Below, one piece after another: positions 1-64,000 of a stretch of DNA of 64,000 nt. This stretch comes from an uncultured Candidatus Berkelbacteria bacterium (GTDB taxonomy: Bacteria; Patescibacteriota; UBA1384; UBA12157; JAENIV01), in the NCBI GenBank assembly GCA_963698075.1, contig OY969116.1:83881-147880 (forward strand), in the 5' to 3' direction. Under the pieces are notes generated by a model. It made no database searches and was not told the DNA's origin. It saw only the letters and a list, made by a program, of their open reading frames with translations. The position numbers were made by a program, and so were the translations under genes. How positions within the stretch are numbered: the first letter of the stretch is position 1; the number at the start of each line of letters is the position of its first letter.

Positions 1-327
1 AGTTACAGCCGATTTTTTAATGTAAGACATAAAAGAAAAGGACCGTTATGGGAGGGAAGATTTAATAGTAAGTTAATTGAGAATGATGAACAGCTTCTAC
101 ATCTAACGCGATACATTCATCTAAATCCTACAACGGCTAACCTAGTGAGAAACCCAGAAGATTGGAAATACTCATCCTATTCGGAATATATCTCTTCTGC
201 TAAGATTGAAATTTGCCAGTATGAAGATCTTATGGAAATTATCCCCAAAACATATAGAAAATTTGTTAATGATCGAAAAGACTACCAAAGAGAATTAGCC
301 AAAATCAAAGCTCTAATGATAGATTGA
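1..327 (+). CDS. REP-associated / IS200-like tyrosine (Y1) transposase, C-terminal fragment (5' end lies outside window)
   Basis: Frame 1 from nt 1 gives SYSRFFNVRHKRKGPLWEGRFNSKLIENDEQLLHLTRYIHLNPTTANLVRNPEDWKYSSY...; this matches the COG1943/RayT-type C-terminus (GxLWxxRF, HxxYIHxNP, DWxYSS) as recalled. Confidence 0.6.
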   Translation, partial: SYSRFFNVRHKRKGPLWEGRFNSKLIENDEQLLHLTRYIHLNPTTANLVRNPEDWKYSSYSEYISSAKIEICQYEDLMEIIPKTYRKFVNDRKDYQRELAKIKALMID

Positions 328-339
328 ACCTGCTAATTT

Positions 340-362
340 ACACTTCGTAAGTGTAAATTATT
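340..362 (+). terminator. hairpin TACACTT-CGT-AAGTGTA followed by a T-rich run, after the transposase stop
   Basis: inverted repeat read directly in the sequence. Confidence 0.3.
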
Positions 363-463
363 TGCGGTTTACAGATTTCACTCTAATCTTATAGAAACGT
401 CATATAGAAACGCGCCCCGATTGAGGCGCGTTAGGTCGAACGCGGTGAGGGAAGACGTAGGCC

Positions 464-637
464 TTAGTGTCGGCTGGCGAGGTTGATAATCAGGAGAACA
501 ATCACCAAAAGCGGACCAGCAGGGAGCATCAGGCGGACCGCTCTGTATTTCTTGCCCCCCGATAAATAAACACCCAATACCACGATGGAGGCGACCGCAC
601 CTGCTATTATCAGCCAATCCAACAATACAGAAGTCAT
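464..637 (-). CDS. small two-helix membrane protein (57 aa), below the ORF-track length cutoff
   Basis: ATG at 637 is preceded by AGGAGGA (643-649, 5-nt spacing). Product MTSVLLDWLIIAGAVASIVVLGVYLSGGKKYRAVRLMLPAGPLLVIVLLIINLASRH. Followed on the minus strand by hairpin AACGCGCC-N8-GGCGCGTT (398-421). Confidence 0.3.
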   Translation of the reverse strand: MTSVLLDWLIIAGAVASIVVLGVYLSGGKKYRAVRLMLPAGPLLVIVLLIINLASRH

Positions 638-881
638 TGGTGTCCTCCTTCTGGACAGGCCTGGGATTCAGCCGAATTAATCATAATAAATTTGACAAAA
701 TAAATCAATAATTTTATAATTATTATGCCGAAGAAAATAGGCCCCTCGACTACGCTCGGGGTGAACTAATAAGTCCTATCGAGGCAAAAAAGTAAATTGT
801 AAAAGTATTTAGTTATCTGTTATCAGTATAAAAATACCGATAACCAATAACTGATAACTATGTACCAATTACTATAATTTG

Positions 882-906
882 TCTCGCGGCAAGCGAGATT
901 TTTTAA
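882..906 (+). promoter_or_regulatory. rplJ leader hairpin TCTCGC-GGCAA-GCGAGA plus T6, ending 5 nt before the rplJ start (attenuator/L10-leader-like)
   Basis: hairpin and U-tract read in the sequence; placement matches the autoregulatory L10 leaders of Gram-positive bacteria (established knowledge). Confidence 0.3.
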
Positions 907-910
907 AACC

Positions 911-1432
911 ATGAAACTTACCCGAGAACAAAAAGAACAATTAGTCAAAAAAGTAAGCGACCAGTTGGAAACTTCCAAAGCTGTTTTGTTAGTTAATTTT
1001 ACCGGCTTAAAAGTCAACGAAGAGCGCGAGTTGAAGAAAAAATTACGCCAGCAGGGGATAGTTTTTGAGGTGATAAAAAATTCTTTGTTTAAAATCGCCT
1101 TGAAAAAAGCCAAGATATCATTGGATAATGCTTTACTTGATCAGCCGATTGCCCTGATTTGGTCGGCTGACGACGAAGTGATGCCAGCAAAAATCACGGT
1201 TGGGTTTGCCAAAGAAATTGAAAAATTACAATTAGTTGGCGGCATTATTGACCAAAAGTTTGTTGATACTGATTTAATCAAACAATTGGCGGCACTTCCG
1301 GGCCGGGAAGAACTTTACGCCAAATTGGTTGGTACTTTGAACGCGCCAATGTCTCGTTTAGTTAACGCCTTAAAGGGTAATTTGATAAGTTTAGTTTATA
1401 TACTTAATCAATATAAAGAATCAAGAATATAA
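911..1432 (+). CDS. rplJ: 50S ribosomal protein L10
   Basis: [20 protein letters not shown]... typical L10 N-terminus; 173 aa; immediately upstream of the L7/L12 gene. Confidence 0.9.
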
Positions 1433-1544
1433 GATTATCCTCCTACATGCTTACTGTCCAACCTACTACGTAGCGTACGGACAGTGCGCACTTCGGAGGA
1501 CTTCCTGGCAACGCTTCGCGTTGGCAGGAGCGGAAAGGAACAAA

Positions 1545-2204
1545 ATGGCAGACATTAAAAAAGAAGAAAAACAGGCAGAAAAAGAAGCGGAGGCAGAGGG
1601 GAAAATGGCAAAAGAGGCCTCCAAAGAAGAAGTGGCCGCCAGCCCGGATGAAACGACTCAGCCTGAAGCGGTGGTCGAAGAAGCCGCTGGTGTCGAAGAA
1701 GAAACCCCGGCCGAAGTTGAAGCAATTAATGTTGACAACGAGACGGCCAAAGAAGCGACTGAAGCTAAGATTGAAAAACCACAAGAAAAACCTAAGAAAG
1801 AAAAAAAGCCTGAACCTACTGGTAGGTTTAAGGATTTAATCAAGGAAATCGAGGGTTTAACCACGGTTGAATTAGCCGAGTTAGTTAAAGCTCTTGAGGA
1901 ACGTTTTGGAGTGTCAGCGGCTGCCCCCATGGCCATGGCTGGTGCGCCAGCGGCAGCCGGTGCCCCCGGCGCTGAAGCAGCTGAAGAAAAGGCAACTTAT
2001 ACAGTGGTTTTGGCTGATTCCGGCGCGCAAAAGATTGCCGTCATCAAGGCCCTTCGCGAGATTAACCAAGAGTTAGGTCTTAAGGAAGCCAAAGATATCG
2101 CCGATGCGCCGCCAAAAGAAATCCTCAAAGACGCTCCCAAAGAAAAAGCTGAAGACGCCAAGAAAAAGTTAGAAGCCGCTGGGGCAAAGGTTGAACTGAA
2201 GTAA
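1545..2204 (+). CDS. rplL: 50S ribosomal protein L7/L12 with an unusual ~95-aa E/K/A-rich N-terminal extension
   Basis: The C-terminal 120 aa ([33 protein letters not shown]...[12 protein letters not shown]) are canonical L7/L12. ATG 1545 is preceded by GGAAAGGA; the ORF track starts at TTG 1521. Confidence 0.85.
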
Positions 2205-2253
2205 CAAAGATGATATAATAATTAGTAACTATCAGCCCAGATAAACGAGCAAA

Positions 2254-2277
2254 AACCCGCTAACTGCGGGTTTTTGC
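2254..2277 (+). terminator. rho-independent terminator AACCCGC-TAACT-GCGGGTT-TTTT after rplL
   Basis: GC stem plus T-tract. Confidence 0.8.
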
Positions 2278-2293
2278 GTTAATTAATAAAGAT

Positions 2294-2322
2294 TTGACAA
2301 AACGTTTAGAAGAGTGTATAAT
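2294..2322 (+). promoter_or_regulatory. consensus sigma70 promoter TTGACA-17-TATAAT
   Basis: -35 hexamer 2294-2299, 17-nt spacer, -10 hexamer 2317-2322. Confidence 0.6.
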
Positions 2323-2328
2323 GTGCTC

Positions 2329-3824
<1,496 letters not shown>

Positions 3825-3892
3825 ATATTGCACTCTCTAAATAAAATGATATGATGTTGGAGGTGTGATCTCGAGTTGCCAGGAGGCAAGAG

Positions 3893-4174
3893 TTGGATGA
3901 TTCTAGCCCTAAAGTAACGATCGGCGCCTACTTTAGCGGTCTAATGGCCATCGTGTGTTTGGTCATCAGCGTCTTGTCGCTAGTGTCAGTGATTTGGGTC
4001 ATCATCTACGGATCCTCCAAACAGATGATTGAGATTCTACCACCAATCCCATGGTTTGGGTGGCTAGCGTTGATGATTTTCGCTTACTGGGTTGGTCTGA
4101 AGTTTGACAGGTTGTCTGACGCACTTTGGCTAAAGCTTCCCGAGCAAGGTGCCGAAGACACATGCCGAGGATGA
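3893..4174 (+). CDS. small membrane protein (93 aa); the TTG start is uncertain
   Basis: two or three hydrophobic helices; its stop overlaps the next start as ATGA (4171-4174). Confidence 0.4.
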   Translation: MDDSSPKVTIGAYFSGLMAIVCLVISVLSLVSVIWVIIYGSSKQMIEILPPIPWFGWLALMIFAYWVGLKFDRLSDALWLKLPEQGAEDTCRG

Positions 4175-4407
4175 TTGGTGGCGTTATCTTCATCATTCTA
4201 CTTATCGTATTCTCATTCTTGGCCCTAGCTATCTGTATCGGACCTGATGAAGCTCCGCCGTGGCTTTACCTGGACTTAAGTTGGCCTTGGGTCTGGGTCA
4301 TTGATATCACGCTGTTCGTCGTTCTGAGCATCCTTGGGCCCCATCTCATCTGGCCAGGCCATTCCAAAGAGCCACCTACGGCAAATCAACAACAGAAGAA
4401 CACTTGA
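4171..4407 (+). CDS. small membrane protein (78 aa), translationally coupled to the upstream ORF
   Basis: MIGGVIFIILLIVFSFLALAICIG...; ATGA overlap; the track ORF 4126-4407 has an earlier in-frame start. Confidence 0.4.
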   Translation: MIGGVIFIILLIVFSFLALAICIGPDEAPPWLYLDLSWPWVWVIDITLFVVLSILGPHLIWPGHSKEPPTANQQQKNT

Positions 4408-4409
4408 TC

Positions 4410-4440
4410 AGGCCGCACCATATTTGGGCGGCCTTTCGTA
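4410..4440 (+). terminator. hairpin AGGCCGC-N11-GCGGCCT plus TTTCGT
   Basis: read in the sequence. Confidence 0.5.
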
Positions 4441-4453
4441 TAATTCTTTGCGA

Positions 4454-4482
4454 TTTACATATTATATTGAAAGTAGTATAAT
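4454..4482 (+). promoter_or_regulatory. sigma70 promoter TTTACA-17-TATAAT driving the 4512-10812 cluster
   Basis: hexamers and spacing read in the sequence. Confidence 0.5.
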
Positions 4483-4511
4483 GAATCTAAAGAATAGTTT
4501 TAGGAGGGATT

Positions 4512-4826
4512 GTGAACAGTCCTGATAAATTTGGTATAGGCAAGGGTCCAGAAGCACCGGCACCGCCACCAGTGGAAGGTCAGCCGGCGCCGGAGGTTCC
4601 GACGACCGAACAGCCGTCACCACCGTCAGCCGAAAGGGAAAAGATTAAAGGAAAACCTGGGGAAGAATTGGTCATTGCCGAACCGCCGCAGGTAGGGGAG
4701 ATTGCCCAAGAAAAACCAATTGAAACGCCAGCGCCGGCAAGACCAATAAACATCGGCGAACATGATTTAACAGGGGATATTGATATCGCCAGGGCAGACG
4801 AACTTCAAGAAGAAATAAATACTTAA
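4512..4826 (+). CDS. Pro/Glu-rich acidic hypothetical protein (104 aa)
   Basis: GTG start with AGGAGG 5 nt upstream; low-complexity PAPE repeats. Confidence 0.5.
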   Translation: MNSPDKFGIGKGPEAPAPPPVEGQPAPEVPTTEQPSPPSAEREKIKGKPGEELVIAEPPQVGEIAQEKPIETPAPARPINIGEHDLTGDIDIARADELQEEINT

Positions 4827-4848
4827 GGCAAAAATACAAGGAGGATTT

Positions 4849-7347
4849 TTGGAAGTAGGGAGTGATCTCTTTAATATCTTAATTACAGGCGGGTTTTTAG
4901 TTTTTGTCTTTATTTTGTCCTACCTTATTTATTCCGTTTACAAAGCTAATAAAATTAAGCATGAGCTCAAACGGGTTAAAAACTTAAGCATCTTTCAGAT
5001 TAGCATTCCGAGGACACCTCAAACGCCTAAGCAAAACGAACCGCCCAAAGATTTTCGGGAAACTATTGGCGTGGCCGATCAATTTTTTGCCTCCCTTGGT
5101 CATCTTTATGAAGGCAGTTTTGAGAAAAAATTATATGGTCTCCAAAGCCAAATTACCTTAGAAATCATTTCGTTAGACAATAAGCTGGAATTTTTCTCGA
5201 TCGTGCCCAAAGAGATTGAAAGCATCATCGAAAAACAGATTAATTCTTTCTATCCAACGGCCCAAATCCAAAAAACCGCCATTCCCAATATTTTTAAATC
5301 TCGTCAGGGGGCGATGCTCGCTACCAATTTTCGTTTGAATAAAAAATTTATCCTACCGATTCGGACATATAAATATCTTGAGGCTGATCCTTTAAATTCT
5401 CTGACCAATGCCTTATCAAAACTGGGGGCTGGTTCAGGGGCGGCCATCCAACTTATCGTTAAACCGACTACTGATGATTGGCGCAAAGCCGCCGGCATTG
5501 CCGCCCATAAGATTCAGCAAGGAAAATCCTTTGTCTCTGAGCGCTGGTATATGAAGATATTTCATTTTCTCTTTGAAATCCTCGGCGGCGTTTTTCATGG
5601 TTCAAAATCGACTACCACTCCTAAAACTTTAGGACCTGATTTCAAACAACCGGTGCAACTAACACCGATGCAGGAACAGACGCTTAAAGCCCTCAATGAA
5701 AAGGCCTCAAAAACTGGTCTTGGCACCAACATCAGGATTGTCGTGACCGCGCCCAACCACCAAGAGGCAATAGTTAATCTTAAAAACATCACCACTGCCT
5801 TTGGTCAATTTTCTACCCCTGAACTTAATGGTTTTAAGGCAAAAATCTCTGGCAACGAGGTAGTCCGTGATTACATTTTACGACGCTTTACGGGAAAGGG
5901 GATGATTCTTAATTCCGAAGAGTTGGCCTCAATTTGGCATCTGCCCACCCAATATGTTGAAAGTCCTAATATTGCCTGGGCCCAAGCCAAGGAAATGCCG
6001 CCGCCAACGAATTTGCCAGCCGAAGGAGTAATCTTGGGTGAAAGCGTTTATCGGGGTGAGAAAAAGCCGGTGAGGATCAAGGGTGATGACCGCCGTCGGC
6101 ATATCTTTATGATTGGTAAAACTGGCGTTGGTAAAACAACCTTGTTTTCCAACATGATTGAACAGGACATGAAAGCCGGCAATGGCTGTTGTTTTGTTGA
6201 TCCCTTGGGTGACGCCATCGAGGACCTTTTGGGCAAAGTCCCTCAGGAAAGAATCAACGATGTGATCCTTTTCGACCCCTCGGATACTGAAAACCCTGTC
6301 GGTTTAAATCTTTTAGAGTGGCAGACAGCTGACCAACGAGACTTTCTCATTCAAGAAGCAATCCAGATTTTCTATAAACTTTTTGACCCCACCCAGATGG
6401 GAATAGTTGGTCCTCAATGGGAACACTGGTTTCGTAACGCGGCCTTGACGATTATGAATCAACCAGGCGGGGGTACATTAATTGATGTTCCTAGAATCTT
6501 CACTGACGATGCTTTTCGCACTCGATTAATTTCCTCTGTTAGTGATCCAATTGTCAAGGCATTTTGGACGCAACAACTGGCGAAAACCGCTGATTTTCAT
6601 AAGTCTGAAATGTATAATTATTTTATTTCTAAGTTTGGCCGATTTATGACGAACGACCTGATGCGTAATATTATTGGACAGAAGAAATCATCTTTTAATT
6701 TAAGACAAGTAATGGATGAAGGTAAAATTCTTTTTATCAACTTAAGTAAAGGCAAAATTGGCGAAGTCAATTCCAATCTTTTAGGCATGATTTTGGTTTC
6801 TAAAATTCAAATGGCGGCTTTTTCGCGGGCTGACATGCCAGAGGACCAGCGCCGCGACTTTTATTTATATGTCGATGAGTTTCAAAACTTTACCACCGAT
6901 TCTTTTGCCAGCATTCTTTCTGAGGCAAGAAAATATCGCCTCAATTTGGCGATTACCAATCAATACATTGCTCAATTGACGGAAAAGATCCGCGATGCCG
7001 TTATTGGTAACGCGGGAACCATGATTTGTTACCGCATTGGCGCCGCTGATGCCGAGTTTATGGTTAAAGAATTTCCCGGGGTAACTATCGATGATTTAGC
7101 CAATTTGGATAAATTCAATACTTATACCAAACTTTTAATCGATGGGACGCCGACCAAACCCTTTAGTATGCGTGGCTTAAAATCAGCGCAGGCCAGTTCG
7201 TCTCAGATTAGAGAGCAGGCAAGGTCCTTTTCGCAAAAGACTCACGCTCGTCCAAAGAATCAAGTTGAAGCAGAACTGGCCCAACAACTTCAATCGATGG
7301 GTGAGCCGCCTAGCCCTGGAGCAAACGAGCCGATAAGGAATTTGTGA
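4849..7347 (+). CDS. membrane-anchored VirB4/TraC-like (AAA_10 / FtsK-HerA-superfamily) P-loop ATPase, 832 aa
   Basis: N-terminal TM. Walker A HIFMIGKTGVGKTT at about aa 425. Walker B YLYVDEFQNF. Arginine-finger-like SEARKYRLNLAITNQY. TTG start preceded by AAGGAGGA. Confidence 0.65.
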   Translation: MEVGSDLFNILITGGFLVFVFILSYLIYSVYKANKIKHELKRVKNLSIFQISIPRTPQTPKQNEPPKDFRETIGVADQFFASLGHLYEGSFEKKLYGLQSQITLEIISLDNKLEFFSIVPKEIESIIEKQINSFYPTAQIQKTAIPNIFKSRQGAMLATNFRLNKKFILPIRTYKYLEADPLNSLTNALSKLGAGSGAAIQLIVKPTTDDWRKAAGIAAHKIQQGKSFVSERWYMKIFHFLFEILGGVFHGSKSTTTPKTLGPDFKQPVQLTPMQEQTLKALNEKASKTGLGTNIRIVVTAPNHQEAIVNLKNITTAFGQFSTPELNGFKAKISGNEVVRDYILRRFTGKGMILNSEELASIWHLPTQYVESPNIAWAQAKEMPPPTNLPAEGVILGESVYRGEKKPVRIKGDDRRRHIFMIGKTGVGKTTLFSNMIEQDMKAGNGCCFVDPLGDAIEDLLGKVPQERINDVILFDPSDTENPVGLNLLEWQTADQRDFLIQEAIQIFYKLFDPTQMGIVGPQWEHWFRNAALTIMNQPGGGTLIDVPRIFTDDAFRTRLISSVSDPIVKAFWTQQLAKTADFHKSEMYNYFISKFGRFMTNDLMRNIIGQKKSSFNLRQVMDEGKILFINLSKGKIGEVNSNLLGMILVSKIQMAAFSRADMPEDQRRDFYLYVDEFQNFTTDSFASILSEARKYRLNLAITNQYIAQLTEKIRDAVIGNAGTMICYRIGAADAEFMVKEFPGVTIDDLANLDKFNTYTKLLIDGTPTKPFSMRGLKSAQASSSQIREQARSFSQKTHARPKNQVEAELAQQLQSMGEPPSPGANEPIRNL

Positions 7348-7416
7348 ATTGAAATATTTGCCTTTTTGTGATAAAATTATATCTCGGGATTGGCAAAAAC
7401 AAACAAAGGAAACAAA

Positions 7417-7968
7417 ATGCAACCATCGGATAAGAAGCTCAAAGAACTAAAAAATCTTCTTGATGAGGCCGAGTCTAAAGTTGCCGCCGCCAAAAGAATT
7501 CTTTTTGAACAAGTTTATCAAGAACAAGCTCTTAATTTAGAAGAGACTGGTAACAGTCAGAAAGGACCTAATACCATTGTTGAGGGAGTTTTTGATGGCG
7601 AGGAGATGATAGATTCGGGTGGTAAAAAATATCCCGTTCCTGCTAATTACGCCTCTAAATCAAAACTTATTCCTGGCGATAAGCTCAAGCTGACAATTGC
7701 CCCTGACGGCACCTTTATCTTCAAGCAAATTGGGCCGGTAGAAAGAAAAAGAATCGTCGGTAAACTCACGGAAAACAATGGCAATTATAAAGTCGTTGTC
7801 TCTGGCAAGAAATATAATTGTCTCAAAGCATCCGTCACCTACTTCCACGGCAGTCCGGGCGACGAGATAACCTGTATAGTCCCCAAAATAGGGGAGAGCG
7901 ACTGGGCGGCGATTGAAAATTGTCTAGGGAAAAAAACGCCGGCGAGCGGCAAAAAAAGATGCGATTGA
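7417..7968 (+). CDS. hypothetical protein (183 aa), coiled-coil N-terminus, Cys-containing C-terminus
   Basis: ATG 7417 preceded by AAAGGAAAC; the track starts at TTG 7390. Confidence 0.5.
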   Translation: MQPSDKKLKELKNLLDEAESKVAAAKRILFEQVYQEQALNLEETGNSQKGPNTIVEGVFDGEEMIDSGGKKYPVPANYASKSKLIPGDKLKLTIAPDGTFIFKQIGPVERKRIVGKLTENNGNYKVVVSGKKYNCLKASVTYFHGSPGDEITCIVPKIGESDWAAIENCLGKKTPASGKKRCD

Positions 7969-7992
7969 TGCGATTAATACGGTAAAAAAACG

Positions 7993-10812
7993 ATGGCAAT
8001 TTTAGAAACAATTGTTTTCCGAGGGTTAATGTATGCCATTTTGGTGGTAATACCGATTTTTTTAATTATTCTATATCTTAGGGCGCGGGCCAATAGAGCC
8101 AAGATGCAGTGGTTTGCTAATCTTAAATTTTTGACCATGAGAATCCTAGTTCCTAAAAATAATGAAAAGACCCCGCTGGCCGCCGAACAAATGTTTGCTG
8201 CTTTGCATGGGGTTTTCAGAAAAGAGAGTCAATTCCAAGATTATTTTTCCTTTGAAATTGCCTCGCGTGAAAAGTTTATTCAATTTTATGTTCATGTTCC
8301 TGAGCATCTTAAAGATTTTATTGAGGGCCAGATTTATTCGCAATATCCAACAGCGGAAATTACTCAAGTTGATGATTATACTTTAGAAGAACGAGAACAA
8401 ATTATCTCTGGCCAGTTCAAATTGGCTGGGACAGAATTAGGCTTGACTAATTTAGATGTTTATCCGATCAAAACCTTTCTTAATTTTGAAGTTGACCCCT
8501 TGGCGGGGATAACAGGCGTGCTTTCCAAACTTGAAAAGGGCGAAGAAATCTGGTTGCAAATTATTGTCAAACCAGTTTCCGACCTATGGCAGTCAAAGGG
8601 CATTGGTCATGTCAGATCGGTCAAGTCTGGGGCCACTAATCAGCAGGGGATATTCGTCGGAATTTTCGGCGCTTTTATAAGATTTTTAGGCGGTCTTCTT
8701 AGTGCCATTTTGACCGGGGTTACGCCGCCATCATCAAAAGAGGAAGCGCCCAAAGAAGAGGCTAAACTGCCAGGAACAGTTGAAGAAGGGCTTAAAGGTG
8801 TTGAAACTAAATCAACCAAACTCGGCTTTGAAACAAAAATCAGACTGCTGGCCTTGGCCACCGACGAAAACATCGCCAGATCAAAATTGGCCTCAACTGT
8901 GGCTGCCTTCAAACAATATAATTTGCTCAATTTGAATGGTTTCCAAGCCAGCAGTATCACCAACTCCTTGGCTTTTTACGATCAATATCGCTACCGGGCT
9001 TTTTTGGAGCCAGGTTATATTTTAAACATTGAAGAACTGGCCTCAATATTTCATTTGCCGAATGTTTCAGTGCAGACACCCAATATTGTTTGGGCGGGTT
9101 CCAAAAAAGGTGAACCCCCGGCTAATTTACCGATTGAAGAAAATGTCTTAAGTTCAGAACTAACTGTATTTGCCAAGACTGATTATCGACATCTGATGCA
9201 TAATTTCGGTATTAAATTATCGGATCGCCGTTATCACATGTATTCAATTGGCAAAACTGGCACTGGTAAAACAACCATGCTCGAAAACATGATTATTGAC
9301 GATATCCGCGAGGGTAGGGGAGTTGCCGTCGTTGACGCCCATGGGGACTTAATCAAAAAATTGCTTAACTATGTTCCCAGCGAAAGAATTAAAGACGTCG
9401 TTCTTTTTTCTCCGGCCGATCGTTTATATCCTCTCGGCTTTAATCCGCTCGAAAATGTTGATCCCGAGTTAAAAAATATTGTCGCCTCAGGCGTTGTCGG
9501 AATTTTTAAGAAAATATTTGGTGAATCCTGGGGACCACGGTTGGAATATATTTTGAGAAATACTATTTTGGCGCTCCTTGATTATCCCAATGCCACCATG
9601 CTCGGGATTACCAAAATTTTGGTTGACCAAGATTTTCGTAATCGTGTGATTGAAAAAATTCAGGATCCGGTGATTAAAGATTTTTTTGTTAATGAATACG
9701 AAAAATATGATCCGAAATTTCGGACTGAGGCCATCGCCCCGATTCAAAACAAAGTTGGCCAATTTTTATCATCATCAACCATCCGCAACATTGTTGGTCA
9801 GCCGAAATCAACCTTTAACATCGAAGAGATTATGAATACCGGCAAAATTATATTTATGGATTTATCAATTGGCGAAATTGGCGAAGACGCTTCAGCTCTT
9901 CTGGGCTCGATGATGATTACCAAAATTCAACTAGCAGCAATGCGACGGGCGACTATTCCCGAAGAAGAACGCAAAGATTTCTATTTATATGTTGACGAGT
10001 TCCAAAATTTTGCCACCGAATCTTTTGCGGTGATTTTATCTGAAGCTCGCAAATATCACCTGAATTTGATTATCACCCATCAATATATTGCTCAAGTTTC
10101 CGAAGAGGTCATGGCGGCTGTTTTTGGTAACTGTGGCACATTGGTTACTTTCCGTGTTGGCGCTCCTGACGCCGCCGCTTTGAAAAAAGAATATGAGCCG
10201 GTTTTTGAGGAAGTTGATTTAGTTAATTTAGATAATTATCATATCTACGTCAAAATGTCAATTGATGGCGTCACTTGTCCTGCTTTTTCGGCCGTCACTT
10301 TGCCTCCAGACAAGATGACTAATACCAATCGTGAAGCGATCCTTGCCCACTCACGCCAAAATTATTCCAAAAGGCGAGAATACGTTGAACAAAAAATGAC
10401 GGACCTAGCGGAAATGCCTAAAGTCGAACAAATCTTAACCAAGGCCGAGCGGGAGCGCATTCCCAAAATTCCGCCGAGAATAGGGGAGACCTATTATCGC
10501 GAAATCCAAACCCCGGGTGATGTTCGCTGGTATTTTGGTGGGGGAACAGTTGATCAGCCCCTGACCGAAGAGACGGTCCAAGAAAAATTAAAAAAACAAT
10601 TGGAAGAAACGCCAGATTGGATGAAGGAGCGACTCGCGGCTCTAGAAAAAAAAGATGATGGGGGAGAGGTGCCCGAAAAGATTGAAGATATTGAAGATTT
10701 AGAAAAAGATAAAGCAACGATGGTTTCGCATCTCGGTCCGTCGGAGAGCGGAAGTCGGATGTCAGATAGCAGTGTCCAACATCTCAAAGACGGTGAGACC
10801 ATTAAGTTGTAG
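7993..10812 (+). CDS. paralogous membrane-anchored VirB4/TraC-like P-loop ATPase, 939 aa
   Basis: Walker A YHMYSIGKTGTGKTT. Walker B YLYVDEFQNF. SEARKYHLNLIITHQY. The N-terminal domain shares motifs with the 4849-7347 protein (FxxLHGxxxxxxFSFEI, IxSQYPTAxI). Acidic C-terminal tail. Confidence 0.65.
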   Translation: MAILETIVFRGLMYAILVVIPIFLIILYLRARANRAKMQWFANLKFLTMRILVPKNNEKTPLAAEQMFAALHGVFRKESQFQDYFSFEIASREKFIQFYVHVPEHLKDFIEGQIYSQYPTAEITQVDDYTLEEREQIISGQFKLAGTELGLTNLDVYPIKTFLNFEVDPLAGITGVLSKLEKGEEIWLQIIVKPVSDLWQSKGIGHVRSVKSGATNQQGIFVGIFGAFIRFLGGLLSAILTGVTPPSSKEEAPKEEAKLPGTVEEGLKGVETKSTKLGFETKIRLLALATDENIARSKLASTVAAFKQYNLLNLNGFQASSITNSLAFYDQYRYRAFLEPGYILNIEELASIFHLPNVSVQTPNIVWAGSKKGEPPANLPIEENVLSSELTVFAKTDYRHLMHNFGIKLSDRRYHMYSIGKTGTGKTTMLENMIIDDIREGRGVAVVDAHGDLIKKLLNYVPSERIKDVVLFSPADRLYPLGFNPLENVDPELKNIVASGVVGIFKKIFGESWGPRLEYILRNTILALLDYPNATMLGITKILVDQDFRNRVIEKIQDPVIKDFFVNEYEKYDPKFRTEAIAPIQNKVGQFLSSSTIRNIVGQPKSTFNIEEIMNTGKIIFMDLSIGEIGEDASALLGSMMITKIQLAAMRRATIPEEERKDFYLYVDEFQNFATESFAVILSEARKYHLNLIITHQYIAQVSEEVMAAVFGNCGTLVTFRVGAPDAAALKKEYEPVFEEVDLVNLDNYHIYVKMSIDGVTCPAFSAVTLPPDKMTNTNREAILAHSRQNYSKRREYVEQKMTDLAEMPKVEQILTKAERERIPKIPPRIGETYYREIQTPGDVRWYFGGGTVDQPLTEETVQEKLKKQLEETPDWMKERLAALEKKDDGGEVPEKIEDIEDLEKDKATMVSHLGPSESGSRMSDSSVQHLKDGETIKL

Positions 10813-10862
10813 ATAGAATGTTAGTTTTAAGCGCCAGCGAGCTCATATCTTAAGAAGATTCA

Positions 10863-10887
10863 AACCTGTCCAACAGGTTATTTTTTT
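10863..10887 (+). terminator. AACCTGT-CCA-ACAGGTT-ATTTTTTT
   Basis: stem plus U7. Confidence 0.75.
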
Positions 10888-11381
10888 GTTACTCTGGTGG
10901 GGGAGAGGTCGAAAACAATTTTCAATTTGCAATTATCAATTATCATTTCAAAATGTGCCCTCATAATTCCACACCCGGCTAAAATGGGGGAAATGCAAAT
11001 TTGATGAATTTGAACTTCAATATTCTAAGACTTTTAAAAGCTCATAGATGGTCATTATAAAAGTGCTCCATAAGATAAACAACCTAATCAGTCGTAAAAC
11101 GGATATTGTGCGTCGCTTTGTAAATGCAGTCGCTCAATATTAGCCAGATTTTACAACGTATTTATAAATCTGGCTTAGTTTTATGCCATTGCAAAATTCC
11201 GTCCATTTATTTTTAGTCAGTGAGCTTGGGATTTCTTTAGACATTAGAAATTAGTCATTAGAAATTTTAAAACAATCCCCTATTTTACCAAGCCTATACT
11301 AAAAAAGTGACCAAATTGTCACGATTAAGCCCCAGGTACTATTTATATATTATAACCTGTTAATAATGTCTCTAAAAGCCC

Positions 11382-12296
11382 CTAGGACGCGACTTTTGCA
11401 GCCGCACGAGCTTTGCGTCGCGCGCTCCAACCCTGCCAACTAACTAACAAGGGCGAAGCGTTAAAAATTGATGAATAAGTGCCAATGGCGATGCCCACCA
11501 ACAATGCCAACATAAAATGTTTTAATGTTGCCCCGCCGAGCAAAAAAAGCGCCAGTAAAACCAACAAAACCGTAAACGAAGTATTCAAAGAGCGGTTTAA
11601 AGTTTGCAAAATACTATTATTAACATTAGTTTCAAAATCCAAAGAAGGGGATTTGCGTAGATTCTCGCGAATGCGATCAAAAACCACTATCGTATCGTGG
11701 ACTGAAAAACCCATAATTGTCAAAAGGGCAGTAATAAAAAGGGAATCGACTTCATAGCCGAAAAAATGTCCCAAAATCGCGAATGCCCCAACCACAAAAG
11801 CAAGGTCGTGAATTAAGGCTAAAACCGCACAAACGCCAAAGCGCCAGGAACTCGCCGGTTTAGGAACCTTGCGAAAAGCAATTGAGATATAAATAATAAT
11901 GGCGATTGAAGCCAAAATGACGGCGATGACGGCTTTTCGTTTCAAATCCGAGCTCACCGTCGGCCCCACCGTTTCTAGCCGGTTTTGTTTGTAGCCCTCC
12001 CCTACTTTGGCAAGCGCCTCGGTTAATTTATTTTGCGTTTCAGCATCTAAGACCGGCGTCCGAATGATAAAGTCATTCCCAGACGGTTGAACATTAACAT
12101 TTTTGATACCGTTACTGTTTATAACTTCATCAATTTTTGTTTTAGCAACACTATTACTATAGGAAATATCCAACAAGGTTCCGCCCTTAAAATCAAGCCC
12201 GGTTGGTATCCCCCAAAAAATTATTGCCAAAATTCCCGGCACAATTAAAATTAAAGAAATTAAATACCAAATTTTCCGTCGGCCAATAATGTTCAT
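11382..12296 (-). CDS. secF: protein translocase subunit SecF
   Basis: MNIIGRRKIWYLISLILIVPGILAIIFWGIPTGLDFKGG...; its ATG overlaps the secD stop as ATGA (12293-12296). Confidence 0.85.
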   Translation of the reverse strand: MNIIGRRKIWYLISLILIVPGILAIIFWGIPTGLDFKGGTLLDISYSNSVAKTKIDEVINSNGIKNVNVQPSGNDFIIRTPVLDAETQNKLTEALAKVGEGYKQNRLETVGPTVSSDLKRKAVIAVILASIAIIIYISIAFRKVPKPASSWRFGVCAVLALIHDLAFVVGAFAILGHFFGYEVDSLFITALLTIMGFSVHDTIVVFDRIRENLRKSPSLDFETNVNNSILQTLNRSLNTSFTVLLVLLALFLLGGATLKHFMLALLVGIAIGTYSSIFNASPLLVSWQGWSARRKARAAAKVAS

Positions 12297-13567
12297 TTGA
12301 TCACCAATCTTTTTTCCAAAAATGTGCCAATCGCCAATCTTAAAAATGTTCGCGTAACAATAATGGCGGTAAACATTGAAACAAGAATTCCAATTGCCAA
12401 GGTCACTGCAAAACCGCGAACCAAACCGGATGTCCCATAATAAAGAATTGCGCACGTAATCAATGAAGAAAAATTAGAATCGCGAATTGACGGCCAGGCT
12501 CGCTTGAAACCTTCTTCGATTGATAAACCAATGGTTTTACCGGCGGCTAATTCTTCTTTGGTTCTTTCAAAAATTAAAATATTGGCATCAACCGCCATGC
12601 CTACCGACAAAATGAACCCTGCAATACCGGCTAAAGTCAGAGTGACAGGGATTAGTTTAAATAATGCCAAAATCACCAGCGTATAAATAAAAAGTGCCAA
12701 AATAGCTAAAAGTCCGGGGACGCGATAATAAATAATCATAAATAAGGCTACCAGCAACAAACCAATGATGCCGGCCATCAAAGATTTCTGGACTGACTCG
12801 GAGCCCAAAGTTGGCCCAATGGTACGTTGTTCTACTAAAGAGATTGGCACGGGCAAGGCTCCGGCGTTAAGTTCGATCGCCAGTTGTTTGGCCTCCTCAA
12901 TCGTAAATTTACCTGTAATCACCGCTTGACCATTTTCAATGGCACTTTGGACTGTCGGCGCGGAAATAATTTCATTATCTAATTCAATGGCCACTGGTTT
13001 TTGTAAATTATTGCGAGTGATGTCAGCAAAAAGTTTCGTCCCTTCACTGTCAAATTGAATGGCGACTTGGGGTTCACCGGTGTTTTTGTCGAACTGAACG
13101 TCCGCGCGTCGAAGATGGGCGCCTGTTAACCCTGTATCTTTCCAAATATCTTGTTCACTGGTCGCCTCAGGATTTTCTTCTAAAAATTTTAGTTGAGCGG
13201 TTTTACCGATCAAATTAATTGCTTCTCCAACATCGGTCACGCCTGGTAATTCAACGATCACCGCCTGCTTGCCGCCAATTTTTGCCCCTTGAATTACGGG
13301 TTCAGCCACACCCAAGGCGTTGACCCGACGATCAATCACGTTGACGACTGATTGGGTGGCGGTTGAGACATCTTCTGATTGGAGCCCGGAGGTATCAAGT
13401 TCAAAAACCAAATGGGCCCCACCTTGTAAATCCAAACCTTCGTGAATTTTAAGTTCTTTAAAAAAACTGCCGATAGAAATATTTGGGCCAGTCGGCCAAT
13501 CAACCAAACCCGCCAGAATCGTTAGCACCAAAATGATGCCAAAAATTATCCAAATATTGCGTCGCAA
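12293..13567 (-). CDS. secD: protein translocase subunit SecD
   Basis: MRRNIWIIFGIILVL...GLDLQGGAHLVFELD...; 424 aa with 12 TM helices. Confidence 0.9.
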   Translation of the reverse strand: MRRNIWIIFGIILVLTILAGLVDWPTGPNISIGSFFKELKIHEGLDLQGGAHLVFELDTSGLQSEDVSTATQSVVNVIDRRVNALGVAEPVIQGAKIGGKQAVIVELPGVTDVGEAINLIGKTAQLKFLEENPEATSEQDIWKDTGLTGAHLRRADVQFDKNTGEPQVAIQFDSEGTKLFADITRNNLQKPVAIELDNEIISAPTVQSAIENGQAVITGKFTIEEAKQLAIELNAGALPVPISLVEQRTIGPTLGSESVQKSLMAGIIGLLLVALFMIIYYRVPGLLAILALFIYTLVILALFKLIPVTLTLAGIAGFILSVGMAVDANILIFERTKEELAAGKTIGLSIEEGFKRAWPSIRDSNFSSLITCAILYYGTSGLVRGFAVTLAIGILVSMFTAIIVTRTFLRLAIGTFLEKRLVIK

Positions 13568-13576
13568 AATATTACC

Positions 13577-14617
13577 TCACAAATACTTTTCTTTCCCCTT
13601 TTCTTTTAAACTCTCAACAATCTTTTTGACTTCCTGGGCTTTATCTTTGTGGCAAACCAAAACCACGTCAGGAGTGTCTACCACTATTATATCCTTTAGG
13701 CCAATAGTTGCAACCAACCGATCAGTTCCATGGATTAAACAGCCATTGGTCTCAACACCGAAATGGGCACAACCAATGGCGACAGTTTCGTTTTTCTTTC
13801 TCGAGAGCATCTCAAATAATTTTTTCCAATTACCGATGTCCGACCAGGCAAAATCACCGGCAACAACGGCTACCTTTCTAGTTTTTTCGGCAATCGCGTA
13901 GTCAAAGGAAATATTTTTGATTTTGGCATATTCTTGGGAAAGTTTTTTGGGCTCTTTGCTGATTCTTTCCAAGACTTGATAAATTTTTGGTTGATGAATT
14001 TTAAACAAATTCAAAATCACTTGAGGTTTTGCAATAAACATTCCCCCATTCCAAAGATATCGTCCCGAATTGACATATTTTTTAGCGGTTGCTAAATCAG
14101 GTTTTTCCACAAACTTTTCCACTTGATAAGTGTCGTTCTCAATATCTTTTCCCATTTTGATGTAGCCGAGACCTGTGTCAGGATCCGATGGTCGGATGCC
14201 AATAAGAACAAGATAATCTTTTTTAGCCGTCTCAAAGGCCCTTTTTAGGGTTTTTTGGAATTCTTTTTCTTTACCGATATAGTGATCAGCTGGCAAATAT
14301 GCGATAATCTCGGCTTTATTTTTCAATATTTCCGCCGCCAGGCCTATAGATGGGGCAGTATTGCGGATCGCCGGCTCAAGGATTAAATTATGCTTGAGGC
14401 GCGGCAATTCTCTGGCGATATCTTTAGCTTGTAAAACATTGGTAGTAATGTAGATATTTTTAAGACCAACCGCTGGAGCTAAACGCTTGACGGTATTTTT
14501 AATCATTGACTCATTATTTACCAAAGCATAAAGCTGTTTTGGTTTTTTGATTCTTGATTTTGGCCAAAGCCGCGTCCCCGACCCCCCGGCCATAATAACG
14601 ACGTAATTTGAGTTCAT
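13577..14617 (-). CDS. mannose-1-phosphate guanylyltransferase-like sugar nucleotidyltransferase
   Basis: VIMAGGSGTRLWPKSR...KPKQ NTP-transferase signature. Confidence 0.7.
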   Translation of the reverse strand: MNSNYVVIMAGGSGTRLWPKSRIKKPKQLYALVNNESMIKNTVKRLAPAVGLKNIYITTNVLQAKDIARELPRLKHNLILEPAIRNTAPSIGLAAEILKNKAEIIAYLPADHYIGKEKEFQKTLKRAFETAKKDYLVLIGIRPSDPDTGLGYIKMGKDIENDTYQVEKFVEKPDLATAKKYVNSGRYLWNGGMFIAKPQVILNLFKIHQPKIYQVLERISKEPKKLSQEYAKIKNISFDYAIAEKTRKVAVVAGDFAWSDIGNWKKLFEMLSRKKNETVAIGCAHFGVETNGCLIHGTDRLVATIGLKDIIVVDTPDVVLVCHKDKAQEVKKIVESLKEKGKEKYL

Positions 14618-14661
14618 AAAAATATTGTACTAAAAATATGGTTTGAGGTCAAGAATAAAAG

Positions 14662-14681
14662 AAAAAGCCCCGGCGCTTTTT
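14662..14681 (-). terminator. AAAAAGC-CCCGG-CGCTTTTT hairpin downstream of the GNAT gene
   Basis: read in the sequence. Confidence 0.4.
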
Positions 14682-14704
14682 AGCAACGAGGCTTGAATCG
14701 GATG

Positions 14705-15367
14705 TTAAATACGAAGTTTACTCAAATGTTTAGCCAGTAAGACCCGTCCTTGCCCGTATTCGGTGTCATCAGTAAATATTTCTAGGCCAATGTGTTTGTA
14801 GAGCCTTAGCGCTGGTGAGTTTTGATGTGTTCTTAGGAATATTAACGGATCGTTTGTGCGGCTACGGTACTGGATTAGACATGTTTTGACAAGGGCGGTC
14901 GCTATTCCCTGCCGTCGCCAGGCTCTTTCGACACCCAGTTCATCGAAATAAACGATGGGTTGAGAGTTAGCTAACTCAAATAGTTGACTTTTAATTTTTT
15001 GACCCCAATGTTTCTCGATCTCTTCCGGAGAGATTACATAGGTCAAGGCGAAGGCGATTACTTTACCACCGGCTAATGCTGGTAGCGCGACAAAACAAAA
15101 GGCAGAGGGTCTTTGGATTTGCTTTCGGAGATCCCTTTCGACCTCTGCCGGTTTCCAGGCATCCTCAAGTTCGATCTGACAGCTTGGACAGTGTGTAAGA
15201 TGAAGATTAGCCACTTGTTCTTCGCTGAAGTATCGCCTGCAGTTTGGACACTGCTTATATTCGCCAAACGAGTCTTCGCTGCCCCACATACGATAGCAGT
15301 ACAAATCGACCAGTTGATGCATCTGTTCGTCGTTTTCTGGGTTAATCTTTTCAATGTGCCAGGACAT
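14705..15367 (-). CDS. GNAT-family N-acetyltransferase with a Cys4 insertion
   Basis: RRQGIATALV acetyl-CoA motif; CPNC...CPSC. Confidence 0.6.
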   Translation of the reverse strand: MSWHIEKINPENDEQMHQLVDLYCYRMWGSEDSFGEYKQCPNCRRYFSEEQVANLHLTHCPSCQIELEDAWKPAEVERDLRKQIQRPSAFCFVALPALAGGKVIAFALTYVISPEEIEKHWGQKIKSQLFELANSQPIVYFDELGVERAWRRQGIATALVKTCLIQYRSRTNDPLIFLRTHQNSPALRLYKHIGLEIFTDDTEYGQGRVLLAKHLSKLRI

Positions 15368-15430
15368 CTTTGCTCCTTCGAGGCAGGATAAGAGCCTACC
15401 TAGATAGATAAGCTCACGGCTACCTCGAAG

Positions 15431-16504
15431 TTATTGAATAAATTTTTCAATCAGCTTTTTAAAAATTCTTTGACATACTTTTAGGTTTTTTATATTCACA
15501 AATTCATCTTCAACGTGGGCTTGAGCTGTTAAACCCGGCCCGAAATCAATACACGGAATGCTCAATTTATTAGCCAGTAGAGCGATATCGATATATCCTC
15601 TGTCGCGAGGATCTTGAATTGAAGTTGTTTCTAATTGTTTTTTTACTATCTCTCGAAATACTCGGTAATTCTTTTCCTCTGTCTTCCAGCCAGGTAAATT
15701 GAAATTTATCTTGTATGTGAAGATTAAATTTTGTTTTTTAAGTAAAATTTTAAGATTTTTTAAAATTTCTCCACCGGTGGCATTATAAGGACGAATATCT
15801 AAAGTGCCTTTGGCAAAATTGGGGACGCAATTCGGTTGATTAATTATTTTGTTTTTAAATTTTAGCCCCGCTTCAATATAAGCCAGATTGATTGAGCTAC
15901 CTGGATATTTTTCTTTAAGTGAGCTGATTGCCGAACCTAGGAATAATATTGGATTACGACCAAGATGTTCTTTATAAGCCGGTGCCGTTTTCCCTTTAAT
16001 TTTAAAATTCACTTCGAATAGACTCCGACAACAGTCTCCTATTTTTAAATCTGTACCATCAGCTGAGACTACTAATTGAGGTTTGATTTTGTTTGACGAG
16101 ATAAATTTAGACATGCCGGCAAAATCGTATTCCTCGCCAACGTAAAATAAAAAACCGATACCATTAAGATTTTTAGTTTCAACAAGCGCATTCAAAATAC
16201 AAGCCAACCCGCCTTTCATATCTGTCGCTCCCAAACCATAGATTCTTCCCTTTTTTATCACGGGTGATAATTGTTTTTGATTTTTTGGCGGCACAGTATC
16301 GGTATGGCCAATGAATAATAATTGAACCTCGTTTTGAGTTGCGAGAATGTTAAATCTCGAGTCGACTTTTTGTGTTTGGATTTTTAATTTAGTGTTTTGC
16401 TTTAAAAAATTATTGATAAATTCTCCGATTCTGTTTTCATCGGTGATTTTATCGACATAAGATGGGATAGAAATTAATTTTTTAGTTAGATTGATCAGGT
16501 TCAT
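15431..16504 (-). CDS. M20-family metallopeptidase (ArgE/DapE-like)
   Basis: HTDTVP and GATDMKGG motifs; ATG at 16504 preferred over the upstream TTG. Confidence 0.7.
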   Translation of the reverse strand: MNLINLTKKLISIPSYVDKITDENRIGEFINNFLKQNTKLKIQTQKVDSRFNILATQNEVQLLFIGHTDTVPPKNQKQLSPVIKKGRIYGLGATDMKGGLACILNALVETKNLNGIGFLFYVGEEYDFAGMSKFISSNKIKPQLVVSADGTDLKIGDCCRSLFEVNFKIKGKTAPAYKEHLGRNPILFLGSAISSLKEKYPGSSINLAYIEAGLKFKNKIINQPNCVPNFAKGTLDIRPYNATGGEILKNLKILLKKQNLIFTYKINFNLPGWKTEEKNYRVFREIVKKQLETTSIQDPRDRGYIDIALLANKLSIPCIDFGPGLTAQAHVEDEFVNIKNLKVCQRIFKKLIEKFIQ

Positions 16505-16577
16505 CTTTGTTCTTTCTAGATACAAAAAATCCGCTTTTGATCGCGGATTGGCGAATACCGGAAAGATTTACAGATAT

Positions 16578-16881
16578 TTAGACTTTCTGTAAAGCTTTTC
16601 GGTATCCACCCGTTCCATGATGAAGCCAATAATTTATTCTCGCGATCGTTGAAGTCGACATTTCGGTTTCGGCAGAAATATTACGGAATGTATATCCTTG
16701 AGAAAGTAATTTTGCTACTTGGAAACGCCGAATAGCTTCCTGAATTTCAGCAATAGTAAAAAGATCTCTCAAGAATTTGGCTATCTCTTCAGAATTATCA
16801 ATCGAGGCTAAAACTTTGTATAACTCTTTCGCCTCACGTGTATTTAATTGTGATTCAATTTCTCTTTCTTTTCTTTTTCAT
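16578..16881 (-). CDS. TrpR-like YerC/YecD-family protein; the reading frame is broken near the start (frameshift or homopolymer error)
   Basis: The ORF-track product aligns to the YerC C-terminal half. The N-terminal half (KRKREIESQLNTREAKELYKVLASIDNSEEIAKFL) is in frame but lacks a start codon. ATG 16881 sits one frame off and is followed by an A5/A4/A3 homopolymer run (16855-16881). Confidence 0.5.
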
Positions 16882-16989
16882 TTAAAATCCAATTCTTTTG
16901 ATTTAACGAATTAAATCATTAAACTATAATTATTAAAACACATAGCTTTATTTTTGTCAAGACCTCAAAGAGACTTTTATAATTTAATT

Positions 16990-17244
16990 TTAGTGGAAAT
17001 TCCCATAAACTTTTTTCCACCAGTAAAACCCAAGAACGACGCCAAAGATAATGCCTAAAATTGGCAAAAGATAAATGAGCCAGAGCGGCAGCGCACAGGT
17101 GCCACCCCAAACCATCACCCATTTGACGGTATGAACGTGCTCCTCGGCCCAGCCAAGATAAACCATCTCAATGACCGCATGGACAATAAAACTTAAAATT
17201 AGCCCCAAAAAAGCAGCAAGAATAATATAAATAATTTTTTTCAT
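16990..17244 (-). CDS. small membrane protein (84 aa)
   Basis: two or three TM helices; MKKIIYIILAAFLG... Confidence 0.45.
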   Translation of the reverse strand: MKKIIYIILAAFLGLILSFIVHAVIEMVYLGWAEEHVHTVKWVMVWGGTCALPLWLIYLLPILGIIFGVVLGFYWWKKVYGNFH

Positions 17245-17735
17245 TGTTTAGTTCCTTTTATCCACCGGGCGACTTTCTTCCCACCGAGAATTTTATAGAG
17301 CATTCTTAGTTCGTCGTATATACCCTCAATCAATTTATATTTTTTAGCTTCTTTGAAACTCACCCAGGCAAAGTCCACTTGGTCTTTAGCTAATTTGACT
17401 TTGCCGCCAGCCCAGTCGGCATAATAACTCAAGGTCACCACCGGGATATTATCCGGACGAATAAAAACCAAGTCGCAAAGGTAGCGAATATTTTTAATTT
17501 TTAAACCTACTTCCTCCATCACCTCGCGTTTTAAAAGTTTTTCGGTGATATTGTACCATTGATTGACGCCATCCTTAGGTAATTTGATATAATCGTTTGT
17601 TTCTAATTTTCCTCCGGGCACAGTCCATTCATTGGGAAAGGCTTTTTCCCACGGTGCCCGTTTGGTAATTAAAAATTTCCCATCTTTGATGATAATCGCC
17701 GTCGCCACTACATAATGAAATTTGGTGTTTTCCAT
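17241..17735 (-). CDS. NUDIX hydrolase
   Basis: Nudix box GGKLETNDYIKLPKDG...REVMEEVGL. Confidence 0.75.
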   Translation of the reverse strand: MENTKFHYVVATAIIIKDGKFLITKRAPWEKAFPNEWTVPGGKLETNDYIKLPKDGVNQWYNITEKLLKREVMEEVGLKIKNIRYLCDLVFIRPDNIPVVTLSYYADWAGGKVKLAKDQVDFAWVSFKEAKKYKLIEGIYDELRMLYKILGGKKVARWIKGTKQ

Positions 17736-18313
17736 TAGATTAATTTTTTTCTTTTAGCTTCTTTTAATAAAATATTATAAATTTTCATAACTTTATCATT
17801 CTCTATTACATATTCTCTTTTGTAATCATCGATGTGTCTATATGTAATTCCTCTTTCTTTCCACATTTTTCCGTGACTGACGATCCCTTGTAAAATTGGT
17901 TGCATTTTATCGAATGACTGAACCAGTTTTGCCTCTTTAGATTTTCGATTTTCGTATTCATTGAATAAATCAATAAAATCTTTTCGTAAATTTTTCGGTA
18001 GTCGATCAAATAATTTTTTCGCCGCTTTTTCTTCTCTTTCTTTTTTGTTTTTTCTCGCTTCAGAGTCGAATGAAAAGGTATCTCCAGCATAGATTTCTAC
18101 CAAATCATGGACTAAGGCCATTTTTAACATTTTGGCGGTGTTAAGGCCGGGAAAATCTTTTTCAAATAAAATTACGAATAAAGCCACATGCCAAGAATGC
18201 TCCGCATCATTTTCGCGTCTAAATGATGAGAGGTAAGTTTGGCGATCAATTAATTTCAATTTTTCGATTTCTTTCAAAAACGAAATAAGTTGATTAATTC
18301 TTTTGGAGTTCAT
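17735..18313 (-). CDS. HD-domain phosphohydrolase (YfbR-like 5'-deoxynucleotidase)
   Basis: ENDAEHSWHVAL ... HDLVEIYAGD. Confidence 0.7.
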   Translation of the reverse strand: MNSKRINQLISFLKEIEKLKLIDRQTYLSSFRRENDAEHSWHVALFVILFEKDFPGLNTAKMLKMALVHDLVEIYAGDTFSFDSEARKNKKEREEKAAKKLFDRLPKNLRKDFIDLFNEYENRKSKEAKLVQSFDKMQPILQGIVSHGKMWKERGITYRHIDDYKREYVIENDKVMKIYNILLKEAKRKKLI

Positions 18314-18978
18314 CTTTTAAGTTCTCTTAAAGCGTCTTTGGCAATCCACCTCGCCGACGGCTCGGTGTAAACTTTTAATATTTCTCGGGCAGTTTGAATC
18401 GCCTCCCCTCGTAGATAATTATTACGTTTACCGATTTGGCGCAAGGCCCAGTTAACAGCCTTTTTGACAAAATTGCGTTCGTCAGTGGATTCACATTTTA
18501 TGATCGGCAAAAATTCAATAAATGTCCGATCACTAGCTTTTTTGTCATGTACTGCCAAGGCTGCCATTAAAACAAACCCGGCGCGCTTGACATATTCTTT
18601 TTGTCGCTTGGTCCACTCCCCTATTTTTTTTAAGGCATATGGTGTTTTATCGAAAAGATTTGAACAAACACAATCGCAAACATCCCATGAATCAAAATCT
18701 TTTACCCAGCTTTCCATTTGTTTTTCAGTGACTTTATTCGGATCGTCAATATGGCCCGCTAAAATTCGTGCTTCGTGAATCTCGGAATCCCAAAGTTCCT
18801 GGGCTAATTGATGACGGTCAACATTGCTTTTTTTAATATCACGCGCCATTTTACGAATAATCGGAATATTAGGACCGCCTAAGACATTTTTCCCCACGAT
18901 TCCAAATCGCGCCTTCCCAGCGGCATTCTTTGGATTGGCATAAGATTTAAGTTTTTGGATAATTCCTTTTTCAGTCAT
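18310..18978 (-). CDS. DNA alkylation repair protein (AlkC/AlkD-like HEAT-repeat glycosylase family)
   Basis: C-terminal NWALRQIGKRN motif and overall pattern. Confidence 0.65.
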   Translation of the reverse strand: MTEKGIIQKLKSYANPKNAAGKARFGIVGKNVLGGPNIPIIRKMARDIKKSNVDRHQLAQELWDSEIHEARILAGHIDDPNKVTEKQMESWVKDFDSWDVCDCVCSNLFDKTPYALKKIGEWTKRQKEYVKRAGFVLMAALAVHDKKASDRTFIEFLPIIKCESTDERNFVKKAVNWALRQIGKRNNYLRGEAIQTAREILKVYTEPSARWIAKDALRELKR

Positions 18979-20035
18979 ATAAAATATCTACTTTCATAAC
19001 TTTATCGAGGCCTACAGATTGTACAGCTTTCTGTGCAGCATTTAGAAATTCATCGCCGAAAGTGTATTTATAGAGGGACCTGTTCGCCCAGTCAGGGACA
19101 AAAACTAATCTGCAGCCTTTGGTTTTTGACTCACCATATTTCTCTTTGAAAAACAAATATGCTTCATAAGAATGTTGGAAAAGTCTTTCAAACGTTTTCC
19201 CATAGATTTTGTATACCTCTTCTAGGGTTATAGCATAAGACTGGGACCGGCCATAGAATAATATCGGTTTTCCTATTTTGCCTTTGCCTTGCTTTATTTC
19301 AAATTCGAATTGAACACCAGCAGTGGTATACTCGCCCCTACCTTTTATTTTGTCATTTTCATATGAATTAAGAAACCTGACCGCTGCTTGTTCTATTCGT
19401 GATTTCATTTTCCTCACATCGTTTGAATCGCATACTGACATAGAATAATTTGTCGTAAGGTGCCACTCTGTTCTTCTATAATTTTTATTATAAACAGATC
19501 TTTTTAGTAACTCATTACCGAGATAGCTTTGCAAAGGATCAAGGCTACTTACAGATTTGACAGAGGCATAAAATTCTTGATTATTCTCGTAAAGAATTAG
19601 ATCAAATCCCTGATTATTTGCTGGAGCAAATTTGATTTTTACACCGAGATTCTTGGTTAAAGCCGAAGCTGCATATAGTTCGGCATAGTAATCATAAAAA
19701 TTTTCTTTCCAAAAGCTATCCCTTAAGGTTTTAAAAATACTGTCGTGGCCTTCAAATTGGTATGCTTGTTTTAATAAACCTTCTGTTCGTTTTAAACCAT
19801 CGATATCTAAAGCTAAAGATAGGATTATATTGTTTTTAGATAGTTCAGAAACATTCTTTTTATTTATTGATCGTAATTTTTTCAATTGACAGACGGCGCT
19901 AGTAATCTTGTTTCCAAATTCTTTTTTTATGATTGGGTATTTTTCTTGGTTCGCTAAGATATTGCTGACATATTCTTTCATAGAGTGCTTGTAAATTATA
20001 TTCCCTGGATTAGTCTTCTTAAAATATTCGTTCAT
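18971..20035 (-). CDS. hypothetical protein, 354 aa, low GC, no recognisable domain
   Basis: long ORF overlapping alkD by 8 nt; GC clearly lower than its neighbours. Confidence 0.55.
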   Translation of the reverse strand: MNEYFKKTNPGNIIYKHSMKEYVSNILANQEKYPIIKKEFGNKITSAVCQLKKLRSINKKNVSELSKNNIILSLALDIDGLKRTEGLLKQAYQFEGHDSIFKTLRDSFWKENFYDYYAELYAASALTKNLGVKIKFAPANNQGFDLILYENNQEFYASVKSVSSLDPLQSYLGNELLKRSVYNKNYRRTEWHLTTNYSMSVCDSNDVRKMKSRIEQAAVRFLNSYENDKIKGRGEYTTAGVQFEFEIKQGKGKIGKPILFYGRSQSYAITLEEVYKIYGKTFERLFQHSYEAYLFFKEKYGESKTKGCRLVFVPDWANRSLYKYTFGDEFLNAAQKAVQSVGLDKVMKVDILYD

Positions 20036-20082
20036 TTAATTGATTTAAATTTTTAATATAAACATTTTGGGTTTTAACTTTT

Positions 20083-20127
20083 ACAAATACACCTTTCCCA
20101 ATACACCTTCGAGGTGTAAATGCCGAG
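20083..20127. promoter_or_regulatory. operator-like array: 2x ATACACCTT direct, then 2x GAGGTGT (its inverted complement), upstream of 18971-20035
   Basis: repeats read directly in the sequence. Confidence 0.3.
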
Positions 20128-20138
20128 GTGTCATTTTG

Positions 20139-20723
20139 TTACCTGTTGAGGTTGTCGTTAATAATTTTTTCAACTTCAGCTATAGCCTGCTCCGGGTGAC
20201 CTTCGGGATTGACAACTGAATAATCGTAAAATTTTTCATATTCAGCTTCTTTTTTGGCGGTGGCGATGCGCGTTTGAATTTCTTCTTCTGAGACTTCTCC
20301 ACGTGCGGGATCGTTTTTGATACGATTACGAATTGCCTGCTCGATATTATCGCCTTCATATTTTATAAAGATCAAAATCGTATCGGGCATTATTTTCCTG
20401 ATTTGTCTTGCACCTTTAACATCAATTTCCATTAAAACATTTTTGCCGCTATTGATAGCATTATTTATTTGTTCTTTGGGCGTACCGTACATTTCGCCAT
20501 GAACTTGAGCATATTCTAGGAATTCGTCCTTTTCAATCATTTCTTGGAATTTTTCCGGATAAACAAAATAGTGATCTTCACCTGGGATTTCCTCCGGTCT
20601 TTGCTCGCGGGTTGTACAAGTCACCGAGCGATGGAATTCGGGATGTTTTGCCAAAACGGCTTTAAGAATCGTATTCTTGCCGACGCCCGACTGACCCGAT
20701 AAGATAAATAGTTTACCTTTCAT
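20139..20723 (-). CDS. gmk: guanylate kinase
   Basis: LSGQSGVGKNT P-loop; 194 aa. Confidence 0.85.
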   Translation of the reverse strand: MKGKLFILSGQSGVGKNTILKAVLAKHPEFHRSVTCTTREQRPEEIPGEDHYFVYPEKFQEMIEKDEFLEYAQVHGEMYGTPKEQINNAINSGKNVLMEIDVKGARQIRKIMPDTILIFIKYEGDNIEQAIRNRIKNDPARGEVSEEEIQTRIATAKKEAEYEKFYDYSVVNPEGHPEQAIAEVEKIINDNLNR

Positions 20724-20740
20724 ATTATTAGCCTAACATA

Positions 20741-21466
20741 CTAAGAAATCTTTTGTAAGATTTTTTCGAGCCCCGGCGGTAATTTCAATTCAAATTTATG
20801 ATCATAGAATGACAACCTGTACGCATGTAAAAATTGCCGACTAATTCCTAGCTCTTTAGAGATTTTACGGCTGTGTTTACTGTTGTAAACCGGATCGCCG
20901 ATGAGCGGATGACCGATTGTTTTAAACTGCACGCGGATTTGGTGGGTACGGCCGGTTTCCAAAGTGGCTTCAACTAATGATAAGATTTCTTTGCTATATT
21001 GATATTCTTTGAGAACTTTGTACCGCGTTTTGGCCTCGCGTTTTTTGCCCGGCTCAAAATCAAAAAAAATACTTCGGCTAACTTGTTGACGTCGAGCGTG
21101 GGGATCTCGACCGATGAAACTTTTGATTTCGCCGGTTTTCTTGTCGAATTGACCATAAACTAAGGCTAAATACGATTTATGGATTTGGTGAGACTGAAAT
21201 AAGGCTTGTAATCTTTGCAGAGTTTGCGGATTTTTGGCCAAAATTATCAATCCCGAAGTATCTTTGTCTAAGCGATGGACAATCCCCGCTCGAGACCTAT
21301 CTGGCCATTCAAGCTTTTTAAGATCAGGATATTTTTCTAAAAACCAATCGACCAGCGTCTCGCCGCGCTCGCCCGCTCCGGGATGGACAACCAACCCCGC
21401 CGGTTTATCGATGACGATAATATCCGAATTATCGTATTTAATATCAATTTTTGGAAATTGTGTCAT
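20741..21466 (-). CDS. RluA-family pseudouridine synthase
   Basis: HRLDKDTSGL catalytic motif. Confidence 0.85.
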   Translation of the reverse strand: MTQFPKIDIKYDNSDIIVIDKPAGLVVHPGAGERGETLVDWFLEKYPDLKKLEWPDRSRAGIVHRLDKDTSGLIILAKNPQTLQRLQALFQSHQIHKSYLALVYGQFDKKTGEIKSFIGRDPHARRQQVSRSIFFDFEPGKKREAKTRYKVLKEYQYSKEILSLVEATLETGRTHQIRVQFKTIGHPLIGDPVYNSKHSRKISKELGISRQFLHAYRLSFYDHKFELKLPPGLEKILQKIS

Positions 21467-21499
21467 TGTAATTTATTTGAAAATTGATAATTGAGAATT

Positions 21500-22336
21500 T
21501 CATTCTGATCCATGCTCATAGGCATAAGAAATTTTATCGGCAAAAGCTTTAACATCGGTATTTTCAATTCTGACGCGCGGAAGTTCAAAAAGATTGGATG
21601 TTTCCCGGGCGATGCCGATTTTGGTGGTGACAGCGACAAGGTAGCCTGCCTCTTTAACTAGAGCCATCGCCCGCTCATTAAATCGACCAGCTGGATAGCA
21701 AAAAACCAACCACTCCCCTTTTGAATCAAAAATTTGTGAACGAGCGACTTCTGAAGATATTTTTGTTAAGTCTGGATGAGTCAAAGTATGCGAGCCAAAT
21801 TCCATGCCAGCTTTTTTCATTTCTGCGATTTGCTCATCATTTAAGTGATTCGCGCGGCCGACATAATCTTTAATTATAAAAAATGTTCCACTAAATTCAT
21901 GTTGTTTTAGGATTGGAAAAGCTTGAGTGTAAGCATCTTCATAGCCGTCGTCAAAAGTTAAAACAATTGGCTTTTTCTTCTCAAAATAAATTCGGGAGAT
22001 AGTTTGGCGTCCGGGATCAGCGAGATCATCTAATTTAATGGTCTGATAATTATCGGCGTCAAGATATCCAATTTGGGAGGCGAAATTTTCCGGTGAGACC
22101 GAAAGGCTTTGACCGAGAGAATCGCCGGCAGGAGCAGGGCGGATATAATGGTACAGTAAAATCGGGACATCAAATTTTTCCACTTTGGGGTAAGGAGTTG
22201 GTTTAGGTGAGGGAACAATCATGGCCAGCGGCGAGGCACTTGACTCTGTTCGAAACCAAAGGACAAATCCTAACACAACGATAAGAATTATAGCCAGCAA
22301 GAGCAAGATGATTTGTTTTTTAGAACGTTTTTTCAT
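21500..22336 (-). CDS. polysaccharide deacetylase (NodB/CE4) with N-terminal TM anchor
   Basis: TFDDGY and HTLTHPDL motifs. Confidence 0.8.
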   Translation of the reverse strand: MKKRSKKQIILLLLAIILIVVLGFVLWFRTESSASPLAMIVPSPKPTPYPKVEKFDVPILLYHYIRPAPAGDSLGQSLSVSPENFASQIGYLDADNYQTIKLDDLADPGRQTISRIYFEKKKPIVLTFDDGYEDAYTQAFPILKQHEFSGTFFIIKDYVGRANHLNDEQIAEMKKAGMEFGSHTLTHPDLTKISSEVARSQIFDSKGEWLVFCYPAGRFNERAMALVKEAGYLVAVTTKIGIARETSNLFELPRVRIENTDVKAFADKISYAYEHGSE

Positions 22337-22412
22337 TTCGATAGGAGTTAATACATCGAAGATTGCTTCGATGTAAGTTTATTTTATACCCAAATTCAAG
22401 ATAAAAAAAGAA

Positions 22413-22441
22413 CCGCCCGCCGCGACGAACGCGGCGGGCGG
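22413..22441 (-). terminator. 12-bp GC hairpin CCGCCCGCCGCG-ACGAA-CGCGGCGGGCGG with a minus-strand U-tract
   Basis: read in the sequence; downstream of the GC-rich oxidoreductase gene. Confidence 0.65.
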
Positions 22442-22471
22442 CAGAATCGTCCCGTAGCCCGCGATGAAGGG

Positions 22472-23716
22472 CTAGCGCAGGAGGACCTCGGCCCCCTTGC
22501 CCTGCTGGATGAGGGGCAGATAGCCCTCGAGCTCCTTGGCCGTCTCATCCGAGCTGAGGTCAACCGTCTGACCGCGCTCAGCGGCGAGGTAGCTGGCCAT
22601 CACCAGCCGGGTAACCTCCCAGCCGTAGCGGAAGTCGAGGAGGCCGTGCTGGCCTTGGGAGAAACGAGCAACAGCATCTTGCCACTCGGCGACGTAGCCG
22701 TAGAGGTCAGCCTCGTTGGGCTGCATCACCAGCGCCCCGCGGCCGGCCTGGGCCTTCTCGAGCATCAACTCGGCACTCGTCACCGTTTCGGCGGCGGCAT
22801 CGCTGATGAAGAGGCCGGCTGGCGACTCGAGGGAGTTGACGGTGTAGGAGTAGCCTGGTCCCATCGCCTCCATCAGGAGCCGCAAGCCCGGGGCGTCGTA
22901 CATCCACGAGTCCGTGAACTGGGCGACGACGATCTGCCCGGTCTCGGGGTTGCGGAGGGTGATGAGGCCAGTGGCGTAGTCCTCGGCTGGTGTCTTGGCA
23001 TAGTCGATGCCGCGCTCCCTCAGTAGCTTCGCCCGCCAGGAGTCAGGCAGTCCCCACTTGAGGAGCATCGTTGCGGCGGAGACGGTCTGCGGGACCAGGA
23101 AGGTTGGCGGCTTGCCTGAGGGCGTCAGCATCCACCAGCCGACGGCGATAGAGTGACATCCCATGTCACAGAGCACACCACCACCCTGCCTGGTAGGATC
23201 CCAGAACCAGGCCTCGTGCGGCCCGCCGTGCTCCTCAGCCGAACGGGTCAGATGGACAGGGCCCATATGGCCTTCGACGGCTGCCAGGAGTGTCCTTGCT
23301 CGCCGGACCGCGGGCATGTGGATCTGGTTCTCGAAATAGGCTTCCAGCAGTCCCGCCAACGAGGCCAGAGCTACCATCTCATTGGCTTCGGCGACATTGC
23401 GCGCCAGCGGCTTCTCGCAGATGACTGCCTTGACCGGTGAGCCCACCTGCTTCTTGGCGTCGGCGATCGCTTGCATCACCTCGAGCCGGGCGTAGTTCGG
23501 GCAGAAGATGGCGACGACATCAACGTGCTCGGCCATCTCCCCGACGCTGGGATAGATCTGGCACTCGCCGAGACCCAGAGAGCGGACACTTGAGGCGAAA
23601 TCCTCACTGCCGGCGAGGGCGTGAACCCCGGCGATCTCGACGCCGCGGACGTACCTGAGGGCCTCACGGTGGAAGCCCGCGACGAATCCTGCCCCGACGA
23701 ACCCGACTTTCAGCAT
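22472..23716 (-). CDS. Gfo/Idh/MocA-family NAD(P)-dependent oxidoreductase, strikingly GC-rich (~65%)
   Basis: KVGFVGAGFVAGFH Rossmann motif; codon usage and GC content unlike its neighbours. Confidence 0.7.
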   Translation of the reverse strand: MLKVGFVGAGFVAGFHREALRYVRGVEIAGVHALAGSEDFASSVRSLGLGECQIYPSVGEMAEHVDVVAIFCPNYARLEVMQAIADAKKQVGSPVKAVICEKPLARNVAEANEMVALASLAGLLEAYFENQIHMPAVRRARTLLAAVEGHMGPVHLTRSAEEHGGPHEAWFWDPTRQGGGVLCDMGCHSIAVGWWMLTPSGKPPTFLVPQTVSAATMLLKWGLPDSWRAKLLRERGIDYAKTPAEDYATGLITLRNPETGQIVVAQFTDSWMYDAPGLRLLMEAMGPGYSYTVNSLESPAGLFISDAAAETVTSAELMLEKAQAGRGALVMQPNEADLYGYVAEWQDAVARFSQGQHGLLDFRYGWEVTRLVMASYLAAERGQTVDLSSDETAKELEGYLPLIQQGKGAEVLLR

Positions 23717-23799
23717 CTTCTTCGCACCTTTCCTATCAAAAGTAAGGGACATTTAGTCTTGTCCCTCCAATGAGATTATATAACACCTCTCGAGAACAA

Positions 23800-25902
23800 T
23801 CAAGAAATTAGTTCAATTTGCGAACCATTTTCATCTTTGGTAACCTCTATTTTAGTCGGAAATAAATCCTTGAGTTCTTGTAAATGGGTTATAACTAATA
23901 TTTTTTCAAATTCGCCGGCAATCGAATTAATCGCCGCCACCAAATCGTCGCGGCCGGCCGAATCAAGCATGCCAAAACCTTCGTCAATGACCAAAAACTT
24001 CAAATGGGTGCCGGCGCGCGCGGCTAATAATTTTGAAAGGGCGATGCGAATAGCAAAATTAATTCGAAAGGCCTCCCCTCCCGAATACATTTCATAATCA
24101 CGTTCGCCTAACTCATCAGCAATTTTTATTTCTAAGGTTTCAATTAAATCTTCTTCGCTTTGGGCGGCCTTCCTTTCTTTTTGAGTGATAAATTTTAAAG
24201 ACATCCGGCCATCAGTGATTTTTCCCAGCAATCCATTGGCACCTTCTTCAATCGAAGAGAGGGCTGTTTCAATAATCATTGCCTGAATACCTTTTTTGCC
24301 AAAAGCCAACGCTAATTCTTCGTAATTAGCAATTTCTTTTTGAAAATCGCGAATTTCTTTTTGGAGGGATTTTAATTCTTTCTCTTGACTTTGGATCTGA
24401 ATTAATTCCTGTTTTAAGCCGCCTAAAAAATTTTGCAATTCTAAAACCTGGTTATTAATTTGTTCTTCCTCCACTTTTTTTTCTTGCCATTGGACACTCG
24501 CCTTTTCTAATTTTGATTGTTTGGCTTTAAGTTTTTTGCCATCGCGGCTTATTTTTTCTGCTTCCTTTTTAATTTGCTCTAATCTTTCTTGAATATTTTT
24601 CAAATTAGTCTGGGCATTTTTGAGATTGTTCTCCGCTAAATCAAGAATCTGTTTTTGCTCGCGACTGGTCGATAAATCTTCTAGTTGTTTTTGAATCTTC
24701 GTATGGAGCGATTCATTATAATTTATTTTTTTGAGTAGCAGCTGGAGTTTTTTTAAACGAGGACTGTATTTCTGGGCAAATTCTTTTTCGAGATGAGCAA
24801 CAATAACACTAGCTTCCTTTTTTTTCATCGGCCGACGGCACATTGGGCAAAGGGCAATTTTTTCGATACGCGAAACATCCTCATTTAACTTTTCCTTTAA
24901 ATTTTCTAACACTCGTAATTCTTGTAGAATTTTAGCCTGTTCGCGAAATTTCAAATTGGCTTGGTTATTTTGTTTTTCCAAAACTTCAAGCGCGGCAAAA
25001 TTCTTAAGGATTTTTTCTTTATTCTTGAGTTGTTCGGCGATTGATTTTTTTTCGGCAAGGATTTTTGCTTTTTCCTCGTTGAGATTTTCTGCCTCGGTTC
25101 TTAGACGGCCAAATTGATTTCTGAGATTTCCTAACCTTTCGTTGATGACTTCATGCTCCCGACTTTGTTTTTCCAAGCCTCTGATGGTCTCTTTTAATTT
25201 TTGGTGTTTTTTAGAAAGTTGGCTAAATTGTTCGCTGGCAAGACTTAATTGTTTTTCGACCACTCCTTTGCGGGAGACTTCAGCTTGGAGATCTTCCATT
25301 TGGAAGGTTAGCATTTTTATTTTTTCTTCGGAGGACCTGGCCTTTTGGCGGGCCTTTTGGGAGAGCTCTTCATAAAGATTAAGATCCAAAATCTCGCTTA
25401 AAATTTCTTTCCTCTCCGACGGTGTTTTAATGGTAAACTCATCGGCATGGCCTTGACGTAAATAAGAAGAATTGACAAATATTTCATAAGGGATTTTGAG
25501 GATTCGGATAATTTTCTCATTCGTGGCCTTTAAAGTTACCTCCGCAATCGATTGCCAGCCGACGTCATCGAGGAGTAATTTTTTTTGAGTCTTAGTTTGC
25601 AATTCTAAAAAAGATTGGCCTGCACTTTTTTTGAGTTCTCTTTTTCTGACGATTCGGTAAAGTCCACCTTCGTGCTCAAAAATGAATTCAACCCACATCC
25701 CGTGCTCGCCTTGGTGGATAAGTTCATCGTCTGAAGCCGCTCGTGTTTGTCCCCAAATGGCCCAAGTCATCGCCTCCAAAATTGAAGACTTGCCAACGCC
25801 ATTGTTGCCGGAAAGCACCGCTAAGTTAAAGGACTGAAAATCCAAGGGTTGTGGTTCTTTATAAGAAAGAAAATTATGAAGCTGAAGTTTAACGGGAATC
25901 AT
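23800..25902 (-). CDS. sbcC: SbcC/Rad50-like DSB-repair ATPase
   Basis: N-terminal LSGNNGVGKSS; CPMC zinc hook; C-terminal LVIDEGFGMLD signature/D-loop. Confidence 0.8.
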   Translation of the reverse strand: MIPVKLQLHNFLSYKEPQPLDFQSFNLAVLSGNNGVGKSSILEAMTWAIWGQTRAASDDELIHQGEHGMWVEFIFEHEGGLYRIVRKRELKKSAGQSFLELQTKTQKKLLLDDVGWQSIAEVTLKATNEKIIRILKIPYEIFVNSSYLRQGHADEFTIKTPSERKEILSEILDLNLYEELSQKARQKARSSEEKIKMLTFQMEDLQAEVSRKGVVEKQLSLASEQFSQLSKKHQKLKETIRGLEKQSREHEVINERLGNLRNQFGRLRTEAENLNEEKAKILAEKKSIAEQLKNKEKILKNFAALEVLEKQNNQANLKFREQAKILQELRVLENLKEKLNEDVSRIEKIALCPMCRRPMKKKEASVIVAHLEKEFAQKYSPRLKKLQLLLKKINYNESLHTKIQKQLEDLSTSREQKQILDLAENNLKNAQTNLKNIQERLEQIKKEAEKISRDGKKLKAKQSKLEKASVQWQEKKVEEEQINNQVLELQNFLGGLKQELIQIQSQEKELKSLQKEIRDFQKEIANYEELALAFGKKGIQAMIIETALSSIEEGANGLLGKITDGRMSLKFITQKERKAAQSEEDLIETLEIKIADELGERDYEMYSGGEAFRINFAIRIALSKLLAARAGTHLKFLVIDEGFGMLDSAGRDDLVAAINSIAGEFEKILVITHLQELKDLFPTKIEVTKDENGSQIELIS

Positions 25903-27177
25903 TGAGTTTCCTCAATCAATTTCTCCGCGGTTTTTAATAATTCTTGTTTATGGCTTTTGCTGACTTTTTTTGATTGGAGGTATTTTTCTAAGATGCCTAA
26001 AGTATCCAAACTGGCCAATTCATCGGAAAAACCATTTTTGATTTGCGTCCGTTCATGGCTTTTTACCTCTTTGATAATCCCGGCGATAAAATTAGCTTCT
26101 TCTAAAGCGGTGCGAATTTTTGATTCCGATATTTCCGCGGCTTTGGCTTCGTTGATCTCTATGACTACCTTGACAACAGCCTCGCGGATATTTTCTTTTC
26201 GAATCGCCTGGGAGATTTTTTCATCTGTATCATCGTCATCGGCAATTTTGACGTGGATGGTTAAAAATTTTCTGGCTGGAGTTTTGATGAATTGCCAATT
26301 CGTTTGGAATTTGTGGCGTTTGTTCGCCATAATATCAAGCAGGATAAATCCCTTATCTTCTTTTTCTTCGCCGAAATCAATCCGTTCAATCGAGCCGGCA
26401 TAAACAATTGGCGGTCCTGCCTGCCGGCGAGGCAGGTTTTTCGAGAGTTTCTGGTGCTTATGAATATGACCTAAAGCGACATAATTAAAACGGCTGTGGC
26501 GCAGGCTTGCGAGTGGTAAAATAATATCCGAGCCAATCATCACGCTCCGCTCCGAGCCAAAAGTCGCGCCTTCAACCGCCGCATGGGCTAGCAGGATTGA
26601 GGGAATCTTAGGATCGATTTTGCTTGATAGATATTCAACTTTAGCGGCTAAGGCGCGAGATAATTTTTGGCGCATTTTTTCCAGCGGCAATTTCAAATCG
26701 TTTTTAGTTAACAATTGTTGTTTGGTATACCACGGTAATCCGGCGATTTGAATCGGACCTGATTTTGTCTGGATGGTTTTTACCTGCCCGTCCGGCAGGC
26801 GGGCTTCGTCGCCGATCATATAAACATTTTTTATGTTCAAAGTCGGATAAATTTCTAATGTATGGGCTTTGCCTAAAGCGCCGGGAAAATCATGATTACC
26901 GACCAGCATCGCCACCGGAATATCGGCGCAGGCGAGTTCATAAATTTTTGAAGCAAATGCTTTTTGATAAGTGGGGTTAGGTTCGCGTGTTTTGAAGGCA
27001 TCACCGGCAAAGCAAACCAAGTCAACTTTTTCTTTTTTGGCGGTGGCGACGATCGTTTCAAAAGAATTTAAAAAATCGGCCAACCGCGAATTTAAGCCGG
27101 TTTCCGGATCAAATTTACCGTAATTTTCCATTCCCAAATGAACATCAGCAAAATGGATAATCTTCATGGCTAAATCA
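25899..27177 (-). CDS. sbcD: SbcD/Mre11-like nuclease
   Basis: MKIIHFADVHLG ... GNHD phosphoesterase motifs; start set at ATG 27177. Confidence 0.8.
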
Positions 27178-27186
27178 TAGAGGGTC

Positions 27187-27215
27187 TTGACAAAAATATC
27201 AATTTGTTGTATAAT
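27187..27215 (+). promoter_or_regulatory. perfect sigma70 promoter TTGACA-17-TATAAT on the plus strand, antisense to the guaA-sbcD junction
   Basis: hexamers at 27187-27192 and 27210-27215. Confidence 0.55.
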
Positions 27216-27221
27216 AAGGTC

Positions 27222-27326
27222 TCTAAAAGAAGTGGAAAAGTAACACACAGCATGCAAACAGGGTCCGGTTTGGCGGAGTAGGTTTTCCCCTCCTTGCCTA
27301 CTTCGCCGAATTGGCCCCTGTTTTTT
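27222..27326 (+). ncRNA. candidate ~105-nt sRNA with an 11-bp stem, a 14-nt C-rich loop UUUUCCCCUCCUUG (anti-Shine-Dalgarno-like) and a U6 terminator
   Basis: GGCGGAGTAGG (27272-27282) pairs with CCTACTTCGCC (27297-27307). CAGGG/CCCTG closes the structure, followed by TTTTTT (27321-27326). Confidence 0.4.
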
Positions 27327-27332
27327 AATTGG

Positions 27333-28859
27333 TTACTCCCATTCCATCGTTGCAGGTGGTTTATTGGTTATGTCATAGACTACCCGGTTTATATCCTTAA
27401 TCTCATTGGTGATCCGGGTGGAAATACGCTCCAAAATTCCATAAGGAATTTTGGAAAAATTAGCAGTCATCGCATCCTCTGATTCGATGATCCTAATGAC
27501 GATCGGATATTTGTAACTTCTTTCGTCTCCCTGAATGCCTACACTTTTAATTGGAAGCAACACGGCAAAACTCATCCAAATTTTTTGCCAATAATTAGTC
27601 CTTTTAAGTTCCTCTTCAATTATATGTCCTGCCCCTCGAACAATCTCAGCTTTCTCCTTTGTCACCTCACCAACGATTCTTACTGCTAAACCCGGACCGG
27701 GAAAAACTTGTCTTGTCGTAATTTCCTTTGGTAAGTTTATCTTTCTGGCGATTGCTCTAACTTCATCTTTGTACAGCTCACGTAAGGGCTCATATATTTT
27801 TAATTTTAAATTTTTCGGCAAGCCACCGACATTATGGTGAGATTTTATGTTGGAAGAATTTTTTGTAAGCCCGCTCTCAATCCTATCTGGGTAAATGGTG
27901 CCTTGAACCAAAAAAGTTGCTCCGGTTTCTTTGGCGGCCTTTTGAAAGATTGCAATAAAAATTTTCCCAATAATTTTTCTTTTTGATTCGGGCGAAGTCA
28001 CACCTTTGAGTGCTTGAAAAAATATCGGCCCAGCTTGAATAATTTTTAAATTCAAATCAAAATTCTTGAAGATTTTTTTAATATAATCTTGCTCTCCAAA
28101 TCTCATTAAACCAGTGTCAACATAAACGGCCGTAAGATTTTTGCCAATAGCTTTACTTACAAGAATTGCGGCGACGGACGAATCAATCCCACCCGAAAGA
28201 CCAATAATTGCCTTTTCTTGGCCAAAGGTTTCTTTGGCTTCGGCAATTATTTCATCAATCAGGGTTATTCGTTGTCGTTCCTTTTTTAAATGGCACACCT
28301 CAAAGACAAAATTCTCTAATATTTTTCTACCTCTGCGGGTATGGGTTACCTCGGGGTGGAATTGAACACCAAAAATTTTCATTTTCGGATTTTGATATGC
28401 AGCGATTTTTGAGTTTTCAGTTTCAGCGAGTATTTCAAACCCTCTTGGTAGCCTGGTGACCACATCGCGGTGATTCATCCAAACTAGTTGGCTAGATGAA
28501 ATTTTCGAAAAAATTTTTCCGAGGTTAGTTATCCGAAGTTTGGTTAAACCATACTCACCCGAATTGCCAGCCGAGACTTTTCCGCCAAGCAGATGGGCAA
28601 TAAGTTGATGGCCATAGCAAATTCCTAGAGTGGGGATTTGCTTTTTTAAAAAATTAGAACTGATTTTTGGAGCATTTTTCTCATAGACGGAACAAGCGCC
28701 ACCAGAAAGAACAACCCCTTTAATTTTTTCTGTGTTAAGGGTTTTTTCAAACTTTTTTTCATCGCCGATTATTTCAACATTTATCGCTAAGTCCCGAAGC
28801 CGCCGGCTGATCAAATGACAATATTGTCCGCCAAAATCATAAACTATAATTTTATCCAT
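27333..28859 (-). CDS. guaA: GMP synthase (glutamine-hydrolysing)
   Basis: N-terminal GATase and C-terminal ATP-PPase SGGIDS motif; 508 aa. Confidence 0.9.
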   Translation of the reverse strand: MDKIIVYDFGGQYCHLISRRLRDLAINVEIIGDEKKFEKTLNTEKIKGVVLSGGACSVYEKNAPKISSNFLKKQIPTLGICYGHQLIAHLLGGKVSAGNSGEYGLTKLRITNLGKIFSKISSSQLVWMNHRDVVTRLPRGFEILAETENSKIAAYQNPKMKIFGVQFHPEVTHTRRGRKILENFVFEVCHLKKERQRITLIDEIIAEAKETFGQEKAIIGLSGGIDSSVAAILVSKAIGKNLTAVYVDTGLMRFGEQDYIKKIFKNFDLNLKIIQAGPIFFQALKGVTSPESKRKIIGKIFIAIFQKAAKETGATFLVQGTIYPDRIESGLTKNSSNIKSHHNVGGLPKNLKLKIYEPLRELYKDEVRAIARKINLPKEITTRQVFPGPGLAVRIVGEVTKEKAEIVRGAGHIIEEELKRTNYWQKIWMSFAVLLPIKSVGIQGDERSYKYPIVIRIIESEDAMTANFSKIPYGILERISTRITNEIKDINRVVYDITNKPPATMEWE

Positions 28860-28917
28860 ATATTTTAATTATTAAAATTAGGATACCAATTTCTGAGAAC
28901 AAATTCAACTATTTAAA

Positions 28918-29736
28918 TTATTTAGTGAATTTTTTAATCCGATCCTCAATCGCCCTTTTGGTGGTTGTCCCAATAAATTGCTCTTTAACTTTACCGTTTT
29001 CTAAAATCAAAATATTTGGCAGACTCATTACCCCCAACCGCGCCGAAAGCCCGGGATTTTTAGTGACATCAATTTTATAGAACTTGACTTTATCGTTCCA
29101 AATTTTAGCTAAATCATCCAAGTGAGGTTCAATTGTCTTGCAGGCATGGCACCAAGGCGCCCAAAAGTCTAAAAGCACCATCCCCTTTTTGGAAATCTTA
29201 GCAAATTCTTTTTCCTTTAATTCCTCGAGTTTACCGGACACAGTCTTCCTCCTTTGAACCGTTATCCAAAGGACGATTTCATATAATCCAAACATTGTTG
29301 CCACATAAAATAAATCACCCATTAAAGTGTTTCGAAAGAAAGGCAACCCCATTATATACGATTGCATTAGCCCTGGCAAATTATGGGAATACATCGAGTG
29401 CGGCACGGCCCAGACGGCAAAATTAGTCACGAGGAAAAAGATGATCGAACCGAATAAACTTGATCCGATAATGTTGGGAAGGGTTTTATGGTTTTTCAGC
29501 CATAGACCAATTAGACCAATCATCATAAATGAACCATAGACAGAAAGCATTATCCAAGGGTTATAGAAACCTATAAAGGCATCCGAGATTAACACAGCCA
29601 CTATGGGAATGATTAAAGCATATTTCTTGTTCAAGTAGGTTCCGCCAAACAGAGCTATTGCCGCAATGGGGGCAAAGTTCGGTAAGTGGGGAACCAGTCT
29701 TAAGATAATCCCTGCAAGAATGAAAAAAAATGCCAT
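28918..29736 (-). CDS. polytopic membrane domain (ECF S-component-like?) fused to a C-terminal thioredoxin domain
   Basis: about 6 TM helices followed by WAPWCHACK (CxxC); ATG 29736 preceded by AAAGGAGAA. Confidence 0.6.
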   Translation of the reverse strand: MAFFFILAGIILRLVPHLPNFAPIAAIALFGGTYLNKKYALIIPIVAVLISDAFIGFYNPWIMLSVYGSFMMIGLIGLWLKNHKTLPNIIGSSLFGSIIFFLVTNFAVWAVPHSMYSHNLPGLMQSYIMGLPFFRNTLMGDLFYVATMFGLYEIVLWITVQRRKTVSGKLEELKEKEFAKISKKGMVLLDFWAPWCHACKTIEPHLDDLAKIWNDKVKFYKIDVTKNPGLSARLGVMSLPNILILENGKVKEQFIGTTTKRAIEDRIKKFTK

Positions 29737-29766
29737 TCGTTCTCCTTTCTTCATTGTAGCCAATTT

Positions 29767-30456
29767 TTAAAAACTTTCAAATTTCCAAGTGGTAATATCG
29801 CCATCCGTCACCGGTTGAGCTGAAGCCCCAATCATCGAGTAGCTGCCGTTGTAATAAAATGCCCAATAGTAATTGTCATGGCCGCAGATTCCGGCAATGC
29901 AGGTGACAAACGCTCCCAATTCTTCGTAGATTTGATACTCAACACTAAAGCCATTTTCCTGACCTGTGCGAAGAAGAATCGAAAAAGCAGTATCATTAGT
30001 TTGGAGATTAATGGTATAATTGCCGATATTTTCGATTGCCACGGTTGCTTGGTCGGCTGGCGTAGGGGGCGGCGTGGGTGTTGGGCTTGCCCCGAGCGTA
30101 GTCGAGGGGATTGGCGTCGGGGAGGTTGGTCGTGGCGTAGAGGGTTTTTTAGATGATGGTGTCGGGGTGGGCGTGGGTGTTGAAGTTGATTCATTTGTGT
30201 CATTAGGTTGATCAGTCGCTGCTAAAATTTTCCGGCTCTCTGATGGTTTTTCCTCTTTGCTTGCGGCCACTTGAGTATTTCCTAAGTTGTATTCCAACTG
30301 GGTTATTCTTGTTTCGAGTTTATTTTGTTGTTCTTCCAATTTTTGATTTTTGATTTTTAAGTCAGCGACCGTTAACGCTCCGTAGACAAATACTAAAACA
30401 ATCCCAGCGGTAATTGGTAGCCAAAGGTAACTTAATAGTTTTCTCATGCGAAACAT
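29767..30456 (-). CDS. membrane-anchored DUF4430-like protein (coiled coil, Thr/Pro-rich linker, C-terminal DUF4430-like domain)
   Basis: The C-terminus (GAFVTCIAGICGHDNYYWAFYYNGSYSMIGASAQPVTDGDITTWKF) matches the DUF4430 pattern as recalled (G.FV.sIdG..YWmfyVNg...D.Y...DGD.I.W.y). Confidence 0.6.
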   Translation of the reverse strand: MFRMRKLLSYLWLPITAGIVLVFVYGALTVADLKIKNQKLEEQQNKLETRITQLEYNLGNTQVAASKEEKPSESRKILAATDQPNDTNESTSTPTPTPTPSSKKPSTPRPTSPTPIPSTTLGASPTPTPPPTPADQATVAIENIGNYTINLQTNDTAFSILLRTGQENGFSVEYQIYEELGAFVTCIAGICGHDNYYWAFYYNGSYSMIGASAQPVTDGDITTWKFESF

Positions 30457-30475
30457 TTTTTATCTCCTTTTAATT

Positions 30476-30700
30476 TTAAAAAATCCTTAGCTTCGGTCAT
30501 TCATAGATTGCTAAGGAATTGCCTTTCGACCGAAGGACTTAATACAAAAATTTAAAGTTTTCTGGCTTGTCCTGAGCGAACGAAGTGAGTCGAAGGGCTT
30601 ATTCCTCGACTTTGCTCGGAATAAATCTTTCGTTTTGCTCAAGATTTACAGTAGCGTGACTGCCCCGGATTTCCACCGGGATTACCCTTAAATTTAGGTT
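30476..30700 (-). promoter_or_regulatory. cobalamin (B12) riboswitch-like leader with a terminator attenuator, 5' of the DUF4430 gene
   Basis: The minus-strand RNA GGGUAAUCCCGGUGGAAAUCCGGGGCAGUCACGCUACUGUAA (plus coordinates 30648-30687) matches the cobalamin aptamer core (GGUG.GAA.UCC...GCAG...CGCUACUGU). A partial B12-box AAGCCAGAA lies at 30568-30579. The terminator CCTTAGC...GCTAAGG plus U6 ends 9 nt before the RBS. Confidence 0.55.
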
Positions 30701-30716
30701 GAATTATTAAAGTGAA

Positions 30717-31121
30717 TTATTGTAGCTTCTCGAATCGCCAGTCGATTTTGTCGTTATTTTTAGTCTGGTACTGATCAGAACTAACCGAAGCCAGCTCGTT
30801 ATTGACATAAAACATCCAGTAGCTGTCATTGGTATTGGCCGTACCATCGATTGAGGTGACAAAGACACCCATAGAGGAATCCTCTGCTTTGACATCGTGG
30901 CTGGCTTTCAAAATATCCAAGGCAGTTTTGCCCTCTTGACCATCATAAGCAAGAGTCTTTTCGACTACCGGCTGAAATTGATTGGCAATGCCCGAGACTG
31001 TTTTGTTCACCTGTTTTTTGGAAACATAATTTCCGAGCAGACTGCCGCCAATAATCAAAATTGCCCCCAAAATGATAATGGCAATAAGATTCAACAGTCC
31101 CCATGAGTTCTTCTCAGACAT
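30717..31121 (-). CDS. DUF4430-like small membrane-anchored protein (134 aa)
   Basis: GKTALDILKASHDVKAEDSSMGVFVTSIDGTANTNDSYWMFYVNNELASVSSDQYQTKNNDKIDWRF. Confidence 0.6.
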   Translation of the reverse strand: MSEKNSWGLLNLIAIIILGAILIIGGSLLGNYVSKKQVNKTVSGIANQFQPVVEKTLAYDGQEGKTALDILKASHDVKAEDSSMGVFVTSIDGTANTNDSYWMFYVNNELASVSSDQYQTKNNDKIDWRFEKLQ

Positions 31122-31199
31122 ATTTGCTCCCTTTGTCTAGAAATTAATTTGTTAATACATTCTCAACTTAAAGTTGGAATCCAATTGTGTCAAGACCCC

Positions 31200-31739
31200 T
31201 CAATATTCGATTCCCTTCCTGGCTTTAGTGCCTTTGTCAAAAGGGTGCTTAATTTTTTTCATCTCCGTTACCAAATCAGCGATTTTTTTGAGACGAGCGT
31301 GCGCTTTTCGTCCAGTTAATATTACTTCAGCGGTAGACTGTAGTCGGTCAGCTGTTAGCAATGTTATAACTTCATTAATATCGATTAACTCGAACCAGAT
31401 GGCGACGTTGATTTCGTCGAGGATGACAATATCGTGCTCGCCAGCATTAATAATTTCGGCGGCCCTTTTAAGGCCTTTTTGAGCGGCTCGTTTGTGGGCT
31501 TCTTTTGGTTTTTTATCCTCCATTATTTTATAGTAGCCAATGCCGAAAGACTCGATAAGTATGGGAAGGCGATATTTTTTGATGGCTTTGTGTTCTGAAT
31601 AATCCCCTTTTTTCATAAACTGCACAATTGCCACTTTTTTTCCGGCGCCAATTGCACGTAGCGCCAATCCCAAAGCCGCCGTGGTCTTCCCCTTTCCATC
31701 ACCGGTGTAAATATGAATGAGACCTTTTTCTTTTTTCAT
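31200..31739 (-). CDS. btuR: cob(I)yrinic acid a,c-diamide / corrinoid adenosyltransferase (CobA/CobO/BtuR family)
   Basis: GDGKGKTTAALGLALRAIGAGKKVAIVQFMKG P-loop signature; 179 aa. Confidence 0.8.
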   Translation of the reverse strand: MKKEKGLIHIYTGDGKGKTTAALGLALRAIGAGKKVAIVQFMKKGDYSEHKAIKKYRLPILIESFGIGYYKIMEDKKPKEAHKRAAQKGLKRAAEIINAGEHDIVILDEINVAIWFELIDINEVITLLTADRLQSTAEVILTGRKAHARLKKIADLVTEMKKIKHPFDKGTKARKGIEY

Positions 31740-31801
31740 ACAGACATATCATAATCGTTAAATATCGGGTTCGCAAATATTAACACCGAAAATAATATTC
31801 T

Positions 31802-31817
31802 CATATTCTGCAGAATA
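31802..31817. promoter_or_regulatory. 16-bp perfect palindrome ATATTCTGCAGAATAT in the btuR upstream region
   Basis: read in the sequence; flanked by an extra AATATTCT half-site. Confidence 0.3.
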
Positions 31818-31952
31818 TCGGAATCGTTGGTAAGGATAATCCCTTAAATCTGCTCCAGCATAAATAAGGGATAATAAATAGATTGGGATATAGTTTTTTT
31901 AGATACGAAAACGCCGCCCCCGGAATGGGAACGGCGGTTCGTTACTTAGAGA

Positions 31953-32333
31953 CTACTTCTTGTCGGGGTGCACGCCGGTTATACCGGCATACTTGAAGGC
32001 CTCGAGGGCCTTCACGCAGTCCTTGCACGGCACGCGCTTCTCGGCTTCCATCTGCTCGAGGGTAGCGAACTCTGTGGAGCCTATTGGGCTTGGCAGATGC
32101 TTGCCACAGGCGGCGGTATAGCCGCTGGCAGCATAGCCTCCATCGGAGTAGTTGACATAGTGGGCCGGAGCTTCCGGGTCAGTTTTGTCCCAGACGACCC
32201 ATTGGCAGAGTCGAGCGGTTGGTTGCGGTGGCTCCTTCTTGGATAGCTCGAATATCAGGCAGGGTACAAGTATAGGAGCCAGGAAGAGGACAACCAACAA
32301 CATTGGTGCGTGTGCGTTTTCTCTTTCGCCCAT
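31953..32333 (-). CDS. GC-rich hypothetical secreted or membrane-anchored Cys-containing protein (~127 aa)
   Basis: start chosen at ATG after AAGGAG (MGERENAHAPMLLVVLFLAPIL...); the track ORF extends to 32411. Confidence 0.45.
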   Translation of the reverse strand: MGERENAHAPMLLVVLFLAPILVPCLIFELSKKEPPQPTARLCQWVVWDKTDPEAPAHYVNYSDGGYAASGYTAACGKHLPSPIGSTEFATLEQMEAEKRVPCKDCVKALEAFKYAGITGVHPDKK

Positions 32334-32492
32334 CGACTTTCTCCTTTTGTTCATATGAGACAAGTGATTTATCCACCGTATCGGCGGATTTGTAGTCTCC
32401 ATTCTGCCCAAGATAAGAGAGCTTCTCGAGCAGGAAGGAGACTATAAGATTTTAAGGTCCAAATCAGTTATATCCGATCCTGAAACTTTATC

Positions 32493-32521
32493 ATTATAAC
32501 ATAAAAAAGCTCGAATGTCAA
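32493..32521 (-). promoter_or_regulatory. perfect sigma70 promoter TTGACA-17-TATAAT on the minus strand
   Basis: reverse complement of 32493-32521. Confidence 0.5.
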
Positions 32522-32582
32522 GACGCTAACAGGTTAACCTATACGATATTTTATGCTGGAGCGCAAAAAGTAGTATACAATC

Positions 32583-35120
32583 TTACGAGCACTTACTATA
32601 CCCACAAAAATTACATTTCAAACATCCCTCGCCGAGTTCGAGGATTCCGCCACATTCTGGGCAGGCCGGGGCGTCGCCGTAGTCGGCGATTGAACCAACT
32701 TTTGGCTTGGGTGAAAAGCCGTTACTCATGGCTAAATTATCTTGAGCAATATTGGCATCAGCGGCGGCTAGGTTTCCTTGATCTAATTTGGGCTGCTCGG
32801 CGGTTTCATAGGCTAAATCAAGTTTGACTAGTTCTTTCTGAATGTGTTTTTCCAAAACCTTAGCAATCGCATCTGGCAAAGATAAAATCATCGTCCCATC
32901 GTCACCCCACGTCGGTGTCGGCCCGCGAATGCCTTTGAGTTGATTAATAATTTCTTGGGGGTCGATCCCGGAGCGCAGGGCCAAAGAAATCATCCGGCAA
33001 ATGGCTTCCGCTTTAGCGGCAAAAAAGCCGCCGGCTTTGCCTAAGTGAGAAAAGATTTCAAAGGGTTGACCATTTTCATCGTCGTTAATCGTCACATAAA
33101 GTTTGCCGTAGGCGGTTTTCATTCGATAAGTATATCCGTGAATGATGTCCGGTCGATCGCGCGGAACAATTTTGACCGCCCCGGTGGCCATGACTTTTTC
33201 CGTTTCACCTTCCTTGACTTCCTCGGTCTTGGCGGTGGTAAAGACCTGCGTTTCCCGCGAGCCGTCGCGGTAAACCGTTAGGCCTTTGCAGTTCAGTTTA
33301 TAAGCCAGGAGATAGGCCTGTTTAATATCTTCAACGTTGGCTGAGTGAGGAAAATTAATGGTTTTGGAGACGGCGTTATCGGTATATTTTTGGAAAGCTG
33401 CTTGCATTTTAATATGCCACTCTGGCGAAATATCGTGAGCGGTCACAAAAACTTGGCGGATTTTGGCAGGGATTTCCTCAAAATCTTGAATTGAGTTTTT
33501 GGTGGCGATTTTGTCCATCAATTGAGGGCTATAAAAACCTTCTTCTTTGGCGAATTTCTCAAAAGTCGGATTGACATAAATTTGCTCTAACTCGGCCGTG
33601 CCGTCTTGTTTCCAAATCGATTTTTTCCTGATTACAATCGCGAAAAATGGTTCAATTCCGCCAGCGCAGCCGCCGAGTAAACTAAGCGTTCCGGTGGGAG
33701 CGATCGTCGTAATGGTCGAGTTGCGGCGAGGCGTTTTATTACGATAAATGCTTTGTGCAATATTCGGAAAAGCTCCTCGGGTCTTGGCCAGATTTTCCGA
33801 GGCCTTCACTCCCTCATCATGGATAAATTGCATGATTTTTTCGGCTAGTTTAGTCGCCCTTTCGGAGTTATAGGCAAAGCCCAACTCGGCCAGGAGATCA
33901 GCAAATCCCATCACTCCTAAGCCGATTTTCCGATTACCTTTGGTCCAGCGTTCGATTTCTGGCACAAAATAGCGGTTGGCATCAATGATATTATCCATAA
34001 ACCTGACCGCCAGTTGGGTCACCTGACCTAACCTTTGCCAATTAACCTCATTGTTTTTGATCATCACTGCTAAATTGATTGAGCCTAAATTACATGATTC
34101 ATAAGGCAGCAGTGGTTGCTCGCCGCAGGGATTGGTTGATTCAATTGCGCCTAATGCCGGTGTCGGATTATCCTCGTTCATTTTATCAATAAAAATAATT
34201 CCCGGATCGCCATTTTTCCAGGCATTGTCGCAGATCCGCTCAAAAATATCGCCGGCGCGAAGCTCGCCGGTAATCTTTTTCGTGCGAGGGTTGATTAAAT
34301 CGAATGGTTGATTTTTGGCAATTTTAACCATAAAGTCATTGCCCACCGCCACTGATAAATTAAAATTTAAAAAAGACTTCCCGTCAATTTTGGCATCAAT
34401 CCATTTTTCAATGTCGGGATGAGTAACCGGCAAAATTCCCATGTTGGCGCCGACCCTCACCCCGCCCTGCATCACTTCGTGAGCCATGGTATCAAAAATC
34501 CGCATAAAGGAAAGCGGACCGCCGGCCACGCCGCCAGTTGAGCCGACTTTATCGCCGTGAGGACGCAAACGCCCAAAAGAAAAACCGGTGCCACCACCAC
34601 CCTTGTGGATTAAGGCGGTGTTTTTTAAAGCATCGAAAATCCCTTCCATTGAATCTTCAATCGGGACAACAAAACAGGCGGCTAACTGATGAATTCTTCG
34701 GCCAGCCCCGCGAAGCGTTGGCGAATTAGGGAAAAATTCCAGCCGGGCCATAAGCTCATAAAATTTTTGGGAAACCTCGAGGATTTCTTCGGCGTTTTGG
34801 CCATAAAGTTCTTCGGTTTGGGCAATTGTCCAGGCAACTCTCACTAAAAGATCTTTGGCGGTTTCCTCTTCTTCACCCTCTTCTTTGGCTAAATAGCGTT
34901 TGCCAAGAATTTCTAAGGCATTGGAAGAAAATCGCGGTTCTTCCAGAGTCTTTTCGATATCCCAGAGCGTCTTAGTTGGTTTTTTTAATTTGATCTCTTT
35001 TTTAATAATCTTTGTTGGGGCTTTTTTAGGATTATCAAAAAGAGTTTCAAAATTAGTTTCGTCTGTATTCAAAAGTGAAGCAATCCTCACCTTTTCCGGT
35101 TTCATCAGTTCATTACCCAA
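32583..35120 (-). CDS. nrdJ: class II (adenosylcobalamin-dependent) ribonucleotide reductase
   Basis: NPCGEQPLLPYESCNLGSINL active-site motif; 845 aa; C-terminal CPECGG...CLKCNFCG zinc ribbon. Confidence 0.9.
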   Translation of the reverse strand: MGNELMKPEKVRIASLLNTDETNFETLFDNPKKAPTKIIKKEIKLKKPTKTLWDIEKTLEEPRFSSNALEILGKRYLAKEEGEEEETAKDLLVRVAWTIAQTEELYGQNAEEILEVSQKFYELMARLEFFPNSPTLRGAGRRIHQLAACFVVPIEDSMEGIFDALKNTALIHKGGGGTGFSFGRLRPHGDKVGSTGGVAGGPLSFMRIFDTMAHEVMQGGVRVGANMGILPVTHPDIEKWIDAKIDGKSFLNFNLSVAVGNDFMVKIAKNQPFDLINPRTKKITGELRAGDIFERICDNAWKNGDPGIIFIDKMNEDNPTPALGAIESTNPCGEQPLLPYESCNLGSINLAVMIKNNEVNWQRLGQVTQLAVRFMDNIIDANRYFVPEIERWTKGNRKIGLGVMGFADLLAELGFAYNSERATKLAEKIMQFIHDEGVKASENLAKTRGAFPNIAQSIYRNKTPRRNSTITTIAPTGTLSLLGGCAGGIEPFFAIVIRKKSIWKQDGTAELEQIYVNPTFEKFAKEEGFYSPQLMDKIATKNSIQDFEEIPAKIRQVFVTAHDISPEWHIKMQAAFQKYTDNAVSKTINFPHSANVEDIKQAYLLAYKLNCKGLTVYRDGSRETQVFTTAKTEEVKEGETEKVMATGAVKIVPRDRPDIIHGYTYRMKTAYGKLYVTINDDENGQPFEIFSHLGKAGGFFAAKAEAICRMISLALRSGIDPQEIINQLKGIRGPTPTWGDDGTMILSLPDAIAKVLEKHIQKELVKLDLAYETAEQPKLDQGNLAAADANIAQDNLAMSNGFSPKPKVGSIADYGDAPACPECGGILELGEGCLKCNFCGYSKCS

Positions 35121-35231
35121 ATTACCTCCTTAAGGAGAGAGAACAAAAACAAACATCAGATTAGGAAGGGCTTGCCCCGCTTAAGGGGCGCTGATGTCTG
35201 TTTTTGTTTTTATCTTTAAACGATTTTCAAT

Positions 35232-36332
35232 TTATTTCAGTTTTCTTCTGATGAAGGCTGGCACCTCTAACTCATCTTCCAGCTTTTCTTCTTCTTCTGT
35301 TTCCACCAGTTCCTCTCGAAGTGGTGTGGGGCTACTTTCAGCCGTAGCGGTCATTTTTTCCAAACCCGGTCGTGGCGGTTTATCAATATCAAAACCAGTA
35401 GCAATGACGGTAATTTTGATTTCTCCGGACATGGCCTCGTCAATGATAGCGCCAAAAATGATGTTGGCGTCAGGATCCGCCGCCTCCGTAATCGCTTTAG
35501 CGGCTTCGTCAATTTCATACATCCCCATGTCAGTGCCGCCAGTAATATTGAAAAGTATTCCTTTGGCTCCATCGATCGAAAGTTCAAGCAAGGGGGAATC
35601 AATCGCCGCCCGGGCCGCTTCAATTGCCCGATTGTCACCGGAAGCGCGACCAATGCCCATCAACGCCGAACCGGCATCAGCCATGATTGTCCGAACGTCG
35701 GCAAAGTCGACATTAATAATCCCGTGCAAGGTAATTAAATCAGAAATACCCTGAACGCCTTGACGGAGGACATCATCGACAATTCCAAAAGCGTCAAATA
35801 ATGAAGTTTTTTTATCGATAATTTGCAAGAGACGGTCATTAGGAATCGTGATTAAGGTATCAACTTTATCTCTGAGTTCTTCAATACCGAGTTCGGCCAC
35901 CTTCATGCGGCGTTGTCCCTCAAAAGTGAAGGGTTTGGTGACCACGCCGACAGTCAGGGCCCCTAGCTCTTTGGCAATCGAGGCGACCATTGGCCCAGCC
36001 CCTGTGCCAGTTCCCCCACCTGATCCGTACGTAACAAAGACCATATCCGAACCCTTAATGGCCTCATAAACTTCGTCCTTATTTTCTTCGATTGATTTCC
36101 GTCCGAGCTCAACATCAGAACCAGCGCCCAAGCCCCGCGTCGTCTCTTTGCCAATTTGAATTTTGATCGGCGCCTGGTTATGGACTAGCGCTTGAGCGTC
36201 AGTATTAATGGCGATGAATTCAATGCCCTTGAGCTTATGGCTAATCATCCGGTTAATGGCATTGCCGCCCGAACCGCCGACGCCGGCCACCCGGATGGTG
36301 GCGAAAGATTCAATTTCCGAACCTTTTTCCAT
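35232..36332 (-). CDS. ftsZ: cell division GTPase FtsZ
   Basis: [13 protein letters not shown] and [10 protein letters not shown] tubulin signature. Confidence 0.95.
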
Positions 36333-36384
36333 TGATAATTCCCTAATTTAGGGCCTGCCCTGAAGTTTGGCAAAAGCCAATACT

Positions 36385-37608
36385 TTAGGGCAAAAATTGT
36401 TTAAAAAAGCCTTTGGCTTTACCTAGGATACCCGTGCCTCCCTCACCCGCAAATCTGGCTGACATATGCTCAAAACCCCAGAGCATCAAGCCGACACTTG
36501 TAGCATACACAGGATCAGATAGCTTGTCAACAAATCCCCCCAGTTCAAAACTTTGTCGACCCAACTCCGCCGGCAACCGTAAATATTCTTTCGTCGCTTC
36601 GACTAAATCTTCTAACTTCGAGCCCCCGCCTGTCAAGACCACCCCAGCCGGAAGCATCCCATCTTTGCCAATGGTTCTTAATTCTTGACCAACGAGCGAG
36701 AAAATTTCTCCTAATCTTGCCTGAACAATTTCACTTGTATATTTTCTTTCGATTTTTTCGGTCTCGCCGGCGTCAAATTCTCTTAAACTAATTGTTTCGG
36801 ATTCACGAATTTTATCAGGGATGGCTGAGGCATATTTGATTTTAATTTTTTCGGCTGTCTCCACGGAGGTCCTCAGGCCAATGGCTAAATCATTGGTAAT
36901 ATGACCTGAGCCAATTGGCAATACCGCCGCGTGCAAAATGTCGCCTTCTTCAAAGATAACAATTGAAGCAGTTCCTCCGCCAATATCTAAAAGACAGGCT
37001 CCAATTTCTTTTTGTTTTTTGGAAATCAAACTTTGGGCTGTCGCTAGCGGCGCAAAAACTAAATCTTCCACATCAAGGCCGGCTTGATAGACACATTTAG
37101 TCAAATTTTTGATTGCCCCAGTTGCTCCGGAAATGACCAACGCCTCCACCTCCAACCGAATACCGGTCATCCCGACTGGATCCTCAATTTTTTCTTGACC
37201 ATCAACAGTAAAAGAACGGGGAAGACAGTGCAGAATCTCACGATTGGGTGGCAAAGCGACGGTCCTGGCGGCCTCGATGACTCTCTCGACATCTGAGGCA
37301 GTAATTTCTCCATCGGCTCTGGCGACAGCGACCACTCCTTTAGAAAGACTAGTTTGAATATGTGGTCCGGAAATTCCGACAACGCCCGCGGAAATTCTCC
37401 TGGCCGAAATTGTCTCTAATTTTTCCAGAGCCTCAGAGATACTCGAGACCGTGTCTTCAATATCAACCACCACGCCCTTGCGGACACCGTTGTTAGGGAC
37501 TTTAACGAACCCGGCGATATTGATCATTCCCTCAACAATCTCTCCACAAGTGATGGCCACTTTGGTGGAGCCGACATCTAAACCTACATAGAGATTGTCT
37601 TTGGGCAT
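36385..37608 (-). CDS. ftsA: cell division protein FtsA
   Basis: actin-fold motifs GLDVGSTKV, DIGGGT; 407 aa; immediately upstream of ftsZ. Confidence 0.9.
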   Translation of the reverse strand: MPKDNLYVGLDVGSTKVAITCGEIVEGMINIAGFVKVPNNGVRKGVVVDIEDTVSSISEALEKLETISARRISAGVVGISGPHIQTSLSKGVVAVARADGEITASDVERVIEAARTVALPPNREILHCLPRSFTVDGQEKIEDPVGMTGIRLEVEALVISGATGAIKNLTKCVYQAGLDVEDLVFAPLATAQSLISKKQKEIGACLLDIGGGTASIVIFEEGDILHAAVLPIGSGHITNDLAIGLRTSVETAEKIKIKYASAIPDKIRESETISLREFDAGETEKIERKYTSEIVQARLGEIFSLVGQELRTIGKDGMLPAGVVLTGGGSKLEDLVEATKEYLRLPAELGRQSFELGGFVDKLSDPVYATSVGLMLWGFEHMSARFAGEGGTGILGKAKGFFKQFLP

Positions 37609-37681
37609 TCGACACCCTCCTGTTTACATTCTTGCTTCAATCATAACAAAAAATTCGTTTTTATCAAAATTTCCTTGAAAC

Positions 37682-38023
37682 TCAATGATGTTTGCCAATA
37701 AGATGTCTCAAAGAATGTCTAACGAGCTTCTCGAGCCGCCCAGCAAGACTAGTTTCTTGGGGACAAATAATGATATCCCCCAAGTCAATCTCCCCTCTTT
37801 TAGGCATTTCCTCGGGGTTTGGCCAGATGGGAAAACTTAAAACATCAGTTGACTCATCACGCTGGCGATATTTTTTGTTTAAGTCGCGTATTTTTTGGCT
37901 CGAGACAAATTGGACATTAACCGAAGCTTGAGGATTAATTCGATATTTTTCTAAAAAATCTTTTACTACTTTTTTAATTAATAAGTGATACCGAAGGGGA
38001 ACATTAATAAAATTTGTCTGCAT
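37682..38023 (-). CDS. ybeY: endoribonuclease YbeY
   Basis: DVLSFP ... HSLRHLIGKHH (HxxxH...H zinc motif); start placed at the internal Met MQTNF. Confidence 0.75.
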   Translation of the reverse strand: MQTNFINVPLRYHLLIKKVVKDFLEKYRINPQASVNVQFVSSQKIRDLNKKYRQRDESTDVLSFPIWPNPEEMPKRGEIDLGDIIICPQETSLAGRLEKLVRHSLRHLIGKHH

Positions 38024-38033
38024 TTTTTCTAAA

Positions 38034-38489
38034 TCAATTTGAAAGCTCTTCTTTGACGATTCGTGAAACCGTGGCGCCGTCAGCTTGGCCCTTAAGTTCC
38101 GCCATAATCGGGCCCATAACTTTGCCCATATCTTGGGGGCCAGACGCACCAACTTTTGCGATTGTCTTTTTAACTTTAACGCGAATTTCTTCCTCTGATA
38201 CCGGCGCTGGCAGATACTTTTTGAGAATCTCAATTTCACCTTTTTCTTTACTGGCTAACTCCTCGCGGCCACCTTGTTGATACATTGCAATTGAATCTTG
38301 GCGGGATTTGACCTCTTTTTGAATCACCCCGACAACATCACTGTCTTGCGGCTCTTTTTGCTGGGCACGATTGGCAATTTGCCAATTATGGATGGCTGAT
38401 TTTACCATTCTCAAAGTTGAGACCCTTATCTCATCTTTAGATTTCATCGCTTCGGCTAAATCTTGATCAATTTGTTGAAGTAATGGCAT
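38034..38489 (-). CDS. GatB/YqeY-domain protein
   Basis: 151 aa; matches the YqeY-type pattern. Confidence 0.7.
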   Translation of the reverse strand: MPLLQQIDQDLAEAMKSKDEIRVSTLRMVKSAIHNWQIANRAQQKEPQDSDVVGVIQKEVKSRQDSIAMYQQGGREELASKEKGEIEILKKYLPAPVSEEEIRVKVKKTIAKVGASGPQDMGKVMGPIMAELKGQADGATVSRIVKEELSN

Positions 38490-38499
38490 AACTTTCCTT

Positions 38500-38652
38500 T
38501 TAGTGAGTCAAATACCCTCAAAAGTGGCTATCGCAGGCCGAAAAGCAAGGTTTCTGAGCGTAGCGAAGAATTTTTGGCCGAGATCGCAGGCACCGATTGC
38601 GCGCTGGAGCAATCGTAGTGCCGGCATCTTTTGACGGGTATTGGCGAGCGAA
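38500..38652 (-). repeat. ~150-nt structured MITE/REP-like repeat, copy C (inverted relative to copies A and B)
   Basis: reverse complement is ~85-90% identical to 59645-59780 and 62128-62275 (CGTCAAAAGATGCCGGCACTACGATTGCTCCAGCGCGCAATCGGTGCCTGCGATCTCGGCCAAAAA...CTTTTGAGG). Confidence 0.5.
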
Positions 38653-38655
38653 TAC

Positions 38656-38877
38656 TTAATATCCTCTTTTAATTTTACGTCTGATGGCTTTACGCCGCGC
38701 GGCCTCCCTGATTCTTTCGCGTGATAATACTCTTTCGCGAAAACGTCTTTTTTTCATTTCCGTCAATATCCCGCTTTGCTGGACATCACGAAAAAAGCGC
38801 CTGAGCATCACTTCAAATGGTTCGCCGCTTCTTTGGCCTCTATCCTGACCTTGATAACGTTGTGTTCTGTAATCCAA
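38656..38877 (-). CDS. rpsU: 30S ribosomal protein S21
   Basis: GEPFEVMLRRFFRDVQQSGILTEMKKRRF... ; TTG start. Confidence 0.75.
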   Translation of the reverse strand: MDYRTQRYQGQDRGQRSGEPFEVMLRRFFRDVQQSGILTEMKKRRFRERVLSRERIREAARRKAIRRKIKRGY

Positions 38878-38930
38878 ACTGATTCACCACCTTCCAATGA
38901 GATAATTATATCATCTGAATTTAATATTGT

Positions 38931-39269
38931 CTATAAGTTGTGTTGGCCCTTACCGCTTAAGAGATGAAGGTGAAGATGGTCAACTATTTGGCCAGCACCC
39001 CTACCGGAGTTAATAACAATTCGAAACCCTTCTTTGGCAAACCCCTTATCTTTGGCGATTTTTCTGGCAACAAAAACCAGTTTGCCAGCCAGTAATTCCT
39101 CTTTCTGGGTTAATTCATTCAGTGAAGCTATGTGTTTTTTGGGAACAATCAAAATATGGACTGGCGCCTTAGGATTAATGTCATCAAAAGCAATAACATC
39201 TTCGTCTTCGTATTGAATTTTCGCCGGAACTTTTTTGGCGGCAATTTGGCAAAAAACGCAATCATTCAT
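38931..39269 (-). CDS. HIT-family (histidine triad) protein
   Basis: HLHLHLL histidine triad. Confidence 0.85.
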   Translation of the reverse strand: MNDCVFCQIAAKKVPAKIQYEDEDVIAFDDINPKAPVHILIVPKKHIASLNELTQKEELLAGKLVFVARKIAKDKGFAKEGFRIVINSGRGAGQIVDHLHLHLLSGKGQHNL

Positions 39270-39685
39270 ATTACCCTCTTCCCCCTCAAATATTTAACCC
39301 AATTTTCTTTAATCCATCTCTTTTCTAATTTTAGCAGATCTTTCAAGCCGCGGTCTACTAATTCGCGGCGCACCACCCCGCCTTGATGAGGATAGTGATG
39401 ATATTGCTCATGAGGAGAACAAAACCCATGGGCGTAGTGGGTTAATTCATGGGCTAAAACACCGTCAATCACAAATTCAGGAATTTCTGGATCAATAAAA
39501 AAGCCGTTAATAGTAATAATAGTATTAGGGTTATCTTTGCGCCGACCAAATTTAATCGATCCTAACCGTGTTCTCGTCGGCCGACCGAACTTAACAAAAA
39601 CATTATTGGCCACGGCGACATCAGGAAAATATCTCTGCCAGATCATCGCCAGTCTATTTTTAAGCCATTTATGATCGCGTTCCAT
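39266..39685 (-). CDS. HExxH zinc-metallohydrolase-like protein (YgjP/DUF45- or SprT-like)
   Basis: AHELTHYAHGF. Confidence 0.5.
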   Translation of the reverse strand: MERDHKWLKNRLAMIWQRYFPDVAVANNVFVKFGRPTRTRLGSIKFGRRKDNPNTIITINGFFIDPEIPEFVIDGVLAHELTHYAHGFCSPHEQYHHYPHQGGVVRRELVDRGLKDLLKLEKRWIKENWVKYLRGKRVI

Positions 39686-39697
39686 AGTTTAATTCTA

Positions 39698-40930
39698 TCA
39701 TTTTTTACGATAATATTTTCTACCTTTTAAATTCTTCGGCAAGAACTCGAGTTTTTTCTGAAAATCTTGATCATCCGTCCATTTATACCCTTTGCCATAA
39801 CCTAAATCTTCCATTAAATCCGTAACCGGATTTCTTAAATGTAACGGCACTGGCTCCAGACGTTTTTCGTCAATGTCTTTCATTGCCGCCATTAGTCCGT
39901 CATATGACGCTCGGGATTTTGGAGCCGTGGCTAAATAAGTAGTACATTGGGCCAGAATTATTCCTGCCTCCGGCATCCCCACCATATGAACGGCTTGCAT
40001 TGTTGCCGTGGCCACAACTAAAGCCGTTGGTAAGGCATTACCAATATCTTCGGAGGCAAAAATCACCATTCGTCGGGCAATAAAAACCGGATCTTCGCCG
40101 GCTTTAATCATCCGCGCTAACCAATACAAAGAAGCATCCGGGTCAGAACCGCGCATTGATTTAATGAAAGCGGAAATCGTATCGTAATGCCAATCGCCTT
40201 TTTTATCATAGTAAATCGCCTTTTTTTGGACCGCTTCTTCAGCCACCTTTAAAGTAATATTTTTCGAGGTATAGGCGGCTAATTCTAAAGCATTGAGAGC
40301 AGTTCTGGCATCCCCGTTAGCTTTTTTAACAATAAAATCAAGGGCATTTTTTTCGAATTTATGCTTAGGAAAATACTTTAAAGCCCGCCGGATGAGTATG
40401 GCAACATCTTGATCAGTCAGGGCATTTAAAACAAAAACTTGAGAGCGCGAAATCAAGGGCGCATTGACTTCAAAGGCAGGATTTTCAGTGGTGGCGCCAA
40501 CTAGAATAATCGACCCGTTTTCCACAAACGGTAAAAATGCATCTTGTTGGGCTTTATTAAAACGGTGAATTTCATCAACAAAAAGAATCGTTCTCGTTTT
40601 GTTAAACTTGAGACGATCTTGCCCTTCCTTGGTAATCCGACGAATATCCGCTACACCGGCGGTCACTGCCGAAAACTGTTCGAAAAAAGACTTTGTGTAT
40701 TTGGCAATCAACCGTGCCAGAGAAGTTTTCCCCGAACCCGGTGGGCCCCATAAAATTACCGAAGAGATCTGGCCTTTTTCGATCATTTTTCGCAAGGGCT
40801 TATTCTTGCCAACAATATGTTCTTGGCCGACAAATTCTTCCAAGGTCTTCGGCCGCATTCTCTCGGCCAAGGGGGCGACCGAGCGGATGGTGCTTTCTAA
40901 GTTTTGCTCAAAGAGATCGGGCGTCTTCAT
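39698..40930 (-). CDS. rarA: replication-associated recombination protein A (AAA ATPase RarA/MgsA)
   Basis: [13 protein letters not shown] Walker A; [16 protein letters not shown] Walker B/sensor; start uncertain (ATG 40930 or TTG 40957). Confidence 0.8.
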
Positions 40931-40960
40931 CGTATTTGTATCATAACAAATCCTCAAAAC

Positions 40961-40984
40961 AAAAAAAGACCTTTGGGTCTTTTA
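40961..40984 (-). terminator. AAAAAAAGACC-TTTG-GGTCTTTT bidirectional hairpin
   Basis: read in the sequence. Confidence 0.55.
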
Positions 40985-41153
40985 GGTATAATACAAAATT
41001 CCTCTCCCACTCGCACAACGCCTGCCCGCCGTAGCTCGCACTGTAAGTAGAGGACGTAGTCCCTTTTACAGTAAGAGCGCAGGTGGGGCATCTTTTTTAG
41101 TACTAAAAACTATTCCCTAACAAGAAAAACGGCTTCCTGCGGGAGAATAATCT

Positions 41154-41483
41154 TTACTTTACCTTGTAAACGGCGTCGTCTTCGCGCACTTTGTCGGAGA
41201 CCTTGACACCAATGACATCGCCTTTTTTGGCGCTCTCGACATCTTTGTGGTTGATCTGGATCGAATCAATGGTTTGGTCAATGTCGGTGGTGTGGCCTTT
41301 GATTTTGACTTTGTCACCGACGGCCAGTTTGTCTTTGAGTTTGACAATGCCAACGCCTAACTTTGAGTAGTAGTGCTCAATACAGCCGACACACTTGCCC
41401 TCAACTTTTTTCTCCGCTTTTTTAGCCGCACCTTTTTTGGCCGTTCCTTCGCATGTTTTTTCTTCACATTTTCCGCAAGACAA
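41154..41483 (-). CDS. small protein: N-terminal Cys cluster (zinc-ribbon-like) plus an EF-Tu-domain-2-like beta-barrel
   Basis: CGKCEEKTCEG...CVGC, then GVGIVKLKDKLAVGDKVKIKG...VESAKKGDVIGVKV; TTG start after GGAGGTGA. Confidence 0.45.
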   Translation of the reverse strand: MSCGKCEEKTCEGTAKKGAAKKAEKKVEGKCVGCIEHYYSKLGVGIVKLKDKLAVGDKVKIKGHTTDIDQTIDSIQINHKDVESAKKGDVIGVKVSDKVREDDAVYKVK

Positions 41484-41603
41484 TTTTTATCACCTCCCTT
41501 CGTAATTTAATTATAGCAGGAAATATTTAATATTCAACAAGATACCTTGATATTTTAATCTAATCTGATATAATGGGCTCAAATCCCAACAGGAGGGATC
41601 GGG

Positions 41604-41948
41604 ATGAAGATTCTGGTGGCTGATGACGATCCTACATGGCGTCGGATTAACGCCAGGTACCTTGCCGAGGCTGGGCACGAGGTAGTTGAGGCCAAGGACG
41701 AACTGGAGGCCATGGCATTTTTTCGCCAAGACATCAATGGTTACGGCGCTGTGGTGTCTGACAACGATATGGTCCAGCAAGGTGCGGGGATTAACATTCT
41801 TAAGGAAATGAAGGAGCTTCGACCAACGGGATTGCGTTGCGTGCTGATAACCGGCAGGGATATCAAGACACTTCCCGAATGGATTGATCAACTCGTCGAC
41901 AAAGCGGACTTTTCGAAAGAGGCATTGCTCGCGGCCATCACCGCCTAA
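41604..41948 (+). CDS. stand-alone response-regulator receiver (REC) domain protein
   Basis: MKILVADDD...; AGGAGGG RBS; GC about 52%. Confidence 0.8.
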   Translation: MKILVADDDPTWRRINARYLAEAGHEVVEAKDELEAMAFFRQDINGYGAVVSDNDMVQQGAGINILKEMKELRPTGLRCVLITGRDIKTLPEWIDQLVDKADFSKEALLAAITA

Positions 41949-41974
41949 CAACATCGAGACTTACCACAGCGACC

Positions 41975-42003
41975 AGAGGGTTCAAACAATGAACCCTCTT
42001 TTG
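41975..42003 (+). terminator. AGAGGGTTCA-AACAA-TGAACCCTCT-TTTT
   Basis: 10-bp stem plus T4. Confidence 0.7.
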
Positions 42004-42030
42004 AGTTTAATCGGATTTGACTTTAGACAC

Positions 42031-42059
42031 TTGACAAAAGGGCTAAAGTGTGCTACAAT
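42031..42059 (+). promoter_or_regulatory. sigma70 promoter TTGACA-17-TGcTACAAT (extended -10)
   Basis: read in the sequence. Confidence 0.5.
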
Positions 42060-42064
42060 ATGGG

Positions 42065-42093
42065 GTCTTTCGCCAGTGCGGAAGACTTTTTTT
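42065..42093 (+). promoter_or_regulatory. promoter-proximal hairpin GTCTTTCG-CCAGTG-CGGAAGAC plus U7 at the 5' end of the lytic transglycosylase transcript
   Basis: read in the sequence; a paralogous element lies at 44533-44561. Confidence 0.4.
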
Positions 42094-42157
42094 AACCTTG
42101 AAATTCGTCTTTCTGGTCTTACTTACTCCTAACAGGGTAGGATAAGGTGCAGATAAG

Positions 42158-42853
42158 GTGATTTCAAGAATAAGGACTTCTTCAAACATGTTAACCAAAA
42201 TTGTCTCTGGAACGTACTTTCACAACTTCGTCAAAAATAAATTTACCAAGATTTCGGCTGCCAGCATGATCGTTAAAATGCTTTTAGTGGTCGCGATCTT
42301 CGGTTTAGAACCAGTCAACAGCCATCAAACCTACAATACGGCCGTCAAGTTAGATAGTAATTCACCGACCGCGTTAGCTGGTAAAGATCGCCAAGTTGCG
42401 ATTGAATCTAGCGTTTCCAACTTCGACGCCAAAAAAAGCGCTGCATTACGCGGTCAAATCGCCTACGCTCGACACATTGAATCACCTGCGGGAATCGAAA
42501 ACTATATCGGATTGTATAAAGACGCGGCTGCTCGCTATGGTATTCCGTGGAATGTTTTAGCCGCTGTCCACTATGTCGAGTCTGGCGCTTCCGGTTCAAC
42601 CGACCGTTCATCCGGCGCCGGCGCTCAAGGTCCAATGCAGTTTATGCCTGGTACCTGGAGAGCTTACGGTGTTGATGCTGACGGTGACGGTGTCGCTGAT
42701 GCCACCAATGTTAATGACGCTGTCTATGGTGCGGCTAACTTGTTAGCCGCGGGTGGTGCTGCTGAAGGTAACGTTGATGGTGCTTTGTTCAACTACAACC
42801 ACGCTCAGTGGTATGTAAATAAGGTGAATGAAGTTGCCTCTAGCATCCAATAA
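42158..42853 (+). CDS. lytic transglycosylase (MltB/SLT_2-like) with N-terminal TM
   Basis: GPMQFMPGTW motif; start uncertain (GTG 42158 or ATG 42188). Confidence 0.7.
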   Translation: MISRIRTSSNMLTKIVSGTYFHNFVKNKFTKISAASMIVKMLLVVAIFGLEPVNSHQTYNTAVKLDSNSPTALAGKDRQVAIESSVSNFDAKKSAALRGQIAYARHIESPAGIENYIGLYKDAAARYGIPWNVLAAVHYVESGASGSTDRSSGAGAQGPMQFMPGTWRAYGVDADGDGVADATNVNDAVYGAANLLAAGGAAEGNVDGALFNYNHAQWYVNKVNEVASSIQ

Positions 42854-42952
42854 GGATCTAAGCAACTCCAAAAAGAGCCCCTCTGTTCGCCAATTGGACA
42901 AAGGCTCTTTTTGGTATGGAAAATTAATATGCGGAAGCCGGCCCAACTTCCG

Positions 42953-43906
42953 TCAGGCCGGCTCATCAGGTTCGTCACTTGTCTCCTCTCCGAAGAGCGA
43001 AACAGGCTTACCGGCTTCGGCGATCTCGCCTTGCTTTAACGTAAGCTGGGCTTGTAGATCGCCCAGCTTACTAGCCGCCGTTCGGACACGGGCTTCAGCG
43101 GCTTCGAGCTCGCCTCGGGCGCTCTCGATTTGGGCTTCCAGCCGTCGTCCATCTTCCTCGAGCTTTCTCAGGCGGGTGTAAGCCTGGTTCTGATATTGAG
43201 AAGCGGCGAGCTCTAGGAGAATTTCAGTAGGGGCATAGCGCTTCTCATCCTGCGAGTCTGGCATCAACAACCCTCTTGCTACCAGCCTTGGTACGATAAA
43301 GCGGAGAGTGTTGGCGTGACTAACGTTTCCACTCCTCACACGCCGACTCGCTGCCTGTCTGATCATCTCAAGGGTGAAGCACTCCTCTCCCTCTGTCTTC
43401 ATATCCTCATAGAGTTGGAGGGCGATCACTCTTCTGCCGCCGAAGCCCGTCAGGTCGTCAGCGAGTTCGTTCCATTGCTCAACCCAAGCTTGATGTTGCT
43501 GGCGTCTGTTCTTTGATCTCGCTGCTTGGGCCTCCTCTTCGGCATACCGCTCCTTATGACGCTCCATCCAAGCAACCAGTTCTGGCTTGGCCGATCGGAG
43601 GATGCTTTCGGCGATCGCGACGGATGGGCAAAGGAGGAAGCACTTCCAGCGGTAGAGATTACCTTGAGGCTTTGTCCGGAGTTCAAGAGCCACCGGGTTA
43701 GACTCATTGAAGCAGAAGGCCTCTACCTCGGGAGTGTAGCTTGATCCCTTCATCCGTCGGGCTTCAACGAATAGGAGGTATTCATGCCTCTGGTCTGGCT
43801 GGGGAAAGATCTGCTGGAGCCAGAGGGCCACGGCGTGTTCGAAGCTTGGCTCATCGACTGTGTAGCTATGCTGGCCAAGCAGCTTAGCCTTCACGAGATG
43901 CGGCAT
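42953..43906 (-). CDS. GC-rich (~57%) hypothetical protein with a C-terminal coiled coil
   Basis: 317-aa ORF; flanked by ~60-nt direct repeats that share an exact 16-mer GGCTCTTTTTGGTATG (42904-42919 and 44048-44063). Confidence 0.5.
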   Translation of the reverse strand: MPHLVKAKLLGQHSYTVDEPSFEHAVALWLQQIFPQPDQRHEYLLFVEARRMKGSSYTPEVEAFCFNESNPVALELRTKPQGNLYRWKCFLLCPSVAIAESILRSAKPELVAWMERHKERYAEEEAQAARSKNRRQQHQAWVEQWNELADDLTGFGGRRVIALQLYEDMKTEGEECFTLEMIRQAASRRVRSGNVSHANTLRFIVPRLVARGLLMPDSQDEKRYAPTEILLELAASQYQNQAYTRLRKLEEDGRRLEAQIESARGELEAAEARVRTAASKLGDLQAQLTLKQGEIAEAGKPVSLFGEETSDEPDEPA

Positions 43907-44117
43907 TGCGGTTACCTCGCCTTCTGGTTAACGTTCGCCCAATAAAAAAATACAGCGCCTGATGTTAATTAGCAAGTAGGCAACCGTCACCTGGCCCTTT
44001 GCAGCTTGCCTGTTGGAGAAAATATCCTCTGTCCGCCTTTCGGACACGGGCTCTTTTTGGTATGAGAAAGCCGGCGCTAACGGGCGCCGGCGAATGGTTG
44101 TTATAGTTGGGCTGTTA

Positions 44118-44498
44118 TCAAATGCTTACGATTGCATAGATAACTAACAATGCCATTATGGCGGTGACGACCGAGAAGGCAAAATCCATACCTCGATCTT
44201 CGCGGTCCGCCTTCTCCCAATTGGGAGCTGTTAGGATGAGCGCCCATCCGGTAGCAGACATCACTGCCACTTGGAAAAGACAAATCCCCAGGAAGATGCG
44301 GGGATGGTTAGAGGCTGTACCGGTGATAACCGTGATCATCTCAAGCAGAAAAAAGGATATGCCGAAACGATAGCAGAGACGATGCATTCGCTGGCGAAAT
44401 TCGTATCGCCTGTCAGTTAAGTTCCGGCAGTTCATCTCATCCTCCAGGAGTTTATTAATTCTATTTTCGCATGTAAAAGGCCTAATTGGCAAATCCAC
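44118..44498 (-). CDS. hypothetical membrane protein (126 aa)
   Basis: C-terminal TM helices. Confidence 0.4.
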   Translation of the reverse strand: MDLPIRPFTCENRINKLLEDEMNCRNLTDRRYEFRQRMHRLCYRFGISFFLLEMITVITGTASNHPRIFLGICLFQVAVMSATGWALILTAPNWEKADREDRGMDFAFSVVTAIMALLVIYAIVSI

Positions 44499-44527
44499 TT
44501 GACAAAAAACGATCCTTATGCTATGCT
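44499..44527 (+). promoter_or_regulatory. sigma70-like promoter TTGACA-17-TATGCT
   Basis: read in the sequence. Confidence 0.4.
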
Positions 44528-44532
44528 CGGGT

Positions 44533-44561
44533 GTCTTCTGCTAAGCGCGGAAGATTTTTTT
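44533..44561 (+). promoter_or_regulatory. promoter-proximal hairpin GTCTTC-N11-GAAGAT plus U7, directly 5' of the RBS of the glucosaminidase gene
   Basis: paralogous to 42065-42093. Confidence 0.4.
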
Positions 44562-44574
44562 AATGAGGAGAAAA

Positions 44575-45204
44575 ATGTTGGTTTTAATCCCAAGATTAAT
44601 CGCCCAATTTGGGCCAAAAATTAAAAAGCTTTTCACAAGGAATTATCGGCTCCGAATTCCTCACTTAAAGATAGCTTCAAACCTAATATCTGTTTTTTTC
44701 ATTTTCGCCATGTTGCCATTAGTCGGTCTTGTAGGTGAAGCCAACTATTTAGATTCTAATTCAACGACCGTTAAGTTAGATACCAATAATCCTTTTGCCG
44801 TAACTGAACCTGATAGAACCGTCAATATCTCCGTCGGTATTTCGCGCTACGAGCTAGCTCGACGCGGAATGACTCATGATCCGGTCCAGATAAAGCTTTT
44901 AATCCAGGAAATCGCTCCTGAATACGGGGTTGATTGGCGCCTGGTTTATGCCATCGGCTATCTTGAATCAGGTAATTTTAACTCGACGCTGGCTCGCTAT
45001 CAAAACAACTTCTTTGGCCGCAAAGCTTCTTCCGGCGTTTATGCCTCCTGGCCGAATACTCTTGAAGCCATTAACAACCAATGTGAATACTTAAAGACTC
45101 GTTATATAGATAGGGGTCTTGATACTCCTTACGAAATGAATCATGTTTACGCCGAATCAGACACTTGGGGTGCCAAAGTCACTGGCATTATGAACTCTTT
45201 GTAA
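44575..45204 (+). CDS. N-acetylglucosaminidase/muramidase (GH73 FlgJ/LytD-like) with N-terminal TM
   Basis: AIGYLESGNFNSTLARYQNNFFGRKA; its N-terminal propeptide resembles that of 42158-42853 (T..VKLD.N.P.A....DR.V.I). Confidence 0.65.
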   Translation: MLVLIPRLIAQFGPKIKKLFTRNYRLRIPHLKIASNLISVFFIFAMLPLVGLVGEANYLDSNSTTVKLDTNNPFAVTEPDRTVNISVGISRYELARRGMTHDPVQIKLLIQEIAPEYGVDWRLVYAIGYLESGNFNSTLARYQNNFFGRKASSGVYASWPNTLEAINNQCEYLKTRYIDRGLDTPYEMNHVYAESDTWGAKVTGIMNSL

Positions 45205-45229
45205 AAAAACACAGCCCGCTTGGGGCTGT
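45204..45229 (-). terminator. CACAGCCC-GCTT-GGGCTGTG with a minus-strand U7
   Basis: read in the sequence. Confidence 0.55.
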
Positions 45230-45250
45230 GGGTCAAGTTCGATGGCGATC

Positions 45251-45832
45251 CTAGTTAGTATAGAAAGTCTCCGGAAAATTGCTGAGAACGTCTTCAACGA
45301 CTTGCCTTTCTTCTTGACTAAGTGTCTTCATTGTCCACTTATCGTTGATATGGCCATACCGCACAATGTCAATTGAACATTCGTCAAGAACGATATCAAC
45401 TCCGGTCGGTCGGAAACCTTGATGTTCGTAAAACCTGATGGATAGGTATGGCATAGAGAGTTGTTCTTGTCTCACCTGGTGAGGGGTTAACCAGCGGATC
45501 GGCGCGTTGATATCAGCTTTATCCATCTTTAGGTGATAGTCGTTGACGACTACATAGTTCACAGCACCGTCACCATCCAAGTAGAAAAAGGCCCAGCCAG
45601 CGGTTTTGAGGTTGTTATGGATTAGTATTCCCTTGGAGACACCGACTATCGGTCTACTGATGACCAGAGGATAAACCTCACGAAAGCCATTAACCACGAC
45701 GGATCTATGAAAAATGGTCGAGCAAAGATAGTGACGGTGATACAGGCGGCGGCTAGAAATGACAATCAAGAACAAGGCCGCAGCAAAAATGACGATCGTC
45801 ATCCAGTTGAGAAAAGTGAGTTTCCGTAACAC
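45251..45832 (-). CDS. hypothetical membrane-anchored protein (193 aa)
   Basis: N-terminal TM; no recognised motif. Confidence 0.45.
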   Translation of the reverse strand: MLRKLTFLNWMTIVIFAAALFLIVISSRRLYHRHYLCSTIFHRSVVVNGFREVYPLVISRPIVGVSKGILIHNNLKTAGWAFFYLDGDGAVNYVVVNDYHLKMDKADINAPIRWLTPHQVRQEQLSMPYLSIRFYEHQGFRPTGVDIVLDECSIDIVRYGHINDKWTMKTLSQEERQVVEDVLSNFPETFYTN

Positions 45833-46009
45833 CTGGCTTACCTCCCGTGGCAGTCTATTTAAAATCTATCCTAATAATAGGAAGAAGTCAATAGCCAAAA
45901 CACCCTTCAGCAGGCTCTAAGAGGCCTAAATTAGGGACTTTTATATAGAGATATAGATAACTGCATGAAAATAGTAGTTTATTGGTTAAGGTAAAGAAGC
46001 TGGTTTGGG

Positions 46010-46408
46010 TTAGGAATATGGTTTAGAGTGTTTAAAATTATTCCAAGCCATTCTCAGCTTGTAGATTTGTCGGCTGGACTTATCGTAGCTTATTACTAGT
46101 TGATCTATTAATCTTTCCTCTATTCCATAAATATCACGACATTCCTCTAAACTAACAATGGTCTCATTGCATTCGCTTAAAGCATCATCTAAATACTTCT
46201 GAAAACCTGCTTTTTGATGACGTTTGCCATAACCTTCGGCAATTAATCTAGGGATAGTCTTGCATGACCGGCTTAGTTGGTCTGCTAAATCATATTTTTC
46301 GTTTTCGGGTAATTTCGGAATAACTTGTTTCATAACGATTAACATATCTTTATAAGTATTTTGATAGACTTCAAGATCTCTAAAACTTCGAATTGGTTTC
46401 TTTTCCAT
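46010..46408 (-). CDS. four-helix-bundle protein (the family found in 23S-rRNA intervening sequences)
   Basis: FRDLEVYQ...IPKLPENEKYDLADQLSRS...RLIAEGYG pattern. Confidence 0.7.
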   Translation of the reverse strand: MEKKPIRSFRDLEVYQNTYKDMLIVMKQVIPKLPENEKYDLADQLSRSCKTIPRLIAEGYGKRHQKAGFQKYLDDALSECNETIVSLEECRDIYGIEERLIDQLVISYDKSSRQIYKLRMAWNNFKHSKPYS

Positions 46409-46445
46409 TCAACCTTACCTTTTTTACCTAACTAGCATCCTGACC

Positions 46446-47552
46446 TTAACCGTTTTGTGTTTCTATTTTAACCTTATCGAAAACATCAGGTGGAACGATT
46501 TCATACCAGAACTGACCGGGTAAGAATTTGATCTCCGCTCCCGAAGAATCATAAAACTTGGTTCTTGATTTCAAATCCTGCTTTTTCCAGGTGGCCTCGA
46601 TTTCCTTGCCGCCATAAAAAACTAAGGCTTTCCCCTCGCCAATCGTGTCAAAAGTCCAGCTGTCTTCATTGATTCGCGTAAAACCAGGATGCCGTTCGAC
46701 TGCTTGAATAATAATATTCGTTGGTGCTAGCTGGTTACCGGTGACGGCATCTTTGTGGGGGTAGCCAGCTAGAAAACGTTGATAATTATTGTTGGACGAA
46801 TTACTCGCATTATATTCATAAGTAACTTTATATGAGGCGCTCGAGAAATTGATGGTTATTTTTTGGCTTAGGCCTGCCTCAACATTAGAGCTTTTCGAGG
46901 ATAAAAACTTAAAGCTTTCAAAATTTCCTTTCATATCCCAGCCTTTATCTTGAGCAACCTTATAGAGTTTGGCTGTTGAGGTATACATAGTGTGTTCAAC
47001 CGCTTTGCCTCGTTCAGGCTCGCGCCAGTAAGCTTTTTCACCCACGGCGAATTGATCTAAATCCAAGGCGCTTTCCACTGGGATTCGGTCCAAAGCATCA
47101 ATGTTGCCACCAACATGGCCCAAAAATGCATTATACTCCCAGGCCCAATCCAAGAAGAAAGTCCGCATCGAACGGACCGGGCCGACCTTGGTAGCTTCGC
47201 GCGGACCGTAAATGGCCATAAAGCGGGTGATCCCGCCTTCAGTGATGGCTTCATAGATAATTGAGGCTTTATCTAAACCAACCTGAGGCCGGGCATTAGG
47301 ATGATTTTCGATAATGATCGCCAAGGGGTGACGGTTGGCCAAGGATTTTTCAACCTCGGTTCCGTCGAGGGGGTTGACGGTTGTTTCCGGTTTTGGAGTT
47401 TTTCTCGTAATGATATTCGGCAAACCATCAGGCACCTTGAGGATATATTGTTTATAGGCGACAAAACCGGCCGCGCCCAGGGCGAAACCAAAAATTAGGG
47501 CAATAATAAATGTAATAATCTTTTTCCGTCTAAGTTTTCTCAAAGGATCCAT
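46446..47552 (-). CDS. DUF3048-domain lipoprotein-like protein (YerB-like)
   Basis: PLAIIIENHPNARPQVGLDKASIIYEAITEGGITRFMAI; ATG 47552 preceded by GGAGGTGA. Confidence 0.7.
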   Translation of the reverse strand: MDPLRKLRRKKIITFIIALIFGFALGAAGFVAYKQYILKVPDGLPNIITRKTPKPETTVNPLDGTEVEKSLANRHPLAIIIENHPNARPQVGLDKASIIYEAITEGGITRFMAIYGPREATKVGPVRSMRTFFLDWAWEYNAFLGHVGGNIDALDRIPVESALDLDQFAVGEKAYWREPERGKAVEHTMYTSTAKLYKVAQDKGWDMKGNFESFKFLSSKSSNVEAGLSQKITINFSSASYKVTYEYNASNSSNNNYQRFLAGYPHKDAVTGNQLAPTNIIIQAVERHPGFTRINEDSWTFDTIGEGKALVFYGGKEIEATWKKQDLKSRTKFYDSSGAEIKFLPGQFWYEIVPPDVFDKVKIETQNG

Positions 47553-47554
47553 TT

Positions 47555-48631
47555 TCACCTCCACGCAAGTATCGTCGCTCCCTCGTCAAGGTTAACAATT
47601 TTTTGACTTGAGGATTTATCAGTCTTACTAATGTAGATGCCGTCGCCTGCCTTTAAATAACCAACCTCCTCGCCGTCAGGAGAAATCACTGGCCCCTGGT
47701 TTTTATTGTCACCCGTCAACTGAATTCGATTGCTGCCATCTGTTTTAGCGGTATAAATATTACTGCCTGATTGGCCGTGAACCTCATAGACTAAGAACTC
47801 ACCCTGAGGATCAACTTGGAAAGTAATAACCTGATTAGGCGCGACCAAATCAGTTAAATCCAAGGCATTTTTACCGTCTAAGTCAGCGCGAAAAATATTT
47901 GTTCCTTCTGATGATTGGAGAAGATAGATGATAGTGGTTTCTGAGCAAGTGGCAAATTCTAAAATATCACCAACCAAGATTTTTTCGGCTTGGCCTTGAG
48001 TAATTTGTTGGCTCCAGCAACCATTAGTCGTCTGATTTTTCGTACAATAAATAATCTTTTGGCCGTTTTTGGTCCAGGAATAATCACTCAGTTGAAGGTT
48101 TGAAGGGATTAATAACTCGTCAATCTTTCCGTCAACTAAATTTTTGACAAAGATAGTTTCGTTTTCGTTTTTGGCGGCGATAAAGGCCAACTTAGTTCCC
48201 AAGGGAGAGTATTTCGGCGCTCGAAAATCTTGCCAGCCGGCTAAATCTGTTTGTCCTCGAGTCGCCACGATCGTTGCGAGATGACTCGCCGTCTCAACCT
48301 CCCAAATTTCTAAAGAACCCTGATTATTCTTAGAATCATAGACAATCTTGGACCCATTGGGTGATGAATCAAGATGAAAAACCTCCCCTGTTGATTGGTA
48401 ACGCTGGACCCGATCGCCGGTCGCTGCCTCCAAGTTCAAATCAGGACTGGCTCGGAAAAGATTATTACCCTGGCCATAATAGATGAAACCAGCCGCACTT
48501 CGCGTCTCGATTGTCTCTGGTTGGGCGCCTGAGGCTAAAAATTTGCCCAGATATTTATTATAAAAAATAAATCCCACGAGGATAAAAATGGCGAAATAAG
48601 CGGCAAAAAGAACCCAAGTTAATTTATTCAT
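47555..48631 (-). CDS. membrane-anchored TolB-like beta-propeller (PD40 repeats) protein
   Basis: repeated Y.S/DG..I.Y-type blades; N-terminal TM. Confidence 0.6.
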   Translation of the reverse strand: MNKLTWVLFAAYFAIFILVGFIFYNKYLGKFLASGAQPETIETRSAAGFIYYGQGNNLFRASPDLNLEAATGDRVQRYQSTGEVFHLDSSPNGSKIVYDSKNNQGSLEIWEVETASHLATIVATRGQTDLAGWQDFRAPKYSPLGTKLAFIAAKNENETIFVKNLVDGKIDELLIPSNLQLSDYSWTKNGQKIIYCTKNQTTNGCWSQQITQGQAEKILVGDILEFATCSETTIIYLLQSSEGTNIFRADLDGKNALDLTDLVAPNQVITFQVDPQGEFLVYEVHGQSGSNIYTAKTDGSNRIQLTGDNKNQGPVISPDGEEVGYLKAGDGIYISKTDKSSSQKIVNLDEGATILAWR

Positions 48632-48666
48632 CGCTAAATTTAAATGGATTTAAAATCCATTTTTTA

Positions 48667-50013
48667 TTACTTTTTCTCCTCACGAATTATGGGAAAAACA
48701 ATGGTAAATTGGGAGCCGACGTTTTCCATCGAATCAACGTAAATTTCGCCATTCATGCGATGGACCAATTCTCGGGTAATCCAAAGTCCCAAGCCTGTTC
48801 CGGGGATATCCATGGTTTTTTCATTCTGGATGCGGTAGAATTTTTCAAATAAGCGTTTTCTATCCTCTGGTGACATGCCGACACCCGTATCTTTAATCAT
48901 CGTTTTTAGATGTTCCTGATCGACCTGGTGAAAGATCTGAATGCCGCCTTTGAACGTATATTTGATGGCATTCCCAATGATATTATCAAGAATTTGGGCG
49001 AGACGGTCGGGATCGACAAAAATTTTCGCTCTGGGCTCGGGGAGCGGCTGATAGCTAATTTTGAGTTTCTTCTCTTCGGCTTTGACCTGAAGCTCATCAG
49101 CCACCTGACTGATAACCTTCGCCGCATCAACTGGTTGCATGTCAAATTGAACTCTTCCCTGTTCGAGGCGAGAAACATCCAGCAGCTCATTGACAAGAAC
49201 ATCTAATCTTTTAACATTGGCAAAGGCTTTTTCCACGTGTTCTTTGGTTTTCTGATCAATTTTTCCCACCACCCCTTCAAGAATCATGGATAAGTAACCT
49301 TTAATCGCCGCCATCGGCGTTTTAAGCTCGTGGGAAGCAATCGAGATGAAATCGTCTTTCATTTTGTCAACTTCTTTTAGACGCCGAAAGAGGACGGCAT
49401 ATTCAAAAAAGCGGAAATGATTGACCAAAAGCAGCAAAACAAAAAAGACGGTAATGACTAAAATAATTAGCGACTGAGAAAGCGTTTTTCTGGTCAAGGC
49501 GTCAATATCTTTCAGAGACACCCGCATATCAACTAAGGCCTTGGCCTCCCCGTTTGGATCTTTGAGGGGGGTAATGACCACCCAGTATCGTTCTTGCATT
49601 CCTGTGTCTGAGGCTAAAGAGGCAATTGATTTGTCCTCGACCCAAGCGATGGTATTTTGTAAAGATTTATAGATGAGACCCAAATTTTTAGATTCAGAAC
49701 TGGCGACGACTAAAAAGCCATCTTCTTGGGGCTCAAGGACAGTGATTTCCTTAAATTCGGTTGAGGTTTTGGTGATCTCATCAATTTTGGTTTGCAAAGC
49801 GGCATCATTGCCTAAAGAGTCAGCGACCGCCCCAGCAAAGACTTCTTCGGCGAGCGTCGCCTTGCGTTGCAGTTCGGCATCCATATTTTTTTGAGTATTA
49901 TGAATTTCCCACAAAGTATTGCCGACAATCGCCACCGGAATGAAAATTATCAAAACTAAGGAATAAATAAATTGAAAGTTTTCTTTCAAAAACGAAGGTT
50001 TTTCAGACGGCAC
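48667..50013 (-). CDS. sensor histidine kinase
   Basis: H-box SHELKTP; G-boxes GTGLGL and N-box; two TM helices. Confidence 0.85.
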   Translation of the reverse strand: MPSEKPSFLKENFQFIYSLVLIIFIPVAIVGNTLWEIHNTQKNMDAELQRKATLAEEVFAGAVADSLGNDAALQTKIDEITKTSTEFKEITVLEPQEDGFLVVASSESKNLGLIYKSLQNTIAWVEDKSIASLASDTGMQERYWVVITPLKDPNGEAKALVDMRVSLKDIDALTRKTLSQSLIILVITVFFVLLLLVNHFRFFEYAVLFRRLKEVDKMKDDFISIASHELKTPMAAIKGYLSMILEGVVGKIDQKTKEHVEKAFANVKRLDVLVNELLDVSRLEQGRVQFDMQPVDAAKVISQVADELQVKAEEKKLKISYQPLPEPRAKIFVDPDRLAQILDNIIGNAIKYTFKGGIQIFHQVDQEHLKTMIKDTGVGMSPEDRKRLFEKFYRIQNEKTMDIPGTGLGLWITRELVHRMNGEIYVDSMENVGSQFTIVFPIIREEKK

Positions 50014-51127
50014 TCGGCTCCTTAATTGGTGAGTTCGTTGTTCTCATTTTCTTTATTTTTTTAAAATAGAGAATAATTACCATGACTAAAATTGCCAGCG
50101 CGACCAGCCCCCCAGCCAGATAAAGATAATTTTTGAGCGCCTGTTTTTGGGGGTCAATCAGATTCAAAGAGGCGCCGGTAGGATTGTCAGTGCCCGCTTG
50201 AGCCCGAGCAATGGCGAAAGGATAGGGACCCGACTGGACAATTTGGCCGTCTTGGTTTACTTCGATGTAAACTTCGTGCTGACCTGGTTCTAAGGGCTTT
50301 TCCAGAATGTATTGCCAATCACCTGACGAATCAGCTTTCGCGGTCATGACTAAAGGCTGTGATTTGATGGTAATTTTAAGATATGAATCAGCAAAAGACT
50401 TTCCCGAAAAAAGGAGGAATTTTTGGTTATTGGTCGTTTGGCGCCCATCAATTTTGGTCAAATGCAAGGGTTTATCTTGGTCAAGCTTAAATTCGATCGT
50501 CGCCAACACTTGAGAACTGGCGATCATTTCTTGAAGGGAGGTGGTGGTTGAGGGGGTGGGTGTCGTTGCCGGTATTGCCACGGGAATGGGTGATAAATCC
50601 GGTCGGCCAACAATGGGACGCATGGAGGTGGTCATTGAAGGAGATGGGGTTGGTGTCGATGTAGGGGTGACTTTAGGCGAGGACGAGGGACTTTTGTTGG
50701 TGGTCGCGTGCGTGGGGGTGGGAGAGGGTGTGATGGGTAAAGTATGGGTGCCGTTACTAACCTTTACCGTAACACCCGAAGAGTAATAAGTGATTCCACT
50801 TATCTGGGCCGCGGTTTTTATCAGGTGGAGTCCGTCGGGCACTTGGGTAGTATCCCAAGAACAAACATAACTTGGAAAAGTGGTTTGAGTACAGCTGGCG
50901 TTGGTTGGACCAGTCTCGCTATCAAGATAAAGTCCAATCCAAGATGTCGTCATTATTACTGATCCGCCTACATTGACCGTCCCTGCCAGGGGTGGATCGT
51001 TGCTCGTCGGATAATCAATTTTGATGTAATCCGGCTGGGCCGAGGCGACACCAAAGATGGTGAAGTTAAGGGTAAGAAGAAAAAGAACAAGAATAAACCC
51101 GCTTGAAAACCTTGAGATCCTTTTCAT
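50003..51127 (-). CDS. cell-surface protein: signal peptide, Ig-like domains, Thr/Pro/Ser-rich linker, C-terminal TM anchor
   Basis: composition and hydrophobic termini. Confidence 0.5.
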   Translation of the reverse strand: MKRISRFSSGFILVLFLLTLNFTIFGVASAQPDYIKIDYPTSNDPPLAGTVNVGGSVIMTTSWIGLYLDSETGPTNASCTQTTFPSYVCSWDTTQVPDGLHLIKTAAQISGITYYSSGVTVKVSNGTHTLPITPSPTPTHATTNKSPSSSPKVTPTSTPTPSPSMTTSMRPIVGRPDLSPIPVAIPATTPTPSTTTSLQEMIASSQVLATIEFKLDQDKPLHLTKIDGRQTTNNQKFLLFSGKSFADSYLKITIKSQPLVMTAKADSSGDWQYILEKPLEPGQHEVYIEVNQDGQIVQSGPYPFAIARAQAGTDNPTGASLNLIDPQKQALKNYLYLAGGLVALAILVMVIILYFKKIKKMRTTNSPIKEPSAV

Positions 51128-51172
51128 ATCCCTCCTTTAAACTAATATCTCAAAAACACCCCTCGGAATTTA

Positions 51173-51598
51173 TCATACCATAATTTTTAATTCTTCAAAA
51201 GCTTTTTGGAGGATGCCCAAACTATCTTTTTTATAGCCGAGAACTGCCTTGGCCTCCTGTGGCGAGAACCATCGGGCATCCTTGATTTCTACTGTTTGCG
51301 GCCTCAATCTGACTTTCGAAGGCGCTTCGATAAGAAAAAAGTAGACGTACTTATGATAAGTTTCCTTATTGAGTTTAAACCAGTAATCGATTTTATCGAG
51401 TAATTTCACCACCTTGATGTTTTTAATGCCGATTTCTTCGATTGTCTCCCTTTTGGCGGCAGTTTCTGGTTTTTCGCCTTTTTCAATGTGTCCCTTGGGA
51501 AAGGTCCATCGACCATAAGAGTCCAGAATTAAACCAAAACTAAAACTATTGCCGATTTTTTTATAGATAATTCCACCTGCAGAAAATTCGAGTTTCAT
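51173..51598 (-). CDS. NUDIX hydrolase
   Basis: GHIEKGEKPETAAKRETIEEIGI Nudix box. Confidence 0.75.
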   Translation of the reverse strand: MKLEFSAGGIIYKKIGNSFSFGLILDSYGRWTFPKGHIEKGEKPETAAKRETIEEIGIKNIKVVKLLDKIDYWFKLNKETYHKYVYFFLIEAPSKVRLRPQTVEIKDARWFSPQEAKAVLGYKKDSLGILQKAFEELKIMV

Positions 51599-51605
51599 AG
51601 GAAAT

Positions 51606-52766
51606 CTACATCAATTTAATCGAATTAATGAGGTTATTATACCAAGCTCCACCATCGCCCATTTCCTCGGCTGGAGCAGTGTAAGTAACAATCATAATTT
51701 TTTCACCGCGAGAAAGGTAAGTCGCTATCGCCGGTTGATTGTTGGTCAATTCCTGCTGATAAGCTGTGTGACTATCAACAATAATTTCCTTAGCAGCATT
51801 TTTTTCATTGGTGGCGACGGCATTGGCCTCGACCCAAGATTTTAAAGTTTTTCCATTGGCGTCTTGAAAATTAATTTCGATTCGAAAACCGGTCAGGGCG
51901 CCGGCGAGAGATTCATTATTGGCGGCAAAGACAATTTCCTCGGCTGTTGGTGAGGTTGTTGAAGCCAACCAACCGTTGGGATATTTTAAGGAAAAATTAT
52001 AGAGTGTTGAGGAGTATGTTGACCAAAGATTAACATCCAAACTCGGACTTTCCTCAGCGGCTCCAGTCGCTGAACTGGGACTGGGGGAGACCTTAGTTTC
52101 TGAAGCCAAGGTTTTCAACCGGTCCCAATAGCGAAAGCCGAAAAAACCGCCAGAAGCACCGATAATGAGGGCCAAGATGGCCAGGATAATAATCGTTGTC
52201 GCCGGAGAACCAGGCCTCGTTTTAATCGGCGCTCCGCCAGCCGGTGGGGGTGGCTCACCCGGTCCAGCCGGTTGGCTGACAAGTGTCGGCGACACGGGAA
52301 TTTTGGGAGCTTCCGTGGTCGGCTGTTCGTTGGTGCGGCTGCGGTCATAGGTTTTAATCGGAATATCGGTCGTCGAGGCTTCAATTTTTCCCTCATCGCT
52401 CGGCGGACTTTTCGGAGCCGGCGGCGGTGAAGTCGGTGGCGGAACATTCTCTTTTTCTTTTTTTTGGCCGGGAATCTCGATTTTGGGGCTAGAGACGGAA
52501 ATTTTCGCGGTCTCGTCAGGCTTTTTCTCTTCCAACTCTACTCCAATTTTAGGATTGCCGACGCCAATTTTATCCTCGGCAGGTGTTGCCCCCGTGGTTG
52601 GTGGAGAAGGAGCAGGGGGAGCAGGAGTCGGTGTCGAACCTGGGGTCGGCGAAGGCGTTACTGGCGGGACGGCCTGGGGCGAGGGTGTTGGCGGTGGGGG
52701 TGGTTGATTTAATTTAACTTGATCTTTTTTGTCATCTGTCGATTGGGTTGGAGAACCTATATTCAT
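51606..52766 (-). CDS. Pro-rich N-terminus, single TM, extracellular C-terminal domain; hypothetical
   Basis: PPPPTPSP... then a TM helix IIILAILALIIGASGGFFGF. Confidence 0.5.
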   Translation of the reverse strand: MNIGSPTQSTDDKKDQVKLNQPPPPPTPSPQAVPPVTPSPTPGSTPTPAPPAPSPPTTGATPAEDKIGVGNPKIGVELEEKKPDETAKISVSSPKIEIPGQKKEKENVPPPTSPPPAPKSPPSDEGKIEASTTDIPIKTYDRSRTNEQPTTEAPKIPVSPTLVSQPAGPGEPPPPAGGAPIKTRPGSPATTIIILAILALIIGASGGFFGFRYWDRLKTLASETKVSPSPSSATGAAEESPSLDVNLWSTYSSTLYNFSLKYPNGWLASTTSPTAEEIVFAANNESLAGALTGFRIEINFQDANGKTLKSWVEANAVATNEKNAAKEIIVDSHTAYQQELTNNQPAIATYLSRGEKIMIVTYTAPAEEMGDGGAWYNNLINSIKLM

Positions 52767-52853
52767 AAAACCTCCTCCTACCTATTATACTCCTTTTACA
52801 AAAAATCAACAAATCTGGGCTTGCCCCGTTAGATAGCTTCACATCTAATGGAG

Positions 52854-52882
52854 CTTGACAAAAAAGATGTGTTATTCTATAA
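52854..52882 (+). promoter_or_regulatory. perfect sigma70 promoter TTGACA-17-TATAAT
   Basis: hexamers at 52854-52859 and 52877-52882. Confidence 0.55.
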
Positions 52883-52888
52883 TAAAGG

Positions 52889-53283
52889 TTGACTTCAGAG
52901 TTATTTTTGGACCAGTACGCTGGTAGGGGCACCCGTCCCATCACCCGATCCCCCTCTCGGGACGCCCTGCCAGTAGTGCTGGTCCACTGTTTGGGCAACG
53001 CCTAGGACGTTGCCCTACTCGGGAGGCCCAGGTCGACACCCCCCTCGCCCCGGCTTGTGCCTCCCCCGCCGATAACGGTGACAGGCACCGTCTTCGACCG
53101 TTGCGCGCTTCACCGCAGGCCCTCTGCGCAACACGGTCGATCAGCGCCCGCGAGCGAGACCTGGTGCTCCGCTCGCACCTTTCACCCGCGGCGCCCAGCG
53201 CCGCGAGCACCTCGCGACAGGTTCATGACGCCCTCTCGCGAGCCGCCCTCGGGTCCATCTGGACCCGAGGGCGCTTTTTGTAT
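52889..53283 (+). ncRNA. unclassified GC-rich (~68%) structured RNA candidate, ~390 nt, with a strong intrinsic terminator
   Basis: terminator GCCCTCGGGTCC-ATCT-GGACCCGAGGGC plus T5 (53245-53279); many internal GC hairpins; ORFs are Arg/Ala-rich junk. Confidence 0.35.
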
Positions 53284-53301
53284 TCGAGGACTTTCAAAAT
53301 C

Positions 53302-53805
53302 TTATTTAGTTCCAATCACAATGACGATATCGTATTGAGTTTCTTGGCTGAAATTTTGGGTTTTAGCGTTATAGGATTTTAGAACTAAAGCTAGATCATT
53401 GGCATAATTTTGGTAAGCCGGCTGATAGTAAATAATAGTTTGATCATATAAATTTAAGGCATTTTCTGTGACCGTGACATTAAAACCGGCGGTTTTTAAA
53501 GCGTCGCGGACTTTTTGGCTTTCCTCGACGCGGCCGGTGCCGTTTAAGAGTTTAATCGTCACGTTGGCTTGAGTTTTGTTAGCCGGGCTGGCACTAGTGG
53601 TACTCGGGCTCGCCGGCGGACTAGTTTTGTTGACGCTTTCATTAGAAAGCGGGATTTTACTAGCGCCTAAAAAAACGATAAAAAAAGCTGCCAGCACCGC
53701 TAAAAAGAAGAACCAAGAAACGTTCGCTCGACGTTCCTTTTTTTCCTTAGGTTTTAGCTTACGAGTGTGTTTTCTCGGTGGTAAAATGTCCCAAATTCTT
53801 GCCAT
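53302..53805 (-). CDS. LytR_C (LytR/CpsA/Psr C-terminal domain) protein with N-terminal TM
   Basis: VTIKLLNGTGRVEESQKVRDALKTAGFNVTV...; preceded by a GC-rich, structured ~110-nt leader (53806-53925). Confidence 0.6.
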   Translation of the reverse strand: MARIWDILPPRKHTRKLKPKEKKERRANVSWFFFLAVLAAFFIVFLGASKIPLSNESVNKTSPPASPSTTSASPANKTQANVTIKLLNGTGRVEESQKVRDALKTAGFNVTVTENALNLYDQTIIYYQPAYQNYANDLALVLKSYNAKTQNFSQETQYDIVIVIGTK

Positions 53806-53977
53806 GGTTGACTTTTGTTTCAATATCGACCTCGGGGTATCCCTCGCTCTCGGGGACCCACTCCAGCCCTGTCTTGAATTCGCCTTCGGCGATTCGGGAC
53901 GCCCCCACTTCGCTCGGGACACACCCTCGGTCTCTCTATTTTCCAGTCCTACTCACTAAATCACTACTCACTATCTT

Positions 53978-54907
53978 TTATGCCCAATTAATTTGCTCAA
54001 GGTAAGTCCGATGCGGTTTGAACTTAAAATGGAAACGGCTTGGATCTTGGCCAATAACTTTGATATTTTCTTGGATTTTTTGGGCACCCAGAAGATTTAA
54101 GTAGCCGATTTGTAACGGATTAAAACCTATTAATTCGGTCGTCAAAACGTCGGCCGCCAGGGCGTTGAGCGAGGCGACGGCAAAGTGGGTTTCGAGCATC
54201 TGCCCCCCAACTGGACCATCACCCTCCATCCCCTGCCAGCCGTCAATGACGGCCAAGTGCGGCCGAGTGTATTTGGCTAATTCAACCAAGGAGCGATTAA
54301 TCGCCGGCGCGCCCTGATGGATGAGATTTTTATCATCACCTAAAATTGATCCGACGGCAAAATTTTTGATTGACAAAGTGACAATGACTGAATCATGGGT
54401 TTTGGGGGTTGAAACTGAAATTCGAAACGGGGCTTCGGCCACGGTATTGGCGATCTTTACCCGAACTGGTTTTAAGTTTTGATCAAAAACATCAACATAA
54501 ATCGCATCTGCAAAATTTAGGTCCAAAAATTCTAAATTGGGAAACTCGCTTTTGAGCCGGTTGTAGCCATAATTTTGGAAAGCCTCAAAAGTATTTTCCG
54601 CTGAGCCCTCGGCTAAAACGATTTTTCCTTCCCAAAGTGGGGTTAAAAATTCTAAAACCGCCTTGAGCGCTTCCGGATGAGTGGCGCATTTTTTGACTGT
54701 AGCAACCACGCAGCTCGGTTTAATTAAAATATAATCATAATCGGGATTAAGTTGGTCGATCGCGCCATTAAGATCTTCTTTGATCAAATCAAGGGCCTTA
54801 TAAACCGTTTGGTAACGGTCTTTCTCGCTTGAAAGCGCGACCTCATTGGTTTCTTTGAGTTTGAGTTTGGTTAATTCAGCATGGCTAATAATCATGGTTT
54901 TAAGCAA
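53978..54907 (-). CDS. DUF362-domain protein
   Basis: pattern recall only. Confidence 0.5.
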   Translation of the reverse strand: MLKTMIISHAELTKLKLKETNEVALSSEKDRYQTVYKALDLIKEDLNGAIDQLNPDYDYILIKPSCVVATVKKCATHPEALKAVLEFLTPLWEGKIVLAEGSAENTFEAFQNYGYNRLKSEFPNLEFLDLNFADAIYVDVFDQNLKPVRVKIANTVAEAPFRISVSTPKTHDSVIVTLSIKNFAVGSILGDDKNLIHQGAPAINRSLVELAKYTRPHLAVIDGWQGMEGDGPVGGQMLETHFAVASLNALAADVLTTELIGFNPLQIGYLNLLGAQKIQENIKVIGQDPSRFHFKFKPHRTYLEQINWA

Positions 54908-55404
54908 AACCTCCAGGGTAACTTAGCCGACCTTCCGGCATACTCGACTCCAATCCGAGTTGACTGCCTAATATCTTTCGGCAAAATTATAACTCCCCTA
55001 TCTTCAATATAAAGGTCGCTTCTGGTTAAATCAAGGCCGTTGTCTTTTCGGGTAATCCCAAAATATCGACAAAGCTTTCCCGGCCCATTGGAGTAAGCGT
55101 TATCAATGGCCCGAATTAAGATTGCGGAGGGAAAACTGCTTTTTTCAGTGGTGATATTAAGGCAGTGGTAAATGCCATAAATGAGATAGACGTAAGCAAA
55201 ACCACCTTGTTTGAACATGACTTGGTTACGACGGGTCATTCCCCGGGCCGCATGGCAGGCCTGATCATCTTGACCAATATAGGCCTCAACTTCAATGATT
55301 TTGCCCGCCCTTTTGCCAAAGACTAAATATTTTCCGAGTAAGTTGCGGGCGACCTTAAGCGTGGGCCGGATGTAAAATGAGCGTTTATATCGTATTCGTT
55401 TCAT
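54892..55404 (-). CDS. DNA-3-methyladenine glycosylase (AAG/Mpg family)
   Basis: GKIIEVEAYIGQDDQACHAARGMTRRNQVMF...GFAYVYLIYG. Confidence 0.7.
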   Translation of the reverse strand: MKRIRYKRSFYIRPTLKVARNLLGKYLVFGKRAGKIIEVEAYIGQDDQACHAARGMTRRNQVMFKQGGFAYVYLIYGIYHCLNITTEKSSFPSAILIRAIDNAYSNGPGKLCRYFGITRKDNGLDLTRSDLYIEDRGVIILPKDIRQSTRIGVEYAGRSAKLPWRFCLKP

Positions 55405-55439
55405 AGAAATATCGTAACACAAAAACCGAGTGTTAGGCC

Positions 55440-55468
55440 TTGACATTTTATATAAGATGTGATATAAT
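55440..55468 (+). promoter_or_regulatory. perfect sigma70 promoter TTGACA-17-TATAAT
   Basis: hexamers at 55440-55445 and 55463-55468. Confidence 0.55.
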
Positions 55469-55474
55469 AGCAAG

Positions 55475-55925
55475 CGTAAAGTGGAAGGCCAGCCCTGTTT
55501 AAGGCGAGAAAGGGGGCGACGATGTGCGGCCTTTCTACTAAGGGACAAGTTGTCCGTCCCATCTGAGGGGAACGCGGTGAGCCCGGCCCAATCGTCTGGC
55601 GGCTCCCACGAAAGTGAGCCGTATCCGATCTGGGACCAGTAATGTGGTTCATCGGACCCTCAGACCAAGGGACACAACCTGCGTTTGGACGCGGAGGGCC
55701 GCCGGAAGGCGTGTCGTCCCAACAGGTCGCCGATCATGGCGACCGATGTCCTGCCACGGTGAACGCGGGGCTGAAATCCGCTGGGCTAAGGCCCGAGCGG
55801 ATTACCGCCGCACTATCACCCCCTGGTTAGGACTAGAAGTCTTCCAGCCCACGGCTGGAAGGACAACAGAATAGACGTCATTGACAGCCTCGCTGGTATT
55901 CCAGCGGGGCTGTTCTAATATTACA
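55475..55925 (+). ncRNA. unclassified GC-rich structured RNA candidate, ~450 nt, at the edge of a GC-rich island
   Basis: 12-bp terminator-like hairpin CAGCCTCGCTGG-TATTC-CCAGCGGGGCTG (55885-55913) plus a T-rich run; no credible ORF. Confidence 0.3.
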
Positions 55926-55934
55926 AAACAGGCC

Positions 55935-56204
55935 TCAACCGGAATGGTCGAGGCCAGGGGTTTTGTTCGCTCGGATGGCTCGGCTGAGGGTTTGGGGGAA
56001 GGAAGAATCGGGGGTGTCGTCGTAGCTGGCGAGGATGGCGAGCTGATTCGGGGTTAAGTGCCGTAGATCGGTGGTGATACAATCAATCCCTTGGGTTTGC
56101 GCTCGATTGACGACAGTTGCGAGATGCCGGACTTGGTCGGCATCGAGACGATTATGGTTGCGATGACGGCGCACAATATCCTCCCGCCCCGAAATGATAT
56201 ACAA
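55935..56204 (-). CDS. hypothetical protein (89 aa), GC-rich island
   Basis: ORF only. Confidence 0.3.
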   Translation of the reverse strand: MYIISGREDIVRRHRNHNRLDADQVRHLATVVNRAQTQGIDCITTDLRHLTPNQLAILASYDDTPDSSFPQTLSRAIRANKTPGLDHSG

Positions 56205-56283
56205 GTATTATATAAAAACTGTGGGTAAAATACAACCCCGTTAGATGTGGATCTATCTAACGGGGCAGTCATTCGATTCGCAA

Positions 56284-56427
56284 CTAGCGGGATCGGTAGC
56301 GCTCGTCAAGGATTGAAAGGGCGGTTTGCTCAATATCGCCTGAGGCTTCCAAACGGTTGAGGTTGGCTCTAAGATCATCTGGATCCATGATAATCTGGCT
56401 TGGCGTGGCGGCGAGCCTCGCTTTCAT
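56284..56427 (-). CDS. small protein (47 aa from the internal Met) coupled by an ATGA overlap to the upstream small ORF
   Basis: ATGA overlap at 56424-56427; followed on the minus strand by terminator 56234-56263. Confidence 0.3.
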   Translation of the reverse strand: MKARLAATPSQIIMDPDDLRANLNRLEASGDIEQTALSILDERYRSR

Positions 56428-56675
56428 TTCCTCGAGCCGCTCGGCAATCGTCGGCGTCGTCTTCGCGGGCATCGTGGTTTCCTCCTGTCTTTCTTTAATC
56501 TTTCCGCCTCCGTCTTTAGGAGTTCCTCGACCAACTCACAGAGGTGTGGAAACTCCATACCAGGCAGTTTAGCCACCACCTCTTCCGGAAGTTCTCCGAG
56601 CAGTTCGAGCGAAATGATGAGCTCAAACTGTCGGGCGAAAGCTTGGGCTTCGACAAGAATTTCGTTTCGTCTCAT
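56424..56675 (-). CDS. small helical protein (83 aa) with an Arg-rich C-terminus
   Basis: ORF; forms a two-gene module with 56284-56427. Confidence 0.3.
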   Translation of the reverse strand: MRRNEILVEAQAFARQFELIISLELLGELPEEVVAKLPGMEFPHLCELVEELLKTEAERLKKDRRKPRCPRRRRRRLPSGSRK

Positions 56676-57384
56676 CTCGCTCTCCTCCTCGGGTTTTCCA
56701 AAAAACCTTCGCGCGGAGCGAAGGTTTCCTCGATGATCTACATTTTAGCAAAAAGAAAACTACCTCCGGCTCGCGCCGCTTCTAGCATGGGCAGTCTTCT
56801 TTTGCATGTTGCGTAGATTCATCTTGATTTAAGCGTACTATATTATAAATCTTTTTGTCAAGTGGAACCCCGCTCGAGCTGATGCTTGAGCGGGGGATGG
56901 GGATGTATTCGTCGGTCTAGGTGCATCGAAGTAGTTCTCTGACTAATCGGACGAATTCATGGTCGTCGGTTATGTTCATCAGATCGGCGGCCTTATTGTC
57001 GCTGACCGAATTGGCGATGGGGAAAAGATGATGCGAGGCGGCGCGGTCAAGGAAGTCAGCCATAACATCAGAAACAGTCTCTTTCCTCTTTCGGATAGCA
57101 GGATTGCTTTTCTTACACACCGGATTCCTCCTTAGGGTTAGTCAGTTTGATTATAGAGGAAGTCTAGCTTAAAGCAAATCGCCTTGACTTTTCGGCTAGA
57201 ATATGATACACTAATAAAGTTTCGAACCTTAACCACTTCTATTTCTCCTTGGAGGGAATCTGACTATCTATGAACTCTTGAGGTAGTCAGTTTCCCTCTT
57301 AGGGAGGGCTTCCGTGTCCATAGTGGCACGAGAAGAATTCCGACCGCACCACGAGAAAACTCGTGGCGGAAAAGGAAATGCAGG

Positions 57385-57948
57385 ATGTCAGCAACGATGC
57401 GGGTCTATGTGCGGCCAGCCCACCTTCCTCGCGAAGAATGGCCAAAGGCCGACAAGGGCAAGCCGTTCGAGCTAGATGGACTTACGTTCGAGCGCGATGA
57501 GAAGGGTTTACACTATAGCTGGAAGCCCTTCCTTCCGGTCCGGAGAACCCCGTTCATCAACCCGGATGAGGCCCTCTGGTATGCCACTGTTCATGATCGA
57601 TGGACGCCATTAGTCCATCGCGCCACCGGTCTGTATGGCTCGCTAGAACAGGGAGCCGAAGCGGTCCTCGATCAGGAAGGGCCAGAAGGATCTTCGATGT
57701 ACGTCCTCGAAGTTTGGGGGAGGAACCCCGATCGTGTCGTAGATCTGTGGCAAGACATCCGGACCGGCAAAGCCGTACCACGAGTGCCGTTCGGAGGACC
57801 AGCTGACATATCGACGATCGAGCAGCTGATCACCGAGGGCCTCCAGACGGATGGTGGGCATCACAAGCAGTGGTATCTCGAACAGATCGCAGTCGCCCTC
57901 GGCATCAACCTGGATGGCATTCAGCGGGAACCCGGAATCCCCGCCTAA
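57385..57948 (+). CDS. GC-rich hypothetical protein (187 aa)
   Basis: ORF with an upstream GGAAATG context; unknown family. Confidence 0.4.
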   Translation: MSATMRVYVRPAHLPREEWPKADKGKPFELDGLTFERDEKGLHYSWKPFLPVRRTPFINPDEALWYATVHDRWTPLVHRATGLYGSLEQGAEAVLDQEGPEGSSMYVLEVWGRNPDRVVDLWQDIRTGKAVPRVPFGGPADISTIEQLITEGLQTDGGHHKQWYLEQIAVALGINLDGIQREPGIPA

Positions 57949-58098
57949 CTGTTGAGGAACCTAGGGGCAGGCCGCATAAAGGGCGACCTGCCCCTCCCAC
58001 TCCCATCTTCGAGATTTATTCTGGAAGGTGGAAGCGGGAGATTAACAACCGAAAAACACGCCCAGCAACCCGGAAGGGTATGGGTATGGAGAGCAGAA

Positions 58099-58410
58099 AT
58101 GAGTCAGAAGGTGGCTTTAGTGTTGATCCTCGTGATCGTGTCTTGCGTCATCGTGACGGTTGCGGGGTCGGCAACTCATCCGACACCGACATCAGAACCT
58201 GGGACGGTTTATCACCAACTGGTGCCCGTCCCACCATCCACCCCGCCGCAGCTCGAGCAAACCTGTGAATTTGCGACGTGGGACACGCTCAAGTTGATTC
58301 TGGCCAAGAAAACGAGCGAAGGATGGGAGCTGACAGCCGCGATGGTTGACAACCAGTATGCGATGGTTGACAACCAGTATTATGTCCTTTTCTTCAAGCG
58401 CTATCGCTAG
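58099..58410 (+). CDS. small membrane protein carrying a perfect 21-bp in-frame tandem duplication (AMVDNQY x2)
   Basis: ATG after GGAGAG; the duplication GCGATGGTTGACAACCAGTAT occurs at 58339-58359 and 58360-58380. Confidence 0.4.
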   Translation: MSQKVALVLILVIVSCVIVTVAGSATHPTPTSEPGTVYHQLVPVPPSTPPQLEQTCEFATWDTLKLILAKKTSEGWELTAAMVDNQYAMVDNQYYVLFFKRYR

Positions 58411-58540
58411 CCGGGCCGAAAGGCCCAAGACTTGCCCGGACGACATCTTGTCCGGGCCCCACTCCCATCTTCGAGAGAAATCCGCCAACCGGCGGACTGG
58501 AAGGTGGAAGCGGGATGAAACCAAACAGGAGGTCACTGAA

Positions 58541-58699
58541 GTGACACTTTTGATCTTGATTACGCTGGCTTGCCTTGTCTACACGATCATCGCCCGGATC
58601 AGGGACCACAGTTGGAATACCGGGCTACTTATCTGCTCGGGATTCTGGGTGTTGGTGACAATCTCGTTCCTGATTTCTGGCACAGGACATCACAAGTGA
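58541..58699 (+). CDS. small membrane protein (52 aa), GTG start after AGGAGG
   Basis: shares a conserved 5' leader motif with 58099-58410. Confidence 0.35.
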   Translation: MTLLILITLACLVYTIIARIRDHSWNTGLLICSGFWVLVTISFLISGTGHHK

Positions 58700-59271
58700 A
58701 TTCATGCCCAGCAAGCCGTGAGGCTATGGGGAAGGGAAACGAAATATGGGTTGGAGGGATGAGATGCCACTAGTCCATGAGGTTGGAGATCAAGTCAGGA
58801 TGTGCGAATCGTGGCTCGTTACTATCTACGGGGAAGGCCCATTCAGGGTGGTGGCGGTCGAAGACGTACCGGACTACTCTCTTGCCGGGGTGGGCCACCC
58901 ACAATGGGTCGACGTCCGACTTCCCGACGGTAGAACTGCGCGGTTTTCAGGAAAGCTCCTTTGTCCTGTAACTCCGCTCCCGCGGAAATCGCCCAGACGG
59001 CTTCGACGCGAAGATCATCTTCGACGTCGGGGACGAGCATGACCGGGCCGCAAGGCCCACAAGACAGCCGTCGTGGCAATCGCTACGGCGGCTTCGTCAT
59101 ATTAACCCCAAATTCCACTCTGTAAAAAAGAGTTTATATCTAATACTCTGAAAGTGCTGGAGCACTCTCAGAGTATATTCAAGTCCTATTTTGGATTTTA
59201 TTTTTGAGGAATCGTTCTCTTTAAACAACAAATCATAGGATCGCAAAGAGTATGACTTATCAATTTCTATT

Positions 59272-59625
59272 TCACTCAATCCGGTGCTCTTCAAACTCAA
59301 CGCGCTTATTCCAGACGAGCTCGGCAATCTGCCTCTGGCGCGGGGTCAGTTGGGAATTAGAACTTTTGAACTCAATAAAAACGATTTTATCATCGCAAAA
59401 TTGAATGCCGTCGATTGGCGTGCCGATGAAGCGGAAATTGCCCGGCTCATAAGGGTAGTCTTTCAAAAACGGCATAAATTGCTCGGTCATTTTGCCGTAT
59501 TTGGAAGAAAGTGAGTTTTTGGAAAAAGCGACTTCAGCATGACGGGCACTCACCCGCCGCCATAATATAAATAGTAGAATGACGAGAAAGGAAAGAATGA
59601 TAATGATTTCAATCGAGATTGACAC
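59272..59625 (-). CDS. membrane-anchored small protein with a PD-(D/E)xK-like (IEFK) nuclease-fold hint
   Basis: N-terminal TM; DDKIVFIEFKSSNSQLTPRQRQ. Confidence 0.35.
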   Translation of the reverse strand: MSISIEIIIILSFLVILLFILWRRVSARHAEVAFSKNSLSSKYGKMTEQFMPFLKDYPYEPGNFRFIGTPIDGIQFCDDKIVFIEFKSSNSQLTPRQRQIAELVWNKRVEFEEHRIE

Positions 59626-59644
59626 AATTCCTCCTTAGAGTCGG

Positions 59645-59780
59645 CTCGCTTATACCCGTCAAAAGATGCCGGCACTACGATTGCTCCAGCGCGCAATCGG
59701 TGCCTGCGCTCTCGGCCAAAAACCCGCCGCTTCGCTCTGGGACCGTGCTTTTTGGCCTGCGAGAGCCACTTTTGAGGGCA
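59645..59780 (+). repeat. ~150-nt structured MITE/REP-like repeat, copy A
   Basis: terminal inverted repeat CGTCAAAAG / CTTTTGAGG; internal hairpins CGATTGC-N8-GCAATCG and GGCCAAAAA...TTTTTGGCC. Confidence 0.5.
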
Positions 59781-59920
59781 TTAAGCTCGCCTCCTTTTAA
59801 TAGTATCGGTTCTAAAGAATCTATTTTAAAAGTTGAAGCCCAAATTAAATTACCTAAACTTTCTAATAACTCCACGCATTTACCCCGTTTGATACGAAGT
59901 TATCTAACGGGGCCCTCCAT

Positions 59921-60517
59921 TTATCTAAATTTTCTTATCACTCCCCTAACTCGTCCCTGTATCATCACTTTTTTAACTCGTATCGGACCGTATTTTGGGT
60001 TGGACGGTTGCAAGCGGACATGGTCTTTTTCTTTGTAAAATCTTTTCAAAGTGGCATTTTCGTTATCGAGTAAAGCCACCACAATATCGCCGTTATTGGG
60101 GGTGGCAGTTTGCTCAATAATAATATAGTCGCCGTCAAAAATCCCCTCTTCAATCATCGAATCGCCGCGCACTTTTAGGGCAAAAACGTTTTTGCCCATC
60201 ATATCTTTGGGAATATCAATCGTTTCGTTGGTTCTTATCGCTTCAATCGGCGAACCAGCGGCAATGAGGCCCATTAAAGGAATTTCGAAAGTTCGCTCGT
60301 CCCAACGAGGGGTCAATTGTAGCGATCGGGCCTCGTTAAAATCTTTAGTGAGAAAACCTTTCGCTTTCAAATTTTCCAAATGCACCGCTACGGTGGCAAC
60401 TGACCCCAAGTGGAATTTTTCCGCAATCTCGCGAAAAGAAGGGGCATAATCGCGAGTTTCGATAAAATCAGAGATAAAATCTAAGATTTCTTTTTGTCGT
60501 TTGGTTAAATGTTCCAT
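59921..60517 (-). CDS. lexA: LexA repressor
   Basis: N-terminal wHTH; GDSM (catalytic Ser), LKRF (Lys); Ala-Gly cleavage site. Confidence 0.9.
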   Translation of the reverse strand: MEHLTKRQKEILDFISDFIETRDYAPSFREIAEKFHLGSVATVAVHLENLKAKGFLTKDFNEARSLQLTPRWDERTFEIPLMGLIAAGSPIEAIRTNETIDIPKDMMGKNVFALKVRGDSMIEEGIFDGDYIIIEQTATPNNGDIVVALLDNENATLKRFYKEKDHVRLQPSNPKYGPIRVKKVMIQGRVRGVIRKFR

Positions 60518-60681
60518 GTTTCTCTCCTAGATATCGCCTCGGGTCATGGCGCTCGCTTTCAGCCACCCTAGCCAACCTATTCGTCTACTTCCGATTCGCC
60601 TCGCGCCTGGCTGCGGCGAAATCGGAGCGTAGACTCAACCGGCATTTCGCTCGGCCACTCCCCTTGGCTCAGATAATAATA

Positions 60682-60734
60682 GTTCTTATTTTGTTCGCTA
60701 ATTTAATCATACGAACAAAAAGCGAACTTGTCAA
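60682..60734 (-). promoter_or_regulatory. lexA promoter (TTGACA-17-TATGAT on the minus strand) with two GTTC-N7-GTTC direct-repeat boxes
   Basis: minus-strand -35 at 60729-60734 and -10 at 60706-60711; boxes GTTCTTATTTTGTTC (60682-60696, plus strand) and GTTCGCTTTTTGTTC (reverse complement of 60713-60727). Confidence 0.5.
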
Positions 60735-60767
60735 GTACTAAGTTGTGGATAACTTTTAGACCGGGAA

Positions 60768-62081
60768 CTATTTACTAAATCTTTTTTTGAGAACCTCGAT
60801 GAGACGTTTCTGGGAAATCGTCTCTTGGGAGCCGGAATCCATATCTTTAAAAATGACACTTTTATCAATGGCTTCCCGCTGACCGATTATCAAGCAGACT
60901 TGGGCGCCAAGTTTACTGGCCGATCTGAGTTGGCCCTTAAAAGAATCTTTGCCAATTATCGTTGAGGCCCGGAACCCTTCATTATCGAGCATGACGGCAA
61001 TAGCTAAGGCCTGTTTGCGGGCCCTCTCGCCTAATTGGACCAGACAAATATCGGTTAATTTTTCTTCTTTGATATTGATATTGCTTTGTTTAATTGCCTC
61101 AATAATGCGCTCCACACCAGCGGCCCAACCAATTGCCGGGGTGGCCGGACCTCCCAGCAGTTTGATTAAATCATCATAGCGTCCGCCGCCAATTAAAGTG
61201 CGCTGGCGGGTTTTATCGTTCGCTTCATAAATTTCAAAAACGGTGCGAGTGTAATAATCTAAGCCTCTGACCAAACGAGAATTGAGGTTGTAGGGAATAT
61301 CCAAGAAATCAAGGCCCTCGAGGACTTCTTTAAAATGACTTTTGCAAAGCTCGCATAAAAGATCAACCAGTTGCGGAGCGCCAGCGATGATTTTTTGGCA
61401 TTTTTCTTCTTTGCAGTCCAAAATCCTTAAAGGATTCTCAATAAATCGGCGATTACAATCCGGACAAAGAGCCGGCAAGAAATTTTGGAAATATTCGATC
61501 AATTTTTTCTTCATTTTCGGCCGGCAATTACTGCAGCCGATGCTGTTGATATCAACAACGAGGGTGGTTTTAAGGCCGGTTTTTTTCAAAATCTGCCAGG
61601 CAAGATAAATGGTGTTGATGTCGGCCAGCGCGCTATCATCGCCAATAATTTCTGCGCCAAATTGATTATGAATGCGAAAGCGTCCCGCTTGCGGTCGTTC
61701 ATAGCGGAAAGCCGGTCCCCAATACCAAAGTTTCACCGGCTGGGGCCAACTTATCATCCCATTTTCTAAATAAGCCCGGACAACGCCAGCAGTATATTCG
61801 GGTCTTAAAACCATCATCCGCGTATCATCGGCATCGAGCGGCTCATTGGCAATACTTGAGGCCTGGCGGACTTCAAACATTTCTTTATCAACAATATCAG
61901 TTCCTTTACCAATGGCGCGAGTATATATCTCGACATATTCAAAAATCGGTGTCTCGATCCTTTTAGCGCCGAAAACGCCAAAATTTTGGCGGACCAAATC
62001 AAAAAGATAGAACCAATATTTTTGGTCATCGGGTAAGATATCTTTGGTGCCACGAGGGGCTTGAAGATTTGCTTTAGCCAT
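60768..62081 (-). CDS. hisS: histidine--tRNA ligase
   Basis: class II aaRS motifs; 437 aa; MAKANLQAPRGTKDILP. Confidence 0.9.
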   Translation of the reverse strand: MAKANLQAPRGTKDILPDDQKYWFYLFDLVRQNFGVFGAKRIETPIFEYVEIYTRAIGKGTDIVDKEMFEVRQASSIANEPLDADDTRMMVLRPEYTAGVVRAYLENGMISWPQPVKLWYWGPAFRYERPQAGRFRIHNQFGAEIIGDDSALADINTIYLAWQILKKTGLKTTLVVDINSIGCSNCRPKMKKKLIEYFQNFLPALCPDCNRRFIENPLRILDCKEEKCQKIIAGAPQLVDLLCELCKSHFKEVLEGLDFLDIPYNLNSRLVRGLDYYTRTVFEIYEANDKTRQRTLIGGGRYDDLIKLLGGPATPAIGWAAGVERIIEAIKQSNINIKEEKLTDICLVQLGERARKQALAIAVMLDNEGFRASTIIGKDSFKGQLRSASKLGAQVCLIIGQREAIDKSVIFKDMDSGSQETISQKRLIEVLKKRFSK

Positions 62082-62127
62082 TTCTATCTAATGATAAGGG
62101 ATTTTTAAGAAGAGGTCAAGAGGGGTC

Positions 62128-62275
62128 GCTCGCCAGTATCCGTCAAAAGATGCCGGCACTACGATTGCTCCAGCGCGCAATCGGTGCCTGCGATCTCGGC
62201 CAAAAATCCTCGGACTACCTCGGAGCCATGCTTTTTGGCCTGCGATAGCCACTTTTGAGGATACACGGCTCGCTT
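62128..62275 (+). repeat. ~150-nt structured MITE/REP-like repeat, copy B
   Basis: about 90% identical to copy A. Confidence 0.5.
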
Positions 62276-62424
62276 TATACAAGAGCCGAGGGGAGCCCCT
62301 GAACGAATGGCGGTCTCGACTGCGTTCATTATCGATGAGCCAGGCGCGAATTGATAAGGAAGCAGTCGAGTAGGTCGGTTAGGGAGCCTGAATGTGAACG
62401 GGGCGACCCGAGGCGAAATATTAA

Positions 62425-63927
62425 TTATATCGTCCTTACTCTCAACGCCCGGCGGATGTGGGAGCGGGCTAAAGAAGTTTTGGCAATTCCAAGCCAATCA
62501 CGTTTGGGGCCAGAGGGCCTTTTTGATTTCAGAATTTCGATAATATCGCCGTTTCGTAAGGGAGTAGAAAGACTTGTCATCTTGCCATTAATTTTTGCGC
62601 CGACACAAGAATTGCCGAGCTCCGAATGAATCGTATAGGCAAAGTCAATCGGCGTTGCCCCCGCCGGCAGATCTTTGACGTCACCTCTAGGAGTGTAGAC
62701 AAAAATCCGATCCGAGAAAAAATCCACTTGAATATCATTTTGGAATTGACGATTATCTCGGGAGAGTGCTTGCCAACGGGCTAACTCTTTAACCCAGCGG
62801 ATATCTTCATGGGGAGCGCGTTTGATTTTCTTTAAAATATAATCCAAAGTGCCTTTGGTTTCGGCGTAATGCCAACCGGCGGCAATGCCGTTTTCTGCTT
62901 GCTGGTGCATTGCTCGGGTGCGAATTTGAAATTCCACGATCCGGCCATCCAGACAAAAAACCGTCGTGTGGAGCGATTGGTAACCGTTGGGCTTGGGCAT
63001 GGCAATATAGTCTTTAATTCGGCCAACTAAGGGTTTCCATTGCTCATGAATTATCCCCAAAACTTTATAACAATCGGCGACAGACGAAACTACCACTCGC
63101 AAAGCCACCAAATCGTAGATACGGGTCAAATCATTGTCATAACGCTGGAGCTTACGCCACAAAGAATAAAGATGCTTGGCCCGACCATTGATTTCTGCCT
63201 TTATCCCTTCATTAGCGAGCCGGCGAATTAAATATTTTTTGACCTTTTCTAAATAGCGCGTCCGTTCTTCGAAAGCGTCTTTGATTTGTTTTTTGAGCCA
63301 TTGGTACTCGTCCGGATAAATGTAGGGAAAAGCCAAATCCTCAAGTTGGCCTTTGAGCTCACCCATGCCCAAACGATAAGCCAAGGGAGCATAAATTTCG
63401 AGAGTCTCTTTAGCAATTCTTAATCGTTTTTCCCCTTCAACACCTTCCAGCGTTTTCATGTTGTGAAGTCGATCAGCCAGTTTAATGATGACCACGCGAA
63501 TATCACGGGCCATGGCGACAAACATCTTCCGCAAAGTTTCGACTTGGCGATCAAAACTCTCGATCTCTTCTTTATTTTTGAAAATAAACCAGCGACGAGT
63601 AATCCGGATCCTGCCTAATTTGGTGACGCCGTCAACCAAATTAGCCACGGTTTTGCCAAATTCTTTTTGGACTGTGGCGAGCGGGATACTAGCATCTTCA
63701 ATGCAATCATGTAAAACCGCGGCGATGATGGTCGCTTCATCAAGTTTCAAATCGGCAATGTAAATAGCAGTTTCTAAACAATGTTTAAGATAAGGCTCGC
63801 CCGTATGACGCTTCTGCGTCAAATGTGCATGCCGAGCAAATTCGCAAGCGCGCAGAATTTCCTTTTGCTCATTGGGGTTGAGATATTTAATTTTAGATTT
63901 TAAAGCGGTTAAAGATAGCTGTGGCAT
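62425..63927 (-). CDS. RelA/SpoT-family (p)ppGpp synthetase/hydrolase (short form, 500 aa)
   Basis: HD hydrolase HDCIEDA; synthetase domain; TGS. Confidence 0.85.
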   Translation of the reverse strand: MPQLSLTALKSKIKYLNPNEQKEILRACEFARHAHLTQKRHTGEPYLKHCLETAIYIADLKLDEATIIAAVLHDCIEDASIPLATVQKEFGKTVANLVDGVTKLGRIRITRRWFIFKNKEEIESFDRQVETLRKMFVAMARDIRVVIIKLADRLHNMKTLEGVEGEKRLRIAKETLEIYAPLAYRLGMGELKGQLEDLAFPYIYPDEYQWLKKQIKDAFEERTRYLEKVKKYLIRRLANEGIKAEINGRAKHLYSLWRKLQRYDNDLTRIYDLVALRVVVSSVADCYKVLGIIHEQWKPLVGRIKDYIAMPKPNGYQSLHTTVFCLDGRIVEFQIRTRAMHQQAENGIAAGWHYAETKGTLDYILKKIKRAPHEDIRWVKELARWQALSRDNRQFQNDIQVDFFSDRIFVYTPRGDVKDLPAGATPIDFAYTIHSELGNSCVGAKINGKMTSLSTPLRNGDIIEILKSKRPSGPKRDWLGIAKTSLARSHIRRALRVRTI

Positions 63928-64000
63928 ATTATTGAATCCTCAAACTTTCAAAATCCCTGCCCCAATAATGGCCAAGATTAAAAATAGACCTCTTTTCATT

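Follow-up and report, generated by a model that had tools for sequence, protein, structure and literature searches.

Stem-loops at the extreme 5' end of mRNAs are known as stabilisers from the leaders of E. coli ompA and of B. subtilis aprE and ermC. In phage lambda, the PR'-tR' unit places the late genes under Q antitermination, and the lysis genes among them include a transglycosylase. Termination very near the promoter, at about +30, is unusual, and we know of no direct test of termination efficiency at that position. Gene regulation in CPR bacteria (Patescibacteria) is almost unexplored and, to our knowledge and in agreement with literature searches, no cis-regulatory RNA is known that serves their cell-envelope enzymes specifically. 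For lytic transglycosylases (LTs) of these epibionts, a role in breaching host envelopes has been proposed (PMC11665869). In Streptococcus, the yjbJ motif, a weak riboswitch candidate, lies before a lytic transglycosylase (Narunsky et al. 2024, PMC11109978). B. subtilis terminators with weak basal pairs depend on NusG/NusA (Mandell et al. 2021, PMC8060035), and the optimal site of CspB is 5'-GTCTTTG/T-3' (Morgan et al. 2007, PMC1904285), a specificity measured on DNA and in another phylum.

The DNA analyzed here, a 64-kb stretch from a Berkelbacteria bacterium (hereafter the window), contains genes for two peptidoglycan hydrolases, an LT and a GH73 glucosaminidase, each preceded by a hairpin and a run of seven U. 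An earlier note on this DNA had drawn attention to both hairpins, and their sequences and coordinates were confirmed, as were the sigma70-like promoters that it had placed before the two genes. No description of this element was found in the literature on promoter-proximal terminators before peptidoglycan hydrolases or on CPR RNA motifs. The features of the two loci, in window positions, are as follows.

42031-42059, plus strand: LT promoter, -35 TTGACA at 42031-42036, 17-nt spacer, TG-extended -10 TACAAT at 42054-42059 (consensus scan 11/12 plus TG)
42065-42093, plus strand: LT leader hairpin 1 and U7, stem-loop GUCUUUCGC-cagu-GCGGAAGAC at 42065-42086, U7 at 42087-42093
42096-42173, plus strand: LT leader hairpin 2, long and irregular, whose base joins CCUUGAAAU, directly after the U tract, to AUUUCAAG, directly before the Shine-Dalgarno sequence
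42171-42176, plus strand: LT Shine-Dalgarno-like UAAGGA, 11 nt before ATG 42188, as read from the sequence
42188-42853, plus strand: LT gene, SLT_2/SLT domain (Pfam), N-terminal membrane anchor and conserved Y-x-TAVKLD motif
42868-42914, plus strand: 3' terminator of the LT gene, CCAAAAAGAGCC...GGCUCUUUUUGG (fold -22.1 kcal/mol)
44499-44527, plus strand: GH73 promoter, -35 TTGACA, 17-nt spacer, TG-extended -10 TATGCT (consensus scan 10/12 plus TG)
44533-44561, plus strand: GH73 leader hairpin and U tract, GUCUUCUGC-uaagc-GCGGAAGAU at 44533-44555, T run at 44555-44561
44565-44570, plus strand: GH73 Shine-Dalgarno sequence GAGGAG, 3 nt past the U tract (AA/U between) and 4 nt before ATG 44575, as read from the sequence
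44575-45204, plus strand: GH73 glucosaminidase gene (Pfam PF01832), N-terminal module as in the LT

At the DNA level, the LT element reads GTCTTTCGC-cagt-GCGGAAGAC followed by T7 and AA (42065-42095), and the GH73 element GTCTTCTGC-taagc-GCGGAAGAT followed by T6 (a T7 run with the closing T) and AA (44533-44563). Both stems have 9 bp, the loops have 4 nt (LT) and 5 nt (GH73), and folding as single hairpins gave -14.5 kcal/mol (z -3.2) for the LT element and -11.8 kcal/mol for the GH73 element, which was also listed as terminator-like. In each locus 5 nt separate the hairpin from the extended -10, and transcription is predicted to start at the conserved G42065, 6 nt past the -10, for the LT and at G44533 for GH73. 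The consensus promoter scan found no promoter-like sites 3' of the hairpins and, given the distances of the GH73 Shine-Dalgarno sequence from the U tract and the ATG, there is no room for a second promoter in that leader. A degenerate pattern fitting both elements had two matches in the window and none in 100 shuffles, and a covariance model of the element (R1), run with filters off, found only two strong copies in the 64 kb (LT 34.7 bits, GH73 45.7 bits). No Rfam 15 family was found at the two elements, either in the whole window at the gathering threshold or in 41950-44650 at E<=10; nor, at the gathering threshold, at the LT and GH73 leaders of 23 related loci (19+4), where the only match was RF00557 before rplJ in one locus (L212).

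Pfam matches agreed with the enzyme identities proposed in the earlier note, and so did a BLASTP alignment (29% identity over 132 aa, E=2e-12) with the N-terminal motif that it had seen in both proteins, which share an N-terminal module. Searches retrieved 831 LT homologues, database entry P0001 being identical over 221 aa, and 77 GH73 homologues, on the same contigs as LT orthologues. By comparison with P0001, the LT most likely starts at ATG 42188 (221 aa, conserved N-terminus MLTKIV) rather than at GTG 42158, the start given earlier. ORFs inserted between the LT and GH73 genes had no informative Pfam, PHROGs or NCBIfam matches.

That the hairpins are not ordinary terminators had been argued from the lack of a plus-strand gene ending upstream. 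This premise was wrong for the LT: a receiver-only response regulator gene on the plus strand (41604-41948) ends 117 nt upstream of its hairpin. The conclusion stands on other grounds, as both hairpins lie downstream of the genes' own promoters, and upstream genes either have their own terminators (41975-42005 for the response regulator gene, upstream of the LT promoter, and 42868-42914 for the LT gene) or are divergent. In relatives, the response regulator gene is absent and the gene upstream of the LT is divergent; the LT 3' terminator is conserved after the LT in four related loci (L082, L084, L206 and L207). The plus-strand gene upstream of the LT in the window, and the paralogy of the LT and GH73 genes in their 5' parts, could still suggest that the hairpins terminate or insulate transcription from upstream, or that they are relics without function of the duplication from which the paralogues arose. 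However, the coding N-termini have diverged down to 29% identity while hairpin and U tract stayed nearly invariant across a phylum-level clade; conservation and context refute this reading, to which we assign virtually no probability.

Absence of the element from orthologous genes in relatives had been named beforehand as grounds for abandoning the proposal. This test did not refute it, the element being present before both gene families in all relatives examined: a unit of promoter, hairpin and U5-8 stands in front of the LT and the GH73 orthologues at each Berkelbacteria-type locus retrieved (32 leaders), with protein identities of ca. 45-85%, the same type of promoter and the order promoter-hairpin-CDS in all loci. 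Between -10 and stem there is a constant distance of ca. 5 nt, with a conserved G, and 0-2 unpaired nt precede the stem from the predicted +1 in all leaders. The U tract has 5-8 U in 32/32 leaders (mode 7). Stems have 7-10 bp and their sequence is more conserved than structure alone requires, whereas loops (3-7 nt, with a 45-nt insert in locus L004) are conserved neither in sequence nor in length and promoter spacers drift as well. Paired cells amounted to 93.7% in the 32 R1 matches, versus 84% in shuffles (0/500) and ca. 55% in slid controls. Double changes were observed at 6/9 stem pairs, upper-stem pairs swapping G-C for C-G, in leaders that are phylogenetically related, so that these counts do not represent independent events. 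Judged by this conservation, the two elements are neither chance nor a private duplication; exchange between the LT and GH73 leaders is the probable reason why the two copies are almost identical in this genome.

Non-Watson-Crick stem pairs comprised 53 G·U and a single A·C, which indicates that the helix has been selected as sense-strand RNA and not as a DNA operator. A palindrome extending from +1 to +23 does occupy the classic position of an operator, at which a dimeric repressor would act as a roadblock. This proposal is largely refuted, and we regard it as scarcely credible: the symmetry exists only in the sense-strand RNA, half-site spacing varies with the loops and with the L004 insertion, and upper-stem G-C pairs are exchanged for C-G.

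The element is also gene-specific. All 32 R1 matches with E<0.05 in 325 kb were LT or GH73 leaders. In 274 kb of related DNA, the element follows 26 of 49 consensus promoters, in each case before LT or GH73, and the 23 others lack it, for which reason a generic promoter property of these genomes was rejected. In a pattern scan across metagenomes, about 90% of the matches listed were ordinary terminators of unrelated organisms, only promoter-adjacent matches being informative. LT leaders of distant Patescibacteria show the same architecture and U tract with unrelated stem sequences, and those of Saccharibacteria show the same layout. A terminator directly after a consensus promoter might also yield an abundant hairpin RNA of ca. 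30 nt with a role of its own, for instance that of a decoy to which an RNA-binding protein attaches, with expression of the downstream genes as a by-product. This appears very improbable, given that the element always stands directly before LT or GH73, never alone, and that these genes have no other promoter. Conservation, covariation, the G·U signature and gene specificity strongly support a functional, shared, promoter-proximal RNA element that couples both peptidoglycan hydrolase genes and is distinct from an ordinary 3' terminator. To this extent the co-regulation put forward in the earlier note is sustained; an attenuator and a protein site are candidate mechanisms.

The leader hairpins have the geometry of intrinsic terminators, namely a stem of ca. 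5-14 bp with G+C, a loop of 3-8 nt and at least five U within 0-2 nt of the stem, and a folding energy (-11.1 kcal/mol) close to that of local 3' terminators (-11.7 kcal/mol). By contrast, their four basal pairs contain 1.17 G-C on average, versus 2.73 in 26 local 3' terminators (p=4e-9). With basal pairs G·U, U-A, C-G, U-A and U-A/U·G, they fall under the definition of NusG/NusA-dependent suboptimal terminators by weak basal pairs (PMC8060035). In all loci the terminator-like hairpin lies in the 5' leader, between promoter and CDS, as in an attenuator. The antiterminator and upstream sensor of a classical attenuator (aptamer, leader peptide or protein site) were not found at the LT and GH73 leaders; with only 5 nt between the -10 hexamer and the stem, there is no upstream transcript to house a sensor.

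Other candidates were tried and rejected. An ANTAR/RAT-type antiterminator target, which calls for a conserved hexaloop pair (ANTAR) or for a ~29-nt RAT that reaches from upstream into the terminator 5' arm, was discarded in view of the unconserved loops and the lack of RNA upstream of the stem. A 15-codon UUG ORF after the U tract of the window's LT leader, a possible leader peptide, is not conserved in three related loci (L082, L084 and L001). Bypass of the terminator by switching the transcription start was dismissed, as a start 1-2 nt downstream still leaves a 7-8-bp stem abutting the U tract. A seeming third copy before rplJ (882-904), UCUCGC-ggcaa-GCGAGA-U6, was identified as the terminator in which a canonical L10 leader (Rfam RF00557) ends, 6 nt before rplJ; it is not a member and was used as an internal comparator.

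A stabilising 5' hairpin had been offered earlier as the alternative to attenuation, and proved compatible with it rather than exclusive of it. If transcription starts at the conserved G, the hairpin lies within about 4 nt of the 5' end, as expected of a stabiliser. In its pure form, this explanation holds that the hairpin blocks 5'-end-dependent decay (RNase J/RppH-type), the U tract being an unstructured A/U-rich ribosome landing site or spacer, with little or no termination. It accords with the 0-2 unpaired nt before the stem at the predicted +1, with the U tract directly before the Shine-Dalgarno sequence in short leaders, and with the fact that expression of both genes must pass through the element. 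However, 5-8 U abut the stem even in the long LT leaders, 60-140 nt from the start codon; the geometry is that of the L10-leader attenuator terminator of the same genome; and a stabiliser needs neither weak basal pairs nor a perfect U run. Besides, the U tract is kept even in distant LT leaders with unrelated stems, which points to an attenuator, since a stabiliser alone would not need it. We therefore consider a pure stabiliser unlikely.

Our preferred reading, which we hold to be somewhat more likely than not, is a transcription attenuator that has no sensor, is leaky or tuned by a factor, and serves at the same time as a stabilising hairpin at the 5' end; here we infer termination from sequence and geometry. 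A strong extended -10 promoter of the sigma-70 type would drive each gene, and the transcript would start at the conserved G, the first base of a 7-10-bp hairpin followed by U5-8, that is, a putative intrinsic-terminator-type attenuator within the first ca. 30 nt of the mRNA. Lacking another promoter, and any upstream RNA from which an antiterminator or sensor could form, LT and GH73 would be expressed only by read-through. From the weak basal pairs, incomplete termination that can be adjusted in trans is predicted. It might be controlled by general factors (NusG/NusA), by NTP supply, or by a protein that binds single-stranded RNA and would seize the pyrimidine-rich 5' arm (GUCUUYY) ahead of synthesis of the 3' arm. 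After read-through, mRNAs would keep the extreme 5' hairpin and probably be protected from 5'-end-dependent decay, and the shared element would bring both hydrolases under common control. More tentatively, and with rather low probability, this could be a hitherto unrecognised class of sensor-less attenuator widespread in Patescibacteria/CPR, with a terminator from +1 whose closure is decided in trans by a Csp-like chaperone on the GUCUUYY arm, by NusG/NusA or by NTP levels, coupling two membrane-anchored hydrolases to physiological state. No csp gene was found in 434 kb of CPR sequence, a negative that carries no information because this sequence spans two syntenic regions only.

Conservation of the stem beyond structural need could equally denote a specific site for a protein that affects stability or translation. 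A dedicated sequence-specific regulator, for which a GGA-binding CsrA-like protein is a candidate, might recognise the GUCUUCUGG/CCRGRAGA stem and control translation or decay of both mRNAs, termination being incidental. GGA, GGGA or AGGA is always present in the 3' arm, further GGA motifs occur in LT hairpin 2 including the Shine-Dalgarno sequence, a related Berkelbacteria genome (L210) has a CsrA gene, and stem sequence persists while loops and promoter spacers drift. Yet the GGA lies in paired stem positions instead of a loop, distant LT leaders share the architecture without the sequence, no regulator gene other than a HisKA kinase is conserved in the neighbourhood, and the U tract is left unexplained. 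We judge this explanation improbable.

The second hairpin of the LT leader recurs in minimum free energy folds of 11 LT leaders and coincides with inverted repeat I17 at the window copy. An RNAalifold consensus of 10 LT leaders contained 20 pairs in this hairpin, 10 of them with compensatory changes. It pairs an anti-Shine-Dalgarno-like CCUU with the region adjoining the Shine-Dalgarno sequence, which occurs as UAAGGA or AAGGA at the same spacing in orthologous LT leaders, and may add a translational layer. Along with the weak basal pairs and the probable exchange between leaders, this hairpin goes beyond the observations of the earlier note.

Berkelbacteria conserve the element itself and other Patescibacteria, Saccharibacteria among them, its architecture. 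The present analysis supplies its consensus, a covariance model and its clear gene specificity, and, Saccharibacteria being genetically tractable, the element is directly testable there. Given that LTs have been proposed to breach host envelopes, a brake shared by LT and GH73 may control a key step of the lifestyle. A sensor-less attenuator, if true, would rank among the earliest cis-regulatory circuits to be defined in CPR bacteria, would provide a ready-made part for controlling expression in them, and would couple hydrolases proposed to act on the host envelope or on the cell's own wall to physiological state. The usual antiterminator logic has no place in a terminator that starts at +1, so that a confirmed case would represent a separate design of attenuation. 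A mere leaky terminator plus stabiliser would still be a useful natural part for tuning expression, of modest general interest.

The yjbJ motif and the ydaO/c-di-AMP riboswitches are, like the LT and GH73 elements, structured 5' leader RNAs of peptidoglycan hydrolase genes, but they are multi-helix candidate ligand sensors, unrelated in sequence, structure and taxa. The NusG/NusA-dependent terminators of B. subtilis (PMC8060035) are mostly 3' terminators, whereas the present hairpin occurs in a CPR bacterium at an unusual mRNA 5' position, and its factor dependence is predicted. With respect to cold-shock RNA chaperones acting as antiterminators, the 5' arm (GUCUUUC/GUCUUCU) resembles the CspB site, U2, C3 and U4 always matching, purely as a sequence resemblance; it emerges first and would be ideal for a protein that prevents hairpin closure. 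The ompA and aprE/ermC stabilisers place a hairpin at the extreme 5' end with few unpaired nt at most, as is predicted for the LT and GH73 mRNAs; unlike the present elements, they lack both the shape of a terminator and a conserved U tract next to the stem. The L10 leader shares the hairpin with U6-7 between promoter and start codon, the pyrimidine-rich 5' arm and purine-rich 3' arm, the position a few nt before the start codon and the need for read-through. It differs by ca. 150 nt of upstream RNA with an L10-binding mimic, GCCGAAGAAAAUAGG...CCUAUCGAGGC (727-790), whereas the LT and GH73 hairpins begin at the predicted +1, with no sensor, antiterminator or leader peptide. Lambda PR'-tR' also combines a strong constitutive promoter with a promoter-proximal terminator that yields a short RNA, a transglycosylase being made only on read-through. 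We know of no Q-like factor for LT and GH73. By contrast to lambda, which uses a DNA qut site, the dedicated Q protein and a terminator ca. 190 nt downstream, LT and GH73 are chromosomal, syntenic core genes.

An SLT-type lytic transglycosylase (LT) and a GH73 glucosaminidase, both peptidoglycan hydrolases, are encoded on the plus strand of the window downstream of near-consensus promoters with a TG-extended -10. At each gene a hairpin followed by a U tract begins 5 nt past the -10 hexamer, as follows:

42031-42059 (+), LT promoter, TTGACA-17-TACAAT
42065-42093 (+), LT element, GUCUUUCGC-cagu-GCGGAAGAC and U7
42158-42853 (+), LT ORF, SLT_2/SLT domain (Pfam), likeliest start ATG 42188
44499-44527 (+), GH73 promoter, TTGACA-17-TATGCT
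44533-44561 (+), GH73 element, GUCUUCUGC-uaagc-GCGGAAGAU and U6-7
44575-45204 (+), GH73 glucosaminidase (Pfam)

A degenerate pattern fitting both elements had two matches in the window and none in shuffled sequence, and an unfiltered covariance-model search of the 64 kb returned only these two as strong copies. Seven canonical hairpins with at least five T were found in intergenic regions of the window, comprising four ordinary 3' terminators, the two LT/GH73 leaders and one site before rplJ. Rfam gave no match to these or to the related LT/GH73 leaders. The upper stem of the window LT hairpin is of the type typical of GH73 leaders and differs from that of the closest relative, L081. This suggests recombination between the LT and GH73 leaders, which would account for the near-identity of the two hairpins.

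The two proteins have in common an N-terminal region of about 130 residues (29% identity, E=2e-12, BLASTP), consisting of a membrane anchor and the motif Y-x-TAVKLD-x-x-P, which is kept across aligned LT orthologues. The window LT protein has an identical counterpart among database entries, and the relatives that carry names are Berkelbacteria/Patescibacteria. Orthologues of the two genes share contigs. The neighbourhood is conserved on both flanks: MgsA and a small EF-Tu-domain-2-like gene lie divergently on one flank, and the opposite flank has DUF3048, a beta-propeller protein and a HisKA kinase; the LT-GH73 interval consists of variable material. In the window, a direct repeat (82%; 42880-42923 and 44026-44069) duplicates the 3' half of the LT terminator and flanks a G+C-rich segment (42924-44069, ~56% vs ~42%), an arrangement suggestive of an insertion that duplicated its target. 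Its 317-aa ORF (42953-43906, -) had no match in Pfam, PHROG or NCBIfam, and is present in L081 and absent from L084, L085 and L206. A further 126-aa ORF (44118-44498, -), which has a terminator of its own, occurs in the window only.

The earlier note, whose observation of hairpins and promoters held up with the LT start codon corrected to ATG 42188, had stated that no upstream plus-strand gene ends there. A receiver-only response regulator gene is in fact present upstream (41604-41948, +; G+C raised, ~52%), with its own terminator (41975-42005). It separates the LT promoter from the divergent EF-Tu-domain-2-like gene, is missing at that position from related genomes and is probably another insertion. 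In related loci the LT -35 hexamer lies within a palindrome, TTGACA-nn-TGTCAA (L084 4801-4814, L081 4840-4853, L082 4861-4874, L153 804-817 and other LT promoters), whose opposite strand provides a -35 for the EF-Tu-domain-2-like gene (in L084, with TATGAT 18 nt away). The two promoters appear to be back-to-back, with overlapping -35 elements common to both. In the window, where the response regulator has probably been inserted, this palindrome is degraded. Elsewhere in the window, a cobalamin riboswitch (RF00174, 30537-30731, -; 33.1 bits, just over the gathering score) lies upstream of minus-strand genes at 29767-30456, and the edge (1-327, +) holds what reads by eye, in translation, as the 3' part of an IS200/REP-associated Y1-transposase-like ORF; among related loci, L082 and L209 carry Y1_Tnp genes as well.

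Related loci were collected from species-representative genomes, exact-protein contig look-ups and a metagenome pattern scan (among the matches listed). The earlier note would have counted absence of the motif from orthologous genes against its reading; on the contrary, every Berkelbacteria-type locus retrieved, at ~45-85% protein identity, carries upstream of both LT and GH73 a unit in which a consensus promoter is followed by ~5 nt with a conserved G at the end, then a hairpin of 7-10 bp and U5-8. More distant LT homologues from other Patescibacteria (L009, L011, L015, L016 and L021, among them two loci labelled Saccharibacteria) keep the architecture of extended -10 promoter, few nt, hairpin with pyrimidine-rich 5' arm and purine-rich 3' arm, and U5-7. 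Their stems are unrelated in sequence, e.g. UCUCUC/GAGAGA and UUCCCAUG/CAUGGGAA. Retention of structure and U tract where sequence differs argues that terminator shape itself is the selected feature. The LT leader of L004 (~2190-2265) keeps a basal stem GUCUUUUC/GAAAAGAC and U5 around a 45-nt loop insert, predicted to fold into a three-way junction (in it, GGAGGAA...UUCCUCC encloses CCCC-uuca-GGGG and GGUUC-gcaa-GAACC), which may be either an aptamer-like expansion or merely a stabilising one.

A covariance model of the element, R1, was built from 31 leaders and used to search both strands of 325 kb of Patescibacteria (CPR) sequence; all 32 matches with E<0.05 were LT or GH73 leaders. In the 32-leader alignment pairing held in 93.7% of cells, vs 84% in column shuffles (0/500 as high) and ~55% in slid controls. 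Six of nine stem pairs showed changes on both sides, e.g. G-C to C-G at the stem top. Non-Watson-Crick cells comprised 53 G·U and one A·C, and loop length ranged from 3 to 7 nt. Together, the covariation, the 53:1 ratio, the variable loops and the L004 insert are incompatible both with a palindromic DNA operator and with an RNA of the antisense strand. Since the leaders share phylogenetic descent, such counts are not independent, although the evidence points unambiguously one way. The element is very probably a selected sense-strand RNA hairpin-U element.

Its gene specificity was assessed in 274 kb of Berkelbacteria-type DNA made up of the window, the regions around LT/GH73 and four rplJ neighbourhoods. 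Among 49 intergenic consensus extended -10 promoters, 26 were followed by a hairpin and U tract, and every one of these belonged to an LT or GH73 leader; no such element followed the remaining 23. The hairpin before rplJ in the window was considered as a third member and rejected. It belongs to the following arrangement:

693-721, promoter of the L10 leader
727-790, L10-binding mimic
882-898, hairpin, with T6 at 899-904
911-1432, rplJ
1521-2204, rplL

The hairpin, UCUCGC-ggcaa-GCGAGA-U6, ends 6 nt before the start codon of rplJ, which has no obvious Shine-Dalgarno (SD) sequence. RF00557 reaches threshold at the orthologous region of L212 (9849-10005), the window leader staying below the gathering score. 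As the terminator of a canonical L10 leader, this site is a known attenuator rather than a member of the LT/GH73 motif; its R1 score was 18.9 bits.

The element is real, conserved, gene-specific and absent from Rfam. A consensus scan of the window found no promoter-like site downstream of either hairpin, and the GH73 SD (GAGGAG) lies three nt 3' of the U tract, so both genes would be expressed only by polymerases passing the hairpin-U. As the stem starts at the predicted +1, no upstream RNA is available to form an aptamer or antiterminator or to encode a leader peptide; the single short ORF 3' of the U tract lacks conservation among the compared leaders. In stability the hairpins equal 26 genuine 3' terminators of the same genomes (mean dG -11.1 vs -11.7 kcal/mol), whereas G-C pairs among the four basal ones were far fewer (1.17 vs 2.73, p=4e-9). 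B. subtilis terminators whose terminal A-U/G·U pairs are weak are atypical, requiring NusG-stimulated pausing and NusA (PMC8060035). The most economical reading is that the element would act as a leaky, factor-tunable attenuator, with read-through mRNAs keeping the 5'-terminal hairpin. We infer termination, its regulation and the transcription start sites of these leaders, and lean towards premature termination as the element's main function. It is best classed as a transcription attenuator lacking a cis-acting sensor, and probably serves as a 5' stabiliser too.

Within Berkelbacteria the stem sequence GUCUUYYG/CRGRAGA is conserved beyond pairing requirements, which, with the constant pyrimidine-5'/purine-3' polarity, suggests that one arm is also read single-stranded. 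Cold-shock proteins are antiterminators, and one that binds the 5' arm is a lead from sequence resemblance. The optimal heptamer of B. subtilis CspB is GTCTTTG/T (PMC1904285), which the arm resembles, the preferred T2, C3 and T4 being always present. No csp gene was found in 434 kb of related sequence, covering only two syntenic regions. CsrA is another candidate regulator, given the GGA-rich 3' arm and the second LT hairpin; in Berkelbacteria GW2011_GWE1_39_12 (CP011213) a gene of the CsrA family (PF02599; L210 9391-9705, -) separates rplA from the rplJ leader.

That second hairpin, found in 'long' LT leaders, is irregular and 60-100 nt in length, and covariation backs it, 10 of its 20 pairs having compensatory changes. 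At its base an anti-SD-like CCUU directly 3' of the U tract pairs with AAGG adjoining the SD, and it holds another GUCUUUCUGG-like segment. GH73 leaders are mostly short (hairpin, U tract, SD, AUG); the types are swapped between the genes in some genomes (L207). Some GH73 leaders (L082 6945-7052, L144 ~1190-1300, L153 ~2000-2080) have, 3' of the U tract, an insert that is structured and conserved, AAYCUA-[hairpin]-GAGRUUAAUCCGC...; it is present also after the rplJ leader terminator in L211 (~9905-9995; same genome as L082). This RNA insert had no Rfam match and may be mobile or modular.

In comparison with known systems, the L10-leader terminator resembles the LT/GH73 element in its pyrimidine-rich 5' arm, purine-rich 3' arm and U6-7, and likewise lies a few nt before a start codon. 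The 5'-terminal hairpin that LT/GH73 read-through products would carry also agrees in geometry with known mRNA stabilisers.

Follow-up and report, generated by a model that had tools for sequence, protein, structure and literature searches.

A 64,000-nucleotide stretch of an uncultured Candidatus Berkelbacteria genome (here called the window) carries three copies of a structured intergenic repeat and begins with the C-terminal part of a gene for a RayT-like transposase. Among named organisms, Candidatus Berkelbacteria (Patescibacteria/CPR) supplied the closest relatives of the YqeY protein encoded in the window. The locus raises the question of what kind of element the repeat is and what may move it. 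The earlier note on this DNA, made from the letters alone, had proposed a lineage-specific REP- or MITE-like element, possibly mobilized by RayT, whose fold could also act as an RNA element. Copy boundaries were set by alignment, a search for the end motifs, and a covariance model, which gave the following features (positions are those of the window).

59643-59790, plus strand: element copy 1, in the lexA-holl spacer (covariance model, 186.7 bits)
59643-59665, plus strand: left arm of copy 1
59671-59704, plus strand: hairpin 1 of copy 1
59708-59766, plus strand: hairpin 2 of copy 1, with a variable tip at 59723-59746
59769-59790, plus strand: right arm of copy 1
62127-62275, plus strand: element copy 2, in the relA-hisS spacer (covariance model, 171.3 bits)
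38504-38650, minus strand: element copy 3, in the rpsU-yqeY spacer (covariance model, 174.3 bits)

All three copies exist where they had been reported. For copy 1, the location given before (59645-59780) holds, but that range is a few bases short of the one set by alignment and the covariance model. As had also been recognized, the copies lie in intergenic gaps of minus-strand operons: the neighbors are rpsU and yqeY, lexA and a gene for a 117–amino acid Endonuc_Holl protein (holl), and relA and hisS. Two copies are in the plus and one in the minus orientation, in a stretch where all genes run in the same direction. Copy 3 starts ~5 nt past the rpsU stop codon and ends ~14 nt ahead of the yqeY start codon. 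The −35 box (TTGACC) of a promoter-like site of hisS lies ~10 nt from copy 2, which is directly adjoined by one copy of a second repeat family (B2).

All three window copies share a core of 44 nt, GATGCCGGCACTACGATTGCTCCAGCGCGCAATCGGTGCCTGCG, with 100% identity; no match to it with three or fewer mismatches was obtained in 100 dinucleotide-preserving shuffles. Over the whole element, pairwise identity among these copies is 82 to 87%. The ends of the ~147-nt element are ~23-nt imperfect inverted repeats that pair with each other and read 5′-(T)CGCTCGCCAGTATCCGTCAAAAG ... CTTTTGAGGATACATGGCTCGCTT-3′. The end motifs that bound it, CGCTCGCCAGTATCC ... GGATACATGGCTCGC, are present only in element copies, both in the window and in all loci fetched from relatives. 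The other internal features listed in the earlier note were found as well, namely, a CGATTGC-N8-GCAATCG hairpin and a GGCCAAAAA-variable-TTTTTGGCC hairpin, one copy having TTTTCGGCC. Element length ranges from 131 to 168 nt over the copies. The only ORFs across the element are spurious ones that share the C-terminal end ...FLAE(I/S)AGTDCALEQS, as had been pointed out before; annotation should mask these calls.

Every copy folds in the same way: the inverted ends form an outer stem that closes a junction with two hairpins, yielding a three-way junction. Calculated RNA folding energies range from −46 to −66 kcal/mol, with z scores mostly between −2 and −4.4 (−62.5 kcal/mol and z −4.4 for copy 1). 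With DNA parameters, both strands fold alike, with z scores of −2.6 to −5.0 (−4.1 for copy 1). In a covariance-model alignment of 12 copies, standard pairs occupy 93.4% of cells; since this alignment was fitted to the model, the paired fraction is inflated, but the gap to shuffled and slid controls is still large. Compensatory double changes were present in 21 of the 52 base pairs, compared to 8.2 ± 1.9 in shuffles and 3 to 7 with slid partners, and a separate MAFFT/RNAalifold run gave 10 pairs with double changes. Compensatory evolution is seen in all stems, including 7 of the 19 pairs of the outer stem. The three-way-junction fold that had been suggested from the sequence is thus backed by covariation.

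In hairpin 1, a conserved CCAGCG loop is carried by four different stems.

Type 1: GGCAC..CGATTGC / GCAATCG..GTGCC
Type 2: GGCTG..CGATTTC / GAAATCG..CAGCC
Type 3: GCCCC..CAATTTCC / GGAAATCG..GGGGC
Type 4: GACC..CGATTTTC / GAAAATCG..GGTC

Hairpin 2 has the form GGCC-A5 ... T5-GGCC. Its tip is fast-evolving yet always paired (CCC/GGG, TCC/GGA, TTC/GAA, and GTCGCC/GGCGAC) and is followed by a conserved ACCRTGC. Extra hairpins of 9 to 19 nt occur at one fixed point, the junction of the outer stem and hairpin 1, in the related loci L005/L016, L002, and L009. Overall, the internal hairpins are better conserved than the element ends.

A guide-like role of the variable tips was considered and rejected, as none of the three tips has another match in the window at three or fewer mismatches. 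For the tip of copy 2, a 12-nt exact complement is located at 5856-5867; it forms the core of a 31-nt stretch (5837-5867, inside a large plus-strand ORF) that is 77% complementary to 62211-62241. We judged this to be a chance match because the other tips have no partner, the related L004 tip differs at this place, and 12-mer matches are expected in 64 kb in an all-against-all comparison.

To follow the family beyond the window, an exact-pattern scan for hairpin 1 was run, and it yielded six metagenome contigs (L002 to L007). The only match among 185,579 representative genomes, in Bradyrhizobium (L001), lies inside a coding region and was dismissed as chance; viral contigs gave no match. A covariance model was built from eight copies and then run on loci fetched via neighboring proteins, which revealed additional, partly diverged copies in loci of relatives. 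In total, 12 distinct copies were found in eight contig sets (the window and related metagenome contigs): three in the window, two each in L002 and L009, and one each in L003, L004 (the same as in L007), L016 (the same as in L005), L006, and L019 (the same as in L020). Copy density is 3 per 64 kb of the 929-kb contig in the window and 0 to 2 per 11- to 20-kb locus in relatives; several related loci of this size hold no copy detectable with the covariance model. Variable-tip sub-lineages recur at different loci of different genomes, the tip of copy 2, for instance, grouping with that of L004 and the tip of copy 3 with that of L003.

Rfam holds no family that matches the element at either gathering or permissive thresholds. 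Phage and plasmid collections gave no element match, a protein search with the six translated frames gave none either, and a literature search did not find small intergenic mobile repeats described for Candidate Phyla Radiation (CPR) bacteria. The copies in related Berkelbacteria contigs, together with the covariation, bear out the earlier notion of a lineage-specific, structured, intergenic repeat family. The family, which is real and had not been annotated before, is made up of small, structured mobile elements in intergenic regions of Berkelbacteria.

The window also contains a second GC-rich structured repeat family, B, whose ~140-nt copies at 60531-60672 (plus strand) and 62283-62419 (minus strand) are 71% identical. 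In L013, a 48-nt spacer holds just the first ~25 nt of this family (TCGCCTCGGGTCGCCCCGTTCACATT; 1915-1950), and the same ~25 nt are found inside a duplicated left end of the 147-nt element in L006 (592-612).

Insertion polymorphism was assessed by comparing orthologous spacers, and both filled and empty states were found at four of them: lexA-holl, relA-hisS, rpsU-yqeY, and rplL-tgt. At lexA-holl, the element is present in the window, L005/L016, and L006 and absent from L009 to L011, L012, and L017, where the spacer is 52 to 61 nt. The window LexA is 93 to 97% identical to LexA of filled and empty relatives alike, L006 being an outgroup at 86%. To explain this pattern, multiple gains, a loss, or recombination must be assumed. 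The relA-hisS spacer is filled in the window only and is empty in L009, L010, and L016 (34 to 81 nt); the conserved hisS promoter-like sequence can be aligned right up to the element boundary. The rpsU-yqeY spacer is filled in the window, while the empty spacers of L015, L013, and L019 measure 1, 47, and 25 nt, respectively. Conversely, the window lacks the element at rplL-tgt, where L004/L007 have it. L009 is empty at both lexA-holl and relA-hisS yet carries copies at two other sites. The earlier note had named lack of insertion polymorphism as an argument against a mobile element; since four loci are polymorphic among related Berkelbacteria genomes, that argument falls away.

The orthologous copies of the window and L005 at lexA-holl are 98 to 100% identical, save for the additional hairpin of 19 nt that L005 has. 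Identity is 97% in the 60 nt of spacer next to the element, while lexA and holl are 78 to 92% identical and the synonymous third positions of holl only 72%. Such conservation could mean host-level selection, with the element not purely selfish. More simply, a short tract with the element in it may have been exchanged recently between lineages by homologous recombination. We consider this reading simpler since the plain spacer next to the element is equally conserved; the exchanged tract would also account for the patchy distribution at lexA-holl.

To see which strand folds, G-T and A-C mismatches were compared. In the stems of a single-strand transcript, G-U would be much better tolerated than A-C. 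Among the non–Watson-Crick cells in stems, 10 are G-T and 13 are A-C, i.e., the two are equally frequent. With respect to the genes on either side, the sense orientation is seen for six copies (copy 3, L004, both copies of L002, L003, and L019) and the antisense orientation for three independent ones (the lexA site, the relA site, and L009 889-1044); one copy is ambiguous. The presence of both orientations and the equal frequencies of G-T and A-C argue against a strand-specific RNA. They fit a constraint on complementarity as such, acting on single-stranded or cruciform DNA or on RNA from either strand. Of the possible RNA element proposed earlier, the fold stands, while an orientation-specific RNA role is weakened, also by the absence of the element from close relatives.

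Mobility is indicated by presence and absence at orthologous sites, by copies at non-homologous sites in several genomes, and by the occurrence of both orientations. Taken together, the repeat is probably a mobile DNA element of ~147 bp that is non-autonomous, has no ORF, is restricted to a subgroup within Candidatus Berkelbacteria, and inserts into very short spacers of housekeeping operons. Because complementarity is kept equally for both strands, we infer that a folded single-stranded (or cruciform) DNA form would be what a trans-acting enzyme recognizes. Such recognition may be akin to that of HUH/Y1-type or other structure-dependent systems, as opposed to a DDE transposase acting on duplex inverted repeats. 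Homologous recombination of the flanks would also move the element between related genomes. After insertion, it would be transcribed along with the operon and form a stable RNA junction, and effects on mRNA would be a by-product and not the cause of its existence.

In its behavior, the element most closely resembles ERIC elements and bacterial MITEs. The ERIC (or IRU) elements of enterobacteria are ~127-bp imperfect palindromes that are not known to have a dedicated transposase. They share with the Berkelbacteria element a similar size, a location in transcribed intergenic spacers in either orientation, and a long imperfect hairpin fold. Insertions at fixed internal positions give longer ERIC variants, much as the extra hairpins at the hairpin 1 junction do in L005/L016, L002, and L009. 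The Berkelbacteria element differs in that it is of unrelated sequence and from an unrelated phylum (CPR), forms a three-way junction whereas ERIC forms a single hairpin, and is clearly polymorphic in presence and absence between close relatives.

As this family shows, CPR genomes, which are ~1 Mb in size and nearly devoid of spacer DNA, still tolerate GC-rich insertions of 150 bp, even within a few bases of a stop codon, a ribosome-binding site, or a promoter. The set of filled and empty sites offers clean material for studies of how the genomes of uncultured Berkelbacteria populations have recently changed and recombined. With its covariation on both strands and its conserved loops, the element is also a sensible substrate on which to test the many RayT-like/HUH enzymes of CPR bacteria that are still unstudied.

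Two more specific possibilities, which we regard as unlikely, were also weighed. The element may be the substrate of an undescribed structure-dependent system of CPR bacteria, with an enzyme that reads the folded three-way junction together with the CCAGCG and ACCRTGC loops and not duplex ends or a simple REP hairpin. Alternatively, it may be a mobile yet host-selected module, which is suggested by an orthologous copy being far better conserved than the synonymous sites of neighboring genes.

A classical MITE would descend from a DDE-transposase IS by internal deletion, have ends recognized as duplex inverted repeats, and leave a short target duplication. The ~23-bp imperfect inverted ends, small size, lack of an ORF, and insertion polymorphism all fit, and in these respects the MITE-like half of the earlier label is apt. 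A target duplication was sought at the filled and empty sites, and the candidate at lexA-holl is as follows.

59630-59636, plus strand: CCTCCTT, the Shine-Dalgarno sequence of holl on the minus strand
59790-59796, plus strand: second CCTCCTT, at the right arm of copy 1, whose last base it shares as its own first base

Empty lexA-holl sites have the corresponding AAGGAGG once, while the window and L005/L016 have one on each side of the element. Similarly, CTCTTG is present twice in the filled relA-hisS site and once in the empty one. At rplL-tgt, however, AT alone is duplicated, and the distances from the repeats to the conserved element ends differ: 6 and 0 nt at lexA-holl and 4 and 7 nt at relA-hisS. 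In a permutation test on 10 independent copies, in which the longest common substrings of own flanks and of cross-paired flanks were compared, own-flank repeats were not significantly longer (p ~0.1), because the flanks are AT-rich. Hence, although 6- to 7-bp flank repeats do exist at two sites, we regard a regular, fixed target duplication as unproven. The arms also change by compensation, which is not expected if a transposase reads each arm as duplex DNA, and the greater conservation of internal hairpins than of ends is likewise at odds with this model. Neither a parent IS nor a transposase with the same ends as the element turned up in the window and ~250 kb of related loci. We therefore consider a classical MITE distinctly unlikely.

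Correia elements of Neisseria and RUP of Streptococcus pneumoniae have a fixed TA duplication, and RUP has a recognizable parent IS. Like the Berkelbacteria element, they are 100 to 150 bp long, non-coding, intergenic, co-transcribed, and variable among strains, and they have terminal inverted repeats. The difference is that, for the Berkelbacteria element, neither a regular duplication nor a parent IS was found and the arms covary.

We find it quite improbable that the element is of the REP/REPIN type and owes its mobility to the Y1 transposases of the RayT-like kind that these genomes encode. In favor of this view, the window has a RayT-like gene, relatives have such genes near element sites (L009 11997-12665 and L021 6317-6964), and no other transposase-like genes were seen in the window or in the loci with tabulated genes. 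The features at the start of the window are as follows.

1-327, plus strand: C-terminal 108 codons of a RayT-like (COG1943 / Y1) protein, NCBIfam REP_Tyr_transpos
335-359, plus strand: hairpin AATTTACACTTCGTAAGTGTAAATT, 8 nt past the RayT-like stop codon and unrelated to the 147-nt element

The RayT-type C-terminal part had thus been correctly recognized, though its REP_Tyr_transpos score of 45.9 bits is below the cut-off of 80, as is that of the complete L009 homologue (65.7 bits). The L009 protein matches PDB 4ER8 (TnpA-REP) with an E value of 3e-4. REPs and REPINs are palindromic repeats outside genes that are believed to be processed in the form of folded single-stranded DNA, with stems that are kept (PMC3733652, PMC3337134, and PMC8266576), and the Berkelbacteria element resembles them in having stems kept by compensatory change, no regular target duplication, and RayT-like genes in the same genomes. 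However, by the published definition (PMC3733652), REPs are palindromes of 20 to 40 nt with GTAG or CGTC as an unpaired terminal tag, two such units in inverted arrangement make up a REPIN, and a RAYT gene is bordered by REPs of its own. The Berkelbacteria element departs from each of these defining features: it is a 147-nt three-way junction with an outer stem and two unlike hairpins, its arms are not palindromes, and GTAG and CGTC occur in it only internally, never as terminal tags.

Each RayT-like gene examined has its own small hairpin instead. In L021, a TCACTTGACAAGTGTAA hairpin lies on both sides of the gene (~6255-6275 and ~7000-7020), and in L009, a CCATATCAAACCCCTGGGGTT hairpin does so. 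No copy of the 147-nt element lies beside a RayT-like gene, whether in the 3′ flank of the window gene or in both flanks of the L009 and L021 genes. Hairpins of the TTACACTT-N3-AAGTGTAA type, which flank RayT-like genes and of which one is solitary in L013 (9330-9354), as a REP would be, are the probable true REP-like partners of RayT genes; the hairpin at 335-359 is likely the cognate REP-like sequence of the window gene. The proposed mobilization by RayT and the REP half of the earlier label are thus not borne out. RayT could act on the element in trans, but the data contain no pointer to this.

According to the last of the main alternatives, the element is a functional structured RNA or DNA module under host selection (e.g., for mRNA stabilization, processing, or termination) that spreads mainly by recombination. 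Its very stable fold, the loop motifs CCAGCG and ACCRTGC kept across subfamilies with altered stems, and the location of every copy in a transcribed spacer between co-directional genes speak for such a role, as does the near identity of the window and L005 copies described above. On the other hand, the copies are oriented 6:3 relative to transcription, G-T does not exceed A-C among mismatches, the neighbor genes are different at every site, equally close relatives lack the element at the same sites, no terminator-like call falls inside copies, and no Rfam family matches. This alternative appears very improbable to us.

An IS200/IS605-type mechanism would predict a conserved target tetranucleotide before the left end. 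No such tetranucleotide was found: left flanks end in GGGT, GTAT, ATAT, AAAT, AGAT, TTAA, TTAG, GGAC, etc. A PATE (a non-autonomous IS200/IS605 derivative) is structure-dependent and non-coding like the Berkelbacteria element and makes no target duplication (HUH/Y1 context in PMC6006769), but its subterminal hairpins without end-to-end pairing, fixed 4- to 5-nt target 5′ of the insertion, and strand bias are not seen here, and the varied left flanks and the 6:3 orientation speak against an IS200/IS605-derived PATE.

Several other features of the window and its relatives were recorded. Next to the lexA-holl site, at 59850-59913, a palindrome (GCCCCGTTAGATAACTTCGTATCAAACGGGGT, minus strand) lies between the lexA stop codon and a degenerate second lexA end, which comprises the last seven codons and the stop (GVIRKFR, 59850-59875). 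L005, L009, and L012 have a single lexA end and no palindrome there. The 59850-59913 segment looks like an insertion or recombination that carried its own replacement gene end. Palindromes of a CCCCGTTAGAT-N6-8-ATCTAACGGGG family are found in the window at 52823-52854, 56235-56266, and 59882-59913 and are conserved in relatives (L006 ~14637; L012 ~4868 and 5586-5614; L013 ~5128). They are usually located immediately upstream of a TTGACA/TTGTAT −35-like box, and because of this placement, they look like the operator of a regulator and not like a terminator.

Between rplL and tgt, at 2290-2680, the window has a perfect TTGACA-17-TATAAT promoter-like site followed by ~340 nt of 56% GC, with a GC-rich hairpin at the end, an Arg-rich ORF of 79 to 104 codons, and no Rfam match; in L004, the 147-nt element takes up the orthologous position. 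GC-rich islands (53 to 65% GC, compared to ~42% for the genome) at 370-660, 22472-23752, 42953-43906, and 52000-59100 hold, among others, an ORF for a 426–amino acid oxidoreductase-like protein along with several small ORFs that lack obvious relatives. In L005 and L006, holl is followed by comparable GC-rich stretches. The islands are likely foreign DNA.

Two matches to known RNA families were noted in the window: a cobalamin riboswitch at 30537-30731 (minus strand), with 33.1 bits, above the Rfam gathering score, and an L10-leader-like match upstream of rplJ at 710-820 (plus strand), whose 35.3 bits are below the gathering score of 44. At ~10800-11400, the genes switch from the plus to the minus strand, and the cumulative GC skew has its maximum near 10 to 11 kb; the coincidence of the two suggests a replication terminus or an origin-type boundary at this place.

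Follow-up and report, generated by a model that had tools for sequence, protein, structure and literature searches.

Head-to-tail repeats as putative LexA operators in the lexA promoter of a Berkelbacteria genome

The region upstream of lexA in the 64-kb stretch of DNA analyzed here (hereafter the window, meaning that whole stretch at its full length) is very probably the autoregulatory region of lexA, in which LexA would read head-to-tail copies of (G)TTCG(G) placed one helical turn apart, and not a palindrome. This reading was drawn from the sequence of the promoter and its comparison with related loci. The lexA promoter, TTGACA-17-TATGAT, matches the sigma-70 consensus at 11 of 12 positions and is the best promoter-like site within 59800–60900. 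Its spacer is occupied by GTTCGCTTTTTGTTCG, and an inverted copy of the repeat, GTTCTTATTTTGTTCG, lies directly beyond the -10 hexamer. The elements of the region, from upstream to downstream of the promoter, are as follows.

62425–63927, minus strand: relA/spoT, upstream of hisS on the same strand
60768–62081, minus strand: hisS, upstream of lexA on the same strand
60744–60752, minus strand: perfect DnaA-box 9-mer TTATCCACA, ending 9 nt upstream of the -35 hexamer
60729–60734, minus strand: -35 hexamer TTGACA of the lexA promoter, invariant in the five Berkelbacteria-type promoters that were aligned
60711–60727, minus strand: box 1, GTTCGCTTTTTGTTCGT, TTCG repeated head-to-tail every 11 bp and taking up all 17 nt between the -35 and -10 hexamers
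60706–60711, minus strand: -10 hexamer TATGAT of the lexA promoter, separated by a 17-nt spacer from the -35
60682–60698, plus strand: box 2, GTTCTTATTTTGTTCGC, in inverted orientation, at about +2 to +18 relative to the predicted transcript start
59921–60517, minus strand: lexA, 198 aa, with Pfam matches to LexA_DNA_bind (PF01726, 4.6e-20) and Peptidase_S24 (PF00717, 5.3e-34)
59272–59625, minus strand: gene for a Holliday-junction-resolvase-related endonuclease (PF10107, Pfam Endonuc_Holl, 1.1e-19)

The core of box 1, GTTCGCTTTTTGTTC, spans 60713–60727 on the minus strand, and the core of box 2, GTTCTTATTTTGTTC, spans 60682–60696 on the plus strand; every sequence and position that an earlier note on this DNA had given for the boxes and the promoter is exact. 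Box 1 is almost certainly the primary LexA operator, a putative assignment made from sequence, and box 2, whose distal half-site is poor (TTCT in place of TTCG), is probably a second and weaker putative operator.

The product of lexA aligns end to end with both Thermotoga maritima LexA (3K2Z, E 2e-34), the closest solved LexA structure, and Escherichia coli LexA. The cleavage site Ala87-Gly88, the serine Ser120 (within GDSM), and the lysine Lys158 (within LKRF) fall in register with both proteins and, judged by these residues, the window LexA is a canonical self-cleaving repressor with a complete catalytic apparatus. We scanned one genome per GTDB species with this protein, and its nearest relatives were encoded by Berkelbacteria/Patescibacteria MAGs at 88–63% identity, among them L001 (88%) and the complete Berkelbacteria genome CP011213 (L004, 77%). 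After Patescibacteria, the next relatives belong to Gemmatimonadota and Acidobacteriota and are about 50% identical; no alphaproteobacterium was found among the best 80 genome matches, in a scan that favours close relatives. By its lexA relatives, then, the host genome is one of the Berkelbacteria/Patescibacteria (CPR).

Counts of the bare pattern were uninformative in the window. GTTC-N7-GTTC was not enriched in the 64 kb (three matches against 1.81 expected, with 24 of 100 shuffles reaching three), and neither was TTCG-N7-TTCG to a significant degree (seven against 4.7 expected). Two of the three GTTC-N7-GTTC matches sit 17 nt apart and flank the lexA -10; by arithmetic from the background rate, a second match would be expected at most about 50 nt from a first roughly 0.3% of the time. 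Because the bare pattern was too weak, a matrix and orthologues were needed. We built a weight matrix from 28 orthologous lexA-promoter sites (consensus GTTCGGTTTTTGTTCGGT), with which box 1 scored 22.0, the best site in the 64 kb, and box 2 scored 15.3, the second best; the next-best matches in the window scored 12.3 and lie inside ORFs. The matrix scan of the window revealed no other regulon member, including no box for sbcCD or the methylpurine glycosylase (MPG) gene, and reading the upstream regions in the window revealed none before the class II RNR gene or mgsA/rarA. The decisive case for the boxes is comparative conservation, not bare-pattern counts.

This conservation was assessed by footprinting, that is, by reading the 300 nt upstream of lexA in related loci, as the earlier note had proposed. 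A direct repeat between -35 and -10 is kept in 37 of 41 Patescibacteria lexA loci (site score of at least 14, counting sites upstream of lexA, of its operon, or of a co-oriented small gene), a count that is partly circular in that the matrix derives from the same lexA promoters it scores. The usual layout in relatives is TTGACA, then (N)TTCGGTTTTTGTTCGG, then a TATAAT-like hexamer, and the consensus of the Patescibacteria lexA operator is GTTCGGTTTTTGTTCGG. Its core, TTCG-N7-TTCG, is essentially invariant, with an 11-bp period and 1.4–2.0 bits per position. The first G of GTTC carries 0.3 bit and the G that follows TTC carries 2.0 bits, which places the conserved core one base further on, at TTCG(G). 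The form GTTC-N7-GTTC put forward in the earlier note describes both window boxes letter for letter.

The oppositely oriented box downstream, also described in that note, is present, but its distal half-site is poorly conserved. Scanning with the matrix identified an inverted second box in the window and in L003, L004, L009, and L012–L015; that of L001 was seen by eye in the alignment and falls below the scan threshold. All of these loci are of Berkelbacteria type, and most other Patescibacteria have box 1 only. The gap between box 1 and box 2 ranges from 12 to 52 nt; L009 has the widest, 52 nt, and most loci fall between 12 and 19 nt. In a five-way alignment, conservation is good for the promoter-near half-site of box 2 together with its A-run, CGAACAAAA; the distal half-site reads variously GAAC, GAAA, or GTAG. 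In L012, four half-sites follow one another in phase, 11 bp apart. Across the sequences compared, promoters of this LexA clade often have more than one box, in either relative orientation. We also observed LexA boxes about 500 nt upstream of lexA in two loci (L012:2462–2536 and L028:2508–2557), where they precede an inserted PF05635 gene, annotated as a '23S rRNA-intervening sequence protein'.

Neither recA nor a translesion polymerase gene was found in the 64-kb window, so we tested the regulon in relatives; related genomes and metagenomes supply the evidence on this point, and the window organism itself supplies none. In three loci (L007, L008, and L011), a Y-family polymerase gene (Pfam IMS and IMS_C) lies just upstream of lexA and is preceded by a box of its own, with scores of 23.4, 23.4, and 28.9, respectively. 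A scan of metagenome contigs for exact matches, which is independent of the weight matrix, found the 16-mer TTCGGTTTTTGTTCGG at no fewer than 124 sites, at least 22 of them directly upstream of lexA. Among the matches listed, the 16-mer also lies upstream of a cassette of a small protein and a Y-family polymerase (six sites), rarA/mgsA (two), radical-SAM genes (two), and an imuA/RecA-like gene (one), and most of the remaining sites have no promoter context. Since LexA-type genes make up a tiny fraction of all genes, this association is not due to chance. Outside the lexA upstream regions, about 220 kb of locus sequence contained only about eight other sites.

The proposal of the earlier note that this lineage uses a direct-repeat SOS box instead of a palindrome is therefore supported, both by the 37 conserved loci and by the repeats before Y-family polymerase, rarA/mgsA, radical-SAM, and imuA-like genes. 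Its expectation of the motif upstream of DNA-damage genes held for relatives and metagenomes, but no further site occurs in the window. What the note had named as speaking against its proposal was a motif neither enriched at damage genes nor conserved in orthologous lexA promoters; we found the association with damage genes as well as the conservation. From these sequences, the CPR SOS regulon appears to comprise few genes, chiefly lexA, those of translesion polymerases, and rarA, along with a few more.

Several further loci came to light in this survey. The small protein of the polymerase cassette, of about 83 aa, is conserved and is encoded by the first gene behind the box in L087, L092, L097, L121, L130, and L174; it had no significant Pfam match. 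The gene after it encodes a polymerase in L087 (IMS by Pfam) and L092 (IMS-like by sequence), and the small protein may be an accessory factor of the translesion cassette. Another high-scoring box (L008:5062–5078) lies about 130 nt upstream of a gene with a CHAP domain (peptidoglycan hydrolase, by Pfam), and a box occupies the corresponding position in L007 (L007:5098–5114). In L128, a 525-aa ORF (7537–9111, plus strand) combines LexA_DNA_bind and Peptidase_S24 with a complete C-5 cytosine DNA methylase domain that follows them. This ORF, which is preceded by a consensus LexA box and a DnaA box, appears from its domains to be LexA fused to a Dcm-type methylase, and a 519-aa ORF in L186 has the same LexA N-terminus.

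The inverted arrangement of the two window boxes also admits other readings. One, raised in the earlier note as a pairing of GTTCG with CGAAC, is a single long-spaced palindrome, TTGTTCG-N14-CGAACAA (60691–60718), to which one symmetric LexA dimer would bind across the -10, with the outer GTTC/GAAC incidental. Box 1 and box 2 do pair as an inverted repeat of 17 nt with 82% complementarity across a gap of 14 nt, and it is the inner half-sites and the adjacent T and A runs that are best conserved in the five closest promoters. However, the inner spacing in those five promoters is 14, 15, 16, 17, and 18 nt, and in L009 it is about 55 nt. Moreover, most Patescibacteria promoters of lexA, and those of dinB, rarA, and radical-SAM genes, have a single direct repeat and no second box, and the two boxes found in Gemmatimonadota share one orientation. 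The variable inner spacing favours two separately bound operators over one long palindrome. On this ground, we rejected a fixed palindrome read by one dimer, and we regard the long-spaced reading as very improbable. That some other regulatory protein than LexA recognises the repeat, or that it merely belongs to the spacer of strong promoters in Patescibacteria, seems to us extremely improbable. A T-rich spacer could be a promoter trait, but the motif lies specifically before lexA, translesion polymerase, imuA-like, rarA, and SOS-type radical-SAM genes; the background in locus sequence is as low as given above, with no site in the rest of the window; and LexA proteins described in the literature as a rule regulate their own gene (PMC8565304).

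The inverted pair might also act mainly at the RNA level, as a hairpin that terminates or stabilises the end of the hisS transcript, and not as protein-binding sites. The spacer between hisS and lexA is 250 nt long, hisS ends with a stop codon only about 35 nt before the lexA -35, and no further terminator came to light; read-through RNA from 60670 to 60740 folds at -16.5 kcal/mol (z = -3.3). Yet the stem is AU-rich and lacks a U-tract, and the terminator scan did not call it. Across loci, the loop would be anywhere from 12 to 52 nt long, and box 1 is kept alone in dozens of promoters with differing upstream genes. Opposite copies of one motif are, in any case, automatically complementary. A primary role as a hairpin is thus very unlikely, and pairing of the operators in RNA would be a by-product, with at most a secondary use.

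In the model of two separately bound direct-repeat operators, LexA on box 1 would fill the spacer between -35 and -10 and block RNA polymerase, and LexA on box 2 would cover the predicted start region and tighten repression. Upon DNA damage, activated RecA would induce self-cleavage of LexA at Ala87-Gly88 by means of Ser120 and Lys158. LexA would thereby leave both boxes, and transcription of lexA, probably together with the PF10107 endonuclease gene downstream, would follow. The occlusion and RecA-relief steps are modelled on the general LexA paradigm as it is described in passages of PMC8565304 and PMC7739468.

An operator of this kind has a precedent in the same superphylum. In the part of PMC7739468 that bears on LexA direct repeats, Sanchez-Osuna, Barbe and Erill (Environ Microbiol 2017, 19:3465; reference 52 there) is cited among the cases, for the SOS network and LexA motif of Patescibacteria. 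Per PMC7739468, that motif and ours share the superphylum and the kind of operator, a likeness of type and not a comparison of its logos with GTTCGGTTTTTGTTCGG. As far as that passage goes, our main finding is correct and largely already known for Patescibacteria, and the window is one more ordinary instance. As in SOS networks generally, the motif lies at the lexA promoter and, in relatives, before translesion polymerase genes. The 2017 study reportedly combined comparative genomics with EMSA.

The alphaproteobacterial SOS box, GTTC-N7-GTTC / GAAC-N7-GAAC, is described for Rhodobacter, Sinorhizobium, and Caulobacter in sections of PMC8565304 and PMC3091678. Like the window boxes, it repeats a tetranucleotide head-to-tail at 11-bp intervals, and the GTTC letters are identical in both. 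The core here differs, however, in being TTCG(G), with the first G not conserved; LexA here has 198 aa, and its nearest relatives outside Patescibacteria in the genome scan are those of Gemmatimonadota and Acidobacteriota, no alphaproteobacterium being among the best 80. The R. sphaeroides recA promoter is said to combine a GTTC-type and a GAAC-type box in opposite orientations, as in the window.

The Gram-positive Cheo box, CGAAC-N4-GTTCG, is given as the site of B. subtilis LexA/DinR in a section of PMC3091678. It is built from the same pentanucleotide half-site, GTTCG/CGAAC, as the window boxes, but the half-sites here stand head-to-tail 11 bp apart, whereas those of the Cheo box form a palindrome with a 4-nt spacer. 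We found no Cheo palindrome near lexA; allowing at most one mismatch, the 64 kb contained three matches, all elsewhere, against 1.7 expected. The recognition helix of the window LexA, SVATVAVHL, looks closer to that of B. subtilis than to that of alphaproteobacterial LexA, which we treat as a lead.

The lexA promoters of Gemmatimonadota and Acidobacteriota (L037–L075) have two boxes of the form TTCGG-N6-TTCGG in the same orientation, offset by about 26 nt. As in the window, one such repeat occupies the promoter spacer and a second lies just downstream; the second box there keeps the same orientation at a fixed offset, whereas that of Berkelbacteria is inverted and stands at varying distances. 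These tandem boxes indicate that the direct-repeat mode of LexA reaches well beyond Patescibacteria. The LexA box of Acidobacterium capsulatum is attributed to Mazon et al. 2006 in PMC7739468 (reference 53), going by its citing passage.

The DnaA-box 9-mer beside the promoter is a less expected element. The copy at 60744–60752 is the only perfect TTATCCACA in the 64 kb, and the same 9-mer occurs at most 300 nt upstream of lexA in 17 of the 41 Patescibacteria genome loci (L001, L004, L011, L014, L017, L020–L026, L029, L031, L035, L036, and L080). Its density upstream of lexA is 1.46 per kb, compared to 0.03 per kb elsewhere in the same loci, a difference of about 46-fold. Among the metagenome matches listed, it is present in 14 of 22 lexA loci; overall, about half of the Patescibacteria lexA promoters have it. 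By contrast, none of the 39 non-Patescibacteria loci has it upstream of lexA, and it is absent from the lexA promoters of Gemmatimonadota/Acidobacteriota; none was found at the polymerase-cassette promoters that we examined. The start of the 9-mer clusters 23–28 nt upstream of the first TTCG of box 1, and an alternative position lies 21–54 nt downstream of that TTCG, mostly in the opposite orientation. A literature search returned no paper linking a DnaA box to a lexA promoter, and the association is possibly new. We advance only tentatively, as a possibility short of an even chance, that Patescibacteria lexA promoters are jointly controlled by LexA and DnaA, and that Berkelbacteria add to this two convergent operators and a resolvase-like endonuclease partner.

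That partner, the PF10107 gene, consistently follows lexA in Berkelbacteria-type loci and lies directly downstream of it in six relatives: the order hisS-lexA-PF10107 is common to L002 and L003, and lexA-PF10107 alone is found in L001, L004, L006, and L009. From this gene order, the endonuclease gene is a probable regulon member, probably co-transcribed with lexA, and a candidate lineage-specific SOS gene. The endonuclease is related to the archaeal Holliday junction resolvase. In the window, 295 nt separate lexA from the PF10107 gene, and this spacer holds a copy of one of two GC-rich repeat families. These repeats and one RNA element of the window are located as follows.

59644–59782, 38511–38651, and 62128–62260: GC-rich repeat family A, about 140 nt, copies 87–91% identical
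60531–60670: GC-rich repeat family B, about 140 nt, in the lexA leader of about 180 nt
30537–30731, minus strand: cobalamin riboswitch, RF00174, 33.1 bits, just above the gathering score

The predicted transcript start near 60699 implies the leader of about 180 nt, in which the family B copy pushes the promoter away from the lexA ATG. A second family B copy, at 62283–62419, is in reverse orientation and 71% identical. The interval between hisS and relA contains members of both families, which resemble MITE or REP elements. Folding of the leader gives a long hairpin (z = -2.8), and with a leader of this length, translation control or another promoter is possible. An Rfam search assigned no family to the leader or to the neighbouring intergenic repeats, and its only matches were the cobalamin riboswitch elsewhere in the window and a noise-level miRNA match. 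That riboswitch lies upstream of the ORF at 29767–30456. Between 55600 and 59270, a stretch of about 3.7 kb with an elevated GC content of about 0.5–0.52 holds only short overlapping ORFs; its longer ORFs had no Pfam match, and neither a tRNA nor a credible Rfam match was found there. The tRNA scan found none. Two large proteins resembling coupling proteins of the TrwB/VirD4 type (T4SS-DNA_transf, TrwB_AAD_bind) are encoded side by side at 4849–7347 and 7993–10812, both on the plus strand.

Head-to-tail re-use of the GTTCG half-site by LexA is a principle already in the literature, and the practical yield for the window is modest: an annotated lexA promoter with two putative operators and a likely co-regulated endonuclease gene. 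With the operator known, the SOS regulon of uncultured CPR bacteria can be read directly from sequence. If the joint control by LexA and DnaA is real, the level of the SOS repressor would be tied to the replication-initiation status in these minimal genomes, and the DnaA box would link replication control and damage control across the superphylum.
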